Positions 1-64,000 of a stretch of 64,000 nt of DNA are shown here, one piece after another (the stretch's first letter is position 1; each line of letters opens with the position of its first letter). The position numbers and the translations under genes are program-made. Below the pieces are notes generated by a model, which worked only from the letters and a program-made list of their open reading frames with translations, searched no databases and was not told the origin of the DNA. The DNA is from Candidatus Eiseniibacteriota bacterium (GTDB lineage: Bacteria; Eisenbacteria; RBG-16-71-46), in contig JANYBS010000005.1 of NCBI GenBank assembly GCA_025360715.1, positions 5,571 to 69,570 on the forward strand, in the 5' to 3' direction.

Positions 1-77
1 CGGCGCCCGCAACGACATGGCGCCGGGCTAGTAATGGGAGCCGCGCGATCCGGCGCGACCCGAAAGAGGAGAGCGGT

Positions 78-830
78 ATGCCACAGAAGGGCCTGGTCGG
101 TAGCCGAGTCGCCGTGGACCGTCTCTATGCGCTGCTCCCGCCCGAGAGCGTGCCAGCGAGCACGCTGCCCGAGTGGACGCAGACCGACGTGCGCATCCTC
201 ACCGCACCGGCGATGGGCGCCGGCTTCGCGCAGTACCAGCTCGACGTGCGCCCCACGGGCGGCACCACCCAGACGCTGTCCGCGAATGTGCAGTCGTTCT
301 TCTACGTGCAATCCGGCCAGGTACGCATCGATAGCGCCGGCCAGGCGGGGCGCGTCATGGACGCCGGCGCGTATCTGTACCTGCCGCCTGGCGCAGGCTT
401 CACGCTCGAGGCGCTGCAGCCCGCGCGCGTGCTCTGGCTTCGCAAGCGCTTCGAACCGTTCGGCGCCGCGAAGCCTCGTGAAGTCGCAGGCCGTGAGCAG
501 GACCTGAAGGGCGAGGCGTTCATGGAGATGCCCGAGCTGATCCTGAAGAAGCTCCTGCCCGAGGAGCCGGGCTTCGATATGGCCATGAACATCTTCACGT
601 TCGCGCCCGGGCACGGCCTGCCGCTCACCGAGACCCACGTCATGGAGCACGGTCTGATCATGCTTCAGGGTCAGGGGCTCTACTTTCTGGGGAACGACTG
701 GCGCGAAGTGCAGCAGGGCGACTTCATCTGGATGGGGCCGTTCTGCCCGCAGTCCTTCTTCGCCACCGGGACCACGCCCGCGCGCTACATCTACTACAAG
801 AACGTCAATCGCGACGTCGATCTCGGCTGA
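78..830 (+). CDS. Cupin-domain protein, probable (S)-ureidoglycine aminohydrolase-like (purine/ureide catabolism)
   Basis: 250 aa ORF starting at ATG 78. It has a bicupin-like sequence with a C-terminal cupin motif (HGLIMLQGQG...GDFIWMGPF). It lies immediately upstream of the xanthine dehydrogenase genes, and its stop overlaps the next start (830). Confidence 0.5.
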   Translation: MPQKGLVGSRVAVDRLYALLPPESVPASTLPEWTQTDVRILTAPAMGAGFAQYQLDVRPTGGTTQTLSANVQSFFYVQSGQVRIDSAGQAGRVMDAGAYLYLPPGAGFTLEALQPARVLWLRKRFEPFGAAKPREVAGREQDLKGEAFMEMPELILKKLLPEEPGFDMAMNIFTFAPGHGLPLTETHVMEHGLIMLQGQGLYFLGNDWREVQQGDFIWMGPFCPQSFFATGTTPARYIYYKNVNRDVDLG

Positions 831-3139
831 TGAGTACCGCCACCCCGAAGCCGCGCGCGAAGTGGGCGGCGGTCGGTCACTCGGTCCCTAAGCTCGACGC
901 GTACACCAAAGTCACCGGCGCCGCCGTCTATGTGGATGACATTCCGGCCGCAGGCATGTTGCATGGCCGCACCGTCCGTTCGACGATCGCGCGCGGCCGT
1001 ATCTGCAGCGTCACGCTCGATCCTGCGTTCGACTGGAGCGCCGTCACGGTCGTCGACTGGCGCGACATCCCAGGCGAGAACGTGGTGGCGCTCATCGAGA
1101 GCGACCAGCCGTTGCTTGCGCATGATGACGTCCGGCACCAGGACGAAGCGATCGTGCTGCTTGCGCACGAGGATCCGGAATACCTGCTCGAAGCCATGAA
1201 GCACGTGCGTATCGAATATGAGCCCCTCGAGCCGGTCCTCACGATCGAGGATTCCCTTGCGCGCAAGGACGTGCTCTACGGCAGCGACAACGTCTTCAAG
1301 ACCATCCATATCGAACGCGGGAACACCGCGGCCGGCTTGGCCAGCGCCGACGTGGTCGTGGAAGCCACCTATCGGTTCGGCCATCAGGAACATCTCTATA
1401 TCGAGAACAACGGCATGATCGCCGTGCGCACGCGCGATGGCGGCCTGCATGTGCGCGGTTCGCTGCAGTGCCCGCACTACGTGCACAAGGCGCTCTGCCG
1501 AGCGTTCGCACTGCCGGGCGACAAGGTGCGCGTGGCCCAGACGGTCACGGGGGGCGGCTTCGGTGGCAAGGAGGAGTATCCCTCCATGATCGCCGGCCAC
1601 GCCGCGCTGCTTGCGTGGAAGAGCGGCCGCCCCGTGCGTCTCATGTATGACCGGCTCGAAGACATCGCCGCGACCACCAAGCGCCATCCGGGCGTGATCC
1701 ATATCCGCGCCGGCGTCCAGCGCGATGGCACGCTCGTGGCACTCGAGTCCGACATCGTGCTTGACGGCGGCGCCTACGCGACGCTGTCCGCAGTGGTGCT
1801 CTCGCGCGGCGCGATCCACGCCGGCGGGCCGTACCGGTGGCCACACGCCCGCATCCATGCGCGCGTCGTCGCCACGAACACCCCACCGAATGGCGCGTTC
1901 CGCGGCTTCGGCGCGCCGCAGACGCAGTTCGCGCTCGAGTGTCATATCGATCGCCTCGCGGCGGAACTGGGTATGGACCCGGTCGATCTTCGGCGTCGCA
2001 ACGCGCTGATCATCGGCGACATCACGCCCACTGGCCAGACGTTGCACGAGAGCGTGAGCGCGCACGAAGTACTCGAACGCACGCTCGAGGCAAGCCGCTT
2101 TCACGCGCGTCGCAAGGAGTTCACGAAGGCCAACGCCAAAGCCGAAGCTGCCGAGCGCGCCGGGCGAAGTTCGCCAGGCGGCCGCCGTCTGCGTCGCGGC
2201 ATCGGCTGTGCGCTGGTCTATCACGGCGCCGGCTTCACCGGCAGTGGCGAGGTGCGTCTCGCGAGCAAGGCGGCGATGGAACTCACCGAAGACGGCTGGC
2301 CGCGCATCCTGGCAGGCACGACCGAGATCGGGCAGGGGACGATAACGGTGTTCGCGCAAGTGGCCGCCGAAGCGCTGGGCCTTGCGCCTGCGCGTGTGCA
2401 GGTCGCCGAGCCCGACACGGCGCGCGTGCCCGACAGCGGCCCCACGGTCGCCTCGCGAACGCTCATGATCGTCGGCGCGCTCGTGGGCGAGTGTGCGCGC
2501 GACATGCGCGCGGCGCTCGAAGGTCTCACGGGCAAGCCGGTCGCCAACGAAGCGGCGTTCCGTCGTGCTGCCAAGCGATGGCTCCAGGAGCGCGGCCCGC
2601 TGCGCGTGGAAGCGAAGTACCGCAAGCCCGAGTTCATCCAGTGGAACGAGGATACCTATCAGGGCGACGCTTATGGCGTCTTCTCGTACGCGGCGCTCGT
2701 CACCGAGGTCGAGGTGGACCTCGACACCGCTGAGACCCGGGTGCTCGATGTGACCACGGCGCAGGACATCGGTAAGGCCATCCATCCCGTACTCGCCGCC
2801 GGACAGATCGAGGGCGGCGTTTTGCAAGGTCTGGGCTGGGCGTTGCTGGAGGAAGTGCGCTGGAAGGACGGCCGCGTGTGGAACGCGCAGCTCACCAATT
2901 ACATCATTCCCACGTCGGCGGATGCGCCGCCGATCCACACCATCCTCGTCGAGAACCCCACATCGCTCGGGCCGTTCGGCGCCAAGGGCGTGGGCGAGAT
3001 GCCCATGGACGTGCCCGCGCCCGCGGTCGTCGCCGCGATCGCCCACGCCACCGGCGTGCGCATGACCGAGATCCCGGTGACGCCGGAGCGTTTGCGAAGC
3101 GCACTGCGAGCGGATGGGAACACAAGGACCGGACGATGA
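830..3139 (+). CDS. Xanthine dehydrogenase / aldehyde oxidase family molybdopterin-binding large subunit
   Basis: 769 aa. The N-terminal a/b hammerhead plus the Mo-pterin binding domains are typical of the XdhA/CoxL family (GFGGKEEYPSM, GQIEGGVLQGLGWALLEE, EMPMDVPAPAV). It is followed in order by the 2Fe-2S and FAD subunits. Confidence 0.85.
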   Translation: MSTATPKPRAKWAAVGHSVPKLDAYTKVTGAAVYVDDIPAAGMLHGRTVRSTIARGRICSVTLDPAFDWSAVTVVDWRDIPGENVVALIESDQPLLAHDDVRHQDEAIVLLAHEDPEYLLEAMKHVRIEYEPLEPVLTIEDSLARKDVLYGSDNVFKTIHIERGNTAAGLASADVVVEATYRFGHQEHLYIENNGMIAVRTRDGGLHVRGSLQCPHYVHKALCRAFALPGDKVRVAQTVTGGGFGGKEEYPSMIAGHAALLAWKSGRPVRLMYDRLEDIAATTKRHPGVIHIRAGVQRDGTLVALESDIVLDGGAYATLSAVVLSRGAIHAGGPYRWPHARIHARVVATNTPPNGAFRGFGAPQTQFALECHIDRLAAELGMDPVDLRRRNALIIGDITPTGQTLHESVSAHEVLERTLEASRFHARRKEFTKANAKAEAAERAGRSSPGGRRLRRGIGCALVYHGAGFTGSGEVRLASKAAMELTEDGWPRILAGTTEIGQGTITVFAQVAAEALGLAPARVQVAEPDTARVPDSGPTVASRTLMIVGALVGECARDMRAALEGLTGKPVANEAAFRRAAKRWLQERGPLRVEAKYRKPEFIQWNEDTYQGDAYGVFSYAALVTEVEVDLDTAETRVLDVTTAQDIGKAIHPVLAAGQIEGGVLQGLGWALLEEVRWKDGRVWNAQLTNYIIPTSADAPPIHTILVENPTSLGPFGAKGVGEMPMDVPAPAVVAAIAHATGVRMTEIPVTPERLRSALRADGNTRTGR

Positions 3140-3642
3140 GTGGACCTGTCACCTTGAAGCTGCGCGTGAACGGACGTGCGATGACCTTGAGCGCCCCGCC
3201 CATGAAGCGCCTGCTCGATGTGTTGCGTGAGGAGGCGCATCTCACCGGCGCCAAGGAGGGATGCGGCGAAGGCGAGTGCGGCGCTTGCAGCGTTCTGCTG
3301 GACGGCATTCCGGTGAATTCGTGCCTCGTGCCCTTTGGTCAGTGTGAAGGCGCGCGTATCACCACAGTGGAAGGTCTAGCGAGCGGCCGCCGCTTGAGCG
3401 CGCTGCAACAGGCGTTCGTGGAGATGGGCGGATCGCAGTGCGGCATCTGCACCCCCGGCATGCTCATCGCGGCGACGGCATTGTTGGACCGGAAGCCGGG
3501 GCGCGTGCCGTCCGAGGACGAAGTGCGCACGGCGCTCGCCGGCAACCTGTGCCGCTGCACCGGCTACCAACGCATCGTCGACGCCGTGCGCGCCGCAGCG
3601 AAGCCACGGCCCTCAGGCTCCAAGCCCGGCAGGGGCCGATGA
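3136..3642 (+). CDS. Xanthine dehydrogenase family [2Fe-2S] iron-sulfur subunit
   Basis: Internal ATG at 3136 overlaps the upstream stop as ATGA. The protein MSGPVTLKLRVNGRAMTL... contains the plant-type ferredoxin motif CGEGECGACSV and the second cluster motif CGICTPG...CRCTGY. Confidence 0.85.
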   Translation: MSGPVTLKLRVNGRAMTLSAPPMKRLLDVLREEAHLTGAKEGCGEGECGACSVLLDGIPVNSCLVPFGQCEGARITTVEGLASGRRLSALQQAFVEMGGSQCGICTPGMLIAATALLDRKPGRVPSEDEVRTALAGNLCRCTGYQRIVDAVRAAAKPRPSGSKPGRGR

Positions 3643-4505
3643 GGTCGCCGCTCTCGACCCTCACGTTGCTGCGTCCGCGCACGGAACGCGAGGCGCTCGC
3701 TGCCATGACGGCGTCCGAGGCTCCACGGCCGATCGCTGGCGGCACCGATCTGTACGTTGCGATGCACGCGGGCATCTCGCACGGCGCCGAGTATCTGGAC
3801 CTCTCGCGCATCAAGCCCTGGCAGCGCATCGAACACGACGCGCGCGGCGTCACTCTGGGTGCGACCGCGACGTTCCTGCGCATCCAGGCCGACGCCGCGG
3901 TCCGCCGCCGGCTTCCGGCGCTCGCGGCCGCCGCCGCCGAAGTTGGGGCGTGGCCGATCCAGGCGCGCGCCACGATCGGCGGCAATATCGCGAATGCCTC
4001 GCCGGCCGGCGACTCGCTGCCCGTACTGCTCGCATACGACGCCGTCGTGCACCTGCGTTCGGCGCGCGGCATGCGCGAAGTTCCGTTCACCGAACTCCTC
4101 ACCGGCTATCGCACACTTGCCATGGAGCGCGACGAGCTCATCGCGGCCGTGCGCATCCCGTATCCCGCCCGGGGCGTGACCACGTTCTTCCGCAAGGTTG
4201 GCACACGCCGCGCCCAGAGCATCTCCAAGGTGGCCTTCTGCGCCGCGTTCGGCTTCGACGCCAAAGGCCGTACGTCGCACGTGCGGCTGGCCTACGGCAG
4301 CATGGCCGCCACGACGCGCCGGGCAGTACACGCCGAGGCGGTCTTCCTGGGCCAGAAGCCGGCGGCAGCGCTCGAGGCGGCCATCGCGGCGCTCGCGCAG
4401 GACCTCACGCCGATCGATGACGTCCGCTCCGATGCCGCCTACCGGATCGACATCGCCGCCCGGCTGCTGGAACAGTGCGTGCGTGTGGTGACAGGGAGGC
4501 GGTAG
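3639..4505 (+). CDS. Xanthine dehydrogenase family FAD-binding (medium) subunit
   Basis: ATG at 3639 overlaps the previous stop (ATGA). The sequence MRSPLSTLTLLRPRTEREALAAM...IAGGTDLYV matches the FAD-binding molybdopterin dehydrogenase domain (CoxM/XdhB-like). 288 aa. Confidence 0.8.
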   Translation: MRSPLSTLTLLRPRTEREALAAMTASEAPRPIAGGTDLYVAMHAGISHGAEYLDLSRIKPWQRIEHDARGVTLGATATFLRIQADAAVRRRLPALAAAAAEVGAWPIQARATIGGNIANASPAGDSLPVLLAYDAVVHLRSARGMREVPFTELLTGYRTLAMERDELIAAVRIPYPARGVTTFFRKVGTRRAQSISKVAFCAAFGFDAKGRTSHVRLAYGSMAATTRRAVHAEAVFLGQKPAAALEAAIAALAQDLTPIDDVRSDAAYRIDIAARLLEQCVRVVTGRR

Positions 4506-4628
4506 CCTCTCCTCCTCTCCGCCGGGTGGTTGGCGACCGTCGCTTCAGCTCCGCCGGGGAGGACACATCCTCCGTCGTGCGGGCGCGCGGGACTGGCGTG
4601 CGACATGGCGGGAAGAGTGGAGCCTCTC

Positions 4629-4946
4629 ATGATGCACCGCACCATCCGGCTTGTGCGCCCGGCCGACCGGCCCGCGATCGAGACGTTCTACGCTCACTAC
4701 GTCCGCACCTCCACGTTCACCTACCAGGAGGAGCAAGGCACCGACGCCGAGCGCGCTGCGTGGTTCGCGGCCCACGGTGAACGGCATCCGATCACCGTCG
4801 TCGAGAGGGACGAGACGATCCTGGGCTGGGCCTCGATGGGCTTTGCGCGAGTGGCCCACCTGAAGCAGGTGGGCCACAAGTTCGGCCGCTGGCTCGACGT
4901 GATCTATTTGCAACGCATGCTCACGCCGCAGGATGACTCGCGCTAA
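4629..4946 (+). CDS. GNAT (phosphinothricin-acetyltransferase-like) N-acetyltransferase remnant with in-frame internal deletion
   Basis: The N-terminus (TIRLVRPADRPAIETFYAHYV...AWFAAHGERHPITVVERDETILGWASMG) and C-terminus (VGHKFGRWLDVIYLQRML) match the two ends of PAT-like GNAT enzymes. The roughly 60 aa core carrying the acetyl-CoA-binding motif A is absent. Only about 105 aa remain, against about 170 aa for intact members. Confidence 0.5.
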   Translation: MMHRTIRLVRPADRPAIETFYAHYVRTSTFTYQEEQGTDAERAAWFAAHGERHPITVVERDETILGWASMGFARVAHLKQVGHKFGRWLDVIYLQRMLTPQDDSR

Positions 4947-5683
4947 CTGCTGGATGAAGGAATGTACTGTGCGATCCGGTGCGCCATCTTGCTGGGCGTG
5001 AGCGAGTGCAGCCAGATGCGCCCCGGACCGCGCAGGGTCGCCAGGAACAAGCCTTCACCGCCCATCAGGATGTTGGTGAAGCCCTGGATCATCTCGATGT
5101 CGAAGGTGACCGAGGCGTCGAACATGGCAACGTGGCCGGGTTCCACGCGCATGACCTCGCCCTCCTTGAGGTGATATTCGATCGCGTCGCCGTCGAGTTC
5201 TGCGAACACCGCGCCCGGCCCCGAGAGCTTCTGGAGTACAAAGCCTTCGCCGCCGAACGCACCCGCGCCCAAACGCCGGGTGAAGAACACGTCCAAGTTC
5301 ACGGTCTTCTCGGCGCACAGGAACGCGTGCTTGTGCATGATCACGGTCTGCCCAGCGTCGAGCTCGAACGCGAGCACCTTGCCGGGGAAGTCGGTCGAGA
5401 ACGCCACATGTCCGGCGCTGCCCTCTGCGCTGAAATCGACCACGAACATCGTCGCACCCGAGACCGCACGCTTGAGCAGACCGCCGATACCGCCCTGCGT
5501 GTGCGTGTTCATCCGGACGCTCTGGCTCATCCACGACATCGCGCCGGCATCCGAATACACCATCGCACCCGGCGCCAGATCCACCAGGAGCGTCTGCTGG
5601 ACCGTGCCCATGATGTGGTACGGCATGCCCTTGAGCGTGCGGCCGTCGATCTCTGCAGGGGTCGGCAGTTCGGGGATGGTCAT
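4943..5683 (-). CDS. AIM24 / TIGR00266 (DUF124) family protein
   Basis: 246 aa from ATG 5683 (MTIPELPTPAEIDGRTLKGMPYHIMG...), with GGAGG upstream. The beta-rich repeated architecture is typical of the AIM24 family. The long upstream extension in the ORF track lacks coding features. Confidence 0.7.
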   Translation of the reverse strand: MTIPELPTPAEIDGRTLKGMPYHIMGTVQQTLLVDLAPGAMVYSDAGAMSWMSQSVRMNTHTQGGIGGLLKRAVSGATMFVVDFSAEGSAGHVAFSTDFPGKVLAFELDAGQTVIMHKHAFLCAEKTVNLDVFFTRRLGAGAFGGEGFVLQKLSGPGAVFAELDGDAIEYHLKEGEVMRVEPGHVAMFDASVTFDIEMIQGFTNILMGGEGLFLATLRGPGRIWLHSLTPSKMAHRIAQYIPSSSS

Positions 5684-6081
5684 GCGCCCTCCGTTCGTCG
5701 AAGTGGGTGTGCGGTGAGTAGTCGCGACACGACACTTTACACACCCGGGCGCTTGCATGCGCGGCATGGGATTGTTTTCGAGATCCCACTTCACCCAGGG
5801 CTTCGGGCTTCTCGCCGGGCCCGGCGATGATCTATTCGTTTCGCAGCGCAATCCGGTGAGCACGATCCTGCGCATCATTCGCGCGGTGGCCCGGCCCGCG
5901 GGCATCGCCCGCAACGCCCACGGCACGCCTTTCGCGTCTGAACACTTCATACTCAGGGTGAAGAAGATCGCTCAGGATAGCTCTGTGACGAAACTTGCGT
6001 TCCGAGTCGGCCCCGCGGCCGGCGTCCAATCGGAGGGGGGAGACTCACTTCACTCGCACCGTGACGCGCGGCGAGCGGTCC

Positions 6082-6540
6082 CTACTTCACGCCGGTATGT
6101 CCGAAACCGCCTTCGCCGCGCGTGGTGGCCGAGAGCGTCTCGACCTCGTGCCACTCGATGAGCGGCACACGGGCGAGCACGAATTGTGCGATGCGCATAC
6201 CTCGTTCGATCACGAACGGCTCGCTGCCGTGATGGATCAGGCCCACGACGATCTCGCCGCGGTAGTCCGAATCGATGGTCGCCGGTGAGTTCGCCAGCGT
6301 GATGCCGTGCTTGATCGCCATGCCGGAGCGCGGGCGGATCTGCAGCTCGAAGCCCGCCGGGATCTCGACGGTGAGCCCGGTCGGGACGCGCGCGATAGCG
6401 CCGGGCGCCAGCGTCACAGGCGCAGCGATCGCGGCGCGCACATCCATGCCGGCAGCGCCGGCGGTCTCGTACTCGGGCAGGGGAAGGTCGGCGGCATGCG
6501 GCAGGCGCACGAGGCGCACGGGGATACGGGATTCGCTCAT
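6082..6540 (-). CDS. dut: dUTP diphosphatase
   Basis: 152 aa, with all dUTPase motifs present ([49 protein letters not shown]). Confidence 0.9.
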
Positions 6541-6652
6541 AGGCGCAACCTAGCCAGCGTTCTGGGCTCGCGCAAGTGGCAGCGATCGCCTGCAGGCGGC
6601 GGCTTCGCGTGCCGATACCTTCGGGAAGCGGCTCGTCTCCTGCGGAGGTCCC

Positions 6653-6805
6653 ATGTTCGCCAACATCGTCGTGCTGATCGTCGCCTCGGTCGGTGGTTCT
6701 GTCGGCTGGTGGCTGGGTTCGCTGGTCGGCTTCATGACGGCGTTCTTCCTGAGTCTGGTCGGCACCGCCGTGGGCACCTTCTACGCCCGCAAGTGGACGC
6801 GCTGA
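6653..6805 (+). CDS. Small (50 aa) glycine-zipper membrane protein, hypothetical
   Basis: ATG at 6653 is preceded by GGAGG. The product MFANIVVLIVASVGGSVGWWLGSLVGFMTAFFLSLVGTAVGTFYARKWTR has two hydrophobic helices with GxxxG-like spacing. It is too short to appear in the ORF track. Confidence 0.35.
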   Translation: MFANIVVLIVASVGGSVGWWLGSLVGFMTAFFLSLVGTAVGTFYARKWTR

Positions 6806-6963
6806 CCGTGGCGGCGAACCGGCGCGGCTGAACACGGCCGGCGGCGCGATCCTCGCGTGCCGATTGCGGCGAAGTCCTCTAGATTGCGTTCACCCGGCGC
6901 AGCCTGCCGGGCCCGTGATCCGCATGTGCTCGCGAAGGCGGGCACCATCGCCCGAGGACCTGA

Positions 6964-7938
<975 letters not shown>

Positions 7939-7939
7939 C

Positions 7940-10900
7940 ATGCGCGCCATCCGCATCGCCACCTGTGTTGTTGTTGCGGCCCTGTCGCTGTGCGCCACCA
8001 TGGCGATCGCAAGCGCGATCGATCCGCAGATCGCCGACGGCCTGCGGTGGCGCTGCATCGGTCCGTTCCGCGGTGGCCGCACCGTGGCGGCGGTGGGAGT
8101 CTCCGGCCACCCGGCCACGTTCTACATCGGCGTCAACAACGGTGGTGTCTGGCGCAGCGATGACGCGGGCCGCGTGTGGACGCCGATCTTCGACGATCAA
8201 CCCACGCAATCGATCGGTTCGATCGCCGTGGCGCCCAGCGACCCCAAGGTGATCTACGTCGGGTCCGGTGAGGGCCTACAGCGGCCGGACCTCTCCGTGG
8301 GCGACGGCGTGTACCGCTCCGATGACGCCGGGCGCACATGGCAGCATCTGGGATTGCGCGATGGCCAGCAGATCCCGGCGTTGGCCGTGGACCCGCGCGA
8401 CCCGAAGCGCGTGTTCGCGGCGGTGCTCGGGCATCCGTACGGTGCGAATCCTGAGCGCGGCGTTTTCCGTTCGCTCGACGGCGGCGTGCATTGGGACGCC
8501 GTGCTGCACACGAACGATGACACGGGCGCCATGGACGTGGTCTTCGATCCCGCGTCATCTTCCACGATGTACGCGGCACTCTGGTCGGCGCGGCAGACGC
8601 CGTGGGAGGGCGGCGCCGGCTCGCTCGCCGAGAACAATGGCCTCTACAAGTCCACCGATGGCGGCACCACGTGGCGCCGCGCGGGACTCGGACTGCCCGA
8701 TGCGAGCGACGGTCTGGGCCGCATCGGCATCGCGACGGCGGCCGGGGCCCCGGGGCGTCTCTACGCGATCGCCAGCGCTTCGAAGAACGCGGGCCTCTAC
8801 CGCTCCGATGACTCGGGCGAGCACTTCACGCTTGTGAATGCCGACCATCGCCTGAGCGATCGTGACGGCGACTTCAACGAGGTCCGCGTCGACCCGTACC
8901 ATCCCGACGTCCTGTACGTGGCCAACGTCATGACGTGGAAGTCCACCGACGGCGGCAAGCATTTCGAAGGCTTCCGCGGCGCGCCGGGCGGCGACGACTA
9001 TCACCGTTTCTGGATCGACCCCACGGACTCGAACACGATCCTGCTCGCGAGCGACCAAGGCGCCGTGGTCACGCTCAACGGCGGCGCCTCGTGGAGCAGT
9101 TGGTACAACCAGCCCACCGCGCAGATGTTCCATGTGAACGCCGACAACCATTTTCCGTACCGCGTCATGGGCGGGCAACAGGAGAGCGGCTCCGCTGGCG
9201 TGCTCAGCCGGTCCGATGACGGCCGAATCACATTCGCGGATTGGCATCCGGTCGGCGTCGAGGAATACGGCTACGCCGTTCCGGATCCGCTCGATCCCGA
9301 CCTGGTCTATGGCGGCAAGATCGAGCGCTTCGACTGGCGCACGGGCGACGTGCAGAACGTCTCGCCGGATCCGATCCGCCGCGGCGACTATCGCTGGGTG
9401 CGCACCATGCCGATCGCGTTCTCGCCGGCGGATCCGCACGCGCTCTACCTGGGCGCCAACGTGATCTTCCGCACAACTGACGGTGGCGAGCACTGGGACA
9501 CCATCAGCGGCGACCTCACGCGCGTGGCACCCGAGGTGCCGAAGGTGCTGGGTGCGTTCACGACCAAGGACTTCGAACAGGGCCGTCACCGGGGTGTGGT
9601 CTACGCGATCGCGCCATCGCCCTTGCGCGCGCCGCTGCTCTGGGCGGGCACCGACGATGGCCGGGTCCATGTGACGCACGATCTCGGCGCGCACTGGAGC
9701 GACGTCACGCCGGCGCGGCTCACGGCCTGGAGCAAGGTGAGCATCATCGAGGCGTCGCACTTCGATAGTCTCACGGCCTACGCCGCGATCAATCGCCTGC
9801 GCCTCGATGACCTGCAACCGCACATCGAAGCCACCCACGATGGCGGGCGTTCATGGACCGAGATCACCACGGGCATCGATACGAATGCTGTCGTGAATGC
9901 CGTCCGCGAGGATCCCACAGTGAAGGGGCTTCTCTATGCGGGAACCGAGCGCGGCGTGTTCGTCTCGTTCGACGATGGCGCACACTGGCGCACCCTGCAG
10001 CGCAACCTGCCGCGCTCGTCGGTGCGCGACCTCGTGGTGAAGGATGCCGACCTCGTGGTCGCCACGCATGGACGCAGCTTCTGGATCCTTGATGACGTCA
10101 CGCCGCTGCGGCATGCCGCCGAGGCCAGCATCGCGACAGGCGCTTATCTGTTCCCGCCCGCGCAGGCGTGGCGAGTACGCGACGACCGCTGGACCGACAC
10201 CCCACTGCCGCCCGATGAACCCGCAGGGGAGAACCCGCCGGACGGCGCCGTGATCGACTATCGCCTGCCGACAGGCACGTCGGGCACGGTCCGATTGCAG
10301 ATCGCCGACTCGACGGGTGCCGTGGTGCGCAGCTTCGATAGCTCGGATCCGCCCGAGGACAAGGGCCGCGATCTCGATATCCCGGACTACTGGATCCGCA
10401 CGAATCAACCGCTCGCGGCCACGCCGGGCATGCACCGCTTCATCTGGGACCTCCATGGCACGTCGCCGCCGGGCGCCAAGCGCTATCCTATCGGCGCCAC
10501 GCCGCAGGACACGCCCGCCGAGCCGCGCGGGCCGCGGGTACTGCCGGGACACTACGAGATCCGGCTCACCGCCGGCCGCCAGGTGGTTGCTCGCGCGCTC
10601 GAGGTCCGCGCGGATCCGCGGGTGAAGACGCCTTGGGCGGAACAACGCGAAGCTCACGAGATGGCGGTGACCGTGGCACACCAGCTCGAGGATCTGAATG
10701 TGCTGCGCCAGAAGCTCGAGCACTTCCTTGAAGGCGAGCGAGGTTCGGGACAGGACACTTCTGCAGCTGTGGCCGCGAGCCAGTTATTGCGCGGTGCGTC
10801 GCGAGGCCCAGGGACCGGCACGCCCCCAGAAGTCACCGTAGGCCAGCTGAGCGATCGACTCATGCGGCTCTACGAGACGCTGGAAGGCAGCGACCGCGGG

Positions 10901-11002
10901 CCCAACGAGGCCATGCGCTCTTCCATGCAGGCGCTCTCCGAGCAACTCCACGTCGTGGAGCACAGGGCCGAATCGCTCGTCGGCCGCTCGATCGCGCGCT
11001 GA
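7940..11002 (+). CDS. BNR/Asp-box repeat, sortilin/VPS10-like exported protein (glycosyl hydrolase BNR-repeat family)
   Basis: ATG at 7940, 2 nt after the pip stop. The product has a signal peptide MRAIRIATCVVVAALSLCATMAIASA and multiple S-x-D-x-G-x-T-W Asp-box repeats (SDDAGRVW, SDDAGRTW, STDGGTTW, STDGGKHF, TTDGGEHW, THDGGRSW). About 1020 aa. Confidence 0.75.
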   Translation: MRAIRIATCVVVAALSLCATMAIASAIDPQIADGLRWRCIGPFRGGRTVAAVGVSGHPATFYIGVNNGGVWRSDDAGRVWTPIFDDQPTQSIGSIAVAPSDPKVIYVGSGEGLQRPDLSVGDGVYRSDDAGRTWQHLGLRDGQQIPALAVDPRDPKRVFAAVLGHPYGANPERGVFRSLDGGVHWDAVLHTNDDTGAMDVVFDPASSSTMYAALWSARQTPWEGGAGSLAENNGLYKSTDGGTTWRRAGLGLPDASDGLGRIGIATAAGAPGRLYAIASASKNAGLYRSDDSGEHFTLVNADHRLSDRDGDFNEVRVDPYHPDVLYVANVMTWKSTDGGKHFEGFRGAPGGDDYHRFWIDPTDSNTILLASDQGAVVTLNGGASWSSWYNQPTAQMFHVNADNHFPYRVMGGQQESGSAGVLSRSDDGRITFADWHPVGVEEYGYAVPDPLDPDLVYGGKIERFDWRTGDVQNVSPDPIRRGDYRWVRTMPIAFSPADPHALYLGANVIFRTTDGGEHWDTISGDLTRVAPEVPKVLGAFTTKDFEQGRHRGVVYAIAPSPLRAPLLWAGTDDGRVHVTHDLGAHWSDVTPARLTAWSKVSIIEASHFDSLTAYAAINRLRLDDLQPHIEATHDGGRSWTEITTGIDTNAVVNAVREDPTVKGLLYAGTERGVFVSFDDGAHWRTLQRNLPRSSVRDLVVKDADLVVATHGRSFWILDDVTPLRHAAEASIATGAYLFPPAQAWRVRDDRWTDTPLPPDEPAGENPPDGAVIDYRLPTGTSGTVRLQIADSTGAVVRSFDSSDPPEDKGRDLDIPDYWIRTNQPLAATPGMHRFIWDLHGTSPPGAKRYPIGATPQDTPAEPRGPRVLPGHYEIRLTAGRQVVARALEVRADPRVKTPWAEQREAHEMAVTVAHQLEDLNVLRQKLEHFLEGERGSGQDTSAAVAASQLLRGASRGPGTGTPPEVTVGQLSDRLMRLYETLEGSDRGPNEAMRSSMQALSEQLHVVEHRAESLVGRSIAR

Positions 11003-11128
11003 GCCAAGGAGAACCACCTGCACGTCCAGTGATGGGGCCGATGCACTCCGGAAGTCAGCGAAACGCAAGATGTTCAGCTGGCGGGGAGTTCGCGGGCGCA
11101 TGGGAACCCCAGCGGGTGTACAACGTGT

Positions 11129-11140
11129 GTGTCATGACAC
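11129..11140. promoter_or_regulatory. Perfect 12-bp palindrome GTGTCATGACAC, candidate operator upstream of module 1
   Basis: Read directly from the sequence. It lies about 140 bp upstream of the TlpA-1 start, within the 277-bp intergenic region. Confidence 0.3.
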
Positions 11141-11279
11141 GCGATGTTGGGGCACCCGCGGGCCGGACGCATCTTCCCTGCTCACCCCACGAGGGCTGAA
11201 GCTCCCGCGTGCCTGCACGCGTCTTTAGGATGACACTCTGGACACGAAAGCCGCATCCCGCCGAAGACTCCGCCTCGCG

Positions 11280-11762
11280 TTGCCGCTGCTTCTGCTCGCC
11301 GGCCTGGCGGGGGCGTACTCCGCTAAGGCCGACTCCACCAAGCCTTCCACGCCGGCGCCGGCGTTCACGCTGGATGGCCGCTCGGGTCCGGTTTCGCTGG
11401 ATTCGCTGCGCGGCCGCGTCGTGTACGTGGATTTCTGGGCGTCTTGGTGTGATCCGTGCCGGCGTTCGTTCCCGTGGTTGCAATCGCTCCAAGCGAAGTA
11501 TGACTCGCTGGGACTCACCGTGGTCGGCGTGAATGTCGACAAGGACCACTCGCTCAGCGAAGCATTCCTGCGCGAGCACCCAGCCACATTCATGATCGCC
11601 TATGACGCCAAGGGCAAGGTCGCGGAGGCGTACCACGTGAAAGTCATGCCCTCGAGTGCCCTCATCGCGCGCGATGGCACGCTCGTGTCCCTGCATCCCG
11701 GCTTCGATCCCAAGCAGGCCGCCGATATCGAGAAGCGCATCCAGGAGGTATTGGCACGATGA
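11280..11762 (+). CDS. TlpA-like thiol:disulfide oxidoreductase (thioredoxin fold, WCDPC), copy 1
   Basis: 160 aa with a short signal-like N-terminus and the motif FWASWCDPC. The TlpA/ResA-like fold continues to ...VMPSSALIARDG. Its stop overlaps the DUF4266-1 start as ATGA. Confidence 0.8.
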   Translation: MPLLLLAGLAGAYSAKADSTKPSTPAPAFTLDGRSGPVSLDSLRGRVVYVDFWASWCDPCRRSFPWLQSLQAKYDSLGLTVVGVNVDKDHSLSEAFLREHPATFMIAYDAKGKVAEAYHVKVMPSSALIARDGTLVSLHPGFDPKQAADIEKRIQEVLAR

Positions 11763-11989
11763 AGACGCGACGCGCCGTAGGGGTGATCCTGCTCGCCGCT
11801 GCTGCCGCCAGCCTGAGCAGTTGTGCGGCGATGAGCGTCAAGCCGTGGGACCGCGATCTTCTCGCCCAGCCCAAGATGCGGTTCCAGCCGCTGCCCATGG
11901 TGCACGCGGTCGACAATCATATCTATTTCTCCAAAGAAGGCTCGATGGGCGGCGATGACGTGAGCGGCGGAGGCTGCGGATGCAACTGA
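11759..11989 (+). CDS. DUF4266 family small lipoprotein, copy 1
   Basis: 76 aa. The lipobox is LSSC and the characteristic C-terminus reads ...GGDDVSGGGCGCN. It lies between the thioredoxin and the DUF3570 genes, as is typical for this family. Confidence 0.7.
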   Translation: MKTRRAVGVILLAAAAASLSSCAAMSVKPWDRDLLAQPKMRFQPLPMVHAVDNHIYFSKEGSMGGDDVSGGGCGCN

Positions 11990-13269
11990 GCGAGCCGACC
12001 ACTGCGGCGGCAGCCGATACTCGCGTCGCGCGCCGCCTGCGCACCGCTGCCGCGGTGCTGTTCGCGAGCCTGCCGGCGATCGCGCGAGCGGCCGATAGCG
12101 GCACGGCGAGCGATGCACCCGCGAACCAGCTCGACTTCTCGGGCTTGCTCTACGGGGAAGCCTCGCGCGTCGCGGTGATCGAACCCATCGCCAAGCTCAC
12201 TCACCGCTTCGCCAACGGCCAGTCGCTCTCGGGCCAGCTCGGCATCGACGGCATCACGGGCGCATCGCCCACCGGTGCCCTGCCGTCGGGCAAGGTGACC
12301 ACGGTCACGAGCGCTTCGGGCAACGTGACCACGTCAGCGGCCGACCAGATCCCCACGACCAAGTTCAATGACATACGCGCCTCGTTCGATGCGGACTACG
12401 CCGTGCCCGTGGGCACGCTGTTCAAGTCCACACTGGGCGGGCACTTCTCGCGCGAGAAGGACTACCAATCCACGGGCGCCAACGCACAATTCGCGCTCGA
12501 CGTACTGCAACGCCTTTCGACCATCACCGTGGGCGGCGGCTTCAATCACGACACGAGCTTCCCCACGGGCGGCACGCACGCGCCGTTCACAGACGGCACC
12601 ACCGTTCTCACGACCGACCCGCAGGGCAAGGACGTGACCACATGGATGGTCGGCCTCTCGCGTGTCGTCACGCGCCGGCTGCTCGTGGGCGCCAACGTGT
12701 CGGGCACGAACGAGAAGGGCTACCTGACCGAGCCTTACAAGGTGCTCAGTGTGGTGGACACCGACGGCTACCCGGTGAGCACGCTCACCGAGAAGCGTCC
12801 CGACACCCGGACGCGCAAGAGCGTGCTGGGCAGCGCGGTCTACCATCTCGCCGACGACGTGTTATATCTGTCGTACCGTCGCTACTGGGACGACTGGGAC
12901 ATCCGCTCGCATACGATCGACGTGCGCTACCGTCACGAGCTTGGCGCCGACACATGGTGGGAGCCGCACGTGCGCTACTACGCTCAATCCGAAGCCCGGT
13001 TCCATACCTGGGGATTCGCGCAAGGGGCCGCGTTGCCGCAGTACGCGACGAGCGACTACCGCTTGGGCAAGCTCAACACGCTCACTCTGGGCCTCATGTA
13101 TGGCTTCCATCTCCTGGACTACCCGGGCACATTCACGATCCGCGGCGAGTACATGTCACAGTTCGGCGAGACCCATCCCGAAGGCGCCGTCGGTGTGCAG
13201 AAGAGCTACAGCCTCATGCCGGGACTCAGTATCGGCTCGCTCACCGCGGGCTACTCGATCGGCTGGTGA
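11980..13269 (+). CDS. DUF3570 family exported protein (predicted outer-membrane beta-barrel-like), copy 1
   Basis: 429 aa. The start codon lies inside the DUF4266 stop region (10-nt overlap). The signal region contains RRLRTAAAVLFASLPAIARA. The sequence is beta-rich and ends ...AGYSIGW. It contains DGITGAS and shares motifs with the ORF at 28496..29641. Confidence 0.7.
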   Translation: MQLSEPTTAAAADTRVARRLRTAAAVLFASLPAIARAADSGTASDAPANQLDFSGLLYGEASRVAVIEPIAKLTHRFANGQSLSGQLGIDGITGASPTGALPSGKVTTVTSASGNVTTSAADQIPTTKFNDIRASFDADYAVPVGTLFKSTLGGHFSREKDYQSTGANAQFALDVLQRLSTITVGGGFNHDTSFPTGGTHAPFTDGTTVLTTDPQGKDVTTWMVGLSRVVTRRLLVGANVSGTNEKGYLTEPYKVLSVVDTDGYPVSTLTEKRPDTRTRKSVLGSAVYHLADDVLYLSYRRYWDDWDIRSHTIDVRYRHELGADTWWEPHVRYYAQSEARFHTWGFAQGAALPQYATSDYRLGKLNTLTLGLMYGFHLLDYPGTFTIRGEYMSQFGETHPEGAVGVQKSYSLMPGLSIGSLTAGYSIGW

Positions 13270-13270
13270 G

Positions 13271-14170
13271 GTGACGCCCGAGGCGGCGCCGCGAGTGACG
13301 CGTGAAGGTGCGTTGCTCGTGGCGCGATTCATGGCCATGGCGAGTCCGTGCGAGGTGCTCCTGGAAACGCGCGATGATGCGGCCGGCGAGCGGGCATTGC
13401 TCGCCGCAGCACAGGAAGCCACGCGCATCGAGCACAAATACAGCCGCTATCGCAGCGACAGTGTCACGAACGCGGTCCAGCAGACTTCGGGCACCGATGT
13501 GGAAGTGGACGAGGAGACCTCGGGACTGCTCGACTTCGCCGCCCAGGCCCACGACGTTTCAGGCGGGCGCTTCGACCTCACGACCGGCGCGCTGCGCCGC
13601 TGTTGGACATTCGACGGTCGCCAGGTCACGCCTGACGTTGACGCCATCCGTGATGCACTCACACACGTCGGTTGGTCACGCGTGCAGTGGCGCCGCCCGC
13701 GACTGACACTGCCGGCGGGCATGGAACTCGACTTCGGCGGCATCGGCAAGGAGTACGCCGTGGACCGCGTTGCGGCGATCATGACCGCGCATGTCGCGGC
13801 GCCGTGCCTGGTGAACTTCGGAGGTGACCTGTTCGCTTCGGGGCCGCGCGGCGACGGTGTGCCGTGGAGCATTGGCATCGAGGATCCGGGCGCTCCCACG
13901 TGCATACTCACGCAGGAACTGGCGCTGACACGCGGCGGCGTCGCCACGAGCGGGGACGCGCGCCGCTTCGCGATGGTCGAAGGCCGGCGTCTGGGCCACG
14001 TCCTCGATCCGCGCACGGGCTGGCCGGTCACTGGCGCGCCGCGCTCGGTGACGGTCGTGGCGGCCACGTGCCTGGAGGCCGGAACGTTGGCCACGATCGC
14101 GCTGCTGCATGGCTCCGGCGCCCGCGAGTTCCTGCAGGCGCAGGCCGCGACCTTCACCTTGTTGGACTGA
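13271..14170 (+). CDS. apbE: FAD:protein FMN transferase (ApbE family), copy 1
   Basis: GTG at 13271, 1 nt after the DUF3570-1 stop. The product contains the ApbE core (R-F-MAMAS..., DFGGIGKEYAVDR, GGDLF, DPRTGWPV). About 300 aa, with no obvious signal peptide. Confidence 0.8.
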   Translation: MTPEAAPRVTREGALLVARFMAMASPCEVLLETRDDAAGERALLAAAQEATRIEHKYSRYRSDSVTNAVQQTSGTDVEVDEETSGLLDFAAQAHDVSGGRFDLTTGALRRCWTFDGRQVTPDVDAIRDALTHVGWSRVQWRRPRLTLPAGMELDFGGIGKEYAVDRVAAIMTAHVAAPCLVNFGGDLFASGPRGDGVPWSIGIEDPGAPTCILTQELALTRGGVATSGDARRFAMVEGRRLGHVLDPRTGWPVTGAPRSVTVVAATCLEAGTLATIALLHGSGAREFLQAQAATFTLLD

Positions 14171-14176
14171 CTCCTT

Positions 14177-15373
14177 CTACTGCGGCGGCGTGAAGACGAA
14201 CGGCGCCTGGAAGGCGGTCGCGCCGCCGCGGATGACCGGGAAGCGCCATTCGCGGATCTGCCCCAGCGCGCAATCCGCCAGACGGCTCGAGCCGAGCGTG
14301 TTGACCACCACATGCGCTTCGTCGACTTCGCCGCTCGCGGCGACCACCAGCGAGATCACCAGTTTGCCGCGAAGCGAAGGTTCGCGCTTGAGTTCGTTGC
14401 CGTAGCAGTACTGGATACCGGCGGAATACTTCTGGATCACGGCCAGCAACGATGCGTTGCTGCGGTAGACGCCGGGAGGCGCCACACCGCCGCTGCCACC
14501 GCCGTCACCGGGGCCGACGCCCGAGCCGTGGCCGGTGCCGACGCCGCCACCGCTGCCACCGCCAGAGCCGCCACCCGATCCACTACCGATGCCGTCACCC
14601 ACGCCGTCGCCGATCCCACCGCCCAAACCGCCGCCCGAACCGGCGCTGTGTCCGCCGCGGCCCGGATGCAGGTCCGCAAGCGCCACGAGCGTGCCCACCA
14701 CGACACTGTTGCCAAGGTCCGCGCCGGAGCCGCCACCGACTCGGCCCACGCCGCCGCCACCGAGCGCGTCCTCGCCGCGCGCGACGCGCAGCGAGCGGCC
14801 ACCGCCAGCGCGCAGGGGAGCGGCGCCCTCCGAACTGCTCGCGCTGCCGAGCGAAGCCGTCAGGCCATCGAGCGCGCTACTCACCGCGCGGCCGCCTCGT
14901 GAGCCACTGCCACCACCCAGCGCGTCAGCCAGTTCGGCCTGCGCGCGCGCGCGGCCACTGCCGCCATCGCCGCCCGCGGCATTCAGGTGCACGGGGCCGC
15001 TAGTTCCCGGGCCCGGTGCCAGATGTTCGGGCGCGATGACGCGCGCCACCTTCGAGAGACCGTCACCGCCGCCGCCACCACCGCCGCCGCCGGGCGTGTG
15101 TGTGGGGTCTGCCGCACCAGGTGCCACGACCGGAACGCTCACCGCATGCGTCTGCACGGCGAATTGCGGCGGCAACACCAAGCGCGCGTAGCGCGTCTCC
15201 GGCGCTGCGGCCACGGGCGCAGGCGCAAGGACGGTCGCCGGCATCAATCGTACGCCGACCATGAACACGGCGCCTGCCAGCGCCGTGCCCATGAGGCAGC
15301 GCCGGAACAGGGCGTCTCGCGGATCGAACATCGGGCGCTGGTACGCCGGTGCGGTCATGATATTCACGCGCAT
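14177..15373 (-). CDS. TonB-family / AgmX-PglI-like energy-transducer protein with long Gly-rich linker
   Basis: 398 aa. An N-terminal TM anchor (LMGTALAGAVFMVGV) is followed by Pro-rich and poly-Gly/Ser low-complexity segments. The C-terminal domain (YRSNASLLAVIQKYSAGIQYCYGNELKREPSLRGKLVISLVVAASGEV...) is TonB-C-like. It is the last gene of the ExbB-ExbD-ExbD operon. Confidence 0.65.
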   Translation of the reverse strand: MRVNIMTAPAYQRPMFDPRDALFRRCLMGTALAGAVFMVGVRLMPATVLAPAPVAAAPETRYARLVLPPQFAVQTHAVSVPVVAPGAADPTHTPGGGGGGGGGDGLSKVARVIAPEHLAPGPGTSGPVHLNAAGGDGGSGRARAQAELADALGGGSGSRGGRAVSSALDGLTASLGSASSSEGAAPLRAGGGRSLRVARGEDALGGGGVGRVGGGSGADLGNSVVVGTLVALADLHPGRGGHSAGSGGGLGGGIGDGVGDGIGSGSGGGSGGGSGGGVGTGHGSGVGPGDGGGSGGVAPPGVYRSNASLLAVIQKYSAGIQYCYGNELKREPSLRGKLVISLVVAASGEVDEAHVVVNTLGSSRLADCALGQIREWRFPVIRGGATAFQAPFVFTPPQ

Positions 15374-15377
15374 GGGT

Positions 15378-15860
15378 TCAGGCCTTCTTGAGTACGGCCA
15401 GCGCGATGTCGGGATAGCCGCTCTGATTCACGGTGTACATGACCTTCTGCAGTAAGCGGAACTCGATGTCCTGGTCGCCCTGGATCGTCACGAGGTGCTT
15501 ACGCATCGCACTCGTGTCGCGTGAAGCCGGAGCCTCGCGGCGCAGACGATCCGCCAACGGCGCGATCAACATCTGGTCGTCTGCGAGCGCCGCGGAAACG
15601 GTCGTGATGCGGTCCCCGCCGATCAGGATCGTGCCCTTGTCGATGGCGATCACGGTCGAGTTCTGCATCGCGGCCTCAGCTGTGGACTTGGGCAACGATA
15701 CGCTGGGCGGCGGCGTCGTCGCATCGCCACCTGTCACGAAACTCTTGAGCACGAAGAACAACAGCGTCGTGAGCACGTCCATCATCGACGTGAGGGAGAT
15801 GCCGGTCTCGGCGTGGCGCTGCCCCGCCCAGCGCTTGCGGCGGCCCCTTGTGCGGCGCAT
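15378..15860 (-). CDS. ExbD/TolR family biopolymer transport protein (paralog 1)
   Basis: 160 aa from ATG 15860 (MRRTRGRRKRWAGQ...ISLTSMMDVLTTLLFFVL). It has the single-TM ExbD/TolR topology and a periplasmic domain. Confidence 0.8.
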   Translation of the reverse strand: MRRTRGRRKRWAGQRHAETGISLTSMMDVLTTLLFFVLKSFVTGGDATTPPPSVSLPKSTAEAAMQNSTVIAIDKGTILIGGDRITTVSAALADDQMLIAPLADRLRREAPASRDTSAMRKHLVTIQGDQDIEFRLLQKVMYTVNQSGYPDIALAVLKKA

Positions 15861-15861
15861 G

Positions 15862-16341
15862 TCAGGCTCCCTTCGTGGTCGCGCCTTCGAGCGCGGTGTC
15901 GGTGAGCCCGGCCGCACGGGCCAGGTCCATGAGCGTGACGATCTCCTGATAGCGCGTGCCCGGTTCCGCGAGGATGCGGATCGCCTTGGTGCCCGGATGC
16001 GCCGCCGTGACACTGGCAAGTGCACGCGTGAGCGCCGCGGCCGTGGGCGCCGTCGGCGCGCCGTTCTCGTTCTGCCGGGTGACCGCGATCGCCGCCACAT
16101 CGCGGCCCTCGATCACATACGCCGAACCCTGCACACGCAGCACCAGGTCCAGCCCGGGAACACTCGCCACAGCGGAGTGAGCAGCGGGCGGCGGCGTCAT
16201 CTCGATCGCGCGGATCTCCATGAAGACCGCCGATAAGAGCAGCATCGGGATCAGCACGATGATCACGTTCATGAGCGGCCGCAACTCGAGCTGTGCCTCG
16301 GTGGATTGCTGCAACGCGCCCTTGCGGCGCATCCGCGACAT
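15862..16341 (-). CDS. ExbD/TolR family biopolymer transport protein (paralog 2)
   Basis: 159 aa (MSRMRRKGALQQSTEAQLELRPLMNVIIVLIPMLLL...). It is a second ExbD paralog, 1 nt upstream of paralog 1. Confidence 0.8.
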   Translation of the reverse strand: MSRMRRKGALQQSTEAQLELRPLMNVIIVLIPMLLLSAVFMEIRAIEMTPPPAAHSAVASVPGLDLVLRVQGSAYVIEGRDVAAIAVTRQNENGAPTAPTAAALTRALASVTAAHPGTKAIRILAEPGTRYQEIVTLMDLARAAGLTDTALEGATTKGA

Positions 16342-16344
16342 GAC

Positions 16345-17067
16345 TTATTGCCCCGCCGCGATCGCCGGACGTGCCTGCACCGGTGCGGCCACCGGACGAG
16401 CCTGCGGCATCGCCACGACGCCCGCCGGGCGGTGCGCCTCGCGCGACTTCGTCAAAGCATGCGTCAGCCGGATGCTGGCTTCGTCGACCTGCTCGGCGAT
16501 GCCCTCGATCAGGCCCAGCAGATAGCCGTGGATCACCAGCGTCGGGATCGCGATCACGAGGCCGAATGCCGTGGCATTGAGTGCGGTCGAGATGCCGGCT
16601 GCCAGCAAGGAGCTGCGCTGGGAAGGATCGGCCGCGCCGACAGCGGTGAACGCCTGGATGAGTCCCGCGATGGTGCCCAGCAGTCCCAGAAGCGTGCAGA
16701 CGTTCGCCAGCACGTTCAGGTACGCCAACCGGCGCGAGAGCGGAGGCATCGCCAGCGTCGCCGCGTCGTCCGCCGCCATCTGCAAGTGGTTCGTGTCGGT
16801 ACCGTTCACGTCCAGGATCGCCTGCGCGATCATGGCGACCGGCGCGGTGCTCATGTGGCTCACCTGACGCGCACCCTGCACGTCTCCGGAGCCGATTCGG
16901 CGCGTGACGTCTTCGATCATCTTGCGGCTATCGAGCCGGGCAGCCTTGGAGATCACGAGGAAGCGCTCGACCACGATCGCGGCGATGACGATCGCCGTGG
17001 CGAGGATGAGATACATGAATACGCCGCCCTGCTTGAAGAAAGCGGCGATGGTCGAGAACTCGTTCAT
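16345..17067 (-). CDS. MotA/TolQ/ExbB proton-channel protein
   Basis: 240 aa (MNEFSTIAAFFKQGGVFMYLIL...) with three TM segments and the conserved ExbB/TolQ C-terminal helices. Confidence 0.85.
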   Translation of the reverse strand: MNEFSTIAAFFKQGGVFMYLILATAIVIAAIVVERFLVISKAARLDSRKMIEDVTRRIGSGDVQGARQVSHMSTAPVAMIAQAILDVNGTDTNHLQMAADDAATLAMPPLSRRLAYLNVLANVCTLLGLLGTIAGLIQAFTAVGAADPSQRSSLLAAGISTALNATAFGLVIAIPTLVIHGYLLGLIEGIAEQVDEASIRLTHALTKSREAHRPAGVVAMPQARPVAAPVQARPAIAAGQ

Positions 17068-17405
17068 CGTCGTAGCTCCTTGTCGTGCGCCAGCCGCACG
17101 CGGTTCACGAGGACCAGTGCCGGGAGCCGGGTGCTATCGGCGAGCTCCTGCGCGGTCTTCAGGTAGCGCCGATCCTGGAAGTCCAGGAACCGCCGCTGGT
17201 CCCGCGCGGTGATGAACAACACCTGCGGGGTGGGGATCTCACCTTCGATATGGATGTCCGACAGTTGCCGAGGAGCGTGTGACGCCGGCGCCGCTACAGC
17301 AGGGGCGGCCACCGATGCGCGGCGGGCGCGATGCGCGCGGGCGCTCCAAGTCGTCGCGGGCAGCAGCAGGGCCACCATCGTCACGGTGAGCACTGCGCGC
17401 TTCAC
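17064..17405 (-). CDS. Small exported hypothetical protein (signal peptide), co-operonic with exbB
   Basis: 113 aa with a signal peptide MKRAVLTVTMVALLLPATTWSARA. Its stop overlaps the exbB start (ATGA). No recognisable domain. Confidence 0.4.
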   Translation of the reverse strand: MKRAVLTVTMVALLLPATTWSARAHRARRASVAAPAVAAPASHAPRQLSDIHIEGEIPTPQVLFITARDQRRFLDFQDRRYLKTAQELADSTRLPALVLVNRVRLAHDKELRR

Positions 17406-18394
17406 CGTGCACCCGGCTTGTCGTCATCCGCGTGCGCCAGCGGCGTCGTGAACGCGCCGGCGAGCGAGTCGGGATCCTCGCTTGCACGTGCACGGTATGC
17501 GGCGAACCAGCGCGCGGCAGCCGCGTCGTCGAGCAGGTAGAAGCCGCTCAGGATCGTCATATTGTAGTAGGGACCGGGCAACGCCGCGTCGCGGGCGATC
17601 GCCGCCTCGAAGGCCTTCTGGGCGCCGGTCACATCGCCGGCGCGCAGCCGCAGGATACCCACGTTGTTGAGCGTCGCCGCGTTGTGCCCGGCCTGCTTCG
17701 CCGAACTCGCGAGCAGCTCTGCCGGTGACGGTGAGGCATCGCGCGCGCCCAGGTACACCCGCACCGGCGCCGCTGCTGCGTCATCGCCGGCCGCCGCGAG
17801 TGCGGCACGCGCCTCGCGCGGATGGCCCAATGCGTCGTGGTGCAACGCCAGCGCCGCGAGCAACCCTGCGCGCTCGTGCGGCGAGAAGGCCTCCGGGTGC
17901 TCGTTCACCACCGCCAGGACCGGTAGCGCCTCCGCGGATCGCCCTTCGGCAAGCAGCCAGCTCGAGAGCAGCGCCAGTGAGGGCGCGTGTTGCGGATCAC
18001 GCGTGATCGCCTCACGCACGGCGCTCTCGGCGGAGCCAAGGGAATCGGCCGCGCGCAGCGCGAGCGCCGCCCGGTAAGCCGGCGCGGGATCTTGAGGATG
18101 CGCCAGCATCGCGGCGCGTACCCGGGCCAGCGGAGACTCGGCAGGCGTGTCGCCGGCTGGTGCCACCGCGGCTGATGCCGGGACCGCCGCCTTCGCGTTG
18201 CGGCCGGAGCGCACCACGCCCGCGTGCGACCGCACGTCGGCAACAGCTCCGTGGCGGGCGAACAGGCGCATCCCACAGCCGCCCGACAGCACGGCCGACG
18301 CCAAGGTTGCACCTAGCAATGCACGCGATGCGAAACGCAGTGCGGGCCGGGAAGCCCGCATGAAGGAGCAAGCGGGCAGCAGGTGCTGGGTCAT
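17402..18394 (-). CDS. TPR-repeat lipoprotein
   Basis: Lipobox ...AVLSGGC near the N-terminus, followed by Ala-rich TPR-like helical repeats. Its start overlaps the stop of the giant upstream ORF (ATGA). Confidence 0.5.
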   Translation of the reverse strand: MTQHLLPACSFMRASRPALRFASRALLGATLASAVLSGGCGMRLFARHGAVADVRSHAGVVRSGRNAKAAVPASAAVAPAGDTPAESPLARVRAAMLAHPQDPAPAYRAALALRAADSLGSAESAVREAITRDPQHAPSLALLSSWLLAEGRSAEALPVLAVVNEHPEAFSPHERAGLLAALALHHDALGHPREARAALAAAGDDAAAAPVRVYLGARDASPSPAELLASSAKQAGHNAATLNNVGILRLRAGDVTGAQKAFEAAIARDAALPGPYYNMTILSGFYLLDDAAAARWFAAYRARASEDPDSLAGAFTTPLAHADDDKPGAR

Positions 18395-21300
18395 CGCGAG
18401 CCTCCTTCCTTCGGGTGTGTGCCACGCGGGGCGGCTTGACCGCTGTGCGCCTTGGGATTGTCCCGTTCGCCGCTTCGCGATTCGTCCTGCATCCGCGCCT
18501 GGGCATCTTCATCAACGAGCGGCATGTCCACTTCCGGATGGAATTGGAAGCGATCGGCGAGCCGCTCCCACAGCAAGCTCTGGGCCTGCGCGGTCCACGC
18601 GTCATCCGCGGCGTGTGCGCTGCGGACTTGCCGCAACAACTGCGTGAGAACGCCCACACCTCGGTCGCTGAAGACCTGGGCGCGCGAGCGCAGCACGTCG
18701 TCGTAGGCCGCGCGATCTGCGCCCGTAAGGTCAGCGGGGCGCTCGGCGTGCTGCAGGGCGTCGGCGAACGCGAGCAGCGATTGCCCCATGCGCAATGCCG
18801 AGGCATGTGCCCACAGCGGATCGCCCGAATCGACGCCGCGGCGATAGCGCGCCAGAAGGGTGTCGAGCAGCGCCTTCTTGACCGCGATGCTCTTGGGCAG
18901 CGGCTGCTTGAGCGCCACCGCATCGAACGAGCGCCGCACGTCTTCGCCCTGCGTGAATCGAAGCTGTGCCACGAGCGAGTGGGAGACCAGGTCGGGGTGC
19001 TTCGTCCCCAGTAGCAGATACGCCGCCAGGTGCGAAGGCGCTCCCGTCTGCCGGGTGCGCGCCGCCGGGAGCAAGGCAGAAAGTGGATGCTGTGCGTCGA
19101 CGGCGTCCAACTCGCGTTTCGCCAGCGCCGCCAGGATCGCCATCACCCCGGGCACGTCGTCGGGGTGCATGCGCATATAGGCGACCCGAAGCGAGTCCGC
19201 GCGGGCTGGAGCGCCCGCGCCGGCAAACAGCTCCGCCGCTTTGAGCTCGGCCGCGCCGGCGCCATCGTCCTTCGGGAAACCTGCGGCAAAGCGAAGGTAA
19301 GCATCAGCCGAAGCGCTGCTGCGGCCTGCGGCCTCGAGCGTCTGCGCGACCTGCACCTGCGCGTCGCGCGCATAGCCGCTGCGCGCATAGTGGTCCGTCA
19401 CGACGGCAAGCGCGCGCAAGGCTTCTCCGCGATCCCCAGCGCGCAGCCACGCAAGGCTCGCACGATATTGGGCCCGCGCTGCAAGGGAGTCCGCCGGGTA
19501 GCGTTGCGCCATCTGCTCGAATGCCTTCGCCATCGCGCGATGCGCCGAGGTATCGGTAGCGGCAGCCGCCTCGGCGGCGCGATAGGCGCACACCGGCATC
19601 GCCGCAAGTGCTTGACGCGCGAGCGTGTCGCGATGGGCACGGACCGCCAGGCGGGCGGCGGCGCCGAACGCAACCTCGGCTAGCGCGAAGTCTGCTTGCG
19701 CCACGAACACCTGGGCGCGCTGCGAGGCCGCCAGCGGCGCCCGCGCATCGTTGCTGTCGCGCGCCACGAACCGGGCCAGGTCCGCGCTTGCACGGTCCTG
19801 CCACCCATGGGCCAGCGCCAACTGGCCTTCGCGCCAGAGGATCTCGGGGCTATGCACGTGCGTGGGGAAGCGCTGCACGAATGCATCGCCCTCGTGCAGA
19901 ACGGCCTGCGCAAGACTGTCGGGACCACGTGCCGCGGCCGCGTTCGCATGCCGAGCGTGTTCGTATGCGGCGTCGACCAACGCGACGCGTTGCCAGAGCG
20001 CGACGACAGCGATGCTGTCGGCGCCGCCGCGAGCCGCGTCGGCGTAGTGCGCCATGGCTTCGTCCGTACGGCCCAGTCGCGCGCTTGCTTCACCGGCGGC
20101 CAAAGCGAATCGCGCAGCCTCCGGATCCTTCGCCCACTGCGCGAGCAACGCCAGGTCCAATTGCAGTGCCTGCGCCCACGCCTGCGGATCTCCGCTCGTG
20201 CGCGCGCGCTCATGCGCGAGCGCCGAAGCCTGCCGTGTCGCGTCATGCGCGAATGCATCGCCCGCCGCACGCAGCGAGTCGTTCGTCTGCGAACGGGCCC
20301 ACGCGCTCCCCGCGGCAAAACGCGGCGCCAGTGTAACGCGCGCCCCCTGCGCGTCGGCGGCACGATCCGCGCGCTCCCAGGTCGCCAACTCGCGCTGCGC
20401 GCTCAGCAGCGCCTGCGGTGTCTGGGGGTAACGTGCCAGGTAAGCTTCATCGGCCTGCGTCGCCTGGAGCAGCGCGCCGTGCGTGCGCAGGTGCTGCGCC
20501 AACGAAAGCAGCATCGGCGCCGCATACGGACGCTCGCCGAGCGTATCGAAGTACGCCACGAAGGCCGGCGCGCCACCCGCTCCGGCCAGCGCGATCACGA
20601 GGTAGTCGCCCGACTCCGTCCGTAAGTCCACTTGGGGGCGTTCTGCCGTGGTCTCGTAGCGGTCCAGCACGCTGCGGAACGCATCGGCGGCAGACAAGAA
20701 GCGGTCCTCGTTGAAGTGCGACCAGCCGCGTTTGTAGTCCGCGATCGCCGCCAGCGTCGGGTCACCACCGGGCGACGCGGTCGCGTGCGCATAGGCTTGA
20801 GCGGCCTCCACGTACCGCTTCGCTTGGAAACGCGCATCACCCATGCGCACCCATGCCTCGGCGCAGTAGGGCGAGCCGGGATGCTCACTCACGAGCGTGC
20901 GGAAGTCATGCTCGAACGCCGGATCGCCCGCGTCGGCCAGGATCATGCCAGCGTCGAAGAGCACCGCGTCGCGGTGCGGGAACGCCGGGTCGTTGGTGAG
21001 GATCTGCCGGTAGAGCGCCAAGGCACGGTCCTGTGCCAGCACGGGCACCGGGGCGCCGGGCTTCTCATGACGCAGGTACGCGGCCATCTGGTCGCGGAAC
21101 TGCTGGCGGGCGGCGAGCATCTCGAGGTCGGCCAGGCGGAAGCGCATCTCCCCGCGCACGGGAGAATCGGGGTAGTGGGCGAGGAACGCCCGCATGCGCG
21201 GCATCGCGACGGCGCGCAGCGCCGCAGCGCCTTGATCGTCCAAGGCGTCGTCCTGCTCCGTGCTCGCGGTTCGCGCGGTCGCTACACGAGCCGGCGCGAA

Positions 21301-23184
21301 TGCCGTGTCGCGGGCGGCCAGGCGCACGCTGCGCGCATACGCGGACGCGGCCATACCGTAGTCGATACGTTCGCGTTCGCTCTCGAGCGTGGCGCGCGCC
21401 TGATCGACGGCGTCTCGCACGACCGCTTCACGCGTGTGCGCGGCCGCGGCCACGAGCGAGTCGGCGAGGCGATCGGCGCGAACGAGCTGCGCCTGCAACA
21501 CGCGCCACTCGTCGCTGGTTCCGGCAGCTAACCGCTCCGCCTCGATGCCGCGGCGCAAGCGGTCACTCCACGCGAGCAGTTCGGCCGCGGTGCTGTCCTG
21601 TGCAACGGTGCGTCCCAGCAGGCCCGGCCGCCAACGATCGGCGTAGGAGCGAGCCAGCAGTTCGGGAGCCTCGCGCGCAAGCGTGCGGTTCAGCCTTTCG
21701 CAGAGCGAGTCGAGCGCCTGCTCCTGAGCCAGCACCGCATCCGGCCGGGGCATGCCCTGGGGCGCCCAACGAAGCTTCGCGCCCGCGGTGCCGCCCAGTT
21801 CGATGCGGCGCATCGCCGCCGCCCACGCGGCCTGAGCGCGCGCCTGAGCCAGCATCTGCTCGGTGCGCGCCAGCAACTGTTGGGTCGCTGCGTCGCGCAC
21901 ACCGCGCAGATGCGCGTCGATGGTAGCGAGCGAGGCTTCGAGCGAGTCCAGCACTGCGCGCTGGCGTTCCAGCGTCGCACGCCGCGCGCCAAGTCCCGCG
22001 AGTCCGCGCGAAAGGTAGATCTGCAGATCCGCCAGGCGGGCTTGCTCGCGCTGCATCGCGCTACGGGTAGCGCCAGCCGCGGCGAACGCAGCGTCGGCAA
22101 GGCTCTCGGCCTGTGTGACGCGCTGCCACGCGGCGGCATCGGGAGGCGGGACCAGCGCGCCATCATCCCTACCGAAGCGATCGTCCCGGCGAATCGCGCG
22201 CGGCGCCGCGGCACTCACCACGATCGCAACCAGCGAATCCCCCTGCACACGCACCGGGTCCTCGGCCAGCGTCCAGGCGTTCCGGATCGCGGCGCGCTCG
22301 CGCCACGCGTCCCAGAGCGTATCGGCGTAGGCGTGCGCGCGCAGGGCCTCGATCCGGTTGGCATCGGCTGCGTGCAGGGAATCCCCACGCGCATAGAGCG
22401 CTTCGGCGTCCTCCCAATGACCCATCTCGAGTGCCTGCGACGCCGCACCGGCCAAAGCCGCGCGCCGAAGGGCGCCGGACGGCGATCGCGCGGCCGTCTG
22501 TTCGAAGGTCACCTGCGCAGCAGCATGGTCGCCACGTTCCGCCGCCCGCTGCGCCTGCCAGAGCCCTGCGCGCAGAGCGGCCTGGGTACCTGCTGGGATC
22601 TGTCGCAGCCATCGCGCGACATCGTCTGCACTCGACGTGGCGCGAGTCGCAAGGCGCAGCGCCGCCGCACCGGCACGCTCACGTCCCGCGGGCCTCAGTG
22701 TGTCAGTGGTCACGATTGCCGCGAGCGCTGCGGGATCATCCTGTGCAGAGCCGGCTAACACACCGGCGGCGCTTGTCGCAGGCATGCCGGCCCGAAGCCG
22801 CGCCTCCGCATCGATCCAGCGCGTCCACACGCTCGCACCACGCCCGATCCGCGCAGACGCGACCGCCGCCGCGATGCTCCGGAATGCCTGCTCATCGCCC
22901 AGCTCCAGCGCCGAATGCGCCGCGAGCAGCGCCGCCCGCTGGGCGTTGTCGCTCGCCGGCAGCGCCTGCCAATCCAGGCCGCGCATCGCCGCCTGCACGC
23001 CGCGCAGATCATGCGCACGTTCGCGCGCGATCGCCCGGCCCAGTGCCAGCGTCACGGCATCGGTCGGCACAACGACCGAGGCGACCTTCGCGGGCGCGCC
23101 TTGCGCGGTGCCCCGGCTTGCGGTGCTCAGCAGCGCCGCCAGCAGGCACGCCCGGACCCCGCGTTGCACTGCAGAGCGTCGCAT
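18391..23184 (-). CDS. Very large (~1598 aa) exported TPR-like repeat protein
   Basis: ATG at 23184 gives a signal peptide MRRSAVQRGVRACLLAALLSTASRGTAQG, 2 nt after the upstream gene's stop. The body is Ala/Arg/Leu-rich helical-repeat sequence with no frame breaks over 4.8 kb. The co-directional gene string supports the minus strand over the three long plus-strand antisense ORFs. Confidence 0.55.
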   Translation of the reverse strand: MRRSAVQRGVRACLLAALLSTASRGTAQGAPAKVASVVVPTDAVTLALGRAIARERAHDLRGVQAAMRGLDWQALPASDNAQRAALLAAHSALELGDEQAFRSIAAAVASARIGRGASVWTRWIDAEARLRAGMPATSAAGVLAGSAQDDPAALAAIVTTDTLRPAGRERAGAAALRLATRATSSADDVARWLRQIPAGTQAALRAGLWQAQRAAERGDHAAAQVTFEQTAARSPSGALRRAALAGAASQALEMGHWEDAEALYARGDSLHAADANRIEALRAHAYADTLWDAWRERAAIRNAWTLAEDPVRVQGDSLVAIVVSAAAPRAIRRDDRFGRDDGALVPPPDAAAWQRVTQAESLADAAFAAAGATRSAMQREQARLADLQIYLSRGLAGLGARRATLERQRAVLDSLEASLATIDAHLRGVRDAATQQLLARTEQMLAQARAQAAWAAAMRRIELGGTAGAKLRWAPQGMPRPDAVLAQEQALDSLCERLNRTLAREAPELLARSYADRWRPGLLGRTVAQDSTAAELLAWSDRLRRGIEAERLAAGTSDEWRVLQAQLVRADRLADSLVAAAAHTREAVVRDAVDQARATLESERERIDYGMAASAYARSVRLAARDTAFAPARVATARTASTEQDDALDDQGAAALRAVAMPRMRAFLAHYPDSPVRGEMRFRLADLEMLAARQQFRDQMAAYLRHEKPGAPVPVLAQDRALALYRQILTNDPAFPHRDAVLFDAGMILADAGDPAFEHDFRTLVSEHPGSPYCAEAWVRMGDARFQAKRYVEAAQAYAHATASPGGDPTLAAIADYKRGWSHFNEDRFLSAADAFRSVLDRYETTAERPQVDLRTESGDYLVIALAGAGGAPAFVAYFDTLGERPYAAPMLLSLAQHLRTHGALLQATQADEAYLARYPQTPQALLSAQRELATWERADRAADAQGARVTLAPRFAAGSAWARSQTNDSLRAAGDAFAHDATRQASALAHERARTSGDPQAWAQALQLDLALLAQWAKDPEAARFALAAGEASARLGRTDEAMAHYADAARGGADSIAVVALWQRVALVDAAYEHARHANAAAARGPDSLAQAVLHEGDAFVQRFPTHVHSPEILWREGQLALAHGWQDRASADLARFVARDSNDARAPLAASQRAQVFVAQADFALAEVAFGAAARLAVRAHRDTLARQALAAMPVCAYRAAEAAAATDTSAHRAMAKAFEQMAQRYPADSLAARAQYRASLAWLRAGDRGEALRALAVVTDHYARSGYARDAQVQVAQTLEAAGRSSASADAYLRFAAGFPKDDGAGAAELKAAELFAGAGAPARADSLRVAYMRMHPDDVPGVMAILAALAKRELDAVDAQHPLSALLPAARTRQTGAPSHLAAYLLLGTKHPDLVSHSLVAQLRFTQGEDVRRSFDAVALKQPLPKSIAVKKALLDTLLARYRRGVDSGDPLWAHASALRMGQSLLAFADALQHAERPADLTGADRAAYDDVLRSRAQVFSDRGVGVLTQLLRQVRSAHAADDAWTAQAQSLLWERLADRFQFHPEVDMPLVDEDAQARMQDESRSGERDNPKAHSGQAAPRGTHPKEGGSR

Positions 23185-23186
23185 CG

Positions 23187-24044
23187 TCACTCGTTCGTCC
23201 CCGCCGCGACGGCCGAGCCCTGCCGCGTCCACGTGGTCGCCGCGATGCTGCTTGCGCCATGCTCGGCGTTCAGATTCGTCAGGTCGAGCCGCACGCACAG
23301 CAACTGGTCTCGTGCGGGCTCCACGGTCAGGTAGCCGCAGTCATGGGCGGCCCACAAGGTGCCGGCCAGGCCGACTTCAATCAGTTGCGGGCGTGGTTCG
23401 ATCAGGCCATGGAAGAGTTCCAGGATCCCGCCGGCGCGCAACGTGGCGCGCGCAGCATCGTCAAGCGGCACAGTAAGAGTGTCGCCGTCTTCCAGGTGAA
23501 GCGTGATGTCGCCGACCGCGTTCGCTCCCGGATCGCCGCTCACGACCACGAGCATCGCCGTCTGTTGATGCTGGTCGAAGTCGGCCTGCAAGGCGCCCAG
23601 CCCGGCGCGTTGCGCATCCAGCATGCGGCCCATCTGATCGAGCTGCGCTTCGAGAAGCCCAAGGTCGGTGACGCTACCGAGCAGTCCGCGCTGCTGACGC
23701 GATGCCTCGGCGCGCGTGAGCGAGTCACTCGCGTTGGCCACGCCGGCCAGCAGGTGCGCGTAGTCAAGATAGCGTGGATCCATTGCCGCCGCATCCTGCG
23801 ACACATCCAAGGCGCGCTGCTGGACGCGATCCAAGCGGCCACGGATGAAGTCGCGGTTCGCGCGGAAGAACCGCAGTGTCTCGATCCGCTCATGCTCCGG
23901 CTTGCGGCGTTGGAGCCGAACCGTTTCAGCCGCCAACGGCGCCGTGGGCGCTTCCTGTGCGCGCACGGAGTCCGTCAGGAGCACGCTGCACGCGAGCATC
24001 GCCAGTATGGGCCGCGGCCCTGCGAGCCAAGCAAGGAACCGCAT
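23187..24044 (-). CDS. Exported hypothetical protein
   Basis: Signal peptide MRFLAWLAGPRPILAMLACSVLLTDSVRAQ from ATG 24044. 286 aa with a coiled-coil-like middle region (LDAQRAGLGALQADFDQHQQ). It is tightly coupled to both neighbours. Confidence 0.45.
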   Translation of the reverse strand: MRFLAWLAGPRPILAMLACSVLLTDSVRAQEAPTAPLAAETVRLQRRKPEHERIETLRFFRANRDFIRGRLDRVQQRALDVSQDAAAMDPRYLDYAHLLAGVANASDSLTRAEASRQQRGLLGSVTDLGLLEAQLDQMGRMLDAQRAGLGALQADFDQHQQTAMLVVVSGDPGANAVGDITLHLEDGDTLTVPLDDAARATLRAGGILELFHGLIEPRPQLIEVGLAGTLWAAHDCGYLTVEPARDQLLCVRLDLTNLNAEHGASSIAATTWTRQGSAVAAGTNE

Positions 24045-24046
24045 GA

Positions 24047-24625
24047 TCAGCCCCTCCATGAGCGGCGCACCGCTCCGGTGATCGCATCGACCGTCACGAA
24101 CAGCGAGGCAGCACCCGGCGCGTGGTAGACGACAGTCCACGAGGTGGGATCCGGGTCGGCATCCCCGAACGCGCCGCGAGCCAGCAACATGGTCGCCACC
24201 TCGGCGGTCGCATGGCGGCCGAAGACACGCGCGGCTTCAGCGTCGGCAGCGCGGCGGGCGGCATCACTGTCGATCCAGCCTGCGTGCACCGGAGGAGCGG
24301 GCATGTGCCCCCCTAGGTCCTGTGCGGTCACGATGCGACCGTCACGAACGGAATAGGCGCGCGCACGGTCGAGGCTGGGGGAGTAGAACAGGTAGCCCCA
24401 GCGACCCGCGGCGCCATGTGCGTCGACCGGTTCGTCATTCTCCAGGTACACGAGAAACCCATCGGCGGCCCACGTCTGCGCCGCAGCGGTGGCCAGGCTC
24501 AGGCCGTCATGCGCGGCCACGCCCTGCCGGTCGCGCGCGTACGCGTTGGCCGCCAAGAGGAGCGCGCCGGTGAGCAGTGCGCCGGTGAGCAGCGCGATGC
24601 CGAGTGAGAAACGATTGGGATGCAT
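24047..24625 (-). CDS. Exported hypothetical protein
   Basis: 192 aa with signal peptide MHPNRFSLGIALLTGALLTGALLLAANAYA. No recognisable domain. Confidence 0.45.
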   Translation of the reverse strand: MHPNRFSLGIALLTGALLTGALLLAANAYARDRQGVAAHDGLSLATAAAQTWAADGFLVYLENDEPVDAHGAAGRWGYLFYSPSLDRARAYSVRDGRIVTAQDLGGHMPAPPVHAGWIDSDAARRAADAEAARVFGRHATAEVATMLLARGAFGDADPDPTSWTVVYHAPGAASLFVTVDAITGAVRRSWRG

Positions 24626-24633
24626 GGCAGCTC

Positions 24634-25509
24634 CTAGAAGAGGATCTCGCTACCCAGCGTGAATTCGATATTGTTCGCGGCGAGATGACTGGAGTCGTTG
24701 CGGGGGCGGAAGTGATAGTCACGCACCTCCCAACGCATGGCCGCGCGCTTCGACAAGAAGAGCTTGGTGCCCGCTCCGAAGTTCACGCTGGGCTCGCTGC
24801 GACCCAGCATGACAGCCGAACCCACACCACCGCCCACATACGGCACCATCTGCCGGCCGGGCATGAGCTCCCATGTCACGTTCATCTGGTAGAAGAGCAT
24901 CGAGAACTTCTCGGCCTCGAGCGACAACCCGAAGAGCGACTCGACGATCTCGGCGGGTCGATGCACCCGCGTCCACGAGACACCGGCCTCGGCCACGATG
25001 CGATCGAACACGTAGTAGCCCACACGGCCACCCACGACCGCCGAATTCGATTTGCGATCGAACGCGTAGGCACCGGAATAGCCGCTGACCACGTAGCTAC
25101 CCGTGCGCGTGTAGACCTTGGGGTTCGGACGGAACTGCAGGCCCGACAAGTCGTCCTGCACGCGGCAGAGTGACGCATGCACCCAGCCGGTCTCGGTCTC
25201 GGACAGCTTGACCCCATACCACTCGTCACTCTTGGCGATCACCGGAAAGGACAGCTTCGCGGGATAGACGCCCACGATGGCGTACGCATCGCCGGGCCCC
25301 GAACGCACGACGTTCCCGGACTTCCCCGTGAGTTCGATGCGCTTCTGCCCGACCTGCATGGGGGCGTTCGGGAAGTCGCGCTGCTTGGGCGCCGCTGAAT
25401 CGGGGGCGACGGCGGCGGCCGTTGGCGTCAGAGCCGGCGCTTCGTCTGCACGCGTCGCACCGGCGTGCAACAGAACGCCCAACAACGCGCCACCCGTGAC
25501 CGCTCGCAT
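24634..25509 (-). CDS. Bacterial SH3-domain + outer-membrane beta-barrel (OmpA-like TM domain) protein
   Basis: ATG at 25509 gives the signal peptide MRAVTGGALLGVLLHAGATRA. The SH3b-like segment is YAIVGVYPAKLSFPVIAKSDEWYGVKLSETETGWVHASL. It is followed by alternating beta-strands and ends ...FTLGSEILF with a terminal aromatic. Confidence 0.5.
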   Translation of the reverse strand: MRAVTGGALLGVLLHAGATRADEAPALTPTAAAVAPDSAAPKQRDFPNAPMQVGQKRIELTGKSGNVVRSGPGDAYAIVGVYPAKLSFPVIAKSDEWYGVKLSETETGWVHASLCRVQDDLSGLQFRPNPKVYTRTGSYVVSGYSGAYAFDRKSNSAVVGGRVGYYVFDRIVAEAGVSWTRVHRPAEIVESLFGLSLEAEKFSMLFYQMNVTWELMPGRQMVPYVGGGVGSAVMLGRSEPSVNFGAGTKLFLSKRAAMRWEVRDYHFRPRNDSSHLAANNIEFTLGSEILF

Positions 25510-25549
25510 CCATCTCGAGCTCGCATCTCCCGCTGTGCCGATCACCGCA

Positions 25550-26188
25550 TCACCTCCCAAGGATCCTGTAGGAGAGCCCGAGCCGAATCGTCCAATCCGC
25601 AAACGTCTCACTGGCGCGAACGATGTCTGCGCCGCTGCGATGCGCCGTGTCGAGCGCGAACCACTCACGCGTGGCTTCACCGCTGGCGGACCAGCCGCCC
25701 GCGAGCGGGCGCTCGACTGCCAGGCCGACGCTGGCGCTGCCCGTGTCGATGGGAGCAAGGCGCACCGGCGTCGAGGTGCCCGTTCCTGTCGCCACATCCA
25801 CATGATCCGGCGCGTAGCCCAGATGCAGCAGGCCGGCGCCCGCCTGCAGCGACCACTTCGCACCCAACCTGCGCGCCATCGTGGCTCGGGCAACGAGCTC
25901 GGCGCGCGTGCGATGGACATCGGGAGACGCGCTTGCGAGCGAGGCGTCGAGTTGTTGCGTGGTCACGGTGCGCCAGACACGCACTCCCAGCGATCCGCGT
26001 AGGACCGATGCGCGTACTTCCGCGCCCAGACCCGCTCGGGCACGCAGGTTCCACTGATAGTCGGCCAGGTGCGGGTCAGCGAGCGTGGTACCGCTCAACA
26101 CGCCGGCGGACAGCACCGCGGCATGGACCGGGCACGCGCTCACCGCGATCAGGTACACCGCGGCGCAGGCGATGACGAGGCGACGCAT
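25550..26188 (-). CDS. Small outer-membrane beta-barrel-like exported protein
   Basis: ATG at 26188 (MRRLVIACAAVYLIAVSACPVHA). 212 aa, beta-rich, C-terminus ...LSYRILGR. It overlaps the upstream gene's stop. Confidence 0.4.
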   Translation of the reverse strand: MRRLVIACAAVYLIAVSACPVHAAVLSAGVLSGTTLADPHLADYQWNLRARAGLGAEVRASVLRGSLGVRVWRTVTTQQLDASLASASPDVHRTRAELVARATMARRLGAKWSLQAGAGLLHLGYAPDHVDVATGTGTSTPVRLAPIDTGSASVGLAVERPLAGGWSASGEATREWFALDTAHRSGADIVRASETFADWTIRLGLSYRILGR

Positions 26189-26826
26189 CAGCGAGATTCC
26201 TGTGCGGCCATCGCCGGTGCGGGCACGGGGTTCCTGAACTCCATGCCCACGGGCAGGATCTGCATCTCGTTCGAGCGGAAGGGCGTCACGACGATCGTAT
26301 CGCCCTGGATGCGCTCGATCTTCTGACCCGAGCCCATGTAGCAAAGCAGGAACACGCCGCCATGCCCCGCGCCTGTGGAGTCGAGCACGGTGGGGATGTG
26401 GCCCTGAAAGGTGAATGTTAGCGGCTGGATCAGATGGTCCCAGCCCGTGACGGGGATCAACGCCCGGCCCAGCGTCGTGGAGTGGGCGAGCAGTGAATCG
26501 ATGTCGGTCGCCATGCGCAGGCGTTGAGCGTCGGGCGCCACCTCCACCGTGCCGGGGTCGATCGTGGCGCTCGCGCGCAGTTCCGCGACGGCGTATCCAG
26601 TGACGATGTGCCGGTAGGTGATGGTGGCCTGCACCGAGACCGATTCCTGCGCGCCCAACGTGACCGTCTCGAAAGGTGTGAGGTTCGAGTGCAGCAGGTC
26701 GACGCGCGTCCAACGATCCTCGAGCTTGGGCGCATCGAAGCACCCGCTGAGCAGCGCGGACGTGGCCATGCCCATGACGGCAAACCTGACCATGGCGGCC
26801 GGCCGGCGCAGGTGTGCGGCGTTCAT
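26188..26826 (-). CDS. Lipoprotein, hypothetical
   Basis: ATG at 26826, with a lipobox LLSGC after MNAAHLRRPAAMVRFAVMGMATSA. About 212 aa. Confidence 0.45.
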   Translation of the reverse strand: MNAAHLRRPAAMVRFAVMGMATSALLSGCFDAPKLEDRWTRVDLLHSNLTPFETVTLGAQESVSVQATITYRHIVTGYAVAELRASATIDPGTVEVAPDAQRLRMATDIDSLLAHSTTLGRALIPVTGWDHLIQPLTFTFQGHIPTVLDSTGAGHGGVFLLCYMGSGQKIERIQGDTIVVTPFRSNEMQILPVGMEFRNPVPAPAMAAQESR

Positions 26827-28466
26827 CGCACCACCGCCACGCGGCGCGTCTCGTGCGTGGCACCGGCGTCGAGACGATAGAAGTAGACCCCGGCCTTCAC
26901 GTCGTGGCCGCGATCGTCCGTGCCGTCCCACGCGACGTCCTGAAGACCGGCGGTAGCCAGCGGCGCGAACGTGCGCACGCGCCGGCCGTTGGTATCGTAG
27001 AGCGCGAGTTCCGGCCTGCTGCGCAGGTTCGCGGGCAGCACGAACGAGATACGCGTCACGGGCTTGGCCGGGTTGGGCGAGTTGCCGAGCAGTTGTGCGC
27101 GCGTCGCGCTCACGCCGCTGCCGGTGGCACGGAAGGCCGCCTGTGCCACGTCGTCGGCGCCGTTGTGGTACGCCGAGCGGGCGTTCACGCCGAGCACGAG
27201 GTCGCTTCTACCCTGGAAGCCGCTCAGGTCGTCGGCGTTGAGCGCGATGGTGCGCGCGCCGGCGTCCAGCACGCCCAGGTCGCGCGTGGTGAGCGTGCGA
27301 CCACTCGCCGCATCGCGCACCGTGAGCGTGACGGCAGCTCGGTCGGTGAGAAGGAAGCTGGCGACCGGGGCGGCCGTGGCATCCACCGCGAGATTCGCGA
27401 CGCCGGCGCCAAGGTTCCAGAGCCGCATCCCGTTCGCGCCGTCCCAATCCTCCATCGTGAGAGCGCCCGCCTCCGCCGTGCGCGCCTGGGTGCCATCGCG
27501 GTGGTCATGCACACTGGCGAACGCCACGTGCACGTTGCGCGGGTGCTCCAAGCCGGAGCTCATCTGCGCCACCGGCTCAAGAGCCGCGTTGAACTTGGCG
27601 AGCACGCCTTGCTGCGGCGCCGCGGCGTAGACGTTGCCCCACGCATCGGTCGACAGCGACGTCACGGCATCGGCTCCCGAGGGCGCGGCTCCCGCCCACC
27701 GCAGGCTGCCGCCTTGCATCTGCAGTCGGACGATGCGGCGATTGTGGGCATCCGCCACATAGACGGTATTCGTGTTGGCACCGTTCGCGCGCCCTACGGT
27801 GATCGCCATCGGGCCCGCGAAGGCGCCGTCGCCATTGCCAAGGCCGCCGATCGCGCCCAACGGCCGGGCGCCGGCCGCGCCCAGTGCGAACGCGGCCACC
27901 TGGTTGCGGCCCGTGTCGGCCACGTAGAGCAGGTCGTCCTCCGGGTGGAACGGCGTGCCGTTGTCCGAGACGGCCACGTCGTACGGCGCGTGCAGGCCGC
28001 CGATCACATAGAGAGGTTTCAGGGTCAGGTGCCCGTACTCGGGCACGGCCTGGAGCACGACGATGCGGTCATTGCCGCGGTCGGCCACGTAGACACGGTC
28101 GTTCTCATCCACCGCCATGCCGCGCGGCTCGGAGAGCGCACCCGCAGTCGTGCCCGAACCATCGAAAGCCGAGAGCGTCTGGCCCGGTTCGCTGCACACC
28201 AACCGGTTCCATTGCGGATCGCTGGCGATCTGGAAGCGCCGCGTCTCCACGTAGGGAAACACGTCGTAGATATCGGTGTCGGTGATCAGGACCGTGGCGT
28301 AGGGCTGCGAGAACACATCGCGCCCGAGTTGCGCGCGGGCGACCGAGCGATCGAGCGCGTCCACGCCCAGCGCCGGCAGGAGCGGCGCGTGCGTGAACGT
28401 CGCCGCGTGGGCCGACGCTGCAGCCGCCATCGTGAGGCCCAGAGTCAGAAGCGTGCGCTTGCGCAT
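26823..28466 (-). CDS. NHL-repeat beta-propeller protein with FlgD-Ig / T9SS-like C-terminal sorting domain
   Basis: ATG at 28466 is preceded by AAAGGAG. The signal peptide is MRKRTLLTLGLTMAAAASAHA. NHL-like blades include PRGMAVDENDRVYVADRGNDRIVVL and TVYVADAHNRRIVRL. The C-terminus NSPNPAKPVTRISFVLPA...LALYDTNGRRVRTF...WDGTDDRGHDVKAGVYFYRL matches the FlgD-Ig-like / T9SS C-terminal-domain consensus. Confidence 0.65.
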   Translation of the reverse strand: MRKRTLLTLGLTMAAAASAHAATFTHAPLLPALGVDALDRSVARAQLGRDVFSQPYATVLITDTDIYDVFPYVETRRFQIASDPQWNRLVCSEPGQTLSAFDGSGTTAGALSEPRGMAVDENDRVYVADRGNDRIVVLQAVPEYGHLTLKPLYVIGGLHAPYDVAVSDNGTPFHPEDDLLYVADTGRNQVAAFALGAAGARPLGAIGGLGNGDGAFAGPMAITVGRANGANTNTVYVADAHNRRIVRLQMQGGSLRWAGAAPSGADAVTSLSTDAWGNVYAAAPQQGVLAKFNAALEPVAQMSSGLEHPRNVHVAFASVHDHRDGTQARTAEAGALTMEDWDGANGMRLWNLGAGVANLAVDATAAPVASFLLTDRAAVTLTVRDAASGRTLTTRDLGVLDAGARTIALNADDLSGFQGRSDLVLGVNARSAYHNGADDVAQAAFRATGSGVSATRAQLLGNSPNPAKPVTRISFVLPANLRSRPELALYDTNGRRVRTFAPLATAGLQDVAWDGTDDRGHDVKAGVYFYRLDAGATHETRRVAVVR

Positions 28467-28495
28467 GGGAGACTCCTTTCCGCGACCTGCGAGCT

Positions 28496-29641
28496 TCACT
28501 GGAAGCGAAGCTCGAGTCCGGTCTCGAGGATGTTCGCGGAGTAGTTGTTGCTGTTGAAATAGCGCTCGTAGTGCAGCCAGAGCGCAGGCGCGCCCAGATG
28601 CGGGTGCGCGGCGGCGAAGCCGTCCATGTCCAGGTGGAGCGAGACCCCGAAGAGATGCGAGGCCAGGTCATTCATGCGGTAGTCGGCCGTGCGATATCCG
28701 CCGATGCCGTTCACGCTGGCGTATTCGTGCGCATAGAAGTCCGCCTTGCCCTGCGTGTACCAGCGGTACTCCCAACTCGTGCTGAGCGCGTGCGTCACGT
28801 ACTGGCTCAGATCCGCGCTCAACTCGTGCGAAGTGATGCCCCAGTCATCGTTGTAGAGCCGATAGTCGGCTTTGATGCTCGAGCGGTTCGCCATGTAGTG
28901 GCTGAGCTTGACGAACGCATCGCGGCGCTCGCGGGTGGAGGGATGACGCTCGGGGACGCGCGTGCCGCCGGCGTAGACGTTGCGGTAGATGTTGTGTTGC
29001 AGGCCTTCCACGTGGAACAACTCGACGCCGCCGCGCACCAGCGTGCTCGGGCTGAGCACCTGTGTGGCGACCACGCTGCCATGGAGCGTGTTCTTGTGCT
29101 GCCGGATGGAAGCCGAGCGCTCGTCGGCGAGTGGCGTGATCGCGTCCCAGCCGTAGCTGGTCGACACGGCCACGTTGAACGTCTGGTCGCGGAGATCCCG
29201 GTCGGCGTGCGCGCCGAACTGCTGGCCCAGATAGTCGACCTCGCGCGACACGTAGTATTCGGCGCCCACGTGCGACCGCGCGATCTCGGCGGTCAGCTCG
29301 TTGCGCGTCTTCACATAGTCTTCGAAGGCGTTGCCTTCGATCGGCCGGCTCGCAGTCGTGATCGCGTCGATCGCGTCCTGGCTGCCGGCTGGCGCCGAGA
29401 TCGCGGGAATCGTGACCTGCTCGTTGTTCCAATGCAGCGACAGCGATTCCGCGCCATGGCCGAGCGGAGCCGCATAGTCGCCGCTCATGGCACGCACGCG
29501 CACGCCGCCCGAGTCCGTGAACAACCGGAACATGGAATACAGCGAAGCTTCCTCGGCCACCGTGGCCGAACGCGCACGCGTGGCGCAGAGCGCCGAAAGC
29601 GCGAGCGTGAACGCCGCCCCATGAGTCCGCTTCAGTTGCAC
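28496..29641 (-). CDS. DUF3570 family exported protein, copy 2
   Basis: GTG at 29641 overlaps the DUF4266-2 stop by 10 nt, the same geometry as copy 1. The signal peptide is (M)QLKRTHGAAFTLALSALCATRA. It shares motifs with copy 1: IDAITTAS vs IDGITGAS, and DYRLYNDDWGITSHELSADL vs YRRYWDDWDIRSHTIDVRY. Confidence 0.65.
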   Translation of the reverse strand: MQLKRTHGAAFTLALSALCATRARSATVAEEASLYSMFRLFTDSGGVRVRAMSGDYAAPLGHGAESLSLHWNNEQVTIPAISAPAGSQDAIDAITTASRPIEGNAFEDYVKTRNELTAEIARSHVGAEYYVSREVDYLGQQFGAHADRDLRDQTFNVAVSTSYGWDAITPLADERSASIRQHKNTLHGSVVATQVLSPSTLVRGGVELFHVEGLQHNIYRNVYAGGTRVPERHPSTRERRDAFVKLSHYMANRSSIKADYRLYNDDWGITSHELSADLSQYVTHALSTSWEYRWYTQGKADFYAHEYASVNGIGGYRTADYRMNDLASHLFGVSLHLDMDGFAAAHPHLGAPALWLHYERYFNSNNYSANILETGLELRFQ

Positions 29642-29880
29642 GCGCAGCCTCCGCCGGCGCCGCCGGTGCCGCCCGTGGAGCCTTCTCGGGCCTCGAATGC
29701 TTTCATCTGTCGAGCTTTGAGCTTGGCCTGTGCATCCAGCGAGACGATACGGTCGACCAGATGCTCGCGTTGATACACCGCCACCGGCGCAGCACACCCG
29801 CCTGCGCCCAACGCGGCTGCGAGCGCACTCATCGCGACCGCCACGACCGCCACCTTCTTGCCAAGCTGATTGCGGTTCAT
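29632..29880 (-). CDS. DUF4266 family small lipoprotein, copy 2
   Basis: 82 aa with lipobox LGAGGC and C-terminus ...GSTGGTGGAGGGCACN, compared with GGGCGCN in copy 1. The TlpA-2 stop overlaps its ATG as ATGA. Confidence 0.7.
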   Translation of the reverse strand: MNRNQLGKKVAVVAVAMSALAAALGAGGCAAPVAVYQREHLVDRIVSLDAQAKLKARQMKAFEAREGSTGGTGGAGGGCACN

Positions 29881-30452
29881 CGCGACCCTCCCTCGTTACT
29901 GCTCGCGGCCACCGCATGCCCGGCAAGCAGGCGCATGGCCTGATCGCGAAGTTCGGCGACCGCTGCGTCATCACTGCGGTTCGTCACGTACACCACACGG
30001 CCGTCACGATCGAGCACGACCGCCACCGGCACATTCGTGAGTGCCAGCTGCTTGGCCAGCCCTTCGGGGCCGTCCGCGAACACGCTCAGATGCAGCGCGT
30101 GGTCGCGGATGAAGCGCTGGATGTTGCCGTGGTCCGTATCCAGCGAGACGGCGAGCACGCGGCCACCCGCAGCCTGGAGCGCGTGGTCGAGCGCATCCAG
30201 CCGCGGCAGCTCGCGCCGGCACGGCGCACACCACGTCGCCCACAGGTCCACGACGACCACCTGGCCCTTGAGATCCGCCAGCGTCAGCGCGCCACCATCC
30301 AGACGCTGGAACGTGTGGGCGGCCAGCGCCGTCGCGGCGGCCTCGCGGCTCACGCCGAGTCCGGCGCCCGCCGCGGCCGCTTGCGTTGATCGCGGCGTAG
30401 CCGATGCCAGCGCAGCCGCCAGCAGAAGTGCCGACACTCGGTACGCTTGCAT
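29877..30452 (-). CDS. TlpA-like thiol:disulfide oxidoreductase (WCAPC), copy 2
   Basis: ATG at 30452 (MQAYRVSALLLAAALASATPRSTQAAAAG). Motif VVDLWATWCAPC. 191 aa, starting 8 nt after the stop of the cytochrome gene. Confidence 0.8.
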   Translation of the reverse strand: MQAYRVSALLLAAALASATPRSTQAAAAGAGLGVSREAAATALAAHTFQRLDGGALTLADLKGQVVVVDLWATWCAPCRRELPRLDALDHALQAAGGRVLAVSLDTDHGNIQRFIRDHALHLSVFADGPEGLAKQLALTNVPVAVVLDRDGRVVYVTNRSDDAAVAELRDQAMRLLAGHAVAASSNEGGSR

Positions 30453-30460
30453 GCGCGCGC

Positions 30461-32431
30461 TCACTTGTACTGGGCGCCCAGCAGCACCCAGAGGTTGAAG
30501 AGACGCTTCTCGTCGGCGGTGAGCGAATCGCTCGTGGCCGGGTGTGCGAGTTGACCCGCATGCGAGCCCAGCGCCATGACGTAGTCGACCAGTGGCGAGC
30601 GGCGCGGGAAGGCGGGATCGACTTCCTGGTGCGCGAGCTTCATCGACTCGCCCGACAGGTTGATGTACGCGCGCGGGAAGATGCCGCGCATGCGGCTGGT
30701 ATCCGCTACCGCGGTCAGGTCCAAGCCGCCGGCCGCCGGCGTGCTGCCGTTCGGCGTATGGCACGACATGCACTTGGCGGTCACGATCGGACCGATGTCG
30801 TTCTGGTAGTTGATGACGCGAAAACTCGCGCGCGGCTTGTTCAAGTCGAAGGCCGGTTGGTGCGCGGCCATCGGATCCGGATTCGTCGACACCGGCCCGC
30901 CCACGCGGCGATCCTCGTGGCAGCCGACGCAGTTCTTGAACTCCTCGCCCGGCCGCACATAGAGATGGGTGCGCTTCACCACGATGCCGCGGCCATGCTC
31001 GTCGAGCGTTGCGAAGCTGATCGGTGTATTCGCGGGGATCTTGATCCGGAACGAACCGTCGGGATAGACCGGCGCCATGCCGATCAGCGCGCGTTTCTCG
31101 AATTCGTTCGCCGAGAAGTCATTCATCTCACCGACCACCGTGGGCCGCGCGGCGATGACCGCGATGCTGTCGATCGGCTGCTGGCCGCGGATCGGGACTT
31201 CCTGGCCGTCGCTGGTGCTGCGATTGAACACGTCCTGCGCCAGGAACACGCCATAGTCGACCGAGTGGTCCACGATCGAGGCGATGACCGGCGGCTTCGC
31301 ATGCGGCGCCAGGAGCTGCGCATCGAGTTCCTGGGTGCCCGCGTCGTTGTAGAGGAACGTCAGGTCGTGGATCGCGAAGGTGGCCGGGCTGGCCACGGTG
31401 CCGGCGCCCGTCTGGTCCAGCGTGAAGGTATAGAGCGCGTAGTCCGTCTGGTCCTTGGTCGCGGCCGGCAGCGAGTACGAGACCACGTAACGATTGCCAC
31501 CGATGGAGCGCGCGTACTTGAACGCACCGTGCGGCCACGGCATGCCGTCCTCGTTCACCTGCGGGGTCAAGACGTCCCAGTGCAGGTCTTGCGGGCCCAG
31601 TTCCGGATCCGCCGGGCCCTGTTCGGGCTTGAGCACGGCGATAGGGCCCTCGTCGCCATTGACCATGGTGGAGCCGATGGCGATGAGGCGGCCTTCGGGC
31701 GTGACCGTGGGGTGGAAGAAGTTCATCCCATGCGGACCGAACTTGTGGAACGTGCCGGTGCCGTCCGGATTGGTCACGAAGAGCGGGAATCGGTTCATCG
31801 TGCCGAAATGCTCCCAGCGCGTGTACACGATGCGGCCGTCAGGCAACAGCTCGGGGTCGAAGTCGTCCGATTGATTGAAGCTGACTCGCTCGATGTTGCT
31901 GCCGTCATAGTCGCACGTATGCAGCGTGGCGCTCGGGGCGTGGTTGTATTCGTCCATCTCGCCGGCGCGCGTACTGGTGAACATCACGCGGCCATCGGGC
32001 AGGTAGAGCGGGTCGAAGTCGTCGCCGCCGCCACTTGTGACCTGGCGCATGTTCGTGCCATCGGCATCGATCTCGTAGATGTTGCGCTGCGAGCCGCCGG
32101 ACGGGCGCATCGAGAAGAGGATCTTCTTGCCATCGAACGAGACCGCCGGATCCGAGATGCTGGCTCCCGTGAAGCTCGTGATCGGCGTCACCAAGCCATC
32201 CGGGGAGATCGGCGAGAGCTTGTACAGGTTGCTGCTGGCGTTCGTACGATTGAGCGTTTCAGAGGAAGTGGCCTTCACGAATACGAGCGCTTGCGTCGTA
32301 CTCACCTGCTGGATCAGGTCGCTTGGCGCGCTCTCGCGACAACCGGTCAACGCGCCGGGCAGCAGCAGTACCGCGAGCCAGAGGGCAAGCGGCTTGAGGC
32401 GTAGGTGTTTCTCGAGGGGGTGTGCGTGCAT
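30461..32431 (-). CDS. TolB/PD40-like beta-propeller fused to diheme c-type cytochrome (hydrazine-synthase-alpha-like architecture) lipoprotein
   Basis: ATG at 32431 gives a lipoprotein signal MHAHPLEKHLRLKPLALWLAVLLLPGALTGC. PD40-like blades include FDGKKILFSMRPSGGSQRNIYEIDADG, LPDGRVMFTS and LPDGRIVYTR. The C-terminal region has two CXXCH heme-binding motifs (NCVGCHEDR and KCMSCHTPNG). 656 aa. Confidence 0.65.
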   Translation of the reverse strand: MHAHPLEKHLRLKPLALWLAVLLLPGALTGCRESAPSDLIQQVSTTQALVFVKATSSETLNRTNASSNLYKLSPISPDGLVTPITSFTGASISDPAVSFDGKKILFSMRPSGGSQRNIYEIDADGTNMRQVTSGGGDDFDPLYLPDGRVMFTSTRAGEMDEYNHAPSATLHTCDYDGSNIERVSFNQSDDFDPELLPDGRIVYTRWEHFGTMNRFPLFVTNPDGTGTFHKFGPHGMNFFHPTVTPEGRLIAIGSTMVNGDEGPIAVLKPEQGPADPELGPQDLHWDVLTPQVNEDGMPWPHGAFKYARSIGGNRYVVSYSLPAATKDQTDYALYTFTLDQTGAGTVASPATFAIHDLTFLYNDAGTQELDAQLLAPHAKPPVIASIVDHSVDYGVFLAQDVFNRSTSDGQEVPIRGQQPIDSIAVIAARPTVVGEMNDFSANEFEKRALIGMAPVYPDGSFRIKIPANTPISFATLDEHGRGIVVKRTHLYVRPGEEFKNCVGCHEDRRVGGPVSTNPDPMAAHQPAFDLNKPRASFRVINYQNDIGPIVTAKCMSCHTPNGSTPAAGGLDLTAVADTSRMRGIFPRAYINLSGESMKLAHQEVDPAFPRRSPLVDYVMALGSHAGQLAHPATSDSLTADEKRLFNLWVLLGAQYK

Positions 32432-32466
32432 GGTGGTGATCCGAACCTCCCGCGACGGTCCGCCGT

Positions 32467-33102
32467 TCATGGCTGGACCGTGCGATAGAACGAGAGCCCG
32501 ATCGTTCCCTGCGAATACGGGTAGGTCACGACACCTTCGTGGTCGCGCTGCTGGCCGAACACGATCGCGTGACGCAGGTCGGCGCGAAGCGCCAGGTCAT
32601 TGCGGATGAAGCATTCGAGCCCGCCACCGATGGAAAGGCTGTTCTTCGTCACAGCGGTCGCGTCCACGGCGCGACCTGGGAAAACGACGATCATCCCGTA
32701 ACCCGCCGTGAGGTAGGGCTGGAGCCGCCCCGACACCGGGCGACGGACGATCGCGCTCAATGTGTGCAACACGGCATGCACGGAAGGCGATGGGTTGTGT
32801 GCCAGCGAGGCTTCGTAGCCGAGCCAATCGCTGGGGTGGTACGCCGCGCGGATCACGAAGAGCGGATCGCTCCCGAACCAGCCGTAACCCGGACTGAACG
32901 CCAGCCGGTTCTGGTAGGGCCGCACGCCTGGCGCCAGCTGGTAGGGGTGCTCGGCCAGCGCCGGATTGAGCGCTTCAAGCACGCGCTTGGGAGCTGCAGG
33001 CGGCGTGAACGAGACGGCCGACGTATCGGCGTCCTGCGCCGCCGCCATGCGGGCGCCAGTGAGCGCTAACCCTAAGGTCATCGCGATGAACAGCGCGCGC
33101 AT
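32467..33102 (-). CDS. Outer-membrane beta-barrel (OmpW/OmpA-like) protein
   Basis: ATG at 33102 (MRALFIAMTLGLALTGARMAAAQD). About 210 aa of alternating beta-strand pattern, ending ...IGLSFYRTVQP. Confidence 0.45.
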   Translation of the reverse strand: MRALFIAMTLGLALTGARMAAAQDADTSAVSFTPPAAPKRVLEALNPALAEHPYQLAPGVRPYQNRLAFSPGYGWFGSDPLFVIRAAYHPSDWLGYEASLAHNPSPSVHAVLHTLSAIVRRPVSGRLQPYLTAGYGMIVVFPGRAVDATAVTKNSLSIGGGLECFIRNDLALRADLRHAIVFGQQRDHEGVVTYPYSQGTIGLSFYRTVQP

Positions 33103-33554
33103 CAGTGCAATACCCCGGCCTGGATCCATCCACGGATCGCGACATAGTCGCTGTCCGCGCGTGAGGCGAAAGTCTTGTACGGATGCGGGTGCCCACCCGC
33201 CGCAAGGTCGAGCGGCTGCTGGAGCACCGCGCTGCTGTCGGCCGCGACGGTGGAGGTCTGCAGCGAGACCTGCGCGAAGTCGTACGCGCTGTCTTTCGCG
33301 TCGGGAGGTGAGAGCTGCAGTGTGCCGCGGATGCCACCCCCGTGACAGTCACCCGTCGCGTCACAGCCCATGCGTTGCAGGCGCGGCTCGACGTCGCTCT
33401 GGAAGCGCGCGTAGTCGAGCGTCAATGTGTGCCCGCCCGCGGGCGGCGCCGGCGGCGCGGTCGGCGAGACACAGCTTTGCGCGAGGGCGGACAACGCGAG
33501 CGACGTGAGCAGGACCGCGGCGCTGCGCGTGCGATCCTGCGGTCGTTCGAACAT
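33102..33554 (-). CDS. Small exported hypothetical protein
   Basis: 150 aa with signal peptide ...AAVLLTSLALSALAQSC. Its stop overlaps the downstream start (ATGA). Contains CDATGDCHGG, which is not a CXXCH motif. Confidence 0.4.
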   Translation of the reverse strand: MFERPQDRTRSAAVLLTSLALSALAQSCVSPTAPPAPPAGGHTLTLDYARFQSDVEPRLQRMGCDATGDCHGGGIRGTLQLSPPDAKDSAYDFAQVSLQTSTVAADSSAVLQQPLDLAAGGHPHPYKTFASRADSDYVAIRGWIQAGVLH

Positions 33555-33736
33555 CGCGTGCCTCCGAGGGTTGACTCACGTGTGGGGCCCGAGTGGCCTT
33601 TCCTGCACCTGCGGATCGGCAGCGCGCTCCGGGGACTCGAGGCGTGGTTCCGCATCCCTTCCGAGGGATGGCGCGGGCCGCTTACGCAAGCCACGGACCA
33701 TGAGCAGCCAGGGGACTCCGCCCCGGGTGAGAACGC

Positions 33737-34759
33737 TCAGTCCACCCAGTCGATCTCGAACAGGTCCAGCGCCTGCGGCACGAGCGCGAAGCGGTCTCGA
33801 AGCGATGCGCTGACCCACACTTTGTCTGGTCCATCGGCGCGCGGTTCCACGCAGACGGAAGAGACTCCCTGCACGCTGCGGGCCAAGCGTTTAGCGTCGC
33901 GCGGGCCGAGCACGAAGTAGGCCGTGCTCCAGCCCTCGGCTTCGAGGGCGGAAGGGGCGACGACCGTGACTGAGGAGAACCCTTCCGCCGGCTTGCCGGT
34001 ACGCGGATCAAGCAGGTGCCCGCAGCGACGACCCTCGTGCATGACGAACTGCTCGTAACTGGCGGACGTGGAGATGCCATGGCCGGAGGGGATCTGAAGC
34101 CGTGCAAAATGCGTCATGCGGTCGTGCGGATCGCGTACGCCGATACGCCAGGCAGACGCATCGGCCGGCGTCCCGATCGCGCGCATGTTCCCGGTCAGGT
34201 CCACCAGCGCATCACGAACGCCCCGTGCGGCGAGCGTCTCAGCGGCGCGATCGACCGCGAAGCCCTTGGCGATACCGCCCAGGTCGATGCGGGTGTCCGG
34301 ATGCGTGAAAGCAATTGTGCCCGCTGCGCGATCCAGCGCGATGCGCTCGCTGCCGACGCGCGCGAATGCCGCTGCAGCTTCGGCCGCCGAGGGTACGCGC
34401 CGCGGCCCGCCCAAGAATCCCCAGGCGCGCACGAGCGGCTCGAGCGTGATGTCGAAGGCATGCTCGCTGAGCGCCCATACTCGCAGAGCTTCCGCGACCA
34501 CGGCCGCCACATCCGCGCTGATCGCTGCCGGGCGCGTGCCGGCCTCGCGATTGATCCGGGCGACTTCGCTCGTCTCGGTCCAATTGCTCATCGTACGGTC
34601 CACATCACGGAAGACACCGAATACCGCCTCGGCGTGGATGCTCGCAGCCGCGGCGTCGTCCGTGACCAGCGTCGCGCGCCCATACGTTCCCATCGTACGT
34701 GTCTCGAATGCCACGCTGGCACGCGGGCCGGGCCGCCGCGACAGCGATGTGTGCGGCAT
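33737..34759 (-). CDS. apbE: FAD:protein FMN transferase (ApbE family), copy 2
   Basis: ATG at 34759 (MPHTSLSRRPGPRASVAFETRTMGTYGRATL...). ApbE motifs R-x-x-MGT, DLGGIAKGFAVDR and DPRTGKPA are present. 340 aa, with no obvious signal peptide. It is divergent from the outer-membrane receptor gene. Confidence 0.75.
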   Translation of the reverse strand: MPHTSLSRRPGPRASVAFETRTMGTYGRATLVTDDAAAASIHAEAVFGVFRDVDRTMSNWTETSEVARINREAGTRPAAISADVAAVVAEALRVWALSEHAFDITLEPLVRAWGFLGGPRRVPSAAEAAAAFARVGSERIALDRAAGTIAFTHPDTRIDLGGIAKGFAVDRAAETLAARGVRDALVDLTGNMRAIGTPADASAWRIGVRDPHDRMTHFARLQIPSGHGISTSASYEQFVMHEGRRCGHLLDPRTGKPAEGFSSVTVVAPSALEAEGWSTAYFVLGPRDAKRLARSVQGVSSVCVEPRADGPDKVWVSASLRDRFALVPQALDLFEIDWVD

Positions 34760-35088
34760 GACGAAGCGCGTTCCGCCGGCTATGAACGCGCCGGAAGGAG
34801 CGGGGGATCCGAGACGTTCTCGAGAGGACACTTCCGGACTCCAATCGAAGGATGAGAAGGATTCCGGTGCCGTGAGGGCACGCACCAGTCGAGCCGCTCT
34901 AGCGGGTTGCGTGCCAAACGCCCATCCGGCAGAGTCCCCGGCCCCCGCAGGTGGCGCGGGGCCGGCAGGAACACATACGAACGCGGCAGATGAGCTCACC
35001 CGACGCGGCGCCGGTGAGGCAACCCCCAGACGGTATCGTTCGTCCAATCGAAGTCCGCCGTCCCCAACCTTTTGCGGAGGTCTCCCTG

Positions 35089-37923
35089 ATGTCGTCCCGC
35101 GTCCTGGCCCTGGTGGGCCTGTTGTTGCTCATGCCGATGGTCGTCCACGCCCAGGCCGCGAGCCTGCGCGGCAAGTTCGTCGACGTGACCAGCAACACGG
35201 TCGTCCCCGGTGTCCAGGTCAAGCTCACGAGCTTCGCGGACTCGGCAGACGTTCACCGTGCTACCGCCAAGGATGACGGCACATTCGAGGTCACGGGCCT
35301 GGGGCTGCACGCCTACCGGCTCGAGGCGACGCGCCTGGGCTTCGAGCCGCTCAAGATCGTGATCCGCGTGGCCAGCGCCAAGCAGGACGCAGGCACGATC
35401 GGCCTCACGCCCGAGGCCGTGAACCTGAAGGGTGTCACGATCACGGCGTCGCCGGCGCCAGCGGTGATCCGCAACGACACCACCGAGTTCCGCGCGAGCG
35501 CCGTCAAGACGAACAAGGACGCCACCGCCGAGGAGCTCGTGCAGAAGATGCCGGGCGTCACGGTGGAGAACGGCCAGGTCAAGACCAACGGAGAGCAGGT
35601 CCAGCAGGTACTCGTGAACGGGAAGCCGTTCTTCGGCAGCGATCCGACGGCAGCCATGCGCAACCTGCCAGCCGATGTGATCGACCGCATCCAGGTGTAC
35701 GACCGCGGTAGCGATCAGGCCGAGTTCAGCGGGTTCGACGACGGCCAGTCGCAGAAGACGATGAACTTCATCCTGCGCAACCAACAAGCCAAGTTCGGCA
35801 AGGTGTACGGCGGTTACGGCGATCGCGACCGCTACCAGTCGGGCGGCAACGCGACCTATCTCAAGGGCCCGACGCGCGTGACCTTGCTGGGCCTCTCGAA
35901 CAACATCAACCAGCAGAACTTCTCGCCGCAGGACCTGTTCGGGGCACTGGGCAACGGCGGCGGTGGCATGCGGATGATGATGTTCGGCGGCGGCCGGCCG
36001 GGCGGCGGATTCCGCCCCGGCGGTGGCGGCCCCGGTGGGGTCCGCATGGGCGGAGGCGGCCTGGGCAGCGGCTTCGACCCGGGCAACTTCTTCGTCGGCC
36101 AGCAGGACGGCATCAGCCGCACGAACTCCGGTGGCCTCAACTACACCGGCCAGTGGGGCAAGCGCCTGAACGTGACCGGCAGCACCTTCCTGAACGACAG
36201 CCGCACCGACAACACGCAATACCTCTCGCGCGAGTACACGCCGCCGCAGGATTCCACGCTGACCTACGGCCAGACCGCGACGACCGGGACCAAGAACGGC
36301 AACGAGCGCTTCGATGGCCGCATCGAGTGGACGCCCGATTCGCTCAACTCGGTGATCTTGACGCCGCGCCTGTATTTCCAGAACACGAACGCAGACAACC
36401 TCTCGAATGCCGCGAACTCGGCGATCGCGGGCAACCGCCTGAGCCAGGCGTTCAACCAGACCGCCAACGAGACCGACGGTAACAACCTGTCGTCGCACGT
36501 GATCCTACGCCACCGGTTCGCCAAGAAGGGCCGCAATATCTCTGCGGACCTGGGCTGGGGACACACCTACAAGAACGCAGACGCCAGCCAGTATTCGCTC
36601 ACGGATTACCTCACAGGCACCGCCTCCAGCGACACGGTCGACACGCAGACCGGCACCGAGACTGTGACGAACAACTACACCTCGCGCATCGCCCTCACGG
36701 AGCCCTTCTCCAAGCTCATCCAACTGCAGGCGACCTACAATCCTTCGCTCTCACGCTCCACGAGTGACGCGCGTGGGCTGCGATTCGACCCCGTGACCGG
36801 CCTTTACTCGCGTCCGGACTCGGCCACGTCGAATTCCTTCGAGAACCGCAATACCGTCCAGAACGGTGGCCTCGCGATGCTCGTCACGATGGGCACGTGG
36901 CGCTGGTTGTCGTCCGCGGCCTATCAGCACACCGAGCTGCATTCGGAACAGACCTATCCGCTCACGCAGACGATCGACCGCACGTTCGAAGACGTGTTGC
37001 CGGCCATGACGCTGAGCGGCACGTTCAAGAACAAGGCGAACCTGCGCCTGCAGTGGCAGACGAGCACCACGCCGCCCAGCATCTCGCAGCTGCAGAACGT
37101 GGTGGACCGCTCGAACCCGCTCTCGATCACGTCGGGAAACCCCGATCTGAGACAGTCGCGCAACCAGAGCCTGCAGTTGCGCTTCTCGATGGCGGATCCG
37201 TTCAAGTCCAAGTCGAAGTTCCTGTTCCTGAACGTGACGCGCACCCAAGCTCCCGTGGGTAATGCGACGTTCACCGCGGTACGGGACACCGTCGTGAGCG
37301 GCGTGGCCGTCACGCGCGGCACGCAGTACACGCGCCCGGTCAACTTGGATGAATCCTGGACTGCGAACGCGTTCGGCGTTTACAGCCGCCCGATCTCGTT
37401 CCTCAAGAGCATCCTGAGCTTCAACTCGGGACTCACGTTCACGCGTACACCCACGCTGCTGGCGCAAGGGGTGAACCGCGCCAGCACCTACGTGGTCCGC
37501 GGTGGTGCCGTGCTGGCGAGTAATATCAGCACGAACCTTGATTTCACGCTGACTTACTTCGGCACGTACAACATGACGCGCAATACGCTAGCCACCACCA
37601 ACACAGGCGACTACTTCAGCCACTCCGCCGGCATGCGCCTGAGTGCGACGCTCAAGCACGGCATCGTGTTCCGCGAGGAGCTCAGCAACAACCTGCAGAC
37701 GGGCGTGCCAGGGCAGTACGGCCAGAATGTGGTGCTCTGGAACACGACCGTGGCGAAGAAGTTCCTCAAGGACGACAAGGGCGAGCTCCGCGTCACGGGG
37801 ACCGACGTGCTGGGCCAGGATCGCAGCGTGAGCCGCAGCCTGACCGAGTCCTACGTGCAAGACACGCGCAATCGGACACTGGGCCGGTTCGTACAGGTCG
37901 TGGCGACCTACTCCTTCAAGTAG
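35089..37923 (+). CDS. TonB-dependent-receptor-like outer-membrane beta-barrel protein with carboxypeptidase-regulatory-like N-domain
   Basis: ATG at 35089 is preceded by GGAGG. The signal peptide is MSSRVLALVGLLLLMPMVVHAQA. It has a CarbopepD_reg-like domain (GKFVDVTSNTVVPGVQVKLTS...DDGTFEV), a plug-like segment and a long beta-barrel ending ...VATYSFK. 944 aa. Confidence 0.7.
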   Translation: MSSRVLALVGLLLLMPMVVHAQAASLRGKFVDVTSNTVVPGVQVKLTSFADSADVHRATAKDDGTFEVTGLGLHAYRLEATRLGFEPLKIVIRVASAKQDAGTIGLTPEAVNLKGVTITASPAPAVIRNDTTEFRASAVKTNKDATAEELVQKMPGVTVENGQVKTNGEQVQQVLVNGKPFFGSDPTAAMRNLPADVIDRIQVYDRGSDQAEFSGFDDGQSQKTMNFILRNQQAKFGKVYGGYGDRDRYQSGGNATYLKGPTRVTLLGLSNNINQQNFSPQDLFGALGNGGGGMRMMMFGGGRPGGGFRPGGGGPGGVRMGGGGLGSGFDPGNFFVGQQDGISRTNSGGLNYTGQWGKRLNVTGSTFLNDSRTDNTQYLSREYTPPQDSTLTYGQTATTGTKNGNERFDGRIEWTPDSLNSVILTPRLYFQNTNADNLSNAANSAIAGNRLSQAFNQTANETDGNNLSSHVILRHRFAKKGRNISADLGWGHTYKNADASQYSLTDYLTGTASSDTVDTQTGTETVTNNYTSRIALTEPFSKLIQLQATYNPSLSRSTSDARGLRFDPVTGLYSRPDSATSNSFENRNTVQNGGLAMLVTMGTWRWLSSAAYQHTELHSEQTYPLTQTIDRTFEDVLPAMTLSGTFKNKANLRLQWQTSTTPPSISQLQNVVDRSNPLSITSGNPDLRQSRNQSLQLRFSMADPFKSKSKFLFLNVTRTQAPVGNATFTAVRDTVVSGVAVTRGTQYTRPVNLDESWTANAFGVYSRPISFLKSILSFNSGLTFTRTPTLLAQGVNRASTYVVRGGAVLASNISTNLDFTLTYFGTYNMTRNTLATTNTGDYFSHSAGMRLSATLKHGIVFREELSNNLQTGVPGQYGQNVVLWNTTVAKKFLKDDKGELRVTGTDVLGQDRSVSRSLTESYVQDTRNRTLGRFVQVVATYSFK

Positions 37924-38076
37924 GGCTGCGCCCGGCATTCGTTACTCGGCATTCGTTACTTGCGCCTCGCGGCCGGAAGAGGGGAGACTCCGCCTGCGGA
38001 ACGCAGACGCCCCATCGTCGGCCCTCGTGTTCCGCACCCGGCCGTTCCCGGGCATCCATCACCCTTGAGGGTATCC

Positions 38077-38664
38077 ATGCGAAATGTACTGATCTTCCTG
38101 GTCCTGCTTGTCGTGGCACTCGTCGGTTTCATCCAGGCGCGGCCCGCCACATTCCACATCGAGCGGAGCACCGTGGTATCGGCGGAGCCCTCATTGATCA
38201 CCGCACACATCGCGGATTTCCACGCGTGGGCGGACTGGTCCCCGTGGGAGAAGCTGGACCCGGCGATGAAGAAGACTTTCACCGGTGATCCTGGCGCCGT
38301 GGGCTCCACCTACAGCTGGGTCGGCAATGACAAGGTCGGCGAAGGCAAGATGACCATCACCGACGTGAAGCCGGGGCAGGCGGTCGTCCTGCAGCTCGAC
38401 TTCATCAAGCCCTTCGCGTCTTCAAACGTGACGACCTTCAACGTTGCCCCCGAGGGCCAAGGCGCCAAGGTGACCTGGAACATGGATGGGAAGAACAACT
38501 TCATGTCCAAGACCATGAGTCTCTTCATGAACATGGATTCCATGGTCGGCCCCGACTTCGAACGCGGCTTGGCCACGCTCAAGACGGTGACCGAGGCCGC
38601 TCCTGCGGCGGCCGTCCCGGCAGCGGCTGCAGACTCCGCCGCGGCGACCATGACGAAGAAGTAG
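38077..38664 (+). CDS. SRPBCC-superfamily (polyketide cyclase / Aha1-like) membrane-anchored protein
   Basis: ATG at 38077 (MRNVLIFLVLLVVALVGFIQA) followed by a START/Bet v1-like fold sequence and a C-terminal Ala/Pro-rich tail. Confidence 0.55.
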   Translation: MRNVLIFLVLLVVALVGFIQARPATFHIERSTVVSAEPSLITAHIADFHAWADWSPWEKLDPAMKKTFTGDPGAVGSTYSWVGNDKVGEGKMTITDVKPGQAVVLQLDFIKPFASSNVTTFNVAPEGQGAKVTWNMDGKNNFMSKTMSLFMNMDSMVGPDFERGLATLKTVTEAAPAAAVPAAAADSAAATMTKK

Positions 38665-38682
38665 CTCGCACGGACAAGACAA

Positions 38683-38714
38683 GACGCCCCGCGGGCTCGC
38701 GCTCGCGGGGCGTC
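38683..38714. terminator. Bidirectional rho-independent-type hairpin between convergent genes
   Basis: GACGCCCCGCG-(10 nt loop)-CGCGGGGCGTC forms a perfect 11-bp GC-rich stem. It lies between the SRPBCC gene end (38664) and the ABC-F gene end (38739). Flanking T-runs are weak. Confidence 0.5.
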
Positions 38715-38738
38715 TGTCGTTCCGTACAGGACTCCTGC

Positions 38739-40385
38739 TCAGTTATGGACGCCGGCTGCCTCATTGCCCGTGCGCTCGACGTACTCCACATAGGTGCCCA
38801 GGTACTCGAATGGAGGCTGCGCCGGCACCTGGTCACCATCACCGGGGCGCAACTCGAGCACGCGGTTGCTCAGGCCCTTGAGGAACGTGCGGTCGTGGCT
38901 GACGAAGATCATCGTGCCCTCGAAGTCGGCCAAGGCGCTCACCAGCATCTCCTTGGTCTCGAGGTCAAGATGGTTCGTGGGCTCATCCAGGATCAGGAAG
39001 TTGGGCGGGTCGAAGAGCATGCGCGCCAGCACGAGCCGTGACTTCTCGCCGCCCGAGAGCACCCGGATCGGCTTGTCCACGTCGGTATCGGAGAACTGGA
39101 ACGCACCGAGCAGATTTCGCAGGACGCCCTGGGTCTCGAGCGGGAAGTCCTTCTGGATCTGCTCGAAGATGCTCAGGGACGGATCGAGCAGGTCGAGCGA
39201 CTGCTGAGCGAAGTACCCGACCTTGAGATTCGCACCCAGCCGCACGTTGCCGGCATCGGGCGTCGTCGCGCCAGCGATCATCTTGAGCAGCGTGGTCTTG
39301 CCGGCCCCGTTGCGACCCATGACGCACCAGCGCTCGGCGCGGCGGATGCGGAAGTCGAAGCCCTCGTAGATGCGGCGCTCGCCGTAGCCCTTGTCGATGC
39401 CCTTCAGCTCCACGACGTCCTCGCCAGAACGCGGCGGCTGGCGGAACTTGAATTCCACGATCTTGCGCTGGCGGGGGAGTTCGACCATCTCGATCTTCTC
39501 GAGCTTCTTGACCCGGCTCTGCACCTGCGCGGCCTTGGCGGCGTGTGCCGCGAAGCGCTCGATGAAGCGGCGCTCCTTGGCGAGCATGGCCTGTTGGCGC
39601 GCGTACTGCGCTTCGCGATTGGCGGCAGCGATGGCGCGTTCGCGCACGTAGAAATCGTAGTCGCCCGTGTACTCGGTGAACTCACCGCCGTCGATCTCGA
39701 TGATGCGGTCGACGATGCGGTTCATGAAGTCCTTATCGTGGCACGTCATGAGCACCGCGCCCGGATAGTCCTGGATGAACCGTTCGAGCCAGAGGATCGA
39801 TTCGATATCGAGATGGTTCGTCGGCTCGTCCATCAGCAGCACGTCGGGCCGGCCGAGAAGGATGCGGGCGAGGCCCACGCGCATCTTCCAGCCGCCGGAG
39901 AGCGCGCCCACGTCACCTTCCACCTGTTCGTCATCGAAGCCGAGCGCATTCAGGATCTCGCGAGCACGGGCTTCCAGATCATAGCCGCCGCCGCGCTGAT
40001 ACTCGTCCTGCACCTGGCCGAAGCGCTCGAGGATCTTCTCCATCTCATCGGCGCGCTCGGGATCGGCGAGCGCGTGCTCGAGATCCTTGAGCTCATGGTG
40101 AAGCTCACCCAGGTTGCCGCTGCCCGCGATGGCTTCATCGAGCACCGAGCGGCCGCTCATGTCGCCGATGTCCTGGCGGTAGTAGCCGATCGTCAGGCGC
40201 TTGGGCACGGTGACATCGCCTTCGTCGGGGGATTCCTCGCCAACGATCATGCGGAACACCGTGGTTTTGCCGGCACCATTGGGGCCGACCAGGCCCGCTT
40301 TCTGGCCCGGATGGATCTGGAAGCCGGTCTCCACGAAGAGGACCTGCTTGCCGTACTGCTTCGAGATGTTGTTGAAGGCGATCAT
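38739..40385 (-). CDS. ABC-F family ATPase (translation-associated, EttA/Uup/YheS-like)
   Basis: 548 aa with two ABC ATPase domains: Walker A GPNGAGKTT and GRNGAGKTT, signatures LSGGWKMR and LSGGEKSR. An inter-domain linker is present and there are no TM domains. Confidence 0.9.
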   Translation of the reverse strand: MIAFNNISKQYGKQVLFVETGFQIHPGQKAGLVGPNGAGKTTVFRMIVGEESPDEGDVTVPKRLTIGYYRQDIGDMSGRSVLDEAIAGSGNLGELHHELKDLEHALADPERADEMEKILERFGQVQDEYQRGGGYDLEARAREILNALGFDDEQVEGDVGALSGGWKMRVGLARILLGRPDVLLMDEPTNHLDIESILWLERFIQDYPGAVLMTCHDKDFMNRIVDRIIEIDGGEFTEYTGDYDFYVRERAIAAANREAQYARQQAMLAKERRFIERFAAHAAKAAQVQSRVKKLEKIEMVELPRQRKIVEFKFRQPPRSGEDVVELKGIDKGYGERRIYEGFDFRIRRAERWCVMGRNGAGKTTLLKMIAGATTPDAGNVRLGANLKVGYFAQQSLDLLDPSLSIFEQIQKDFPLETQGVLRNLLGAFQFSDTDVDKPIRVLSGGEKSRLVLARMLFDPPNFLILDEPTNHLDLETKEMLVSALADFEGTMIFVSHDRTFLKGLSNRVLELRPGDGDQVPAQPPFEYLGTYVEYVERTGNEAAGVHN

Positions 40386-40448
40386 AGGGCCGAAGAGTCT
40401 AGCAGGTCCGGGCGCCCCTCGCCGCCCGTGCGCGGGACCGCGTTTGCG

Positions 40449-42272
40449 CTATGCCCCCTGCTTCTTCTCGATGCGGGCCCAGGCGTCCTTGAGCGTGACG
40501 GTGCGGTTGAAGACGGGCGCCCCGGGACGCGAATCCACGATGTCCGCCACGAAGTAGCCCACACGCTCGAACTGGACCGGCGCGCCGGGGACGGCGTCGG
40601 CCAGCGACGCTTCCACCTTGCAGCCGGTCAGTTCCACGAGCGACTTTGAACTGAGCGTGCTGGTGAAGTCCTCACCCTCGGCGAGATCCTCAGGATCCTC
40701 GGCGGAGAAGAGCAGGTCATAGACGCGCACCCGCGCGTCGATCGCATGGGGAGCACTCACCCAATGAATGGTCGCCTTCACCTTGCGGCCATCGGGTGCG
40801 TTACCGCTGCGCGTCTCGGGGTCGTACATGGCGCGCACTTCGAGCACCTCGCCGGTCGCGGGATCCTTCACGACGCCCGTGCAGCGCACCAGATACGCGC
40901 CGCGCAGACGCACTTCGACGCCCGGTGTCATGCGGAAGTACTTGGGCGGCGGCACCTCGCGGAAGTCCTCTTCCTCGATCCAGATCTCGCGCGAGAAGGG
41001 GACCTTGCGCGTACCGGCCTCGGGCGATTCGGGATTGTTCGCAAGCTCGAAGGACTCGACTTCGCCCTCGGGATAGTTCTCGATCACGACCTTGACCGGA
41101 TGCAGCACGGCAAGGCGGCGTAGCGCCACCTTGTTCAGGTTCTCGCGCACGCAATGCTCGAGCAGGCCGAACTCGGCGCGGTTCTCGCGGCGGCCCACGC
41201 CGATGCGCTCGGCGAAATCGCGAAGCGCAGCCGCCGGGTAGCCACGCCGGCGCATGCCACTGATCGTGGGCATGCGCGGATCGTCCCAGCCGGTGACGTG
41301 GCCTTCGTTCACGAGCTTGAGCAGCTTGCGCTTGCTCACAACCGTGTGCGTGACGTTGCGGCGCGCGAACTCGTATTGGTGCGGGTGCGGGCGCGGCAGG
41401 TCGAGCGAATCCAGCAGCCAGTCGTACAACGCACGGTGCGGCACGAACTCCATCGTACAGATGCTGTGCGTGACGCCTTCGATATAGTCCGAATACCCGT
41501 GGGCCATGTCGTAGAGCGGGTAGACGCACCACTTGGCGCCCGTGTTGTGATGGGCCGTGTGGCGGATCCGGTAAAGCACGGGGTCCCGCAGCCACACGTT
41601 GTCCGATGTCATATCGATGCGCGCGCGCAGCGTCTTGGCGCCGTCGGGGAATTCCCCGGCCGTCATGCGCCGGAACAGCTCCAGGCTCTCGGCGACCGTG
41701 CGATCACGAAAATGGCTCTCCTCGCCGCGCTCGCCGGGGGCGCCACGCATACGGTCGACCTCCTCGGCGGTGTGATCGCAGACGAACGCCTTGCCGGCCT
41801 CGATCAGCCGGATCGCGAAGGTGTGCAGCGCGTCGAAGTAGTCCGAAGCGCGGAAAGCCTCGAGTGGCTGAGTGTTCGCATCGGCGGCCGTGACGACTCT
41901 CTGGTGGTAATCGAGGCCGTCGGCCAGCGCCGTCGCGCCCTTGGGCTTGAGGCCCAGGATGTGGTCGGCCCAGCCCGCGATCAGCCAGCGGACGTCGGTC
42001 AGGATCGAGTCTTCGTACTCGACCTCTTCTTTGGCCGGGTTCGTATCGTCCATGCGCAGGTTGCAGATACCCCCGAACTGCAGCGCCACGCCGAAATTCA
42101 GCACGATCGAGGTCGCATGCCCCACATGCAGATAGCCGTTGGGCTCCGGCGGGAACCGCGTGACCACTTTGTGGACGACACCCGACTCGAGATCGGCTTT
42201 GACCTTCTCGCGGATGAAGTCGTCGCGGTCAGCCGGCGCTTCCAGCGTGCCGGGAGGGGTGGGTTCGCTCAT
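40449..42272 (-). CDS. glnS: Glutamine--tRNA ligase
   Basis: ATG at 42272 (MSEPTPPGTLEAP...). The class I HIGH motif is FPPEPNGYLHVGHA, with the GlnRS/GluRS catalytic core and an anticodon-binding beta-barrel region. 607 aa. Confidence 0.85.
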   Translation of the reverse strand: MSEPTPPGTLEAPADRDDFIREKVKADLESGVVHKVVTRFPPEPNGYLHVGHATSIVLNFGVALQFGGICNLRMDDTNPAKEEVEYEDSILTDVRWLIAGWADHILGLKPKGATALADGLDYHQRVVTAADANTQPLEAFRASDYFDALHTFAIRLIEAGKAFVCDHTAEEVDRMRGAPGERGEESHFRDRTVAESLELFRRMTAGEFPDGAKTLRARIDMTSDNVWLRDPVLYRIRHTAHHNTGAKWCVYPLYDMAHGYSDYIEGVTHSICTMEFVPHRALYDWLLDSLDLPRPHPHQYEFARRNVTHTVVSKRKLLKLVNEGHVTGWDDPRMPTISGMRRRGYPAAALRDFAERIGVGRRENRAEFGLLEHCVRENLNKVALRRLAVLHPVKVVIENYPEGEVESFELANNPESPEAGTRKVPFSREIWIEEEDFREVPPPKYFRMTPGVEVRLRGAYLVRCTGVVKDPATGEVLEVRAMYDPETRSGNAPDGRKVKATIHWVSAPHAIDARVRVYDLLFSAEDPEDLAEGEDFTSTLSSKSLVELTGCKVEASLADAVPGAPVQFERVGYFVADIVDSRPGAPVFNRTVTLKDAWARIEKKQGA

Positions 42273-42491
42273 GGGTCGACCTCGGGAATGGGGCAGGACG
42301 GGCTTGGGTTTGCTCTCGGACCATGGAAATAACGTCATCACGGCGGCCATGTCCAGTCGCCGGAGGGGCGCAAACCGTGGATTCCGCCCCCGGAAGCGGC
42401 CTTTTCGGGTACAATAAAGGCGGCTGGCCATCGCGCCCGGCCGACTCCGTCCATCCTGAGACGCGTCCATGAACGCCCCGCCGGAGCCGCT

Positions 42492-43133
42492 ATGTCCATG
42501 AACTTCCGCCTGCCCCGTAAGCTCGTTGCCACACTCTTCACCGCGGTCCTGTTGTTCGGCGCCGTCACGTCCGCCAGCGCCCAGAACTCATGGACCGAGA
42601 CCATCGACGCCGGTTCCACGATCGCCACTGCCCAGACGACTGCGGGCCCCGGCACGCTGGTCAAGATCCTCGGCACGCTCGCGAGCAGCACCGATGTCGA
42701 TATCTTCTGTGTGAACGTCATCAACCCACCCGCCTTCAGCGCTCAAGTGGTGTGCACGACGTTCGCGGACCCGAACATCTACCTGTTCCGCGCGAACGGC
42801 ACTGGCGACCTCATGAACGACGTCTGCGCGTTCAGCGGCAAGCTCATCCCGGCGGGGACCGTGAATACAGTGGGGCAGTACTTCATCGCGATCGCCGCTC
42901 AGGGCTTCATGCCGCAGGCTGCGGCCGGCGCCATCTGGCAGACGGCGCTGTTCACCGGCCCGCGCGCGCCGGACGGGCCCGGTGCGGTGGGAACGCTGGC
43001 CGGCTGGAGCGGGACCGGCACGCCCACCACGAACCAGGCCTATCTCGTCCAACTGACAGGCGCCGGATTCTGTGCTTCGGCCGTCTCGTCGCGGGCCGCC
43101 ACATGGGGAAGACTCAAGCTTCACCACCGTTGA
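42492..43133 (+). CDS. Exported hypothetical protein
   Basis: 213 aa with signal peptide MSMNFRLPRKLVATLFTAVLLFGAVTSASAQ and GGAG upstream. No recognisable domain. Confidence 0.45.
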   Translation: MSMNFRLPRKLVATLFTAVLLFGAVTSASAQNSWTETIDAGSTIATAQTTAGPGTLVKILGTLASSTDVDIFCVNVINPPAFSAQVVCTTFADPNIYLFRANGTGDLMNDVCAFSGKLIPAGTVNTVGQYFIAIAAQGFMPQAAAGAIWQTALFTGPRAPDGPGAVGTLAGWSGTGTPTTNQAYLVQLTGAGFCASAVSSRAATWGRLKLHHR

Positions 43134-43206
43134 GTCTGGGCTTCATTCCGGTATGGTGCATGTGGCCACCCACCGCGGGTGGCCACGTTGTATCCCGGAG
43201 GTTTCG

Positions 43207-44532
43207 ATGAACCGTCTCGCGCTGGCTCAGACCGTCGCGCTCTGCCTTTTCGCCACCGCCGCTTTCTCAGACGCGCACGCGGCTGACGCCGCCCGCCCGT
43301 ACGACGCGGAGATCACGCGCCGTGTGGCGGCGATCGAGAAGGACGTCATCGCTTGGCGCCGCGACTTCCACGAGCACCCCGAGCTCTCGAATCGCGAGAC
43401 CCGCACCGGGGGAGTGATCGCCGAGAAGCTCAAGGCCATGGGCCTCGAGGTGCGCACCGGCGTCGCGAAGACCGGAGTCGTGGCGATCCTGCGCGGCGGC
43501 AAGCCCGGCCATGTCGTGGCGCTGCGCTCCGACATGGACGCGCTGCCTGTCACCGAAGCCACCGGGCTGCCGTTCGCGTCGAAGCTGCGCGCCACGTACA
43601 ACGGACAGGACGTGGGCGTGATGCACGCATGCGGACACGACGCGCACATGGCCATGCTGCTGGGTGTCGCGCAGGTGCTCACGCAGATGAAGTCGCAGGT
43701 GCCGGGCACCATCAAGTTCATCTTCCAGCCGGCAGAAGAGGGCCCACCCTCCGGCGAAGAGGGCGGCGCATCGCTCATGATCCAGGAAGGCGTGCTGCGC
43801 GATCCGAAGCCCGACGCGATCTTCGGCATGCACGTCGTCAACTGGGCCGCGGGCAGCATCACCTACCATCCCGAAGGCGCGATGGCGGCTTCCGACGTGA
43901 TCCACATCACGATCCACGGCCGCCAGACCCATGGCGGACGGCCGTGGGAGGGTATCGATCCGGTCGTCGCGAGCGCGCAGGTGATCCTGGGCCTGCAGAC
44001 GATCGTGAGCCGGCAGAGCGACATCACCATCGCACCGGCGGTGCTCACCATCGCCCGCGTCTCGGGCGGCGTCCGCAACAACGTGATTCCCGATAGCGTG
44101 CAGATGGAAGGCACGCTGCGCACCTTCGATCCGCAGATGCGCGACACGATCATGGCGCACATCCGCCGCACGGCGGAAGACATCGCGTCGGCGAGCGGCG
44201 CGCGCGCGACCATCGTATTCGACGGCGGCAATCCGGTCGTCTGGAATGATGCCGCGCTCACGACCCGCATGGAGCCGACGCTGCGGCGCGTGGCCGGCGC
44301 CGCCAACGTGGCGATCACCCCGCCCAAGACGTGGGCCGAGGACTTCGCCTGCTACGCCAAGCAGATCCCGGGACTGTTCGTGGACCTGGGGGTGAATGCG
44401 CCCGGCGTCGCCCAAGAGGACACCGCGCCCAACCACTCGCCGCATTTCATGGTCGACGAAGCCCAGCTCAAGGTCGGCATGCGCACCATGGCGACCTTGG
44501 CGATGGACTATCTGAGCGGACACGCGAAGTGA
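43207..44532 (+). CDS. M20-family amidohydrolase (N-acyl-L-amino-acid amidohydrolase / hippurate-hydrolase-like), exported
   Basis: ATG at 43207 after CCGGAGG, with signal peptide MNRLALAQTVALCLFATAAFSDAHA. M20D motifs present (HACGHDAHMAMLLG, FQPAEEG). Confidence 0.8.
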   Translation: MNRLALAQTVALCLFATAAFSDAHAADAARPYDAEITRRVAAIEKDVIAWRRDFHEHPELSNRETRTGGVIAEKLKAMGLEVRTGVAKTGVVAILRGGKPGHVVALRSDMDALPVTEATGLPFASKLRATYNGQDVGVMHACGHDAHMAMLLGVAQVLTQMKSQVPGTIKFIFQPAEEGPPSGEEGGASLMIQEGVLRDPKPDAIFGMHVVNWAAGSITYHPEGAMAASDVIHITIHGRQTHGGRPWEGIDPVVASAQVILGLQTIVSRQSDITIAPAVLTIARVSGGVRNNVIPDSVQMEGTLRTFDPQMRDTIMAHIRRTAEDIASASGARATIVFDGGNPVVWNDAALTTRMEPTLRRVAGAANVAITPPKTWAEDFACYAKQIPGLFVDLGVNAPGVAQEDTAPNHSPHFMVDEAQLKVGMRTMATLAMDYLSGHAK

Positions 44533-45377
44533 GCACGCCACTGCGGCTGATGGCGATCCTCGCGCACCCGGACGACGAGTCCATGGGGCTGGGCGGCGCG
44601 CTCGCGCGCTGCCACGACGAGGGCATCCATACGTCGGTCGTCACCGCGACGCTGGGACAGGCGGGGCGTTACCGCGGCATCCGTCCCGGGGAGCCCGGGC
44701 ATCCGGGCGCGGACGGCCTGGGCGAGATCCGCCGCAAGGAACTCGATGCCGCAGTGAAGGTGCTGGGCGTGGACGAACTCATCGTGCTTGGCTACGTGGA
44801 CCAGAAACTCGACCAAGCCGACGCGCGAGAGATCCTGCCGCGCCTTGCCGCGGCGATCCGCCGCATCCGCCCACAGGTCGTGGTCACGTTCGCCCCCGAT
44901 GGCGCCTACGGCCACCCCGACCACATCGCGATCAGCCAGTTCGCGGGCGCCGCGATCGTCTCGGCGGCGGACCCCGCCGTGAAGCTGGCGGGCGCGGACG
45001 CCGAGCACTCGCCGCACGCGGTGGATAAGTTCTACTACATGGCCTGGAACGAGGTGGACAAGGACGCGTTCGAAAAGGCTTTCCGCCGCATGGCAGCCAT
45101 GGTCGATGGCGTCGAGCGCTCGCCGCGCGGGTGGCCTGCGTGGCAGATCACCACGGTGGTCGACACACGCGCGCAGTGGGACACGGCGTGGAAGTCGGTC
45201 GAGTGCCACGAGTCGCAGATCACCGCATACGAAGCACTCGCCAAGCTGCCGCCCGAGGCGCACGAAGCGCTGTGGGGCAAACAGTCATTCTACCGCGCGT
45301 TCAGCCGTGTGAATGCTGGGCGCAGCCTGGAGACGGATCTTTTTGAAGGCCTCCGCGGGACCTCCGCGGGCCGCTGA
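44529..45377 (+). CDS. PIG-L/LmbE-family N-acetylglucosaminyl deacetylase
   Basis: GTG at 44529 overlaps the upstream stop (GTGA). The N-terminus LRLMAILAHPDDES is the LmbE signature, and HPDH is also present. About 282 aa. Confidence 0.75.
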   Translation: MSTPLRLMAILAHPDDESMGLGGALARCHDEGIHTSVVTATLGQAGRYRGIRPGEPGHPGADGLGEIRRKELDAAVKVLGVDELIVLGYVDQKLDQADAREILPRLAAAIRRIRPQVVVTFAPDGAYGHPDHIAISQFAGAAIVSAADPAVKLAGADAEHSPHAVDKFYYMAWNEVDKDAFEKAFRRMAAMVDGVERSPRGWPAWQITTVVDTRAQWDTAWKSVECHESQITAYEALAKLPPEAHEALWGKQSFYRAFSRVNAGRSLETDLFEGLRGTSAGR

Positions 45378-45407
45378 CCATTCCCGTCCCACGACCAGGA
45401 GATACCT

Positions 45408-46925
45408 GTGGATATGCCGATCGCGCCAAAGCGCCATGCCCCGCTCGCGATGACCGAAGAGCAGTTCCGCACGCTCGGGCACCGCTTGGTGGAGCAGCTC
45501 GCCGGGCTTCTCGCGGCCATCCCCGACGGTCCGGTGACGCCGGGCGAGACGCCAGCGCAGGTGCGCGCAGCGCTCGGCCTTGACGGCCCGCTGCCGGAGC
45601 AGGGCGCCGACCCTGGCGTGCTGCTCGAGCGCACAGCGTCGCATCTTTTCGCGCACAGCCTGTTCAATGGCCACCCGAAGTTCCTGGGTTACATCACCGC
45701 CTCGCCGGCGCCGATCGCCATCCTCGCCGACCTCATGGCCGCTGCAGCGAATCCGAACTGCGGCGCATTCGTGCTCAGCCCCGCGGCGACCGAGATCGAA
45801 CGTCAGGCCATCCGCTGGATCGCCGAGTTCATCGGGTATCCCGGCGATTGCGGCGGCATCATGGTCAGTGGCGGCAACATGGCGAACATCACGTGCTTCT
45901 TCGCCGCGCGCGCCGCGCATGCCGGCCACGATGTGCGCGCCCAGGGCATCGCGGCAGGACGCGGCACGATGCGCGTCTACGCGTCGGCGGAGACACATAC
46001 GTGGATCTCGAAGGCAGCGGACCTCTCCGGCATCGGCACGCAGGCGATCCGCTGGATCGCCGCCGACGCGCGTCAGCGCATCGATCTCGCCGCCCTCAAG
46101 GCCCAGGTGACAGCCGACCGCGCCGCCGGCGACCGGCCCTTCATGGTGGTCGGCACGGGCGGTTCGGTGAGCACCGGCGCTGTCGATGACCTGCCCGCGT
46201 TGGCGGCATTCTGCACGCAGGAGGGGCTCTGGTTCCACGTCGATGGCGCCTATGGCGCGATCGCCGCGGCGTCGAGCGAGGCGCCCGATGACCTGCGCGC
46301 GCTCGCGCTCGCCGACTCCGTGGCAGTGGATCCGCACAAGTGGCTGTACATGCCGCTCGAGGCCGGGTGCGCGCTCGTGCGCGACGCCAACAAGCTGCGC
46401 GATGCATTCTCGTACCACCCGCCCTACTACCATCTGGACGAGGAGTACCTGAACTACGTCGACATGGGTCCGCAGAACTCGCGCGGCTTCCGTGCGCTCA
46501 AAGTGTGGCTCGCCCTGCAGCACGCGGGCGCTGCCGGCTATCGCACCATGATCGGCGACGACATCCGCCTGTCGCAGCGCCTGGCCGATGCCGTGCGAGC
46601 GCATGCGGACTTCGAGTGGTACACGCAGGACCTGAGCATCACGACGTTCCGCTACGTGCCGGCCGACCTGCGCGCGCGGCTGGGCGCGCCCGATGTGGAG
46701 GCGCATCTCGATGCGCTCAATCGCGAGCTGCTCGACTCCAGCCAGAAGTCGGGCGAAGCGTTCGTCTCCAACGCTGTCATCGGCGAGCGTTATTTGCTGC
46801 GCGCGTGCATCGTGAACTTCAACACCCAGGCGGCGGATATCGACGCGCTGCCCGGCATCCTGGCCCGTCAAGGATGCGCCATCGACCAGCGCATGCGCCC
46901 TGCTGCGCTGCAGGCGGCGCGATGA
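45408..46925 (+). CDS. PLP-dependent group II decarboxylase (aromatic-L-amino-acid / diaminobutyrate decarboxylase family)
   Basis: 505 aa. Contains SGGNMANI, the PLP-lysine motif SVAVDPHKWLYMP and the family fold. Confidence 0.8.
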   Translation: MDMPIAPKRHAPLAMTEEQFRTLGHRLVEQLAGLLAAIPDGPVTPGETPAQVRAALGLDGPLPEQGADPGVLLERTASHLFAHSLFNGHPKFLGYITASPAPIAILADLMAAAANPNCGAFVLSPAATEIERQAIRWIAEFIGYPGDCGGIMVSGGNMANITCFFAARAAHAGHDVRAQGIAAGRGTMRVYASAETHTWISKAADLSGIGTQAIRWIAADARQRIDLAALKAQVTADRAAGDRPFMVVGTGGSVSTGAVDDLPALAAFCTQEGLWFHVDGAYGAIAAASSEAPDDLRALALADSVAVDPHKWLYMPLEAGCALVRDANKLRDAFSYHPPYYHLDEEYLNYVDMGPQNSRGFRALKVWLALQHAGAAGYRTMIGDDIRLSQRLADAVRAHADFEWYTQDLSITTFRYVPADLRARLGAPDVEAHLDALNRELLDSSQKSGEAFVSNAVIGERYLLRACIVNFNTQAADIDALPGILARQGCAIDQRMRPAALQAAR

Positions 46926-47608
46926 GCGGCGACCTCATGCCTGTCACTTGGGAGCGCGTCGACCGGTACTTCGTGGAAGCGTTGCTCACGCAGGACGCAG
47001 CGCTCACGGCGGCACTCACCGATTCCTCCGCCGCCGGCCTGCCCGCGATCGCCGTCGCCCCGAATCAAGGCGCGCTGCTTCAGCTGCTGGCGCTCAGCAT
47101 GGGGGCGACGCGCATCCTCGAGATCGGCACGCTCGGCGGCTACAGCACCATCTGGCTGGCCCGTGCGCTGCCTGCAGAAGGACGGCTGGTCACGCTGGAG
47201 TTCGAACCACGCCATGCGCAGGTCGCCACAGCGAACATCGCCCGCGCCGGCCTTACGGACCGGGTGCAGGTCATGACGGGCGTCGCGCTCGACTCGCTGG
47301 CCGCGTTGTCCTCAGCCGGCGCGCCGCCGTTCGACCTGATCTTCATCGACGCAGACAAAGCGAATATCCCGGCGTATTTCGATTGGGCGCTCCGGCTCAC
47401 GCATCCCGGGAGCGTCATCATCGTCGACAACGTCGTGCGTGACGGAAAGGTGACCGATGCGGCGAGTACCGATGAGAGTGTCCAGGGAGTACGGCGCTTC
47501 ATCGCCGCGCTCTCCGGCGACGTTCGTGTGAGCGCAACGGTGATCCAGACGGTCGGCAGCAAGGGGTACGATGGTTTCCTGATCGCCCGGGTGAATACGC
47601 CCGCCTGA
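46922..47608 (+). CDS. Class I SAM-dependent O-methyltransferase (family 3, caffeoyl-CoA-OMT-like)
   Basis: ATG at 46922 overlaps the decarboxylase stop (ATGA). Motifs ILEIGTLGGYSTIWLA and FDLIFIDADK are present. 228 aa. Confidence 0.8.
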   Translation: MSGDLMPVTWERVDRYFVEALLTQDAALTAALTDSSAAGLPAIAVAPNQGALLQLLALSMGATRILEIGTLGGYSTIWLARALPAEGRLVTLEFEPRHAQVATANIARAGLTDRVQVMTGVALDSLAALSSAGAPPFDLIFIDADKANIPAYFDWALRLTHPGSVIIVDNVVRDGKVTDAASTDESVQGVRRFIAALSGDVRVSATVIQTVGSKGYDGFLIARVNTPA

Positions 47609-47633
47609 AACCGGCTTCATCCGCGAGGTCCTC

Positions 47634-48881
47634 ATGTCGGTCGTCGTCCGTGGAGCTGCCGATGCCGGACCCATCCGCCATCCCTGGGTGTGGGCCGTGC
47701 TCTATTTCCCGTTCGGACTCACGACCGGGTTCCCGTCGATCGCTCTGGGCTATCTGGCCGGCCGCGCCGGCGTGCCGGTAGCCGCGATCGCTGCGATCGT
47801 GGGACTCACGTGGCTGGCTTCCGGTTGGAAGTGGACGTGGGCGCCATTGGGCGACTACACGCTGAGTCGCAAGCGCTGGTACCGCATCGCGATCACACTC
47901 GTGTCGGTCGGCTTCGTGGCGATGTCGGCGATCCCCATCGTCCCGCGCAACATGCCCATCCTTTCGGCGATCGTGCTGCTCACGAGCATCTCGGGCACGT
48001 TCATCGCGTTCGCGGTCGAAGGCCTGATGACGCACAACACCCATCCTGCGGCGCGCGGGCGCGCAGGCGGCTGGTTCCAGAGCGGCAACCAGTTCGCGCA
48101 GACCGCGGGCGGCGGCTTGGGACTCTTCCTGATGAAACACCTGCCGTCGCCGTGGATGGCAGGCGCCACACTGGCCGCGCTCCTGTGGCTCTGCTCACTC
48201 GCATTGAATGGCCTGCAAGAGCCTCCGGCGCATCATCAAGACGTCGGTTTCGGCGCGCGCACCGCCGATGCATTCCGCGAGTTGGGCGGGCTGCTCAAGT
48301 TGCGCTTGGGCCGCATCGGCCTGCTTCTGGCAATCCTGCCCATCGGCACCGGCGCGGCTCAGGGACTCTTCGGCGGCATCGCTCCGGAATGGCATGCCTC
48401 GGCCGATACCGTGGCTGCGGTCCTGGGACTGGGCGGGGGACTGGCCATCGTCGCCGGCTGTTTCGCGGGCGGCATGCTCGCCGACCGGATGACCAAGCCG
48501 AACGCTTACGCGACGGCATGTGCGCTTGGCGTGCTCGGCGCGCTCGCCATCGCCATCTCGCCGCGCACCGAACTGGGCTACGCAGCCTCGACGCTGCTCT
48601 ACACGTTTGCGCTGGGCATGGGCGCCGCGACACTCACCGCGATGGTCATCGCCATCATCGGCAATACGGCGGCGGCGACCAAGATCAACGTCTTCTTCGC
48701 GCTCAACACGCTCTTCAGCCTTGGCATGTTGCGCGCGAACGGCTGGGCACACGACAAGGCAGGCACGAACAGCATGCTCTGCCTGGAGGCCGGCGTGGGC
48801 GTGGTATGCCTGCTGCTCTTCGTGGCGGTCGCCCGGCAGATCAAGGGCGAGCATCTGCCGGACGAGGCCGTGACTCCGTAA
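47634..48881 (+). CDS. MFS-type transporter
   Basis: 415 aa with about 12 predicted TM helices. It is the last gene of the cassette, 26 nt after the methyltransferase. Confidence 0.7.
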   Translation: MSVVVRGAADAGPIRHPWVWAVLYFPFGLTTGFPSIALGYLAGRAGVPVAAIAAIVGLTWLASGWKWTWAPLGDYTLSRKRWYRIAITLVSVGFVAMSAIPIVPRNMPILSAIVLLTSISGTFIAFAVEGLMTHNTHPAARGRAGGWFQSGNQFAQTAGGGLGLFLMKHLPSPWMAGATLAALLWLCSLALNGLQEPPAHHQDVGFGARTADAFRELGGLLKLRLGRIGLLLAILPIGTGAAQGLFGGIAPEWHASADTVAAVLGLGGGLAIVAGCFAGGMLADRMTKPNAYATACALGVLGALAIAISPRTELGYAASTLLYTFALGMGAATLTAMVIAIIGNTAAATKINVFFALNTLFSLGMLRANGWAHDKAGTNSMLCLEAGVGVVCLLLFVAVARQIKGEHLPDEAVTP

Positions 48882-48886
48882 CGCTC

Positions 48887-49792
48887 TCAGCGTTCCTTGA
48901 CGAACGTGCCGTTCTGCAGTTCCGCGACCGCCTGACGCAGTTGCGCCTGGGTATTCATGACGATCGGGCCGTACCACGCCACGGGTTCTTCGAGCGGGCG
49001 GCCCGAGATCAGCAGGAAACGGATGCCCTGCTCGCCGGCCTGCACGACCACCTCGTCGCCGGCCGAGAAGAGCACGAGCGAGCGGTTGCCGGTCTGCTCG
49101 CGCTTCACGATCTCGACAGGTCCGGGCTGCTCGGTGAGCACGCCGATGGGATCGGACGCGGCCCGGAAGTCGCCGCTGCCCTCGAACACATAGGCGAACG
49201 CGTTGCGCCGCGTGTCCACCGGCAGCGACTTGCGCTTGCCCGGCGGCACGCTCACGTCGAGGTAGTAGGGATCCGCGGCGATGCCGTCGACCGGCCCGCG
49301 CTTGCCCCAGAACTCGCCGCAGATCACGCGCACCTTCGTGCCGTCGTCATCGATGACCTCGGCGATCTCCTTGGACTTCACGTCCTGGTAGCGCGGCTTC
49401 GTCATCTTGAGCTGGGAGGGCAGGTTCGCCCAGAGCTGGAAGCCGTGCATGCGCCCCGCGGGATCACCCTGCGGCATCTCCTGGTGCAGGATGCCGCTAC
49501 CGGCAGTCATCCACTGCACGTCGCCCGCACCGAGCGCGCCGTTGTTGCCCAAGCTGTCCGCATGCGTGACTGTGCCCGAGAGCACATACGTGATGGTCTC
49601 GATGCCGCGATGCGGATGCCACGGGAAGCCCTTCATGTAGTCGCGCGGGCTGTCGTTGCGGAAGTCATCGAACAGCAGGAATGGGTCGGTCTCGCCGGTA
49701 TCGCCGAAACCGAACGCGCGGCGCAGGTGAACACCCGCGCCCTCGATGGTGGGCTGCGCTTCGATGATGCGTTTCACGGGCCGGATGCTCAT
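48887..49792 (-). CDS. Pirin-family bicupin protein
   Basis: 301 aa. Has the pirin N-terminal motif (FPWHPHRGIETITYVLSGTVTHADSLGN) and a second cupin domain. Confidence 0.85.
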   Translation of the reverse strand: MSIRPVKRIIEAQPTIEGAGVHLRRAFGFGDTGETDPFLLFDDFRNDSPRDYMKGFPWHPHRGIETITYVLSGTVTHADSLGNNGALGAGDVQWMTAGSGILHQEMPQGDPAGRMHGFQLWANLPSQLKMTKPRYQDVKSKEIAEVIDDDGTKVRVICGEFWGKRGPVDGIAADPYYLDVSVPPGKRKSLPVDTRRNAFAYVFEGSGDFRAASDPIGVLTEQPGPVEIVKREQTGNRSLVLFSAGDEVVVQAGEQGIRFLLISGRPLEEPVAWYGPIVMNTQAQLRQAVAELQNGTFVKER

Positions 49793-49954
49793 CTGTGCCT
49801 CCTGCTGTCGCTATGGGAAAGGCCGCGTCCGGGCGCACGGTACGCTCGCAGCAGCACGACTCGAAGCAGATGCGACGAGCGCCACAGAGGTTCACACTTC
49901 CGGCGACTTGAACTCACCCTCATGAATGCCGCGTGAAGTGACGACAACGCCGCC

Positions 49955-50446
49955 ATGCGACGTCTCCCGGTCGTTCTCACGCTCTTCCTGTGCCTCGCGG
50001 ACCCCGCGCTCGCCGCGCATCGTCCCGGTGGCCTCGATGCGCCCCTGCGCGGCCTGGCGCAGGTGACCCTGTTGCGGTTCCCCGAGTGGCTGCTCATGGC
50101 GCCGTTCCGGATGTTCGCGCACCACGCCGCCGTGGCGCCAGTGGGCATGGCGGTGTCCCGAGATGCGGGCTGGACGCGCATGGGCTTCGCGCTGCAGGAC
50201 AACGGCCGGGGTATCTGCCTGGCCATCGATGGCAAAGCGGAACTCGGCCGCATCGAGATCCTCTTCGACGATGGCGAACTCCAGCAGGTTGACGCGGGCG
50301 CCGGCCATGTCTACAACCACGGCGTCTATGAAGTCGCGGCCTTTCCACAAGAGCGGCACGTCGTGCTGGTACGGCTCGAGAGCCGGGCACGTTCCACGAC
50401 CGCGCACGTCCAAGCTCTGCTCACGCGCGACGACGCGTCGCGCTAG
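49955..50446 (+). CDS. Exported hypothetical protein
   Basis: 163 aa with signal-like N-terminus MRRLPVVLTLFLCLADPALA. The alternative minus-strand ORF (49892..50413) has no signal peptide and no recognisable features. Confidence 0.3.
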   Translation: MRRLPVVLTLFLCLADPALAAHRPGGLDAPLRGLAQVTLLRFPEWLLMAPFRMFAHHAAVAPVGMAVSRDAGWTRMGFALQDNGRGICLAIDGKAELGRIEILFDDGELQQVDAGAGHVYNHGVYEVAAFPQERHVVLVRLESRARSTTAHVQALLTRDDASR

Positions 50447-50452
50447 ACGGCC

Positions 50453-50677
50453 TCAGCGACGCTCTGGCCCGCGTGCCGGCTCGGACGGCGAGCCGATCTG
50501 GATGAGCATCACCGGCTCGGGAGCCGTGCTGGGCCGAGCACTCGCATTCGCGTGCGGACAGTTCTCGCACGCCGCTGCGCCGGCGGGGCGGGGGCGGAAG
50601 CGCCGCCACAGCAGCCAGCCCAGCGCCGCGGCCGCGACGATCGCCACGATGAGGTCCTGTGCGCTCATGCCGTTCAT
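50453..50677 (-). CDS. FeoB-associated Cys-rich small membrane protein (FeoC-like position)
   Basis: ATG at 50677 overlaps the feoB stop (ATGA). It has one TM helix (LIVAIVAAAALGWLLW) followed by basic residues and CENC. Its position and architecture match the small Cys-rich proteins encoded just after feoB. Confidence 0.5.
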   Translation of the reverse strand: MNGMSAQDLIVAIVAAAALGWLLWRRFRPRPAGAAACENCPHANASARPSTAPEPVMLIQIGSPSEPARGPERR

Positions 50678-52917
50678 GAGAACCCCAGCAGGCGGCCGCC
50701 CTGGAAGACCACGAATGACGCACCCCAAGCCATGGCATTCATGAACACGATCATGAAGATCGGCCAGCGCCACGAGTTGGTCTCACGCCGCACCACCGCC
50801 ACCGTCGACATGCACTGGCAAGCCAGCACGTAGAAGACCATCAGGCTCACGGCGACGAGCGGCGTGCATGTGTGCTTGCCTGTGCGCGGATCGAGCGTGT
50901 CGCGGAGTTGCTCGCGCAGCGAACTCGAGTGCGCGTCGGCATCGCCCATGTGATAGACGGTCGCCATGGTCGAGACCATGACCTCGCGCGCGGCGAGCGA
51001 TGTGACAAGCCCTATGCCGATACGCCAGTCGAAGCCCAATGGCCGGATCGCCGGCTCCAGGAACCTTCCCACGCGCCCGGCGAACGAGTTCTCGAGCCGC
51101 ACTCCCGCGAGTTCGCGCTCCAGCTGGTGCGCACCCGCGACGTCGTGCGACGCCGTCGCCGCCGCAAGCTGCTGTTCCACGTGCGCGGCATCGGCGCCAC
51201 CGCGTGGGTACGACGCAAGGAACCAGAGCACGATCGAGACCGCAAGGATCACCGTGCCGGCTTGCTGCACGAACACGACGCTACGTTCGCGCACGGACAG
51301 GAACACCGAGCCCCATTGCGGCATGCGATAGGGGGGGAGCTCCATCACGTAGAGCGGCTTGCCGCCGGCCAGCACCGTTCGCTTGAGCACCGCGGCCACC
51401 GCGATAGCGGCGATCACGCCCAACGCGTACATCGCGAAGAGCGTGATGCCCGGTAGCGTCAGGAAACCCACCCAGATGTTCGGGATGAATGCGCCGATCA
51501 AGAGCGCGTACACCGGCAGGCGCGCGCTGCAGCTCATGAAGGGTGCCACCATGATGGTCGTGATGCGGTCGCGGCGATTGTCGATCGTGCGCGTGGCCAT
51601 GATGCCGGGGATCGCGCAGGCGAACGACGACAGCAGCGGGATGAAAGCGCGGCCCGAGAGGCCCACGCGGCCCATGAGGCGGTCCATGATGAACGCAGCG
51701 CGCGCCATGTAGCCGGATTCCTCGAGCACCCCGATGAAGAAGAACAAGATGGCGATCTGCGGTACGAACGTGAGCGTCGTGCCCACGCCGGCGATGATGC
51801 CGTTCACGACAAGTGAGCGAACCGGCCCGTCGGGCAGCAAGCCGCCGATGAATCCGCCCGAGAGGTTGATGGCCTTGTCGATCAGGTCCATGGCCGGTTG
51901 CGCCCACGCGAACACCGATTGGAAGACCGCGCCCATGAGCACCGCGAAAAGGATGGGGCCGAAGACGCGGTGCGTGAGCACACGGTCGATGCGGTCCTGC
52001 AGCTTGTCCGGCCGCGGCGTGCCGCTGGTGACCGCGCGCGCGACGATGTCGTGGATCGCTTCGTAGTGCCCGGCCACATCGTCGGAGCGCCAGCCCGGAG
52101 AGAGCTGATCGAGCCGCTTCGCCAGGATGCGGGCATCGTCGAGCACGTCGGGCGGCGAGTGCCGCGCCAGCATATCGTCCTCGCCGTCGTCGAGCAGCAG
52201 CGCCAGCGCCAGGTCGTGGCGGGCGCGCTCGGGTAGTGCGGAGTGCCGTGGCAAGCGCTTCTCGAGACTGCCCAGCACGCGCTCCAGGTGCACCGGCCAG
52301 CGCCGGAAGCGGCGCGCGGAGGGCTCCACGTCGCGCTCGATCATGCGCCGCAGGTTGCCCAGGCCTTCGCCCTTGGCGGCGCTGATGGCGACCACCGGAA
52401 CGCCCAGGTCGCGCTCGAGCTGCTCGATGTCCACCGTGACGCCGCGCGCGCGCGCGGTGTCCATCATGTTGAGCGCGAGCACGATCGGGCGGCCGAGTTC
52501 GATGAGCTGCATCATCAGGTAGAGATGCCGCGTCAGGTGCATGACGTCGACGACGAACACGATCAGGTCGGGCGGCGGCGTGTCGGTCTGCAGGCCCAGC
52601 AGCACGTCGCGGACGATCGTTTCGTCGGGCGAGGTCGGCTGCAGGCTGTAGCTGCCCGGCAGGTCGATCACCTCGGCGCGCCGCCCGGAAGGCAGCGTGA
52701 CCGAACCGGTCTTCTTCTCGACGGTCACGCCGGGGTAATTGCCGACCTTCTGGCGCAGCCCGGTGAGCTGATTGAAGAGCGTCGACTTGCCCGCGTTCGG
52801 GTTGCCGAGGATCGCGACCACCCGTGGCGCCGATGCGTGGCCCGCTGCTGGCGTCGAGGTCGCGAGCTTCAGCGGTGCAGCCTTGAGCGTGGGGCCGCCG
52901 TCAGCAGGGCGTGACAT
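50674..52917 (-). CDS. feoB: Ferrous iron transport protein B
   Basis: 747 aa. The G-domain (VVAILGNPNAGKSTLFNQLTG, DLPGSYS) is followed by the FeoB polytopic membrane domain with gate motifs. A roughly 33 aa N-terminal extension precedes the G1 motif. A GTG at about 52818 is an alternative start. Confidence 0.9.
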   Translation of the reverse strand: MSRPADGGPTLKAAPLKLATSTPAAGHASAPRVVAILGNPNAGKSTLFNQLTGLRQKVGNYPGVTVEKKTGSVTLPSGRRAEVIDLPGSYSLQPTSPDETIVRDVLLGLQTDTPPPDLIVFVVDVMHLTRHLYLMMQLIELGRPIVLALNMMDTARARGVTVDIEQLERDLGVPVVAISAAKGEGLGNLRRMIERDVEPSARRFRRWPVHLERVLGSLEKRLPRHSALPERARHDLALALLLDDGEDDMLARHSPPDVLDDARILAKRLDQLSPGWRSDDVAGHYEAIHDIVARAVTSGTPRPDKLQDRIDRVLTHRVFGPILFAVLMGAVFQSVFAWAQPAMDLIDKAINLSGGFIGGLLPDGPVRSLVVNGIIAGVGTTLTFVPQIAILFFFIGVLEESGYMARAAFIMDRLMGRVGLSGRAFIPLLSSFACAIPGIMATRTIDNRRDRITTIMVAPFMSCSARLPVYALLIGAFIPNIWVGFLTLPGITLFAMYALGVIAAIAVAAVLKRTVLAGGKPLYVMELPPYRMPQWGSVFLSVRERSVVFVQQAGTVILAVSIVLWFLASYPRGGADAAHVEQQLAAATASHDVAGAHQLERELAGVRLENSFAGRVGRFLEPAIRPLGFDWRIGIGLVTSLAAREVMVSTMATVYHMGDADAHSSSLREQLRDTLDPRTGKHTCTPLVAVSLMVFYVLACQCMSTVAVVRRETNSWRWPIFMIVFMNAMAWGASFVVFQGGRLLGFS

Positions 52918-53155
52918 GGATCCGGCTCGCTTCGGAGCGTCGTAAGGAGAGGTGCACTCCGCGGATGCTGACCTCGATCGGATCGCCGAGCGGCGCCACG
53001 CGTACGTGCTGGAGCTCGGTCCCCGGCACGAGACCGAGTTCCATGAGACGGCGCACGATGGCGGGTTCGGCGTCGACGCGCGCGATCACGCCGCTGTCAC
53101 CGGGTTGCATCGCATCGATCGCGATGGTCGGAGCCTCGCCGGGGAACTCGTTCAA
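52901..53155 (-). CDS. feoA: Ferrous iron transport protein A (SH3-like)
   Basis: 84 aa (GDSGVIARVDAEPAIVRRLMELGLVPGTELQHVRVAPLGDPIEV). It overlaps the feoB start by 17 nt. Its start overlaps the regulator stop (ATGA). Confidence 0.8.
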   Translation of the reverse strand: MNEFPGEAPTIAIDAMQPGDSGVIARVDAEPAIVRRLMELGLVPGTELQHVRVAPLGDPIEVSIRGVHLSLRRSEASRIHVTPC

Positions 53156-53757
53156 GCGCGGACCTTGAGCGGCGCATCACCGACCTCGCGCACCAGCGAC
53201 TCGCGCAGGCAGGTGGCTCCGCACATATCGCAGGCGCCCGGCGCATGTTCGGCGCAACTGCGCGGGCTCGCGTGATAGGCATCGCGGAATTGCTTCGCGA
53301 CCGGATGATCCGAGCGCAGGAACGACGTGATGCGCAGCAGCTCGACCGACACTTCGGGGCTGACCAGGTGCTCGATCATGCAGGCGTCCTCTTCGGCCAC
53401 CTGCGCCTGGACGCCAAGGATGTCCGTGAGGAACATGGTGAGGACCCGGCGGCTCGACTCGGTGCGCTCGGCCAGCAGCGAGCCCGACGGCGTGAGCTCC
53501 ACGCAGCCGTACTTCTCGTGCGAGACGAGGCCGCGCGCGTGCAGGGAGCGGATCATCGAGGTGACGCCGCTCTTGGAGACGCCGAGCATGTCGGCGATGT
53601 CGCCTACGCGCGCATGCCCCTTCTCGCGCTTGAGCGTGGCCACTGTCTGGAGATAGTGGGCCATCGAATGCGACACTTCCTTCTCGCCGAAACGCTTCCA
53701 GACGTCCACGACAGGCTCCATTCCGTGCCCACGGATGTGGTCCGCGAGCGATGCCAC
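53152..53757 (-). CDS. DtxR/MntR-family metal-dependent transcriptional regulator with Cys-rich C-terminal tail
   Basis: The HTH and metal-binding regions are SMAHYLQTVATL...ARVGDIADMLGVSKSGVTSMIRSLHARGLV and CMIEH. The C-terminus is CAEHAPGACDMCGATC. The true start may be the internal ATG at 53721 (MEPVV...). Confidence 0.75.
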   Translation of the reverse strand: MASLADHIRGHGMEPVVDVWKRFGEKEVSHSMAHYLQTVATLKREKGHARVGDIADMLGVSKSGVTSMIRSLHARGLVSHEKYGCVELTPSGSLLAERTESSRRVLTMFLTDILGVQAQVAEEDACMIEHLVSPEVSVELLRITSFLRSDHPVAKQFRDAYHASPRSCAEHAPGACDMCGATCLRESLVREVGDAPLKVRA

Positions 53758-53806
53758 GCGCCCGCTACTGGCGCCAGAGACCGCGGTTGTTTGCCGGCAT
53801 CAAAAC

Positions 53807-53824
53807 AGTTAAGGCATCTTAACT
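53807..53824. promoter_or_regulatory. Inverted repeat AGTTAAG-GCAT-CTTAACT in the AT-richer stretch upstream of the dtxR-feoAB operon (candidate metalloregulator operator)
   Basis: Read directly from the sequence. It sits 50-100 bp upstream of the regulator start, in the lowest-GC patch of this intergenic region. Its length and symmetry resemble DtxR/IdeR iron boxes. Confidence 0.4.
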
Positions 53825-54874
53825 CTACGCTTCGGCTGATGCAACTCCGAGAGCCTTGCGCACGGCCGGGGCGACGACCGTGCCGTAGAGTTCGATCGAC
53901 CTCATGATCTGCGCATGCGGCTGCGCTCCGACCGCCATCTGCGCCAGGTAGCGGTCATGGCCAAAGAACGAGTGTTCCAGGAGGATCTTGTCGATCACCT
54001 CCTGCGGGCTGCCCACAGCCAGCGCACCGCGGGGACCGCAAGCACCATCGAACTGTTCTCGCGTCATGCCCGGCCAGCCGCGCTCGCGGCCGATGCGCGT
54101 CATGACTTCGGCGTAGCCGGGGAAGAACTGTTCGCGCGCAGCCTGCGAATCCTCGGCGATGAACGCGTGCGTGTTGATGCCCACGGGGAGCGTCGCCGGG
54201 TCGCGTAGCGCGCGGCGCGCGGCCTCGCGATAGTGCTCCACAAGCGGCGCGAATCGCTCCGGCTCGCCGCCGATGATGGCGAAGGCGATCGGCAGGCCCA
54301 AGCGCGCCGCGCGTACGACCGATTGCGGCGTACCGCCGACCGCGATCCACACTGGCAGCGGCTGCTGCACGGGCCGCGGGTGGATGAGTTGGTCCTTCAG
54401 CGCCGCGCGATGCTTACCGCTCCATGTGACACGATCGTGTTCGCGCAGTTCAAGCAGCAGTTCCAGCTTCTCCTCGAAGAGCGCGTCGTAGTCGCCCAGG
54501 TCGTAGCCGAAAAGCGGAAAGGATTCGATGAACGATCCGCGCCCGGCCATGATCTCGGCGCGGCCGCCCGAGATCAGATCGACCGTTGCGAACTGCTGGA
54601 AGACACGCACCGGATCATCGGAGCTCAGCACGGTGACGGCGCTGGTGAGCCGGATGCGCTTCGTTCGCGCGGCGATGGCCGCCAGCACGACGGGAGGGGA
54701 GGCCACCGCGTAGTCCATGCGGTGATGCTCGCCGACGCCGAAGACGTCCAGGCCAAGCTCGTCGGCGAGCGCGGCTTCTTCGAGCAGATCCCGAAGTCGC
54801 TGCTGCGATGAGATGGTGACTCCGGTATGGGGATCGGGAGTCGTGTCTGCAAAGGTATAGAGCCCTAATTCCAT
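53825..54874 (-). CDS. Luciferase-like (LLM class) flavin-dependent oxidoreductase
   Basis: ATG at 54874 ([51 protein letters not shown]). It has the LLM TIM-barrel signature, is 349 aa, and the upstream 230 aa of the ORF track is non-coding-like. Confidence 0.75.
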
Positions 54875-54956
54875 GCGCTCAGCATAGCAGGCCCTGCGGT
54901 GGTCCCGTGCGACGGGGCCAGCACTTGGCCGCAGTCGCCCGACGCGGTACATCTGG

Positions 54957-56339
54957 ATGATGCTCGGACGTTTCACCCCCACGCTGCCGGACGTGAAGGC
55001 GCTGCTGCGCCTCGCGCTCCCCATGGTCGCCGCCCAGGTCGGCATCATGAGCCTTGGCGTGGTCGATGTGATCGTCGTGGGGCATGTCTCCGCCCACGCG
55101 CTTGCGGGGGTATCGCTCGGCAACCTGTACGTGTTCGGACTGGCGGTCTCCGGCATGGCCACGCTCTGGGCGCTCGATCCGATCGTGTCGCAGGCGATGG
55201 GCGCCAAGGATATGGATGGCGTGGCGCTCGGCATCCAGCGCGGGCTTGTGCTCTCAGGCGCCATCGGTCTCACGCTCACGCTGCTCTGCCTACCCGCCGC
55301 GGCAGTCTTCCGCATGCTGCGCGAGCCCGCAGAAGTGATCCCGAGCGCGGCGGGGTTCGTGTGGATCTCCGCGTTCGGCATGCTGCCGCTGCTGCTCTTC
55401 TCCACGCTGCGGCAGAGCCTGCAGGCCATGAAGATGACGCGCACGCTGGTCCTCACGATCCTGTTCGGGAATCTCGTCAACCTGTTCTTCAACTGGGTGT
55501 TCGTGTTCGGCCATCTGGGGGCCAGGCCCGGCGGCGCCGAGGGGTCGGCGCTCTCGAGCGTGCTGGGCCGCTGGATCATGCTCGCGACGCTGCTTTACTT
55601 CTCGCGCACACGGCTGGGGCCATTCGTGCGGCCGTGGCGCCGCGAATCGTTCCTGCGCGAGCCGCTGCTGCGCACCCTTCGCATCGGCCTGCCGATCGGT
55701 GTGCAGGCGTCGATCGAGTTCACGACGTTCGCGGCCATCTCGATCCTGGCAGGTTGGTTCGGCGAGGTGGCGATCGGAGGGCACCAGGTGGCGATCAATC
55801 TCGCCTCGCTCACGTTCATGGTCCCCGCCGGGGTGTCCGGCGCCGCGTCCGTGCTGGTGGGCCATGCGATCGGCGAAGGCGACCTGCCGCACGCCCGGCG
55901 AGTGGCGGCCAGTGCGCTCGGAGTGGGCGCGGGCTTCATGGCGCTCTCTGCGCTCGTGCTCCGGGCGTTTCCCCAGGCCTTGGCGCAGCTCTACACGAAT
56001 GTGCCGGGTGTGATCGCGCTTGCGGCGGTGCTGTTGCCCATCGCCGGAGTCTTCCAGGTGTTCGACGGCATCCAGGTCGTGGCCTCAGGCATATTGCGCG
56101 GCGCGGGGGACACGCGCGCGGCCATGATCTCGAACCTGTTGGGCTTTTATCTGGTCGGCATGCCCGTGAGTCTCTGGTGCGGCTTCGGCCTGCACCTGGG
56201 CGTCGTCGGGCTCTGGTGGGGATTCGTCGCCGGGCTCGTGGCGGTCGCCACGTTCCTCGTCCTGCGCGTGCGAGTCACGCTGAGCCGCGAGATCGCACGC
56301 GTGCGCGTCGACGATGCGCCCGTGATCTCATCTCACTGA
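54957..56339 (+). CDS. MATE-family multidrug/Na+ efflux transporter
   Basis: 460 aa with 12 TM helices and a NorM/DinF-like sequence. It is divergent from the LLM gene with an 82-bp spacer. Confidence 0.85.
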
Positions 56340-56350
56340 TCGCTGGTCCA

Positions 56351-59300
56351 TCATGATTGGCGCAGCTGTCGCTCCGGGATCCCCACCTCGACACGGGCGA
56401 TACCGCCGTCACGCGACAGCAATGACGCACTGGCCGCGCCGTCCAACGCCTGTCCGGCGCGCTCGCTGACACTGCCGTCGGCGCGCGTGATGCGGACCCA
56501 GGCATCGGCCTGAGTGATCGTGTAGAGCACCGGCGTCTGGCCGAGCGTGAAGGCGAGCGAGCCGGCCGCCAGTGCTTCGGTATGCCGTTCGCCGCGGCGG
56601 TCCACCCGGGTCCACTCGCGCGGCGCCGACAGGAACTCGTCGCGCTTGAGTAGGACGGGCGTGAAGTGCACAAGACCCTCGCTCACCCGCACTCCCAACT
56701 CACCGAAGCGGGTGAGGATCTCCTCCTTCACCTGCCCCGTCATGCCGGGCTGCTGCGCGCCGGCGTGAGCGGGCGTGTGCGAATACGGGTCGCTCGGGAA
56801 GGCGCCGTACTCCGCCGGTGACTTGGCGAAGCCGAGACCGGCGCGCACGCGGTCGTAGTACGCGATGAGCGCGATGCGTTCCTTGCGGGACGCGGCGTGG
56901 TCTGCGCAGGCGAACACGCACTCCTGCACGGCCACCAGCAGCTTGGCGACCATGTGCCAGTAGATGCTGCCCAGCCCTTCGTACGCGAACATCGTGCCGG
57001 ACCGGCCGGTGTAGGTGCGATGGCCGAACGTGTCCACGTACAGCGCTGCGACCGCATCGCGGTCGGCCAGCACGGCGTCGCGCCAGGCGCTTGATGCGGC
57101 CAGCGCATCGAGCGCGGCGTTCACGTCGCGCACATTCGCGAAGTCGGCGTGGAAGCGCAGCACCCCGAACGCGTCGCGCTCGAGGATCGAACCTTCGCCG
57201 CCCCCCAGCATGCGCATCACGAGCGGCAACGCGGTGGCGCGCACCTCGGGGACGCGGTTGCGATCGAGGAAGCCCGGCAGTTCGCGCTCCGGATAGAGCA
57301 GAAAACTCTGCTGGTCTGCGCGGTAGAGCGGACTCGCGAAGAGGCTCCGCAACATGTCGATCGCTTCTTCGCCGCCGATCAGGCCGCTGCCAAGGACGGC
57401 GACCTGGCCTTCGAGCATCTCGGCGAGCGGGCGCACACGGGCGCCGGCCTCATCGCGCTCGAGCACGTGGTAGGAGTGATACAGGCCGTCGTCGCGGCGG
57501 TTCGCGTGCCCGGCATGCTCGATGTGGGCGCGCATCGCCGAGAGGAACGCCAGGATCTCGGTCGTCGCCACGTTCTCCGAAGCGCGCAGGCCGTGCGTGT
57601 ACACCTGTTCGCGGTAGCGCGTGAACGCCTCGCCGAGCGCGTCCATCATCTCGGCACGCTGGGGCTCGGTGATGGCGGCATCCGTGAGCGTCGGGCGGTA
57701 GCGTTCGGCCACTGCAGCGACCTCGCGCATCCAGGCGGCCACATCACCCGTCACCGGTGCCTGCTCGACACCGGCTTCGCTCAGAACCTGCTCAAAGAAC
57801 ACGAGGTGCCGAGCGAGTTGGTAGAGCGTCACCGCCGACACGCCGTTGCCCACCAAAGCGTTATTCGCATCGTTCCACTCGGGCCGCTCGGTATTCATCC
57901 AGATGCCCGCGCCGGGCACGAAGCACGACCACTTGGACAGCACCGGCACGAGCAGTTTCTCGAGCAGGCTCACGTGGCGGATCGCGCCGTTAGCGTCGTG
58001 CACGAGCTTTCCGTCCTGGCCGACCTGTGCGACGCGCGCCTGCACGGCGCGCGCGTGCTGTGCGTCATAGCGGATCGTCGCGCGCGGGTCGATGAGCATG
58101 TCGGCGTAAGGGCGGAGCCGATAGGGCACGTCGGCATACGTGAAGATCTCCGCGGTAAGCAGGCCTTCGAGCGTACCCGGCGAAGTGCGCCGCAACTGCT
58201 CGAGGAGGCGAAGCAGATAGATGATCTGGTGATCACCCCAGTATCCGATGCCGCTCCAGGGGTTCTCCGGATCGAGCACTTCCCAATCGATACCGTCTCG
58301 CGAGATGCGATAGGGGTTGAAGCCATCCACCGTGGAGGCGTTGACGAACCGGGCGATCATGTTCGGCAGGAAGCCCGGGAAGCTCAGCGAGAGCGCTTCC
58401 CAGTTCTGGAATACGTCGCGCCAGTTGCCCTCGTAGCGCAGCGCACGCGCGCCATCTTGCTCACGCACCTGGATGCTGAACTTATTCCACGGCCGGCTCG
58501 GATCGCCATGCCGGCGTCCGAAGTAAAGCGGCAGGTACTCCAGGCACAGCCGGCGCACCGCTGCATCGCCCGTGCGGGCGGCCGCCAGATGCAGTTCGGC
58601 GACGTCGATCGTCGGCGGCAGCGAAGCCAGCCACGTGGCGTGGCGCTCGGCCACGGCCTTCTCGCGCATCGCCATGAAGGCGGCGAGGTCGGCACTGGGG
58701 ATCTCGTGATCCTGCACGAAGACACCACCGCGCAGGTCGTTGAAGAGCACGTTCGCGAAATGGTGCGCCGTCGTCTCGGTGCGCTCGCCGGCCTGCTGGC
58801 CGTCGGCGCTGGCGACGATGCGCTCCAGATTCTGCGTCGCGTCCACCAGACACTGCTCGATCCACGGACCCAGCTCTTCGCGGCGCAGCAGCTTCGAGCG
58901 CAGGTTCGCGATCTGCAGATGCGTGCGGCCCGTGTCGAGTGCGAGATACCACGTGGCCGACGCGCGAGCCGCGACCGTGATTTGCGCATGCACGAACGCA
59001 TTCGTACGCCGGCCCGTGAGCACGCGCTCTTCGGTCACGCTCTCGCCGCGGCGGAAGGCCTCGACGGACTCGAGCGACAACACGAACTCATGGCCCGGCA
59101 GGCCGTGGCACCATGCGGTGGTGGCACGTAAGGACTCCGCGGGTTCGGGACGGTCGCTCACGCGTGAAGAAAGCGATGCGATGGCCAAGCCAGCGAAGGG
59201 ATCCACGTCGATGCGCTTGTACGCGTCGACCAGGCAGCTCGAGTGCTGCTGCAGCGCCAGCGGCGCGCCGAAGGGCAGCAGATCGCGCACACCATCCAGT

Positions 59301-59863
59301 AGCTCGATCGCGAGCATGGCGCCGCCGAGGTTCTCCAGTCTCACCGTGCGCACCCAGCCCGTGGCATCGCTGCCACACCACGTCATGTGGAACGCGAGTT
59401 CGCGGCGGCTGTCGACCTCGGAGAAGACCAAGCGGTTGCCGGCGACATTCTTGAAGAGTATCCGTTCGACCGCGGCGTCTGCACCGGGCCGACTCTCGAA
59501 GGGCTCCCAGAGCTCGGCTTCGCCGCCCTCGCGACGGATGCGCAGCAACGTCAGAGGTCCCGCCCACGTGTGCGAATCGTGCAAGCGGTCGACGGTCTCG
59601 TAAGGCAGCAGGGCGCCATCGGGATCGCGACGGCCGGCGGTGACGCCACCGGTTGACGAGATGAACATCCACAGGTCGGTGTCCGTAGGCAGGCTGATCA
59701 GGAACGGCGGCATCCGGTCATAGCCCCGGATCTCATAGCCGGCCTCGCCGTCACGAAGCACGAAATCCCCGCGCGGGCCCATGGCCTGCGCTATGTCCCC
59801 CGACTCCGTCCGGCGCTGCGCACGCTTGCTGCGCGCACCGGGCAACCCGCTCACGTCCGTCAT
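56351..59863 (-). CDS. Large (~1170 aa) cytoplasmic conserved hypothetical protein, possibly an (alpha/alpha)6-barrel glycoside hydrolase / phosphorylase-like enzyme
   Basis: An uninterrupted 3.5 kb frame. ATG at 59863 lies 7 nt after the upstream gene's stop. There is no signal peptide. Motifs such as NWRDVFQNWEALS...GYWGDHQIIYLL are reminiscent of glycosidase / phosphorylase barrels, but I cannot assign a family from sequence alone. Confidence 0.45.
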   Translation of the reverse strand: MTDVSGLPGARSKRAQRRTESGDIAQAMGPRGDFVLRDGEAGYEIRGYDRMPPFLISLPTDTDLWMFISSTGGVTAGRRDPDGALLPYETVDRLHDSHTWAGPLTLLRIRREGGEAELWEPFESRPGADAAVERILFKNVAGNRLVFSEVDSRRELAFHMTWCGSDATGWVRTVRLENLGGAMLAIELLDGVRDLLPFGAPLALQQHSSCLVDAYKRIDVDPFAGLAIASLSSRVSDRPEPAESLRATTAWCHGLPGHEFVLSLESVEAFRRGESVTEERVLTGRRTNAFVHAQITVAARASATWYLALDTGRTHLQIANLRSKLLRREELGPWIEQCLVDATQNLERIVASADGQQAGERTETTAHHFANVLFNDLRGGVFVQDHEIPSADLAAFMAMREKAVAERHATWLASLPPTIDVAELHLAAARTGDAAVRRLCLEYLPLYFGRRHGDPSRPWNKFSIQVREQDGARALRYEGNWRDVFQNWEALSLSFPGFLPNMIARFVNASTVDGFNPYRISRDGIDWEVLDPENPWSGIGYWGDHQIIYLLRLLEQLRRTSPGTLEGLLTAEIFTYADVPYRLRPYADMLIDPRATIRYDAQHARAVQARVAQVGQDGKLVHDANGAIRHVSLLEKLLVPVLSKWSCFVPGAGIWMNTERPEWNDANNALVGNGVSAVTLYQLARHLVFFEQVLSEAGVEQAPVTGDVAAWMREVAAVAERYRPTLTDAAITEPQRAEMMDALGEAFTRYREQVYTHGLRASENVATTEILAFLSAMRAHIEHAGHANRRDDGLYHSYHVLERDEAGARVRPLAEMLEGQVAVLGSGLIGGEEAIDMLRSLFASPLYRADQQSFLLYPERELPGFLDRNRVPEVRATALPLVMRMLGGGEGSILERDAFGVLRFHADFANVRDVNAALDALAASSAWRDAVLADRDAVAALYVDTFGHRTYTGRSGTMFAYEGLGSIYWHMVAKLLVAVQECVFACADHAASRKERIALIAYYDRVRAGLGFAKSPAEYGAFPSDPYSHTPAHAGAQQPGMTGQVKEEILTRFGELGVRVSEGLVHFTPVLLKRDEFLSAPREWTRVDRRGERHTEALAAGSLAFTLGQTPVLYTITQADAWVRITRADGSVSERAGQALDGAASASLLSRDGGIARVEVGIPERQLRQS

Positions 59864-59870
59864 TTTGCGA

Positions 59871-61484
59871 TCACTCCAGGACCACGACACGCCGAGTGCT
59901 CGAAGCACCCGGTGACTTGACTCGGACCAGATACACGCCACTCGCGACGCGCTGTCCGGCATCATCTCTTCCATCCCATACCACGTCATGCGCCCCGGAG
60001 GTCATCGGGCCCGACGCCAGCGTGCGCACCAACCGGCCAGCGACGTCGTACAGCGCCACCTCGATCGGGCCCGCCGATGGCAGCTCGAAATGCAGCCGAG
60101 TCAGCGAGCGGACGGGGTTCGGCATCGCCGGCGCGAACGCCAGTTCGTGCGTTGTGGCAGGTGGCGGTGCGCCCAGCGTGATGCAGTCGCCGTTCGGGCA
60201 CGACGGCCGGAACGCGAAGTTGTCGAACACGACTTCCTGCTTGATCAGCGGCGCGCGCGTGTTCTGCCACAGGTTCAGGTGCACGCGCGGCATCTCGGGG
60301 CGCGGGATGTGCGGCCCCGCATACGTCCACGCGTAGACGATGTGCGCCGGTGTCTCGGCGTTCGCATCGCCACGCCAGCAGCGGTACTCCACGCGGTCGG
60401 GGAGCCAGCGCATGGCGTAGCTCACGAGCTCGGAGTCGCCATAGGTGACATTGAAGCGCGACAGGTTGCCCGCGGTGCCAAAGGGCTGCGCTACGAACTG
60501 CGCATCGGCGTTGAGCCCATTGCCCCAGCGGCTGATCTCCACATCAATCTCGTTGTACGGATTCCACCACAGGTAGGCATTGTCGAAGCATTCGCCGTAC
60601 TGCCACAGAAAGATGCCGGCGACCATGGCCGGATCCAGGTTGTCGAGGCGGCCTCGGGTCGTGAAAACGTAGTCGCCATAGCCCAGCGCCGTATCGAGCG
60701 CGACTTCACTGCTGTACCAGGTGGAGCCGCTTTTCTGGATCGCCAAGTGCAGCCGGCCCGAGGGGTCGACGAACACGGCGTTCGCACTGTTGTCGAAGTA
60801 GTTCGGGCCCGGTCCCATGAGGCCCGGCCCCTTCACTCGCCAGGTGCGCCCTGCGAAGCCAACGGTGCGGCCGCTGCCGAAGTCGCCCCACTGCAGGCTC
60901 TCGAGTGTGGGCGGCCCCACAAGGTCGCAGTTCACATTGTCATAGACCACCTCGGGCTGAGGATCGGTGGGGCTCTGCAGCACGCCGACCAGGAGATGGA
61001 TCGACGTCGTGCCTGCCGGCGCCGCGCCGCTTGTGAAGATCGCCTGCTGGAAGCGATCCACGGGGCTCGCAGGGGTGAGAACCTCGTGCGACTCGTAGCT
61101 GATGAGCGCGCCCGCGCTGTTGCGCCATTCGATGTTCACGATCGCGCGGTTGCCACCGACGAGCGGAGCATTGGCCGTCTGCAGCGCCATCAGGTTCACG
61201 ATCCACTTCTGGCCGGGAGCGCAGGTCTGCGACTGCCAGTACGCCGACACATCCCAGTTCCCGTTGTTCGGCCCCAGGACACGCGCGGCCGCGTGGCCGT
61301 GCACGACGCGCGTGGAGCTACCGACGATCCCGAACTGGCTCCACCCGGCGAAAGTCACACCGTTCGAACCCGCAAGTTCGAAGCTTGGATTCGCCAGCAT
61401 GCACTGTGCACCGGCCGGCACCGCCGCTACGGATGCGAGCAGCGCGAGGGTGCAAGCAAGGGCGCGGGACTTCAACGACATCAA
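59871..61484 (-). CDS. Secreted CBM4/9-like + GH16-like (ExDxE) laminarinase-type protein with FlgD-Ig / T9SS-like C-terminal domain
   Basis: Signal peptide MMSLKSRALACTLALLASVAAVPAGAQ. The N-terminal ANPSFELAG...GWSQFG module looks CBM-like. A concanavalin-like region carries NEIDVEISRW, matching the GH16 E-x-D-x-x-E pattern. The C-terminus NPVRSLTRLHFELP...VALYDVAGRLVRTL...WDGRDDAGQRVASGVYLVRV has the same sorting-domain pattern as 26823..28466. Confidence 0.6.
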   Translation of the reverse strand: MMSLKSRALACTLALLASVAAVPAGAQCMLANPSFELAGSNGVTFAGWSQFGIVGSSTRVVHGHAAARVLGPNNGNWDVSAYWQSQTCAPGQKWIVNLMALQTANAPLVGGNRAIVNIEWRNSAGALISYESHEVLTPASPVDRFQQAIFTSGAAPAGTTSIHLLVGVLQSPTDPQPEVVYDNVNCDLVGPPTLESLQWGDFGSGRTVGFAGRTWRVKGPGLMGPGPNYFDNSANAVFVDPSGRLHLAIQKSGSTWYSSEVALDTALGYGDYVFTTRGRLDNLDPAMVAGIFLWQYGECFDNAYLWWNPYNEIDVEISRWGNGLNADAQFVAQPFGTAGNLSRFNVTYGDSELVSYAMRWLPDRVEYRCWRGDANAETPAHIVYAWTYAGPHIPRPEMPRVHLNLWQNTRAPLIKQEVVFDNFAFRPSCPNGDCITLGAPPPATTHELAFAPAMPNPVRSLTRLHFELPSAGPIEVALYDVAGRLVRTLASGPMTSGAHDVVWDGRDDAGQRVASGVYLVRVKSPGASSTRRVVVLE

Positions 61485-61606
61485 GAGACTCCGCAGGGGA
61501 ACGACAGGGTGGCGAGTGTTGCGGCACTTGGACGCGCCACGAAGCGCGCGGCGGGTACGACATGCGGACGGTCACCGGTGGGCGACCGTCCGCATCCCGG
61601 CGAAGA

Positions 61607-63031
61607 CTAGCGGCTGAGAACGAGTGAGCGCGACTGACGGCCCGCGGCGGTGTTCAGCACGGCGCGATACACGCCGGCCGGAGCAAGGCGGCCATCCGAC
61701 GCGCGGCCATCCCAGATGCCGACATGCGAACCCGCCTCGGCGACACCCTTGAAAAGCGTCGCGATGTGACGGCCCGTGATGTCATAGACGGCGAGATCGA
61801 CGGCGCTACGCTGCGGCAAGGTGTAGTCCACGCGCGTGGAGCCCGTGAAGGGATTCGGGGCGGGAGCGGCGAGTGCGAGCGTCGAGGTGGGCGAGGGGTT
61901 CACGCCCGCCACGTCAAGGCGCCGCAGCCACAGGTCATCAACGAAAAAGGACCCACCGAACAAGCTGGGAGAGATGAAGAGCATGTACGTGTCGACCGCC
62001 ACGGTCCCGACCGGCGCCGTCGCGGTGATCGCCTTGCGCTGCCACGTCCCGAGCGGGGACGTGTTGTCCGCGAGCACTGCCTCGACCGAGCCGATGTCAT
62101 TGTTCACTGCGTCGCGGAACGTCAGCTTCTCGGTGATGAAATTGTCGTTCGTGCCCGTGATCGGACCGTCCTGGCAGGAGTTCTGCGCGTAGGCGCCGAA
62201 CTCGAACTGATTCCCAGGGGCCGCCGCGATGTGCTGGAACAGGCCCGACGGTGCGCCGGCGACGAACGTGGAGAACAACTTCGCCGCGCCCGGGCGCGAG
62301 TGGATCGCGAGCGAACGGGCGTCCTGGAACACATTGCCGAAGGTCGTCCAGCTGCCGAGGCCCGCCGAGAAGCCCGGGTTCGCGAGAAGATTGGCGGACG
62401 CGTCGAGCGCCGTCGGGTTCTGCTCGAAGACGAGGTCATCGAGGAAGGCCGAGCCATTCGCGCAGCCCGGCTGGAGATAGAGGATATCGGCTTCCACGCG
62501 CAGTGCGCCCGTCGGGGCGACAGTGCTCACCGTGAAGGGGATCCACTGGTTCTTGGGCGTGAACGTGCTGGCGAGCACGATCTCGTTCGACTGGATCTCG
62601 GTGCCACCGGTGACGCGGTCAAAGAACACGATCTTCGCCAGCACGCGGTTGTTGTTGCAGACATCCGCGCCGGTGATGGGATCGACGCTCGAGACGAACG
62701 TGTAGCCGCTGAACTGGTAGGTCTTGCCGATGCTGGGAGAGAAGGCCTGGCCGAAGCCGCAGACGCTGAATGACGGCGTGCCGGGGCAGCCGACGAAGCC
62801 GCCATAGATCTTGGCGGCCGCGACGCCGTTACGAATGATGTTGTCCGTCGCCGGCGTCGAGAGCTGCACGCCACCACCGAAAGTGAACCATCCGGTGTAA
62901 CCACCACCCCCGGCTTCGAAGCCCGGGTTCGCGAGAAGGTTCGTGCCGGCGTGGGAGGTCGATGGCGCCATCCCAGCCAGGAGCGTCAGCAGGAAAGCCG
63001 AGCGAAGCAGGGTGCTGAAGGACTGTCGCAT
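61607..63031 (-). CDS. Secreted protein with two CBM4/9-like carbohydrate-binding modules and FlgD-Ig / T9SS-like C-terminal domain
   Basis: ATG at 63031 (MRQSFSTLLRSAFLLTLLAGMAPSTSHA). Two repeats each begin NLLANPGFEAGGG...GW / NLLANPGFSAGLGSW. The C-terminus is NPFTGSTRVDYTLPQ...LAVYDITGRHIATLF...WDGRASDGRLAPAGVYRAVL. Confidence 0.55.
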   Translation of the reverse strand: MRQSFSTLLRSAFLLTLLAGMAPSTSHAGTNLLANPGFEAGGGGYTGWFTFGGGVQLSTPATDNIIRNGVAAAKIYGGFVGCPGTPSFSVCGFGQAFSPSIGKTYQFSGYTFVSSVDPITGADVCNNNRVLAKIVFFDRVTGGTEIQSNEIVLASTFTPKNQWIPFTVSTVAPTGALRVEADILYLQPGCANGSAFLDDLVFEQNPTALDASANLLANPGFSAGLGSWTTFGNVFQDARSLAIHSRPGAAKLFSTFVAGAPSGLFQHIAAAPGNQFEFGAYAQNSCQDGPITGTNDNFITEKLTFRDAVNNDIGSVEAVLADNTSPLGTWQRKAITATAPVGTVAVDTYMLFISPSLFGGSFFVDDLWLRRLDVAGVNPSPTSTLALAAPAPNPFTGSTRVDYTLPQRSAVDLAVYDITGRHIATLFKGVAEAGSHVGIWDGRASDGRLAPAGVYRAVLNTAAGRQSRSLVLSR

Positions 63032-63248
63032 CTGGTCACTCCTCACAGGTTCGGTTTTCGCGACAGGACCGTGCAGCCGGTGGCGTGTCACGCACGCGTG
63101 AGTCCGGCAGGTGAACGGTTCCGTGGGATCGGGATTCGACGGCAGACAAGGGCGCTGGACAAAGCGTTGCGCTCTTGACAACCTCAGAAGAATCCTAGAC
63201 TATGTTCGCCTTGCGAACAAAGTCCTTTTTTCATGGCTGAGGGACCCC

Positions 63249-64000
63249 ATGATCCCAGGATCCATGCTTCCAGGGTCGGCATTTCCAGACCCGACGACGT
63301 CATCCGGCACCGCCACCCCTGCAGATGCGCTTCTCGATGTCCGAGGTCTGCGCAAGGTCTTCTCCTCCCAGCGGCTTTTCAGCCCGAAACGCGAAGTGTG
63401 CGCGGCCGAGGATGTGTCGTTCCGTCTTTCGCGCGGCGAAGCCATCGCACTGGTAGGCGAATCCGGAAGCGGTAAATCCACCATCGCTAGGCTGCTCTTG
63501 AGGTTGGAGAAGCCTGACCGCGGCCAGATCCGCTTGGGTGGGGAGGACGTGCTCGCGCGCGAACCGCGCCGCGCCTCGTTGAAGTACCGAGGCCGGGTCC
63601 AGATGGTTTTTCAGGACCCGTTCGGTTCGCTGAATCCCGTGCACAGTGTCGGCCATCATCTGATCCGCCCTCTCCAGCGCCATCTGGGGCTTATTCCCCA
63701 TTCGTCCGCACTACGGACGCGCGCCGGTCTTTGGACCCGTGCCCTCGAACTCCTCGGGACGGTCGGACTTGGTCCGGCCGAGGACTACATCCGCCGCTAC
63801 CCGCATGAACTCTCGGGCGGTCAGCGCCAGCGTGTCGCGATCGCACGTGCCCTGGCTGTAGCGCCGGACCTGCTTGTGGCCGACGAGCCCACCTCGATGC
63901 TCGATGTGAGCATCCGCATGGGAGTACTCAACCTTCTCGCCGAACTCAAACGCGAGAAGGGCCTGTCGGTGATCCTCATCACCCACGATCTTGCGTCCGC
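63249..64000 (+). CDS. Oligopeptide/dipeptide-type ABC transporter ATP-binding protein (OppF/DppF-like), 3' end beyond window
   Basis: ATG at 63249 after GAGGGA. The product contains ...LLDVRGLRKVF..., Walker A GESGSGKST, signature LSGGQRQRVAIARAL and Walker B LLVADEPTSMLD. The frame remains open to the window end. Confidence 0.8.
   Translation, partial: MIPGSMLPGSAFPDPTTSSGTATPADALLDVRGLRKVFSSQRLFSPKREVCAAEDVSFRLSRGEAIALVGESGSGKSTIARLLLRLEKPDRGQIRLGGEDVLAREPRRASLKYRGRVQMVFQDPFGSLNPVHSVGHHLIRPLQRHLGLIPHSSALRTRAGLWTRALELLGTVGLGPAEDYIRRYPHELSGGQRQRVAIARALAVAPDLLVADEPTSMLDVSIRMGVLNLLAELKREKGLSVILITHDLAS

Follow-up and report, generated by a model that had tools for sequence, protein, structure and literature searches.

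One gene for a TolQ/ExbB-family protein, two differing ExbD/TolR genes, and a gene for a TonB-like protein with a Gly-rich linker lie side by side on the minus strand at positions 14177-17067 of a 64,000-nucleotide window from a Candidatus Eiseniibacteriota bacterium (the whole stretch of DNA analyzed here). What does such a motor drive? A first-pass annotation had reported these four genes, all of which are present at those coordinates, and had weighed a Ton operon of the FCB-group type against a motor like that of myxobacterial gliding. We consider it probable that the four genes supply the inner-membrane end of a machine that spans the envelope and belongs to the Agl-Glt "core complex" type, all of it encoded by a single operon of ten genes. 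The machine is most likely a proton-driven trans-envelope force transducer and not a Ton uptake system; the operon looks like the core complex ancestral to the myxobacterial gliding machinery and unlike an ordinary system for TonB nutrient uptake.

The ten-gene operon and its conservation

The flagged genes are the last, 3' part of a compact operon of ten genes at 14177-25509 (minus strand), whose intergenic gaps of -4 to +8 nt mark it as a single operon. Its genes are numbered here g1 to g10 in the direction of transcription. The first-pass annotation had extended the module upstream into a TPR lipoprotein and a 1598-aa TPR protein. Both are there, and the operon does run past the lipoprotein, but a 113-aa gene at 17064-17405, between the lipoprotein and ExbB genes, had been missed, and three more genes lie beyond the TPR protein (1597 aa by our count), up to 25509.

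The first gene, g1 (24634-25509), starts with the ATG at 25509 and encodes a secreted protein of ~291 aa in which an SH3b domain precedes an outer-membrane beta-barrel. The trimmed protein passes the Pfam cut-offs for OMP_b-brl (30.0 bits against 28.7) and SH3_3 (28.1 against 27); the NCBIfam model TIGR04565 (OMP_myx_plus) is matched as well, at 67.3 bits against a cut-off of 60. In every related locus that extends this far, the cluster begins with this gene. Next come two secreted proteins with signal-peptide-like N-termini, of 192 aa (g2, 24047-24625) and 285 aa (g3, 23187-24044). The former has no Pfam, NCBIfam, or PDB match apart from a weak one to PepSY (E 0.1), and the latter has no family, PDB, or TPR match; both are syntenic in relatives, g2 at 42-68% identity. 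The starts of g3 and g4 each fall 2 nt past the end of the preceding gene.

The largest gene, g4 (18391-23184), encodes the 1597-aa periplasmic TPR protein, which occupies the GltD position and contains a CpoB/YbgF-like module. NCBIfam tol_pal_ybgF scores 84.5 bits, under the cut-off of 90.1, with its best stretch at residues 1252-1351; this score sums eight TPR stretches, and generic TPR similarity may account for it. The sole PDB sequence match is CpoB (6g5s; E 0.003). TPR matches fall in the middle third of the protein, and the first 600 aa are without any. Orthologs are mostly 1450-1700 aa long and carry a lipobox in only 5 of 38 cases, so most are not lipoproteins. Overlapping the g4 stop by 4 nt, g5 (17402-18394) encodes a 330-aa TPR lipoprotein at the GltE position, with weak matches to Pfam TPR_12, TPR_2, and TPR_19 and a lipobox-like motif conserved in 40 of 46 orthologs. 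The overlooked gene, g6, shares 4 nt with each of its neighbors, g5 and g7; its secreted product has no Pfam or NCBIfam match but bears a strand-like motif, R.L..I.IEGEI.VPQVLFIT.R, strongly conserved over 60 loci in three phyla.

Of the 80 fetched loci, most of those that extend far enough retain the ten-gene order; they come from three uncultured bacterial phyla, Candidatus Eisenbacteria (the lineage of the window), Krumholzibacteriota, and Latescibacterota. Because the order recurs in this way, the four-gene arrangement is not a product of chance. The partners conserved across these three phyla are the TPR proteins, the small secreted protein, and a barrel that is not a receptor. Some genomes carry two copies of the cluster, and in some relatives the motor genes are absent from it, with the TonB-like gene still beside the TPR genes.

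Motor subunits and the Tol-Pal alternative

The motor genes g7 (16345-17067), g8 (15862-16341), and g9 (15378-15860) adjoin one another at spacings of 1-3 nt; the true start of g9 is the ATG at 15860, as opposed to 16100 in the open reading frame list. The product of g7 is a 240-aa TolQ/ExbB-family proton-channel subunit at the AglR position (Pfam MotA_ExbB, 84.1 bits, E 8.8e-24), and g8 and g9 encode ExbD/TolR paralogs of 159 and 160 aa (Pfam ExbD, 48.5 and 49 bits). None of the NCBIfam equivalog models for ExbB, ExbD, TolQ, or TolR comes near its cut-off for these genes. For g7, TolQ is the best of them at 53 bits (cut-off, 221), followed by ExbB2 (44; cut-off, 135) and ExbB (41.8; cut-off, 206); ExbD models reach 16-19 bits (cut-offs, 153-216) and TolR 22 (cut-off, 127).

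A PDB sequence search places g7 at equal distance from ExbB and TolQ (E ~2e-8). Its AF2 model (pLDDT 78.5) most resembles E. coli TolQ (TM ~0.7, 22% identity), then ExbB, then MotA, the best structural match being TolQ within E. coli TolQRA complexes. In a rough NJ tree, g7 and its orthologs form a clade of their own, apart from E. coli TolQ and ExbB and from a second motor type found in relatives. Thr132, Asp147, Asn164, and Thr166 are invariant, and the TM3 Glu of ExbB/TolQ is replaced by T, M, or Q in all 56 orthologs.

The two paralogs differ at one membrane residue. At the position of the essential Asp (D23 of E. coli TolR, D25 of ExbD), g8 has Asn, as do 52 of 55 related loci; g9 keeps the Asp, which is also found in all 55 related loci that have an aligned residue there. 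For Myxococcus xanthus, AglQ and AglS are both reported to have the Asp (review PMC9389320), as against one paralog only here.

The TolQ-like structure of g7 and the CpoB-like module of g4 raise the possibility of a functional counterpart of Tol-Pal, serving envelope integrity and division, with g10 as TolA, g4 as coordinator, and g1 as a peptidoglycan-binding anchor replacing Pal. TolQ is the top NCBIfam match of g7 and TolR the best or only one of both paralogs; g4 comes near the YbgF/CpoB cut-off; g1 joins an outer-membrane barrel to an SH3b-type domain; and the cluster is widespread across the three phyla. We nevertheless judge this reading unlikely. TolB and Pal are absent from the operon (in the window, the only TolB-like match comes from an unrelated gene with a generic PD40 repeat), and two distinct TolR paralogs are foreign to Tol-Pal. 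The TolQ (53/221 bits) and TolR (22/127) equivalogs stay far below their cut-offs, and the one close score, that of the CpoB-like module (84.5/90.1), may reflect no more than TPR similarity. Genomes with two copies and copies lacking a motor also speak against it, and the C-terminal domain of g10 is nearer to TonB than to TolA by both fold and sequence.

The TonB-like transducer and the question of uptake

The last gene, g10 (14177-15373), encodes a 398-aa single-pass inner-membrane transducer at the GltG position. After a cytoplasmic N-terminus of ~20 residues, its AF2 model has a confident transmembrane helix (residues 21-43), a helix at 138-152, and a folded C-terminal domain at 305-398 (pLDDT >90). 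More than 1200 homologs were found; they share a conserved N-terminal DxLFxRCL and a QLPxRFARLILE following the membrane helix, and their C-terminal domain contains two invariant Cys. Gly accounts for 31% of the whole periplasmic linker and for 56% of residues 237-300, with a G9 run, and Pro for only 7%. The unusual Gly richness pointed out in the first-pass annotation is therefore real in g10, but it varies by lineage: close orthologs have 7-36% Gly, and distant ones have an ordinary Pro-rich linker.

On the C-terminal domain, for which the same annotation had proposed an HMM comparison, the AgmX/PglI model NF033768 scores 80.5 bits, twice its cut-off of 40, and the TonB models fall below threshold (Pfam TonB_C, PF03544, 21.9 versus 24.6 bits; TIGR01352, 18.3 versus 27.1). 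The AgmX/PglI domain occurs in 10750 cluster representatives at E<=1e-3, including fusions to kinases, metallo-beta-lactamases, and OmpA domains; being so widespread and promiscuous, it is by itself no proof of Glt membership. By fold the domain is TonB-like. Foldseek ranks TonB C-terminal domains at the top (6sly, 7zc8, and 9dc4) and TolA lower, and a profile search against the PDB also finds TonB domains (E ~1e-3).

This fold, the membership of the motor in the MotA/TolQ/ExbB and ExbD/TolR families, the single-pass topology, and the gene order all recall Ton. Could the operon be a divergent but ordinary Ton system, in which an ExbB, two ExbD proteins, and TonB energize TonB-dependent receptors and the TPR genes are accessory? 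The exbB-exbD-exbD-tonB-like order, common in the FCB group and noted in the first-pass annotation, is present; the nearest solved structures to the g10 domain are TonB domains; many g10 orthologs carry a TonB_C label in precomputed Pfam annotation; and the window contains a receptor-like outer-membrane protein, with CarboxypepD_reg and a barrel, at 34951-37923. We regard such a system as distinctly unlikely. Beyond the gene order, the likeness gives way: every curated Ton model is subthreshold here, the ExbB and ExbD equivalogs scoring 16-44 bits against cut-offs of 135-216, and the neighbors kept over three phyla are TPR, small secreted, and outer-membrane barrel proteins, not receptors. The link to the receptor-like protein suggested in the first-pass annotation (there at 35089-37923) finds no support, since its gene lies ~20 kb off on the opposite strand and is absent from this neighborhood in relatives. 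The conserved cluster includes no receptor. The membrane helix of TonB carries the His of an SxxxH motif; the predicted membrane helix of g10 (residues 21-43) contains no His, and one ExbD is without the essential Asp. Finally, some relatives keep the TonB-like and TPR genes together in clusters that lack the motor genes. Metagenomic "TonB family" proteins of the g10 type are probably best left out of counts of nutrient-uptake TonB.

Comparison with the Agl-Glt core complex

A 2011 study traced the gliding and spore-coat machines of myxobacteria back to an ancestral Agl-Glt core complex (Luciano 2011). Its genes (gltC, gltD, gltE, an extra gene, aglR, aglQ, aglS, and gltG) share an operon, and it was reported in several Gammaproteobacteria, Methylibium, Geobacter, and Fibrobacter succinogenes (Luciano 2011, PLoS Genet 7:e1002268). 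Table S3 of that study gives full sets for Methylibium, Cellvibrio, Hahella, Marinobacter, Saccharophagus, Shewanella, and Teredinibacter, and for Fibrobacter gltC, gltD, aglR, aglS, and gltG only; in most of its clusters (e.g., Methylibium, Cellvibrio, Marinobacter, Saccharophagus, and Shewanella) one locus tag is skipped between gltE and aglR. The listed lengths are 550-746 aa for gltC, 930-1292 for gltD, 160-263 for gltE, 205-272 for aglR, 169-188 for aglQ, 162-185 for aglS, and 308-371 for gltG, which lacks FHA domains (Luciano 2011).

The operon in the window is collinear with these core complexes, which, together with the AgmX/PglI score, supports the Agl-like reading offered in the first-pass annotation. 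From the large TPR gene onward, the likeness is one of gene order, sizes, and domain classes, the published members being compared by their description in Table S3: a large TPR protein, a small TPR protein, a small extra gene, a TolQ-like protein, two TolR-like proteins, and a short, FHA-less TonB-like protein. As in aglR-aglQ-aglS, a TolQ/ExbB gene precedes two distinct TolR/ExbD genes, and the TonB-like protein with its AgmX/PglI domain follows the motor directly (398 aa here, 308-371 aa in the published sets). Both systems occupy a single operon and are duplicated in some genomes, and Fibrobacter, a member of the FCB group, is already a known carrier. Going by position, size, and domain class, we take g4, g5, and g7 to g9 to be putative homologs of GltD, GltE, and AglRQS, respectively. 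The 113-aa g6 matches by position the extra gene in the gltE/aglR interval and also the gltF of Myxococcus, and its strand motif makes it a candidate adaptor.

There are also clear differences. No separate GltC-like TPR gene of 550-750 aa lies upstream of g4, where the 285-aa g3 is found instead; a fusion of GltC into g4 (1597 aa) is conceivable, though unsupported, since no orthologs clearly split into GltC- and GltD-sized proteins were seen. The large TPR protein is ~1600 aa long here versus 930-1290 aa in the core complex, three more conserved genes stand upstream (the SH3-barrel protein and two secreted proteins), Asn replaces the membrane Asp in one TolR paralog, the linker is Gly rich, and the carriers are Eisenbacteria, Krumholzibacteriota, and Latescibacterota as opposed to the published ones.

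In Myxococcus, Agl-Nfs, a paralog of the Agl-Glt gliding machinery, assembles the spore coat. The present operon shares with both machines a TolQR-like motor, a TonB-like transducer of the AgmX/PglI type, a TPR scaffold, and outer-membrane barrels. Glt and Nfs both use an AglRQS motor encoded elsewhere, and the motor-less clusters of relatives parallel this arrangement: their g4-g5-g6-g10 order is that of gltD-gltE-gltF-gltG, and motor and transducer are modular in both. Residue ranges of Myxococcus GltE and GltD are numbered from Cys1 (PMC11761067), so both can be read as mature lipoproteins, as g5 is a conserved lipoprotein here. In the Myxococcus model, a strand of GltF pairs with the C-terminal domain of GltG (PMC11761067). 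Unlike Agl-Glt, the operon has no FHA domains and no GltI, GltJ, GltH, GltK, or CglB-type genes. That the motor and transducer architecture is common to Agl-Glt might suggest a gliding machine proper, by which Eisenbacteria would glide as Myxococcus does, but this is very improbable, as the Myxococcales/Bdellovibrionales-specific gltA, gltB, gltF, gltH, gltI, gltJ, and gltK, which gliding requires, were not detected, g10 is without N-terminal FHA domains and scores 54 bits against a cut-off of 650 on the GltG equivalog NF033760 (in its C-terminal part only), and the core complex by itself is considered unlikely to power motility (Luciano 2011).

For the force transducer that we favor, we infer a motor of 5:2 stoichiometry, in which five TolQ-like g7 copies would surround a g8-g9 heterodimer of TolR-like subunits as a proton channel, with g9 supplying the protonatable Asp and g8 an Asn. 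Proton flow would rotate or flex the motor unit and hand the work to the membrane helix of g10, whose long, flexible, Gly-rich linker would span the peptidoglycan. The TonB-fold C-terminal domain may then dock, probably by strand pairing, on periplasmic partners from the same operon, namely, the small g6 with its strand motif and the g4/g5 TPR scaffold, which would in turn join the SH3-bearing outer-membrane barrel g1. The machine would perform mechanical work on some component of the outer membrane or cell surface rather than drive import through a TonB-dependent receptor, possibly tethering or organizing the outer membrane or, as with Agl-Nfs and Agl-Glt of Myxococcus, moving a surface polymer or cargo.

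The little-understood core complex thereby gains candidate partners, an outer-membrane end (SH3 plus barrel) and a small strand-motif adaptor, and the asymmetric Asp/Asn pair bears on how a 5:2 proton motor works. An expanded version, well conserved in three further phyla of the FCB group, would mean that the core complex is no proteobacterial oddity. More tentatively, Eisenbacteria, Krumholzibacteriota, and Latescibacterota could share an undescribed, expanded form of the ancestral Agl-Glt machine with an obligatorily asymmetric stator and an exchangeable motor module. The stator may owe its asymmetry to a TolR-like pair in which one subunit has the proton-carrying Asp and the other an Asn, and to a channel subunit without the TM3 Glu; exchangeability is suggested by relatives whose clusters contain this motor, a canonical-like ExbBD, or no motor. 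If so, these bacteria would provide a natural comparative system for the role of the core complex and for a 5:2 motor running on a single protonatable site. By precomputed Pfam annotation, the ten-gene order is also present in one Eisenbacteria chromosome and in another MAG.

Gene content and conservation of the ten-gene cluster

Ten genes at 14177-25509 on the minus strand, from g1 (first) to g10 (last), are separated by gaps of −4 to +8 nt in a window of ~68% G+C. The first-pass annotation described the end of this operon (14177-17067) as one TolQ/ExbB, two distinct ExbD/TolR proteins, and a TonB-like protein with a Gly-rich linker, and all four are present: g7 (16345-17067, 240 aa; MotA/TolQ/ExbB family, Pfam, 84.1 bits), the ExbD/TolR paralogs g8 (15862-16341, 159 aa; Pfam ExbD, 48.5 bits) and g9 (15378-15860, 160 aa; Pfam ExbD, 49 bits), and g10 (14177-15373, 398 aa), which combines a membrane helix, the Gly-rich linker, and a C-terminal domain. 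The start of g9 is an internal ATG at 15860, one base past the g8 stop. Local search of the 64-kb window found no other Ton/Tol motor genes, and a promoter and terminator scan gave nothing beyond shuffle expectation.

Six genes (g6 to g1) precede the flagged four. The continuation proposed at first pass, into a TPR lipoprotein (g5, 17402-18394, 330 aa) and a large TPR protein (g4, 18391-23184, 1597 aa, with a CpoB/YbgF-like stretch), holds, except that g6, a secreted protein of 113 aa at 17064-17405 with no family match, had been overlooked. The lipobox of g5 is kept in 40 of 46 orthologs. Farther upstream lie two genes for secreted proteins of unassigned family, g3 (23187-24044) and g2 (24047-24625), and g1 (24634-25509), which encodes a signal peptide, an SH3b-type domain, and, C-terminal to it, an outer-membrane beta-barrel that scores above the cut-off of NCBIfam TIGR04565 (“OMP_myx_plus”).

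Homologs of g10 number more than 1200 in metagenomes. Scanning a single genome for each species with a narrower g10 alignment returned 80 loci, all confined to FCB lineages. The closest (72 to 80% identity in the C-terminal domain) are almost all labelled Candidatus Eisenbacteria and the remoter ones Krumholzibacteriota and Latescibacterota, although a few third-party labels of metagenome-assembled genomes among the 80 look unreliable. Two loci with precomputed gene calls carry the identical ten genes in identical order, and a tblastn table of all loci shows the g1-to-g10 order kept in most that lie on a long enough contig. The cluster is a conserved unit and no chance juxtaposition.

Relatives show three arrangements: a motor of the g7-g9 type between g6 and g10, no motor, or a different motor. 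Clusters without a motor (loci L018, L026, L028, L030, L032, L033, L042, L046, and L049) read large TPR, small TPR, small protein, TonB-like, which is the gltD-E-F-G order of Myxococcus. The replacement motor, found at the same place in L067, L069, L071, and perhaps L058, is far closer to E. coli, with 44 to 50% identity over the TolQ/ExbB core. In Myxococcus, a single AglRQS motor drives both the Glt and the Nfs transducers, which are encoded elsewhere, and this modularity of motor and transducer is mirrored by the motor-less and motor-swapped relatives.

The TonB-like protein and the Agl-Glt core complex

AF2 modelling of g10 confidently predicts a membrane helix at residues 21-43 and a folded C-terminal domain at 305-398 (pLDDT above 90), joined by a largely disordered periplasmic linker. 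Gly makes up 31% of this linker (56% between residues 237 and 300) and Pro just 7%. Among close orthologs its Gly content varies from 7 to 36%, and in remoter ones, whose C-terminal domains are 40 to 50% identical, the linker is of the classical Pro-rich kind. The Gly-rich form represents an expansion specific to the lineage.

Domain models, the comparison proposed at first pass, favor the Agl/Glt side. The NCBIfam model of the AgmX/PglI C-terminal domain (NF033768) scores 80.5 bits on g10 against a cut-off of 40, whereas Pfam TonB_C reaches 21.9 bits (gathering score, 24.6) and TIGR01352 18.3 bits (cut-off, 27.1). The predicted fold is that of a TonB C-terminal domain: the best PDB matches in Foldseek are the TonB domains 6sly, 7zc8, and 9dc4 (E of 4e-4 to 1e-2), with TolA domains ranking below, and a profile of the domain searched against the PDB finds TonB domains at E of about 1e-3 and no TolA. 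The full-length GltG model gives 54 of 650 bits, and FHA domains are absent from g10. The AgmX/PglI domain is abundant (10750 cluster representatives at E ≤ 1e-3) and can be present singly or repeated up to six times in a protein (P0201, P0243, P0227, and other metagenomic proteins). None of the long representatives qualified as GltG or GltJ at the equivalog cut-off; they are fusions to Ser/Thr kinases, subclass B1 metallo-beta-lactamase domains, or OmpA-like domains. The domain is thus promiscuous, and by itself it is insufficient for core-complex membership.

Gene order supplies further evidence. Luciano et al. 2011 (PLoS Genet 7:e1002268) described an Agl-Glt core complex whose genes are grouped in one region; its carriers are several Gammaproteobacteria, one Betaproteobacterium, Geobacter, and Fibrobacter succinogenes. 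Their Table S3 lists gltC (550-746 aa), gltD (930-1292 aa), gltE (160-263 aa), one skipped locus tag, aglR (205-272 aa), aglQ (169-188 aa), aglS (162-185 aa), and gltG (308-371 aa), in that order; the Fibrobacter entry has gltC, gltD, aglR, aglS, and gltG only. Starting at the large TPR gene, the window has the gene order of this set and proteins of similar size, so that by position g4 corresponds to gltD, g5 to gltE, g6 to the skipped tag, g7 to aglR, g8 to aglQ, g9 to aglS, and g10 to gltG. Residue ranges of Myxococcus GltE are counted from Cys1 (PMC11761067), which we read as denoting a mature lipoprotein, and the lipobox of g5 fits this. The window differs in having no separate GltC-like gene, in the greater length of g4, and in three further conserved upstream genes (g1-g3). 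A GltC-GltD fusion in g4 would add up in length, but clearly split orthologs were not seen and the idea is unsupported.

A curated domain model, the fold, and a gene order that closely follows the published table, rather than a tree, together make it probable that the cluster belongs with the core complex, and of the two patterns proposed at first pass, an Agl-like motor and an FCB-type exbB-exbD-exbD-tonB operon, the former is the better. So assigned, the cluster is an expanded form of an already described system. In the papers covered, the core complex is not described for Eisenbacteria, Krumholzibacteriota, or Latescibacterota. A homolog search aimed at Proteobacteria with the most distant ortholog (P0233) recovered Latescibacterota and Krumholzibacteria relatives only, and tblastn of g10 against plasmids, run to find an annotated core complex from Proteobacteria, had no hits. 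Metagenome contigs were also searched for Myxococcus DNA with the M. xanthus aglT qPCR primer (Luciano Table S4); the two hits, in genes for an actinobacterial-like coiled-coil protein and a methionyl-tRNA synthetase-like protein, were both due to chance.

The small protein g6 carries a motif, R.L..I.IEGEI.VPQVLFIT.R, that is conserved over 60 loci from three phyla. In an AlphaFold-based model of the Myxococcus machinery, GltF pairs a strand with the C-terminal domain of GltG and also forms a bridge to GltC and GltD (PMC11761067), and GltF has been likened to a TonB box (PMC9389320). By position and size, g6 is a natural candidate for a GltF-like adaptor, and it may pair a strand with the C-terminal domain of g10.

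An asymmetric motor and its possible role

On the motor proteins, curated TolQ, TolR, ExbB, and ExbD equivalog models all score far from their cut-offs (best, TolQ, 53 of 221 bits), and in sequence g7 lies equally far from the ExbB and TolQ of known structure (E of about 2e-8). Its AF2 model (pLDDT, 78.5) best matches TolQ from E. coli TolQRA complexes (TM of about 0.7, 22% identity), followed by ExbB and then MotA. In a rough neighbor-joining tree, built without support values or Agl references, g7 and its orthologs form their own clade, which includes neither TolQ and ExbB of E. coli nor the second motor type of some relatives. The third-helix Glu (ExbB E176/TolQ E173) is missing from g7, and all 56 close orthologs have T, M, or Q at this site; Thr132, Asp147, Asn164, and Thr166 are invariant.

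In an alignment with E. coli, the position of TolR D23/ExbD D25 is Asn in g8 and Asp in g9. Since the Asn recurs in 52 of 55 related loci and the Asp in all 55, the stator pair appears, judging by sequence, to be obligatorily asymmetric. This differs from the Myxococcus motor, for which a review (PMC9389320) reports the Asp in AglQ as well as in AglS.

A Tol-Pal-like role, though unlikely, is the harder alternative to dismiss: g7 is TolQ-like, g4, at 84.5 bits, falls just short of the CpoB/YbgF cut-off of 90.1 and has CpoB as its sole PDB match, and g1 could serve as a peptidoglycan-binding outer-membrane anchor. However, the operon has no TolB or Pal, and g10 ends in a domain that resembles TonB, not TolA. 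A plain Ton system is somewhat less plausible still, for while the gene order and the TonB fold of g10 would suit it, the model scores, the missing membrane Asp of g8, the conserved partners, and the clusters without a motor do not. A true gliding machine is very improbable, because the genes specific to gliding were not detected and Luciano et al. 2011 argue against the core complex powering motility by itself.

For a core-complex-like system, we infer stoichiometry, contacts, and output through analogy to ExbBD-TonB, TolQRA, and the Agl-Glt model. A TolQ-like pentamer of g7 would surround a g8/g9 heterodimer and convert proton flow into movement, to be picked up by the membrane helix of g10. 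The flexible linker of g10 would cross the peptidoglycan, and its TonB-fold domain would engage g6 and the g4/g5 TPR scaffold, which in turn would be joined to the outer-membrane SH3 and barrel protein g1. Each of these parts is present in the cluster and conserved among its relatives.

Neighboring genes in the window

The receptor-like outer-membrane protein at 34951-37923 (plus strand, 990 aa) has a CarboxypepD_reg domain and an OMP_b-brl_3 barrel; at E ≤ 0.001 the domain search listed no Plug domain. It resembles receptor-like outer-membrane proteins of the kind to which Myxococcus Oar belongs. Its suggested role as a target of the motor is not supported, since relatives show no synteny between this gene and the cluster.

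Two DUF3570 genes flank the cluster, one on each side (11980-13269, plus strand, and 28496-29974, minus strand; scores of 287.9 and 109.4 bits, respectively). The one downstream of the cluster overlaps a gene of the ApbE flavin-transferase family (12941-14170, plus strand). Upstream of the cluster and on its strand are two further genes, one (26823-28499) encoding NHL repeats and a FlgD-Ig domain and the other (30461-32470) a hydrazine-synthase-alpha middle domain, PD40 repeats, and a CXXCH motif.

Follow-up and report, generated by a model that had tools for sequence, protein, structure and literature searches.

A hydrazine-synthase-alpha-related diheme cytochrome lipoprotein linked to an ApbE/DUF3570/DUF4266/thioredoxin-like gene cluster in Eisenbacteria

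The extracytoplasmic system composed of ApbE, DUF3570, DUF4266 and thioredoxin-like proteins was described as flavinylation-associated in hundreds of genomes, with cytochromes unmentioned among its members (Meheust et al., 2021, eLife; PMC8238504). In this system DUF3570 is flavinylated by ApbE, DUF4266 carries a CXC motif, and the associates include a thioredoxin-like protein as well as DsbD, the first being found in 183 of the 227 DsbD-linked DUF3570 clusters and in 316 more, and the second adjoining about 40% of the published DUF3570 clusters and hence not obligatory (PMC8238504). The other closely related object is the alpha subunit of hydrazine synthase (HzsA). In its bona fide representatives heme alpha-I is ligated proximally by Tyr591 (in H-Y-G-S-Y, which follows CXXC), and His587 is diverted to Zn (PMC12758564, PMC12607021). 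Non-anammox HzsA homologues from Planctomycetota, Desulfobacterota and others were recently arranged into clades I–IV, chosen because fused beta-gamma homologues and an FG-GAP/CRTAC1 gene lie beside them, and were found to have lost Cys303 along with Tyr591 (Hagglund et al., 2025; PMC12758564); that report contains no mention of ApbE, DUF3570, thioredoxin, flavin or Eisenbacteria. Here, we describe a locus of a Candidatus Eiseniibacteriota bacterium, contained in a 64,000-nt stretch of contig JANYBS010000005.1 (hereafter the window), where an HzsA-like gene stands inside a cluster of the first type (Table 1). Two large families of unknown function, non-anammox HzsA-related cytochromes (761 clusters at 50% identity matching at E 1e-30 or better) and flavinylated DUF3570 systems, prove to be coupled here, in genome position as well as in evolution, within specific clades.

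Table 1. Features of the HzsA-like gene, of the surrounding cluster (module 2) and of module 1, in window coordinates
Feature	Position	Strand	Remarks
HzsA-related (HZS_alpha-domain) diheme c-type cytochrome lipoprotein	30461..32431	-	656 aa, ATG to TGA
Signal peptide and lipobox LTG-C (residues 1-31) of the HzsA-like protein	32339..32431	-	Cys31 invariant
PD40/TolB-like beta-propeller, N-terminal, residues ~46-400	31232..32296	-	
HZS_alpha middle domain, residues 437-506, ending in heme site 1	30914..31123	-	PF18582
Heme-binding motif 1, C501-V-G-C504-H505	30917..30931	-	aligns with HzsA C-S-G-C-H587
Heme-binding motif 2, C554-M-S-C557-H558, in the C-terminal cytochrome c-like domain	30758..30772	-	
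His630, candidate sixth ligand of heme 2, in the loop of HzsA His772	30542..30544	-	His in 76/78 orthologues
ApbE FAD:protein FMN transferase, first gene of the cluster	33737..34693	-	264 bits
p150, 150-aa lipoprotein without Pfam match	33102..33554	-	syntenic in 73/73 loci
Small outer-membrane beta-barrel protein (OMP_b-brl), directly upstream of the HzsA-like gene	32467..33102	-	77/77 loci
TlpA-2, secreted thioredoxin-fold protein with WCAPC	29877..30452	-	
DUF4266-2, small lipoprotein ending in GGGCACN (C-terminal CXC)	29632..29880	-	
DUF3570-2, short divergent DUF3570, 109 bits (DUF3570-1: 288 bits)	28496..29641	-	
NHL-repeat propeller protein with FlgD_ig / T9SS-type C-terminal sorting domain	26823..28499	-	
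SH3_3 + OMP_b-brl protein, extended cluster	24634..25920	-	counterpart in Thioalkalivibrio cluster
Large TPR-like proteins, extended cluster: 1649-aa ORF (18391-23340) and TPR protein (17402-18394)	17402..23340	-	
MotA/ExbB (16345-17067), two ExbD (15862-16341 and 15378-about 15850), TonB_C (14177-15373)	14177..17067	-	
Module 1: TlpA-1, DUF4266-1, canonical DUF3570-1 (motifs ITGAS, VTSAS)	11229..13269	+	without cytochrome gene

The open reading frame proposed by the first-pass annotation proved to be real and belongs to the minus strand, which that annotation did not indicate. An alternative ATG at 32470 would give a 669-aa form overlapping (ATGA) with the stop codon of the upstream outer-membrane protein gene; the shorter start is favoured because orthologues are about 655 aa long. 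The N-terminus, KHLRLKPLALWLAVLLLPGALTG followed by C, combines a signal peptide with a lipobox, and Cys31 of the latter is kept in 65 of 65 homologues. The lipoprotein is expected to face the periplasm, presumably from the outer membrane. Adjacent genes of the cluster abut or overlap by a few nucleotides, and the spacing of 8 nt previously noted between the stop codon of the HzsA-like gene and the start of TlpA-2 is confirmed.

The architecture suggested earlier, that is, a propeller joined to an HZS_alpha middle domain and a diheme cytochrome, is seen both at the sequence level (Pfam, PDB) and in the predicted fold, and the assignment to the family and fold of HzsA is close to certain. The middle domain is recognised by Pfam PF18582 with E 3.9e-18 and 66.2 bits versus the gathering cutoff of 26.6, and the same domain is precomputed in all 120 closest homologues. 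The top PDB sequence match is HzsA of Kuenenia stuttgartiensis (PDB 5C2V chain A, 3.2e-18), with TolB coming next, and the family profile aligns with HzsA at 7.8e-25 over five collinear stretches. The AlphaFold model (pLDDT 76.6, pTM 0.78; low confidence at residues 557-606 of the C-terminal domain) is matched by Foldseek to 5c2v_A along the whole length and over all three domains (E 1.9e-29, TMq 0.70, TMt 0.60), the runner-up being TolB, which covers the propeller alone (5e-10, TMq 0.32). Domain order is the same as in HzsA, namely propeller, middle domain ending in CXXCH and cytochrome c domain with the second CXXCH (here residues ~510-656), although the two proteins are only about 18% identical. 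The propeller is supported by the strand-rich model at residues 48-400, by propeller fold matches and by a partial match to the TolB model, together with a Pfam PD40 match of 38.8 bits, and is marked by the family-specific motifs MDEYNH (159-164), TRWEHFG (204-210) and FGPH..NFFH (231-240). Placement among plain TolB-like proteins was considered as well: PD40-type blades are common to both, and TolB is the best non-HzsA match by sequence and fold, but it has neither heme domains nor a lipid anchor, and the TolB equivalog (TIGR02800) gives 70.4 bits versus 343, being restricted to residues 82-251.

Both CXXCH motifs recorded in the first-pass annotation (CVGCH at 501-505 and CMSCH at 554-558) are present. 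None of the 78 orthologues departs from either of them, and all of 35 divergent members of the HzsA-like family have both; the protein has six Cys in total, and the number of such motifs expected from composition is 0.0018. Heme is presumably attached covalently to them. Motif 1 is followed by E-D-R-R-V with conserved E506 and R508 (the latter in 78/78 orthologues), and the +4 position, corresponding to HzsA Tyr591, is variable (R, G, V, H or A) and is not Tyr. Since neither Tyr591 nor Ser590 has an equivalent, the His of this motif presumably serves as a normal heme ligand. In this respect the protein resembles the homologues of Hagglund et al., which belong to the same superfamily, share the loss of Tyr591 and have a canonical heme-c pocket at site 1 (PMC12758564). 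For heme 2, the alignment points to His630 as the probable sixth ligand, which would make it a low-potential bis-His heme similar to heme alpha-II, the equivalent site of hydrazine synthase, whose Em of about -330 mV (PMC12607021) fits donors of the thiol or flavin type. The loop in question carries His in all DUF3570-associated clades, exactly at the His772 position in the gammaproteobacterial one, and Met (IMPPP) in some HzsA-like relatives not linked to DUF3570; Hagglund clade I, in contrast, is devoid of the His772 equivalent (PMC12758564). An intramolecular path from heme 2 to heme 1 may be absent in this protein too.

Hydrazine synthase identity was rejected on the basis of the NCBIfam equivalog hydrazine_alpha (NF052339), which gives 86.8 bits versus the cutoff of 800, the missing Tyr591 ligand and the missing beta/gamma partner: no match to hzsB/hzsC, CCP/MauG-type or hydrazine synthase beta/gamma proteins was obtained among cluster genes or other scanned ORFs of the window. 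One might still suppose a nitrogen-cycle enzyme with HZS-alpha-like chemistry on hydroxylamine, NO or hydrazine, for instance in periplasmic detoxification of hydroxylamine or NO, to which the DUF3570 relay would supply electrons. Homology to HzsA across all three domains, propeller motifs common to both proteins (MDE[FY], S..FDP..PDG) and the proposal of others that hzs-like genes make up a wide family directed at alternative substrates (PMC10732223) speak for this version. Nevertheless, besides the low equivalog score, the hallmarks of the heme alpha-I site are absent, and the same residues are lost in other non-anammox homologues (PMC12758564). The only conserved non-motif cysteine, C173 (71/78), does not align near Cys303, the Zn ligand in the propeller of HzsA, lying about 60 residues before its equivalent region, by a position extrapolated from the alignment. 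Moreover, the cluster and scanned ORFs contain no CCP-like diheme plus propeller partner, and there are no nitrogen-cycle genes near the HzsA-like gene, so that such an enzyme seems quite improbable. Genomic partners also differ: instead of HzsB and HzsC or anammox genes, the lipoprotein is accompanied by flavin and thiol redox proteins, and instead of the beta-gamma or FG-GAP genes of the Hagglund clades, it is adjoined by ApbE, p150, OMP, TlpA, DUF4266 and DUF3570.

Comparison with the system of Meheust et al. reveals the same set of ApbE, DUF3570, DUF4266 and thioredoxin-like (Redoxin/AhpC-TSA) genes in one contiguous cluster on the minus strand (28496-34693), including the CXC end of DUF4266 and a flavinylation-type site in DUF3570. 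The C-terminal stretch of DUF4266-2 with CXC is kept in 47 sequences, and DUF4266 is called on an identical contig (L002). ApbE of the window lacks the hydrophobic signal seen in orthologues. The canonical triad also occurs in module 1, and the earlier claim that the HzsA-like gene is embedded in module 2 without a counterpart in module 1 stands, as no HZS_alpha gene adjoins the latter. The departures from the published version, which is deprived of a cytochrome component, are several. The short DUF3570 subtype always comes with the HzsA-like diheme lipoprotein, a CX4-5CH lipoprotein and small OMPs, while TPR and ExbB/ExbD-type genes stand further downstream in loci examined that far. The CX4-5CH lipoprotein is p150, with the invariant motif G-C64-x5-C70-H71-G-G-G-x-R-G (CX4CH in Thioalkalivibrio), and it may be a cytochrome c-like partner. 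The flavinylation motif of the Eisenbacteria-type proteins is T-[T/S/G]-A-S, not [S/T]GA[S/T]: DUF3570-2 has D-A-I-T-T-A-S-R-P as a variant of the family form D-A-I-T-[T/S/G]-A-S-R-P, and the second position of T-x-A-S is T in 48, S in 11, G in five and A in two of 66 sequences. T-T-A-S of DUF3570-2 is thus to be treated as a non-canonical, putative flavinylation site, the canonical version being retained in module 1 (ITGAS) and in DUF3570 of Thioalkalivibrio (ISGAS).

The possible co-occurrence with DUF3570, raised in the first-pass annotation, was assessed in 80 species-representative genomes (Eisenbacteria/Krumholzibacteria-type MAGs), taking as denominators the loci with enough flank. DUF3570 accompanies the HzsA-like gene at 65 of 65 Eisenbacteria-type loci, with orthologues down to 58% identity, and the order p150-OMP-HzsA-like-TlpA-DUF4266-DUF3570-NHL is essentially invariant. 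OMP is found in 77/77 loci, p150 in 73/73, NHL in 62/62, TlpA in 65/68 and ApbE in 44/59, the latter missing from its usual upstream position in the other 15; three loci keep the cytochrome and DUF3570 with no TlpA detected. Synteny within one lineage could be partly inherited rather than selected, yet this is argued against by rearranged and gammaproteobacterial clades which keep the linkage. In a 44%-identical clade (loci L083 and L084) the order is DUF3570-NHL-Hzs-TlpA-DUF4266, and in a distant clade with proteins of about 950 aa it is ApbE-Hzs-p150-like-OMPs-TlpA-DUF4266-DUF3570. Among the members of this distant clade, which lacks the NHL gene, are Thioalkalivibrio sulfidiphilus HL-EbGr7, an organism in culture, and a second gammaproteobacterial genome. 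Outside these clades, at least 15 other HzsA-like loci with at least 5 kb of flank on each side contained none of the genes of the DUF3570 system.

Such persistence bears on the supposition that an ordinary, independent periplasmic cytochrome was inserted by chance in the DUF3570 operon of one lineage and hitch-hikes there. This would agree with the fact that most HzsA-like relatives do not adjoin DUF3570 genes and that module 1 manages without the HzsA-like gene. However, the linkage is observed in at least three divergent clades with differing gene orders and in different phyla, Gammaproteobacteria included, it has no exceptions among the Eisenbacteria-type loci, and the DUF3570 that goes with it forms a short subtype of its own, which leaves chance insertion very improbable. 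The HzsA-like gene is locked into the DUF3570 system, the new point being tight linkage that is repeatedly conserved, and functional partnership between the two is considered likely. In this way the DUF3570 relay gains a candidate heme end-point, and the HzsA-like protein gains a defined set of redox partners.

TlpA-2 had been interpreted as a CcmG/ResA-like reductant of apocytochrome cysteines, linking heme-c maturation to the DUF4266/DUF3570 pair; in its full form this reading implies that it serves CXXCH of the HzsA-like apocytochrome and also p150. The protein does have a thioredoxin fold with WCAPC and is matched in part by the models of TlpA, ResA and DsbE, and TlpA follows the cytochrome gene, here at the short distance given above, in nearly all orthologous loci. 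Nevertheless, the link turned out to be unsupported, because the same triad stands without a cytochrome in module 1 and because a thioredoxin-like protein is standard in the published clusters, where cytochromes are unmentioned (PMC8238504). Scores of TlpA-2 are far below family cutoffs (ResA 72 versus 170, DsbE 39 versus 123, TlpA 83 versus 230), no ccm, res (resBC) or dsbD genes were found within the window, and the three loci with cytochrome and DUF3570 yet no detectable TlpA are also difficult to reconcile with it. Maturation as the connecting principle is therefore improbable, and holding the CXXCH cysteines in the reduced state may at most be a side role of TlpA-2.

Taken as a whole, our explanation is that the HzsA-like protein is not a hydrazine synthase but a subunit or partner dedicated to one specialised subclass of the extracytoplasmic electron-transfer system built on ApbE, DUF3570, DUF4266 and a thioredoxin-like protein, and this explanation is favoured with moderate confidence. 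This grade blends near certainty about identity and fold, good confidence in the partnership with DUF3570 and considerable doubt about the order of the relay and catalysis at heme 1. Most likely, the protein serves as the heme-bearing redox end-module in an envelope relay that runs from thiol to flavin to heme. Thiol reducing equivalents would enter the periplasm via an unlinked DsbD-type protein and pass through TlpA-2 to CXC of DUF4266; this electron source is assumed, because none of the ORFs scanned in the window encodes a DsbD/CcdA domain, and locus L163 has none within 10 kb either. From there they would move to FMN attached covalently by ApbE to the barrel protein DUF3570-2, and then to the hemes of the HzsA-like lipoprotein, perhaps also to p150 with its CX5CH. 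Heme 1, placed at the interface of propeller and middle domain, would be the likely substrate-facing site. The particular sequence of steps, along with a catalytic role of heme 1, is tentatively proposed and rather doubtful, and the direction of electron flow and catalysis by the HzsA-like protein as such are likewise presumed. The partnership also has a bearing on how hydrazine synthase arose from periplasmic heme proteins that existed before it (PMC12758564).

The same-strand run, which measures roughly 20 kb from ApbE onwards, continues downstream of DUF3570-2 through the NHL gene and large TPR proteins, and is terminated by the MotA/ExbB, ExbD and TonB_C genes. This continuation could be taken as an indication that the HzsA-like protein is mainly a structural, TolB-like envelope part of a Tol-Pal/TonB-like machine, its hemes being there for redox sensing or as a structural cofactor and not as an electron outlet. 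TolB ranks directly after HzsA among the matches, and the TPR/ExbB extension is kept in Thioalkalivibrio and another gammaproteobacterium. Against this, the TolB equivalog score is low and limited to part of the propeller, strict conservation falls on both CXXCH motifs and on the His ligand, and redox proteins, namely TlpA, DUF4266 and DUF3570, make up the invariant close neighbourhood, ApbE being upstream in most loci, so a chiefly structural role has a low probability, comparable to that of the nitrogen-cycle enzyme. Returning to the relay, its boldest extension, which we regard as unlikely, would unite the whole run (ApbE, p150, OMP, HzsA-like, TlpA, DUF4266, DUF3570, SH3-OMP, giant TPR, ExbB/ExbD/TonB) into a previously unrecognised envelope-spanning redox machine, with electrons relayed to an outer-membrane-anchored, catalytically active HzsA-like cytochrome, a process that a TonB/Tol-like motor might gate or energise. 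If true, it would provide the first physiological role for the large non-anammox HzsA family and would show the kind of periplasmic heme protein from which hydrazine synthase was recruited. The cluster of Thioalkalivibrio sulfidiphilus HL-EbGr7 occupies about 579-587 kb of CP001339.1; since this organism is cultured, genetics and biochemistry of the same cluster are possible, and MotA_ExbB likewise comes there after TPR genes.

The ORF at 30461-32431 encodes, as read from the sequence in the first-pass annotation, a 656-aa lipoprotein with CVGCH and CMSCH motifs; every particular of this reading holds, and the gene lies on the minus strand (ATG to TGA). An alternative start at 32470 would give a 669-aa form, and its ATG overlaps the stop codon of the upstream OMP gene as ATGA (32467-32470), while the ATG at 32431 has a GGGAGG ~14 nt before it, so that the true start is ambiguous; the shorter form is preferred because orthologues are ~655 aa long, and the mature lipoprotein is identical with either start. 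A lipoprotein signal (KHLRLKPLALWLAVLLLPGALTG/C) forms the N-terminus, its lipobox Cys31 being invariant (65/65 homologues). Six Cys are present in total, one being the lipid anchor and four belonging to CVGCH (501-505) and CMSCH (554-558), and against 0.0018 CXXCH motifs predicted by composition two are observed. Pfam assigns residues 437-506 to HZS_alpha (PF18582, 66.2 bits vs cutoff 26.6), along with PD40 repeats and marginal cytochrome c matches near the second CXXCH. The top sequence relative in PDB is HzsA, the hydrazine synthase (HZS) alpha subunit of Kuenenia stuttgartiensis (5c2v_A, 3.2e-18), TolB being next, and the family profile matches HzsA in five collinear stretches (7.8e-25). 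The AlphaFold2 model, built on an alignment of 65 homologues (pLDDT 76.6, pTM 0.78; confidence being low for the signal peptide and, in the heme domain, for residues 557-606), retrieved HzsA by Foldseek as by far the first match in PDB (E 1.9e-29, TMq 0.70), all three domains being spanned, followed by TolB over the propeller only (5e-10, TMq 0.32). In the model, propeller, middle and cytochrome domains therefore pack as in HzsA, which is the check that the first-pass annotation had proposed, and the earlier call of an HzsA-like propeller-cytochrome architecture proved right by Pfam, by PDB sequence match and by predicted fold. The product is thus a lipoprotein of HzsA fold, as modelled, in which both c-heme motifs are strictly conserved.

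This protein is no hydrazine synthase: it reaches 86.8 on the NCBIfam equivalog model vs a cutoff of 800, and homologues of the beta or gamma HZS subunits were not found among the scanned ORFs of the cluster and window. Heme alpha-I of HZS is unusual in that the CXXCH His587 and Cys303 bind Zn and Tyr591 is the iron ligand (PMC12758564; PMC12607021). In the HzsA-like protein H505 is followed by E-D-R-R-V, of which position +4 is variable and E506 and R508 are conserved, and on these grounds heme 1, at the CVGCH site, should have an ordinary His ligand. Compared with HzsA, the family shows the key-residue loss known likewise from other non-anammox homologues (Hagglund et al. 2025, PMC12758564). 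Within the loop that holds the distal ligand His772 in HzsA lies H630 (His in 76/78 orthologues), and gammaproteobacterial relatives have a His at the exact His772 spacing; IMPPP at this loop in some relatives without DUF3570 linkage suggests Met ligation there. Heme 2, at the CMSCH site, if bis-His, would probably be of low potential like heme alpha-II of HZS (~ -330 mV; PMC12607021). In HZS the distance between the two hemes of the alpha subunit does not allow electrons to pass efficiently (PMC12607021), a caveat for the mechanism proposed below. Propeller residues D160, E161, Y162, H208, F228, H240 and Y331 are conserved in ≥95% of the 20 DUF3570-linked sequences compared, which represent four clades, whereas ≤20% of the 15 unlinked relatives have them, a comparison resting on very divergent sequences whose alignment may be imperfect. 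They could mark the place where a substrate or a metal binds, or an interface with a partner. The MDE[FY] propeller motif is also found in Kuenenia HzsA.

Features of the two DUF3570 modules, the extended cluster and their surroundings in the window
Feature	Position	Strand	Remarks
ApbE	33737-34693	-	FAD:protein FMN transferase; first in transcription order
p150	33102-33554	-	150-aa lipoprotein without Pfam match
Small OM beta-barrel	32467-33102	-	OMP_b-brl
HzsA-like gene	30461-32431	-	fourth in transcription order
TlpA-2	29877-30452	-	thioredoxin fold, WCAPC
DUF4266-2	29632-29880	-	C-terminus GGGCACN
DUF3570-2	28496-29641	-	divergent short subtype
NHL-repeat protein	26823-28499	-	T9SS-type C-terminal domain
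SH3+OMP protein	24634-25920	-	extended cluster
Two proteins without assigned function	after SH3+OMP protein	-	extended cluster
1649-aa ORF	18391-23340	-	extended cluster; no Pfam match
Second TPR protein	17402-18394	-	extended cluster
MotA/ExbB	16345-17067	-	extended cluster
ExbD	15862-16341	-	extended cluster
ExbD	15378-about 15850	-	extended cluster
TonB_C protein	14177-15373	-	extended cluster
Module 1 (TlpA-1, DUF4266-1, DUF3570-1)	11229-13269	+	without HzsA-like gene
CarboxypepD_reg + OMP_b-brl_3 protein	34951-37923	+	outer-membrane protein, 990 aa; divergent from ApbE
Polyketide_cyc2/SRPBCC protein	37924-38664	+	divergent from ApbE
FeoB ferrous iron transporter + DtxR-type iron-dependent repressor	50674-53799	-	~18 kb from cluster

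The start of TlpA-2 follows the HzsA-like stop codon by 8 nt, as previously noted, and the neighbours in this module 2 include ApbE, DUF3570, DUF4266 and a thioredoxin-like protein, which together make up the flavinylation-associated system described by Meheust et al. (2021, PMC8238504). To estimate the constancy of this arrangement, one genome per species was scanned with patterns from the HzsA-like family alignment, giving 113 relatives, of which the best 80 (58-76% identical, nearly all from Eisenbacteria, Krumholzibacteria or Latescibacteria-type MAGs) were analysed. Counted over loci with enough flank among these 80, the neighbours were OMP (77/77), p150 (73/73), NHL (62/62), TlpA (65/68), ApbE (44/59) and DUF4266 (46/68, a value held down by the limited sensitivity of tblastn to a protein of this size, the TlpA-DUF3570 spacing of the remaining negative loci having room for it), while co-occurrence with DUF3570, singled out for checking in the first-pass annotation, was found at 65/65 loci of the Eisenbacteria-type family. 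To look beyond this lineage, metagenome contigs were scanned with an alignment built from the nearest outgroup clusters, whose mutual identity is 39-45%, and their flanks were searched with an HMM of each partner; off-frame “TlpA2” matches inside Hzs ORFs of high-GC loci were discounted as Ala-rich artefacts. A clade of 44% identity (L083, L084) keeps the core partners in the changed order DUF3570-NHL-Hzs-TlpA-DUF4266. Distant lipoproteins of ~950 aa with three CXXCH motifs and only ~150-200 bits to the window protein, placed in Gammaproteobacteria by homologue search, reside in the cluster ApbE-Hzs-p150-like-SH3/OMP-OMP-TlpA-DUF4266-DUF3570. Cultured Thioalkalivibrio sulfidiphilus HL-EbGr7 carries the latter in its complete genome (CP001339.1:570377-593211), its DUF3570 having the canonical ISGAS and its p150 counterpart CX4CH; another gammaproteobacterial genome has the cluster as well. 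DUF3570-system genes are missing from at least 15 further HzsA-like loci whose flanks reach at least 5 kb on each side; therefore the linkage is clade-specific. Its recurrence across phyla and survival of rearrangement argue for functional coupling rather than inherited synteny alone, and the HzsA-like gene is genetically locked to genes of a thiol/flavin redox relay. Several unlinked HzsA-like genes stand in tandem with one or two paralogues, the products being 750-1200 aa long (L089, L108, L137, L138, L142, L151), in contrast to the single-copy DUF3570-linked clades.

Non-anammox relatives of HzsA are described as a widespread family of unknown function (PF18582; PMC12758564; PMC10732223) and carry the name “HzsA-related protein” in a source database; 761 clusters at 50% identity match the HzsA-like protein at E 1e-30 or better. 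Published work on such proteins was sparse in the literature searched. No paper linking DUF3570 to HzsA was found in the searchable literature: the DUF3570/DUF4266 papers covered are silent on HzsA relatives, and a 2025 paper on HZS evolution does not mention ApbE, DUF3570, thioredoxin or flavin (PMC12758564). Thus the protein is a new member of a known family and its combination with DUF3570 a new variant of a known system; the pairing joins two function-unknown families and overturns nothing, and a cultured organism with the same cluster, T. sulfidiphilus HL-EbGr7, is at hand for tests.

While the architectural part of the first-pass interpretation stood, the other part, assigning TlpA-2 a role in heme maturation as the link to DUF4266/DUF3570, did not. 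A thioredoxin-like protein is constant in the DUF3570 system, including the cytochrome-free module 1, for which the absence of an HzsA-like counterpart was confirmed. This standard presence undercuts the heme-maturation reading, as do scores of TlpA-2 far below the ResA and DsbE family cutoffs and the failure to find DsbD/CcdA, Ccm or ResBC genes in the window. Module 1, with neither ApbE nor a cytochrome adjoining, converges on the long minus-strand cluster at its TonB end, and a single 23-kb region is thereby bracketed by two DUF3570 modules.

In the published system ApbE flavinylates DUF3570 at [S/T]GA[S/T] motifs, DUF4266 carries a C-terminal CXC and electrons often come from DsbD (PMC8238504). 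DUF3570-2 is shorter and divergent (109 bits vs 288 bits for DUF3570-1) and has one flavinylation-type site vs two in DUF3570-1 (ITGAS, VTSAS), conserved as D-A-I-T-[T/S/G]-A-S-R-P (D-A-I-T-T-A-S-R-P in the window, residues ~85-93); over 66 family sequences the Gly position of the motif is T in 48, S in 11 and A in 2, only 5 retaining G. The HzsA-like protein has a fit to the motif of its own, T88-G-A-S91, but its flavinylation there was considered and rejected, since the site is not conserved (in 20-22 of 78 orthologues V/E/A stands for T88 and A/T/N for S91); its Gly is part of the PD40 blade consensus. Electrons would enter the proposed relay as thiols, passing from an unlinked DsbD-type protein through TlpA-2 to the CXC of DUF4266, then to FMN on DUF3570-2 and further to the hemes of the HzsA-like lipoprotein, perhaps to p150 too. 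The DUF3570 C-termini resemble OMP beta-signals (...GYSIGW in module 1, ...LSLWY in Thioalkalivibrio). The site facing the substrate would most likely be heme 1, which lies where propeller and middle domain meet and is analogous to heme alpha-I, and the conserved propeller residues of the linked clades may be taken as a supporting hint for this mechanism. Unlike its orthologues, ApbE of the window has no hydrophobic signal/anchor segment directly ahead of the conserved RTMGTY, and no in-frame hydrophobic stretch was found upstream of its ATG at 34693 (33737-35047, minus strand); the start may be a different one, the assembly may contain a frameshift, or this ApbE may not be exported. The divergent CarboxypepD_reg/SRPBCC pair, present on an identical contig (L002), is absent upstream of ApbE in a related genome (L001) and therefore probably lies outside the system. 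Iron-related roles were proposed for some DUF3570 clusters (Meheust et al., PMC8238504); evidence in the window linking the FeoB/DtxR-type genes to the cluster was not found.

The p150 lipoprotein matched neither Pfam nor NCBIfam models, and its predicted helical structure (pLDDT 76) retrieved nothing by Foldseek. Its invariant residues are G-C-x5-C-H-G-G-G-x-R-G and the lipobox Cys, and it might bind heme through an expanded CX4-5CH site, a lead and not a result. Homology of p150 to the C-terminal heme domain of the HzsA-like protein was not supported and likewise stays a lead, BLASTP and profile-profile comparison matching the signal peptide only and Foldseek giving no match. With the p150 HMM, similar domains (E 1e-17 to 1e-21) were detected within ORFs of ~1070 aa (L132:11128-14343, L149:11008-14274, L158:8312-11389) located ~1 kb downstream of HzsA-like genes not linked to DUF3570, and so the p150-type domain may be a general partner of HzsA-like proteins.

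Past the NHL gene the same-strand run goes on over 14177-26800, its 1649-aa ORF having a counterpart in L001 with faint TPR matches. TPR proteins and then MotA_ExbB also continue the cluster in T. sulfidiphilus and another gammaproteobacterium (L163:16698-22835; L165:16730-22889), and this SH3+OMP/TPR/ExbB/ExbD/TonB_C extension hints at a larger Tol/TonB-like envelope machine.
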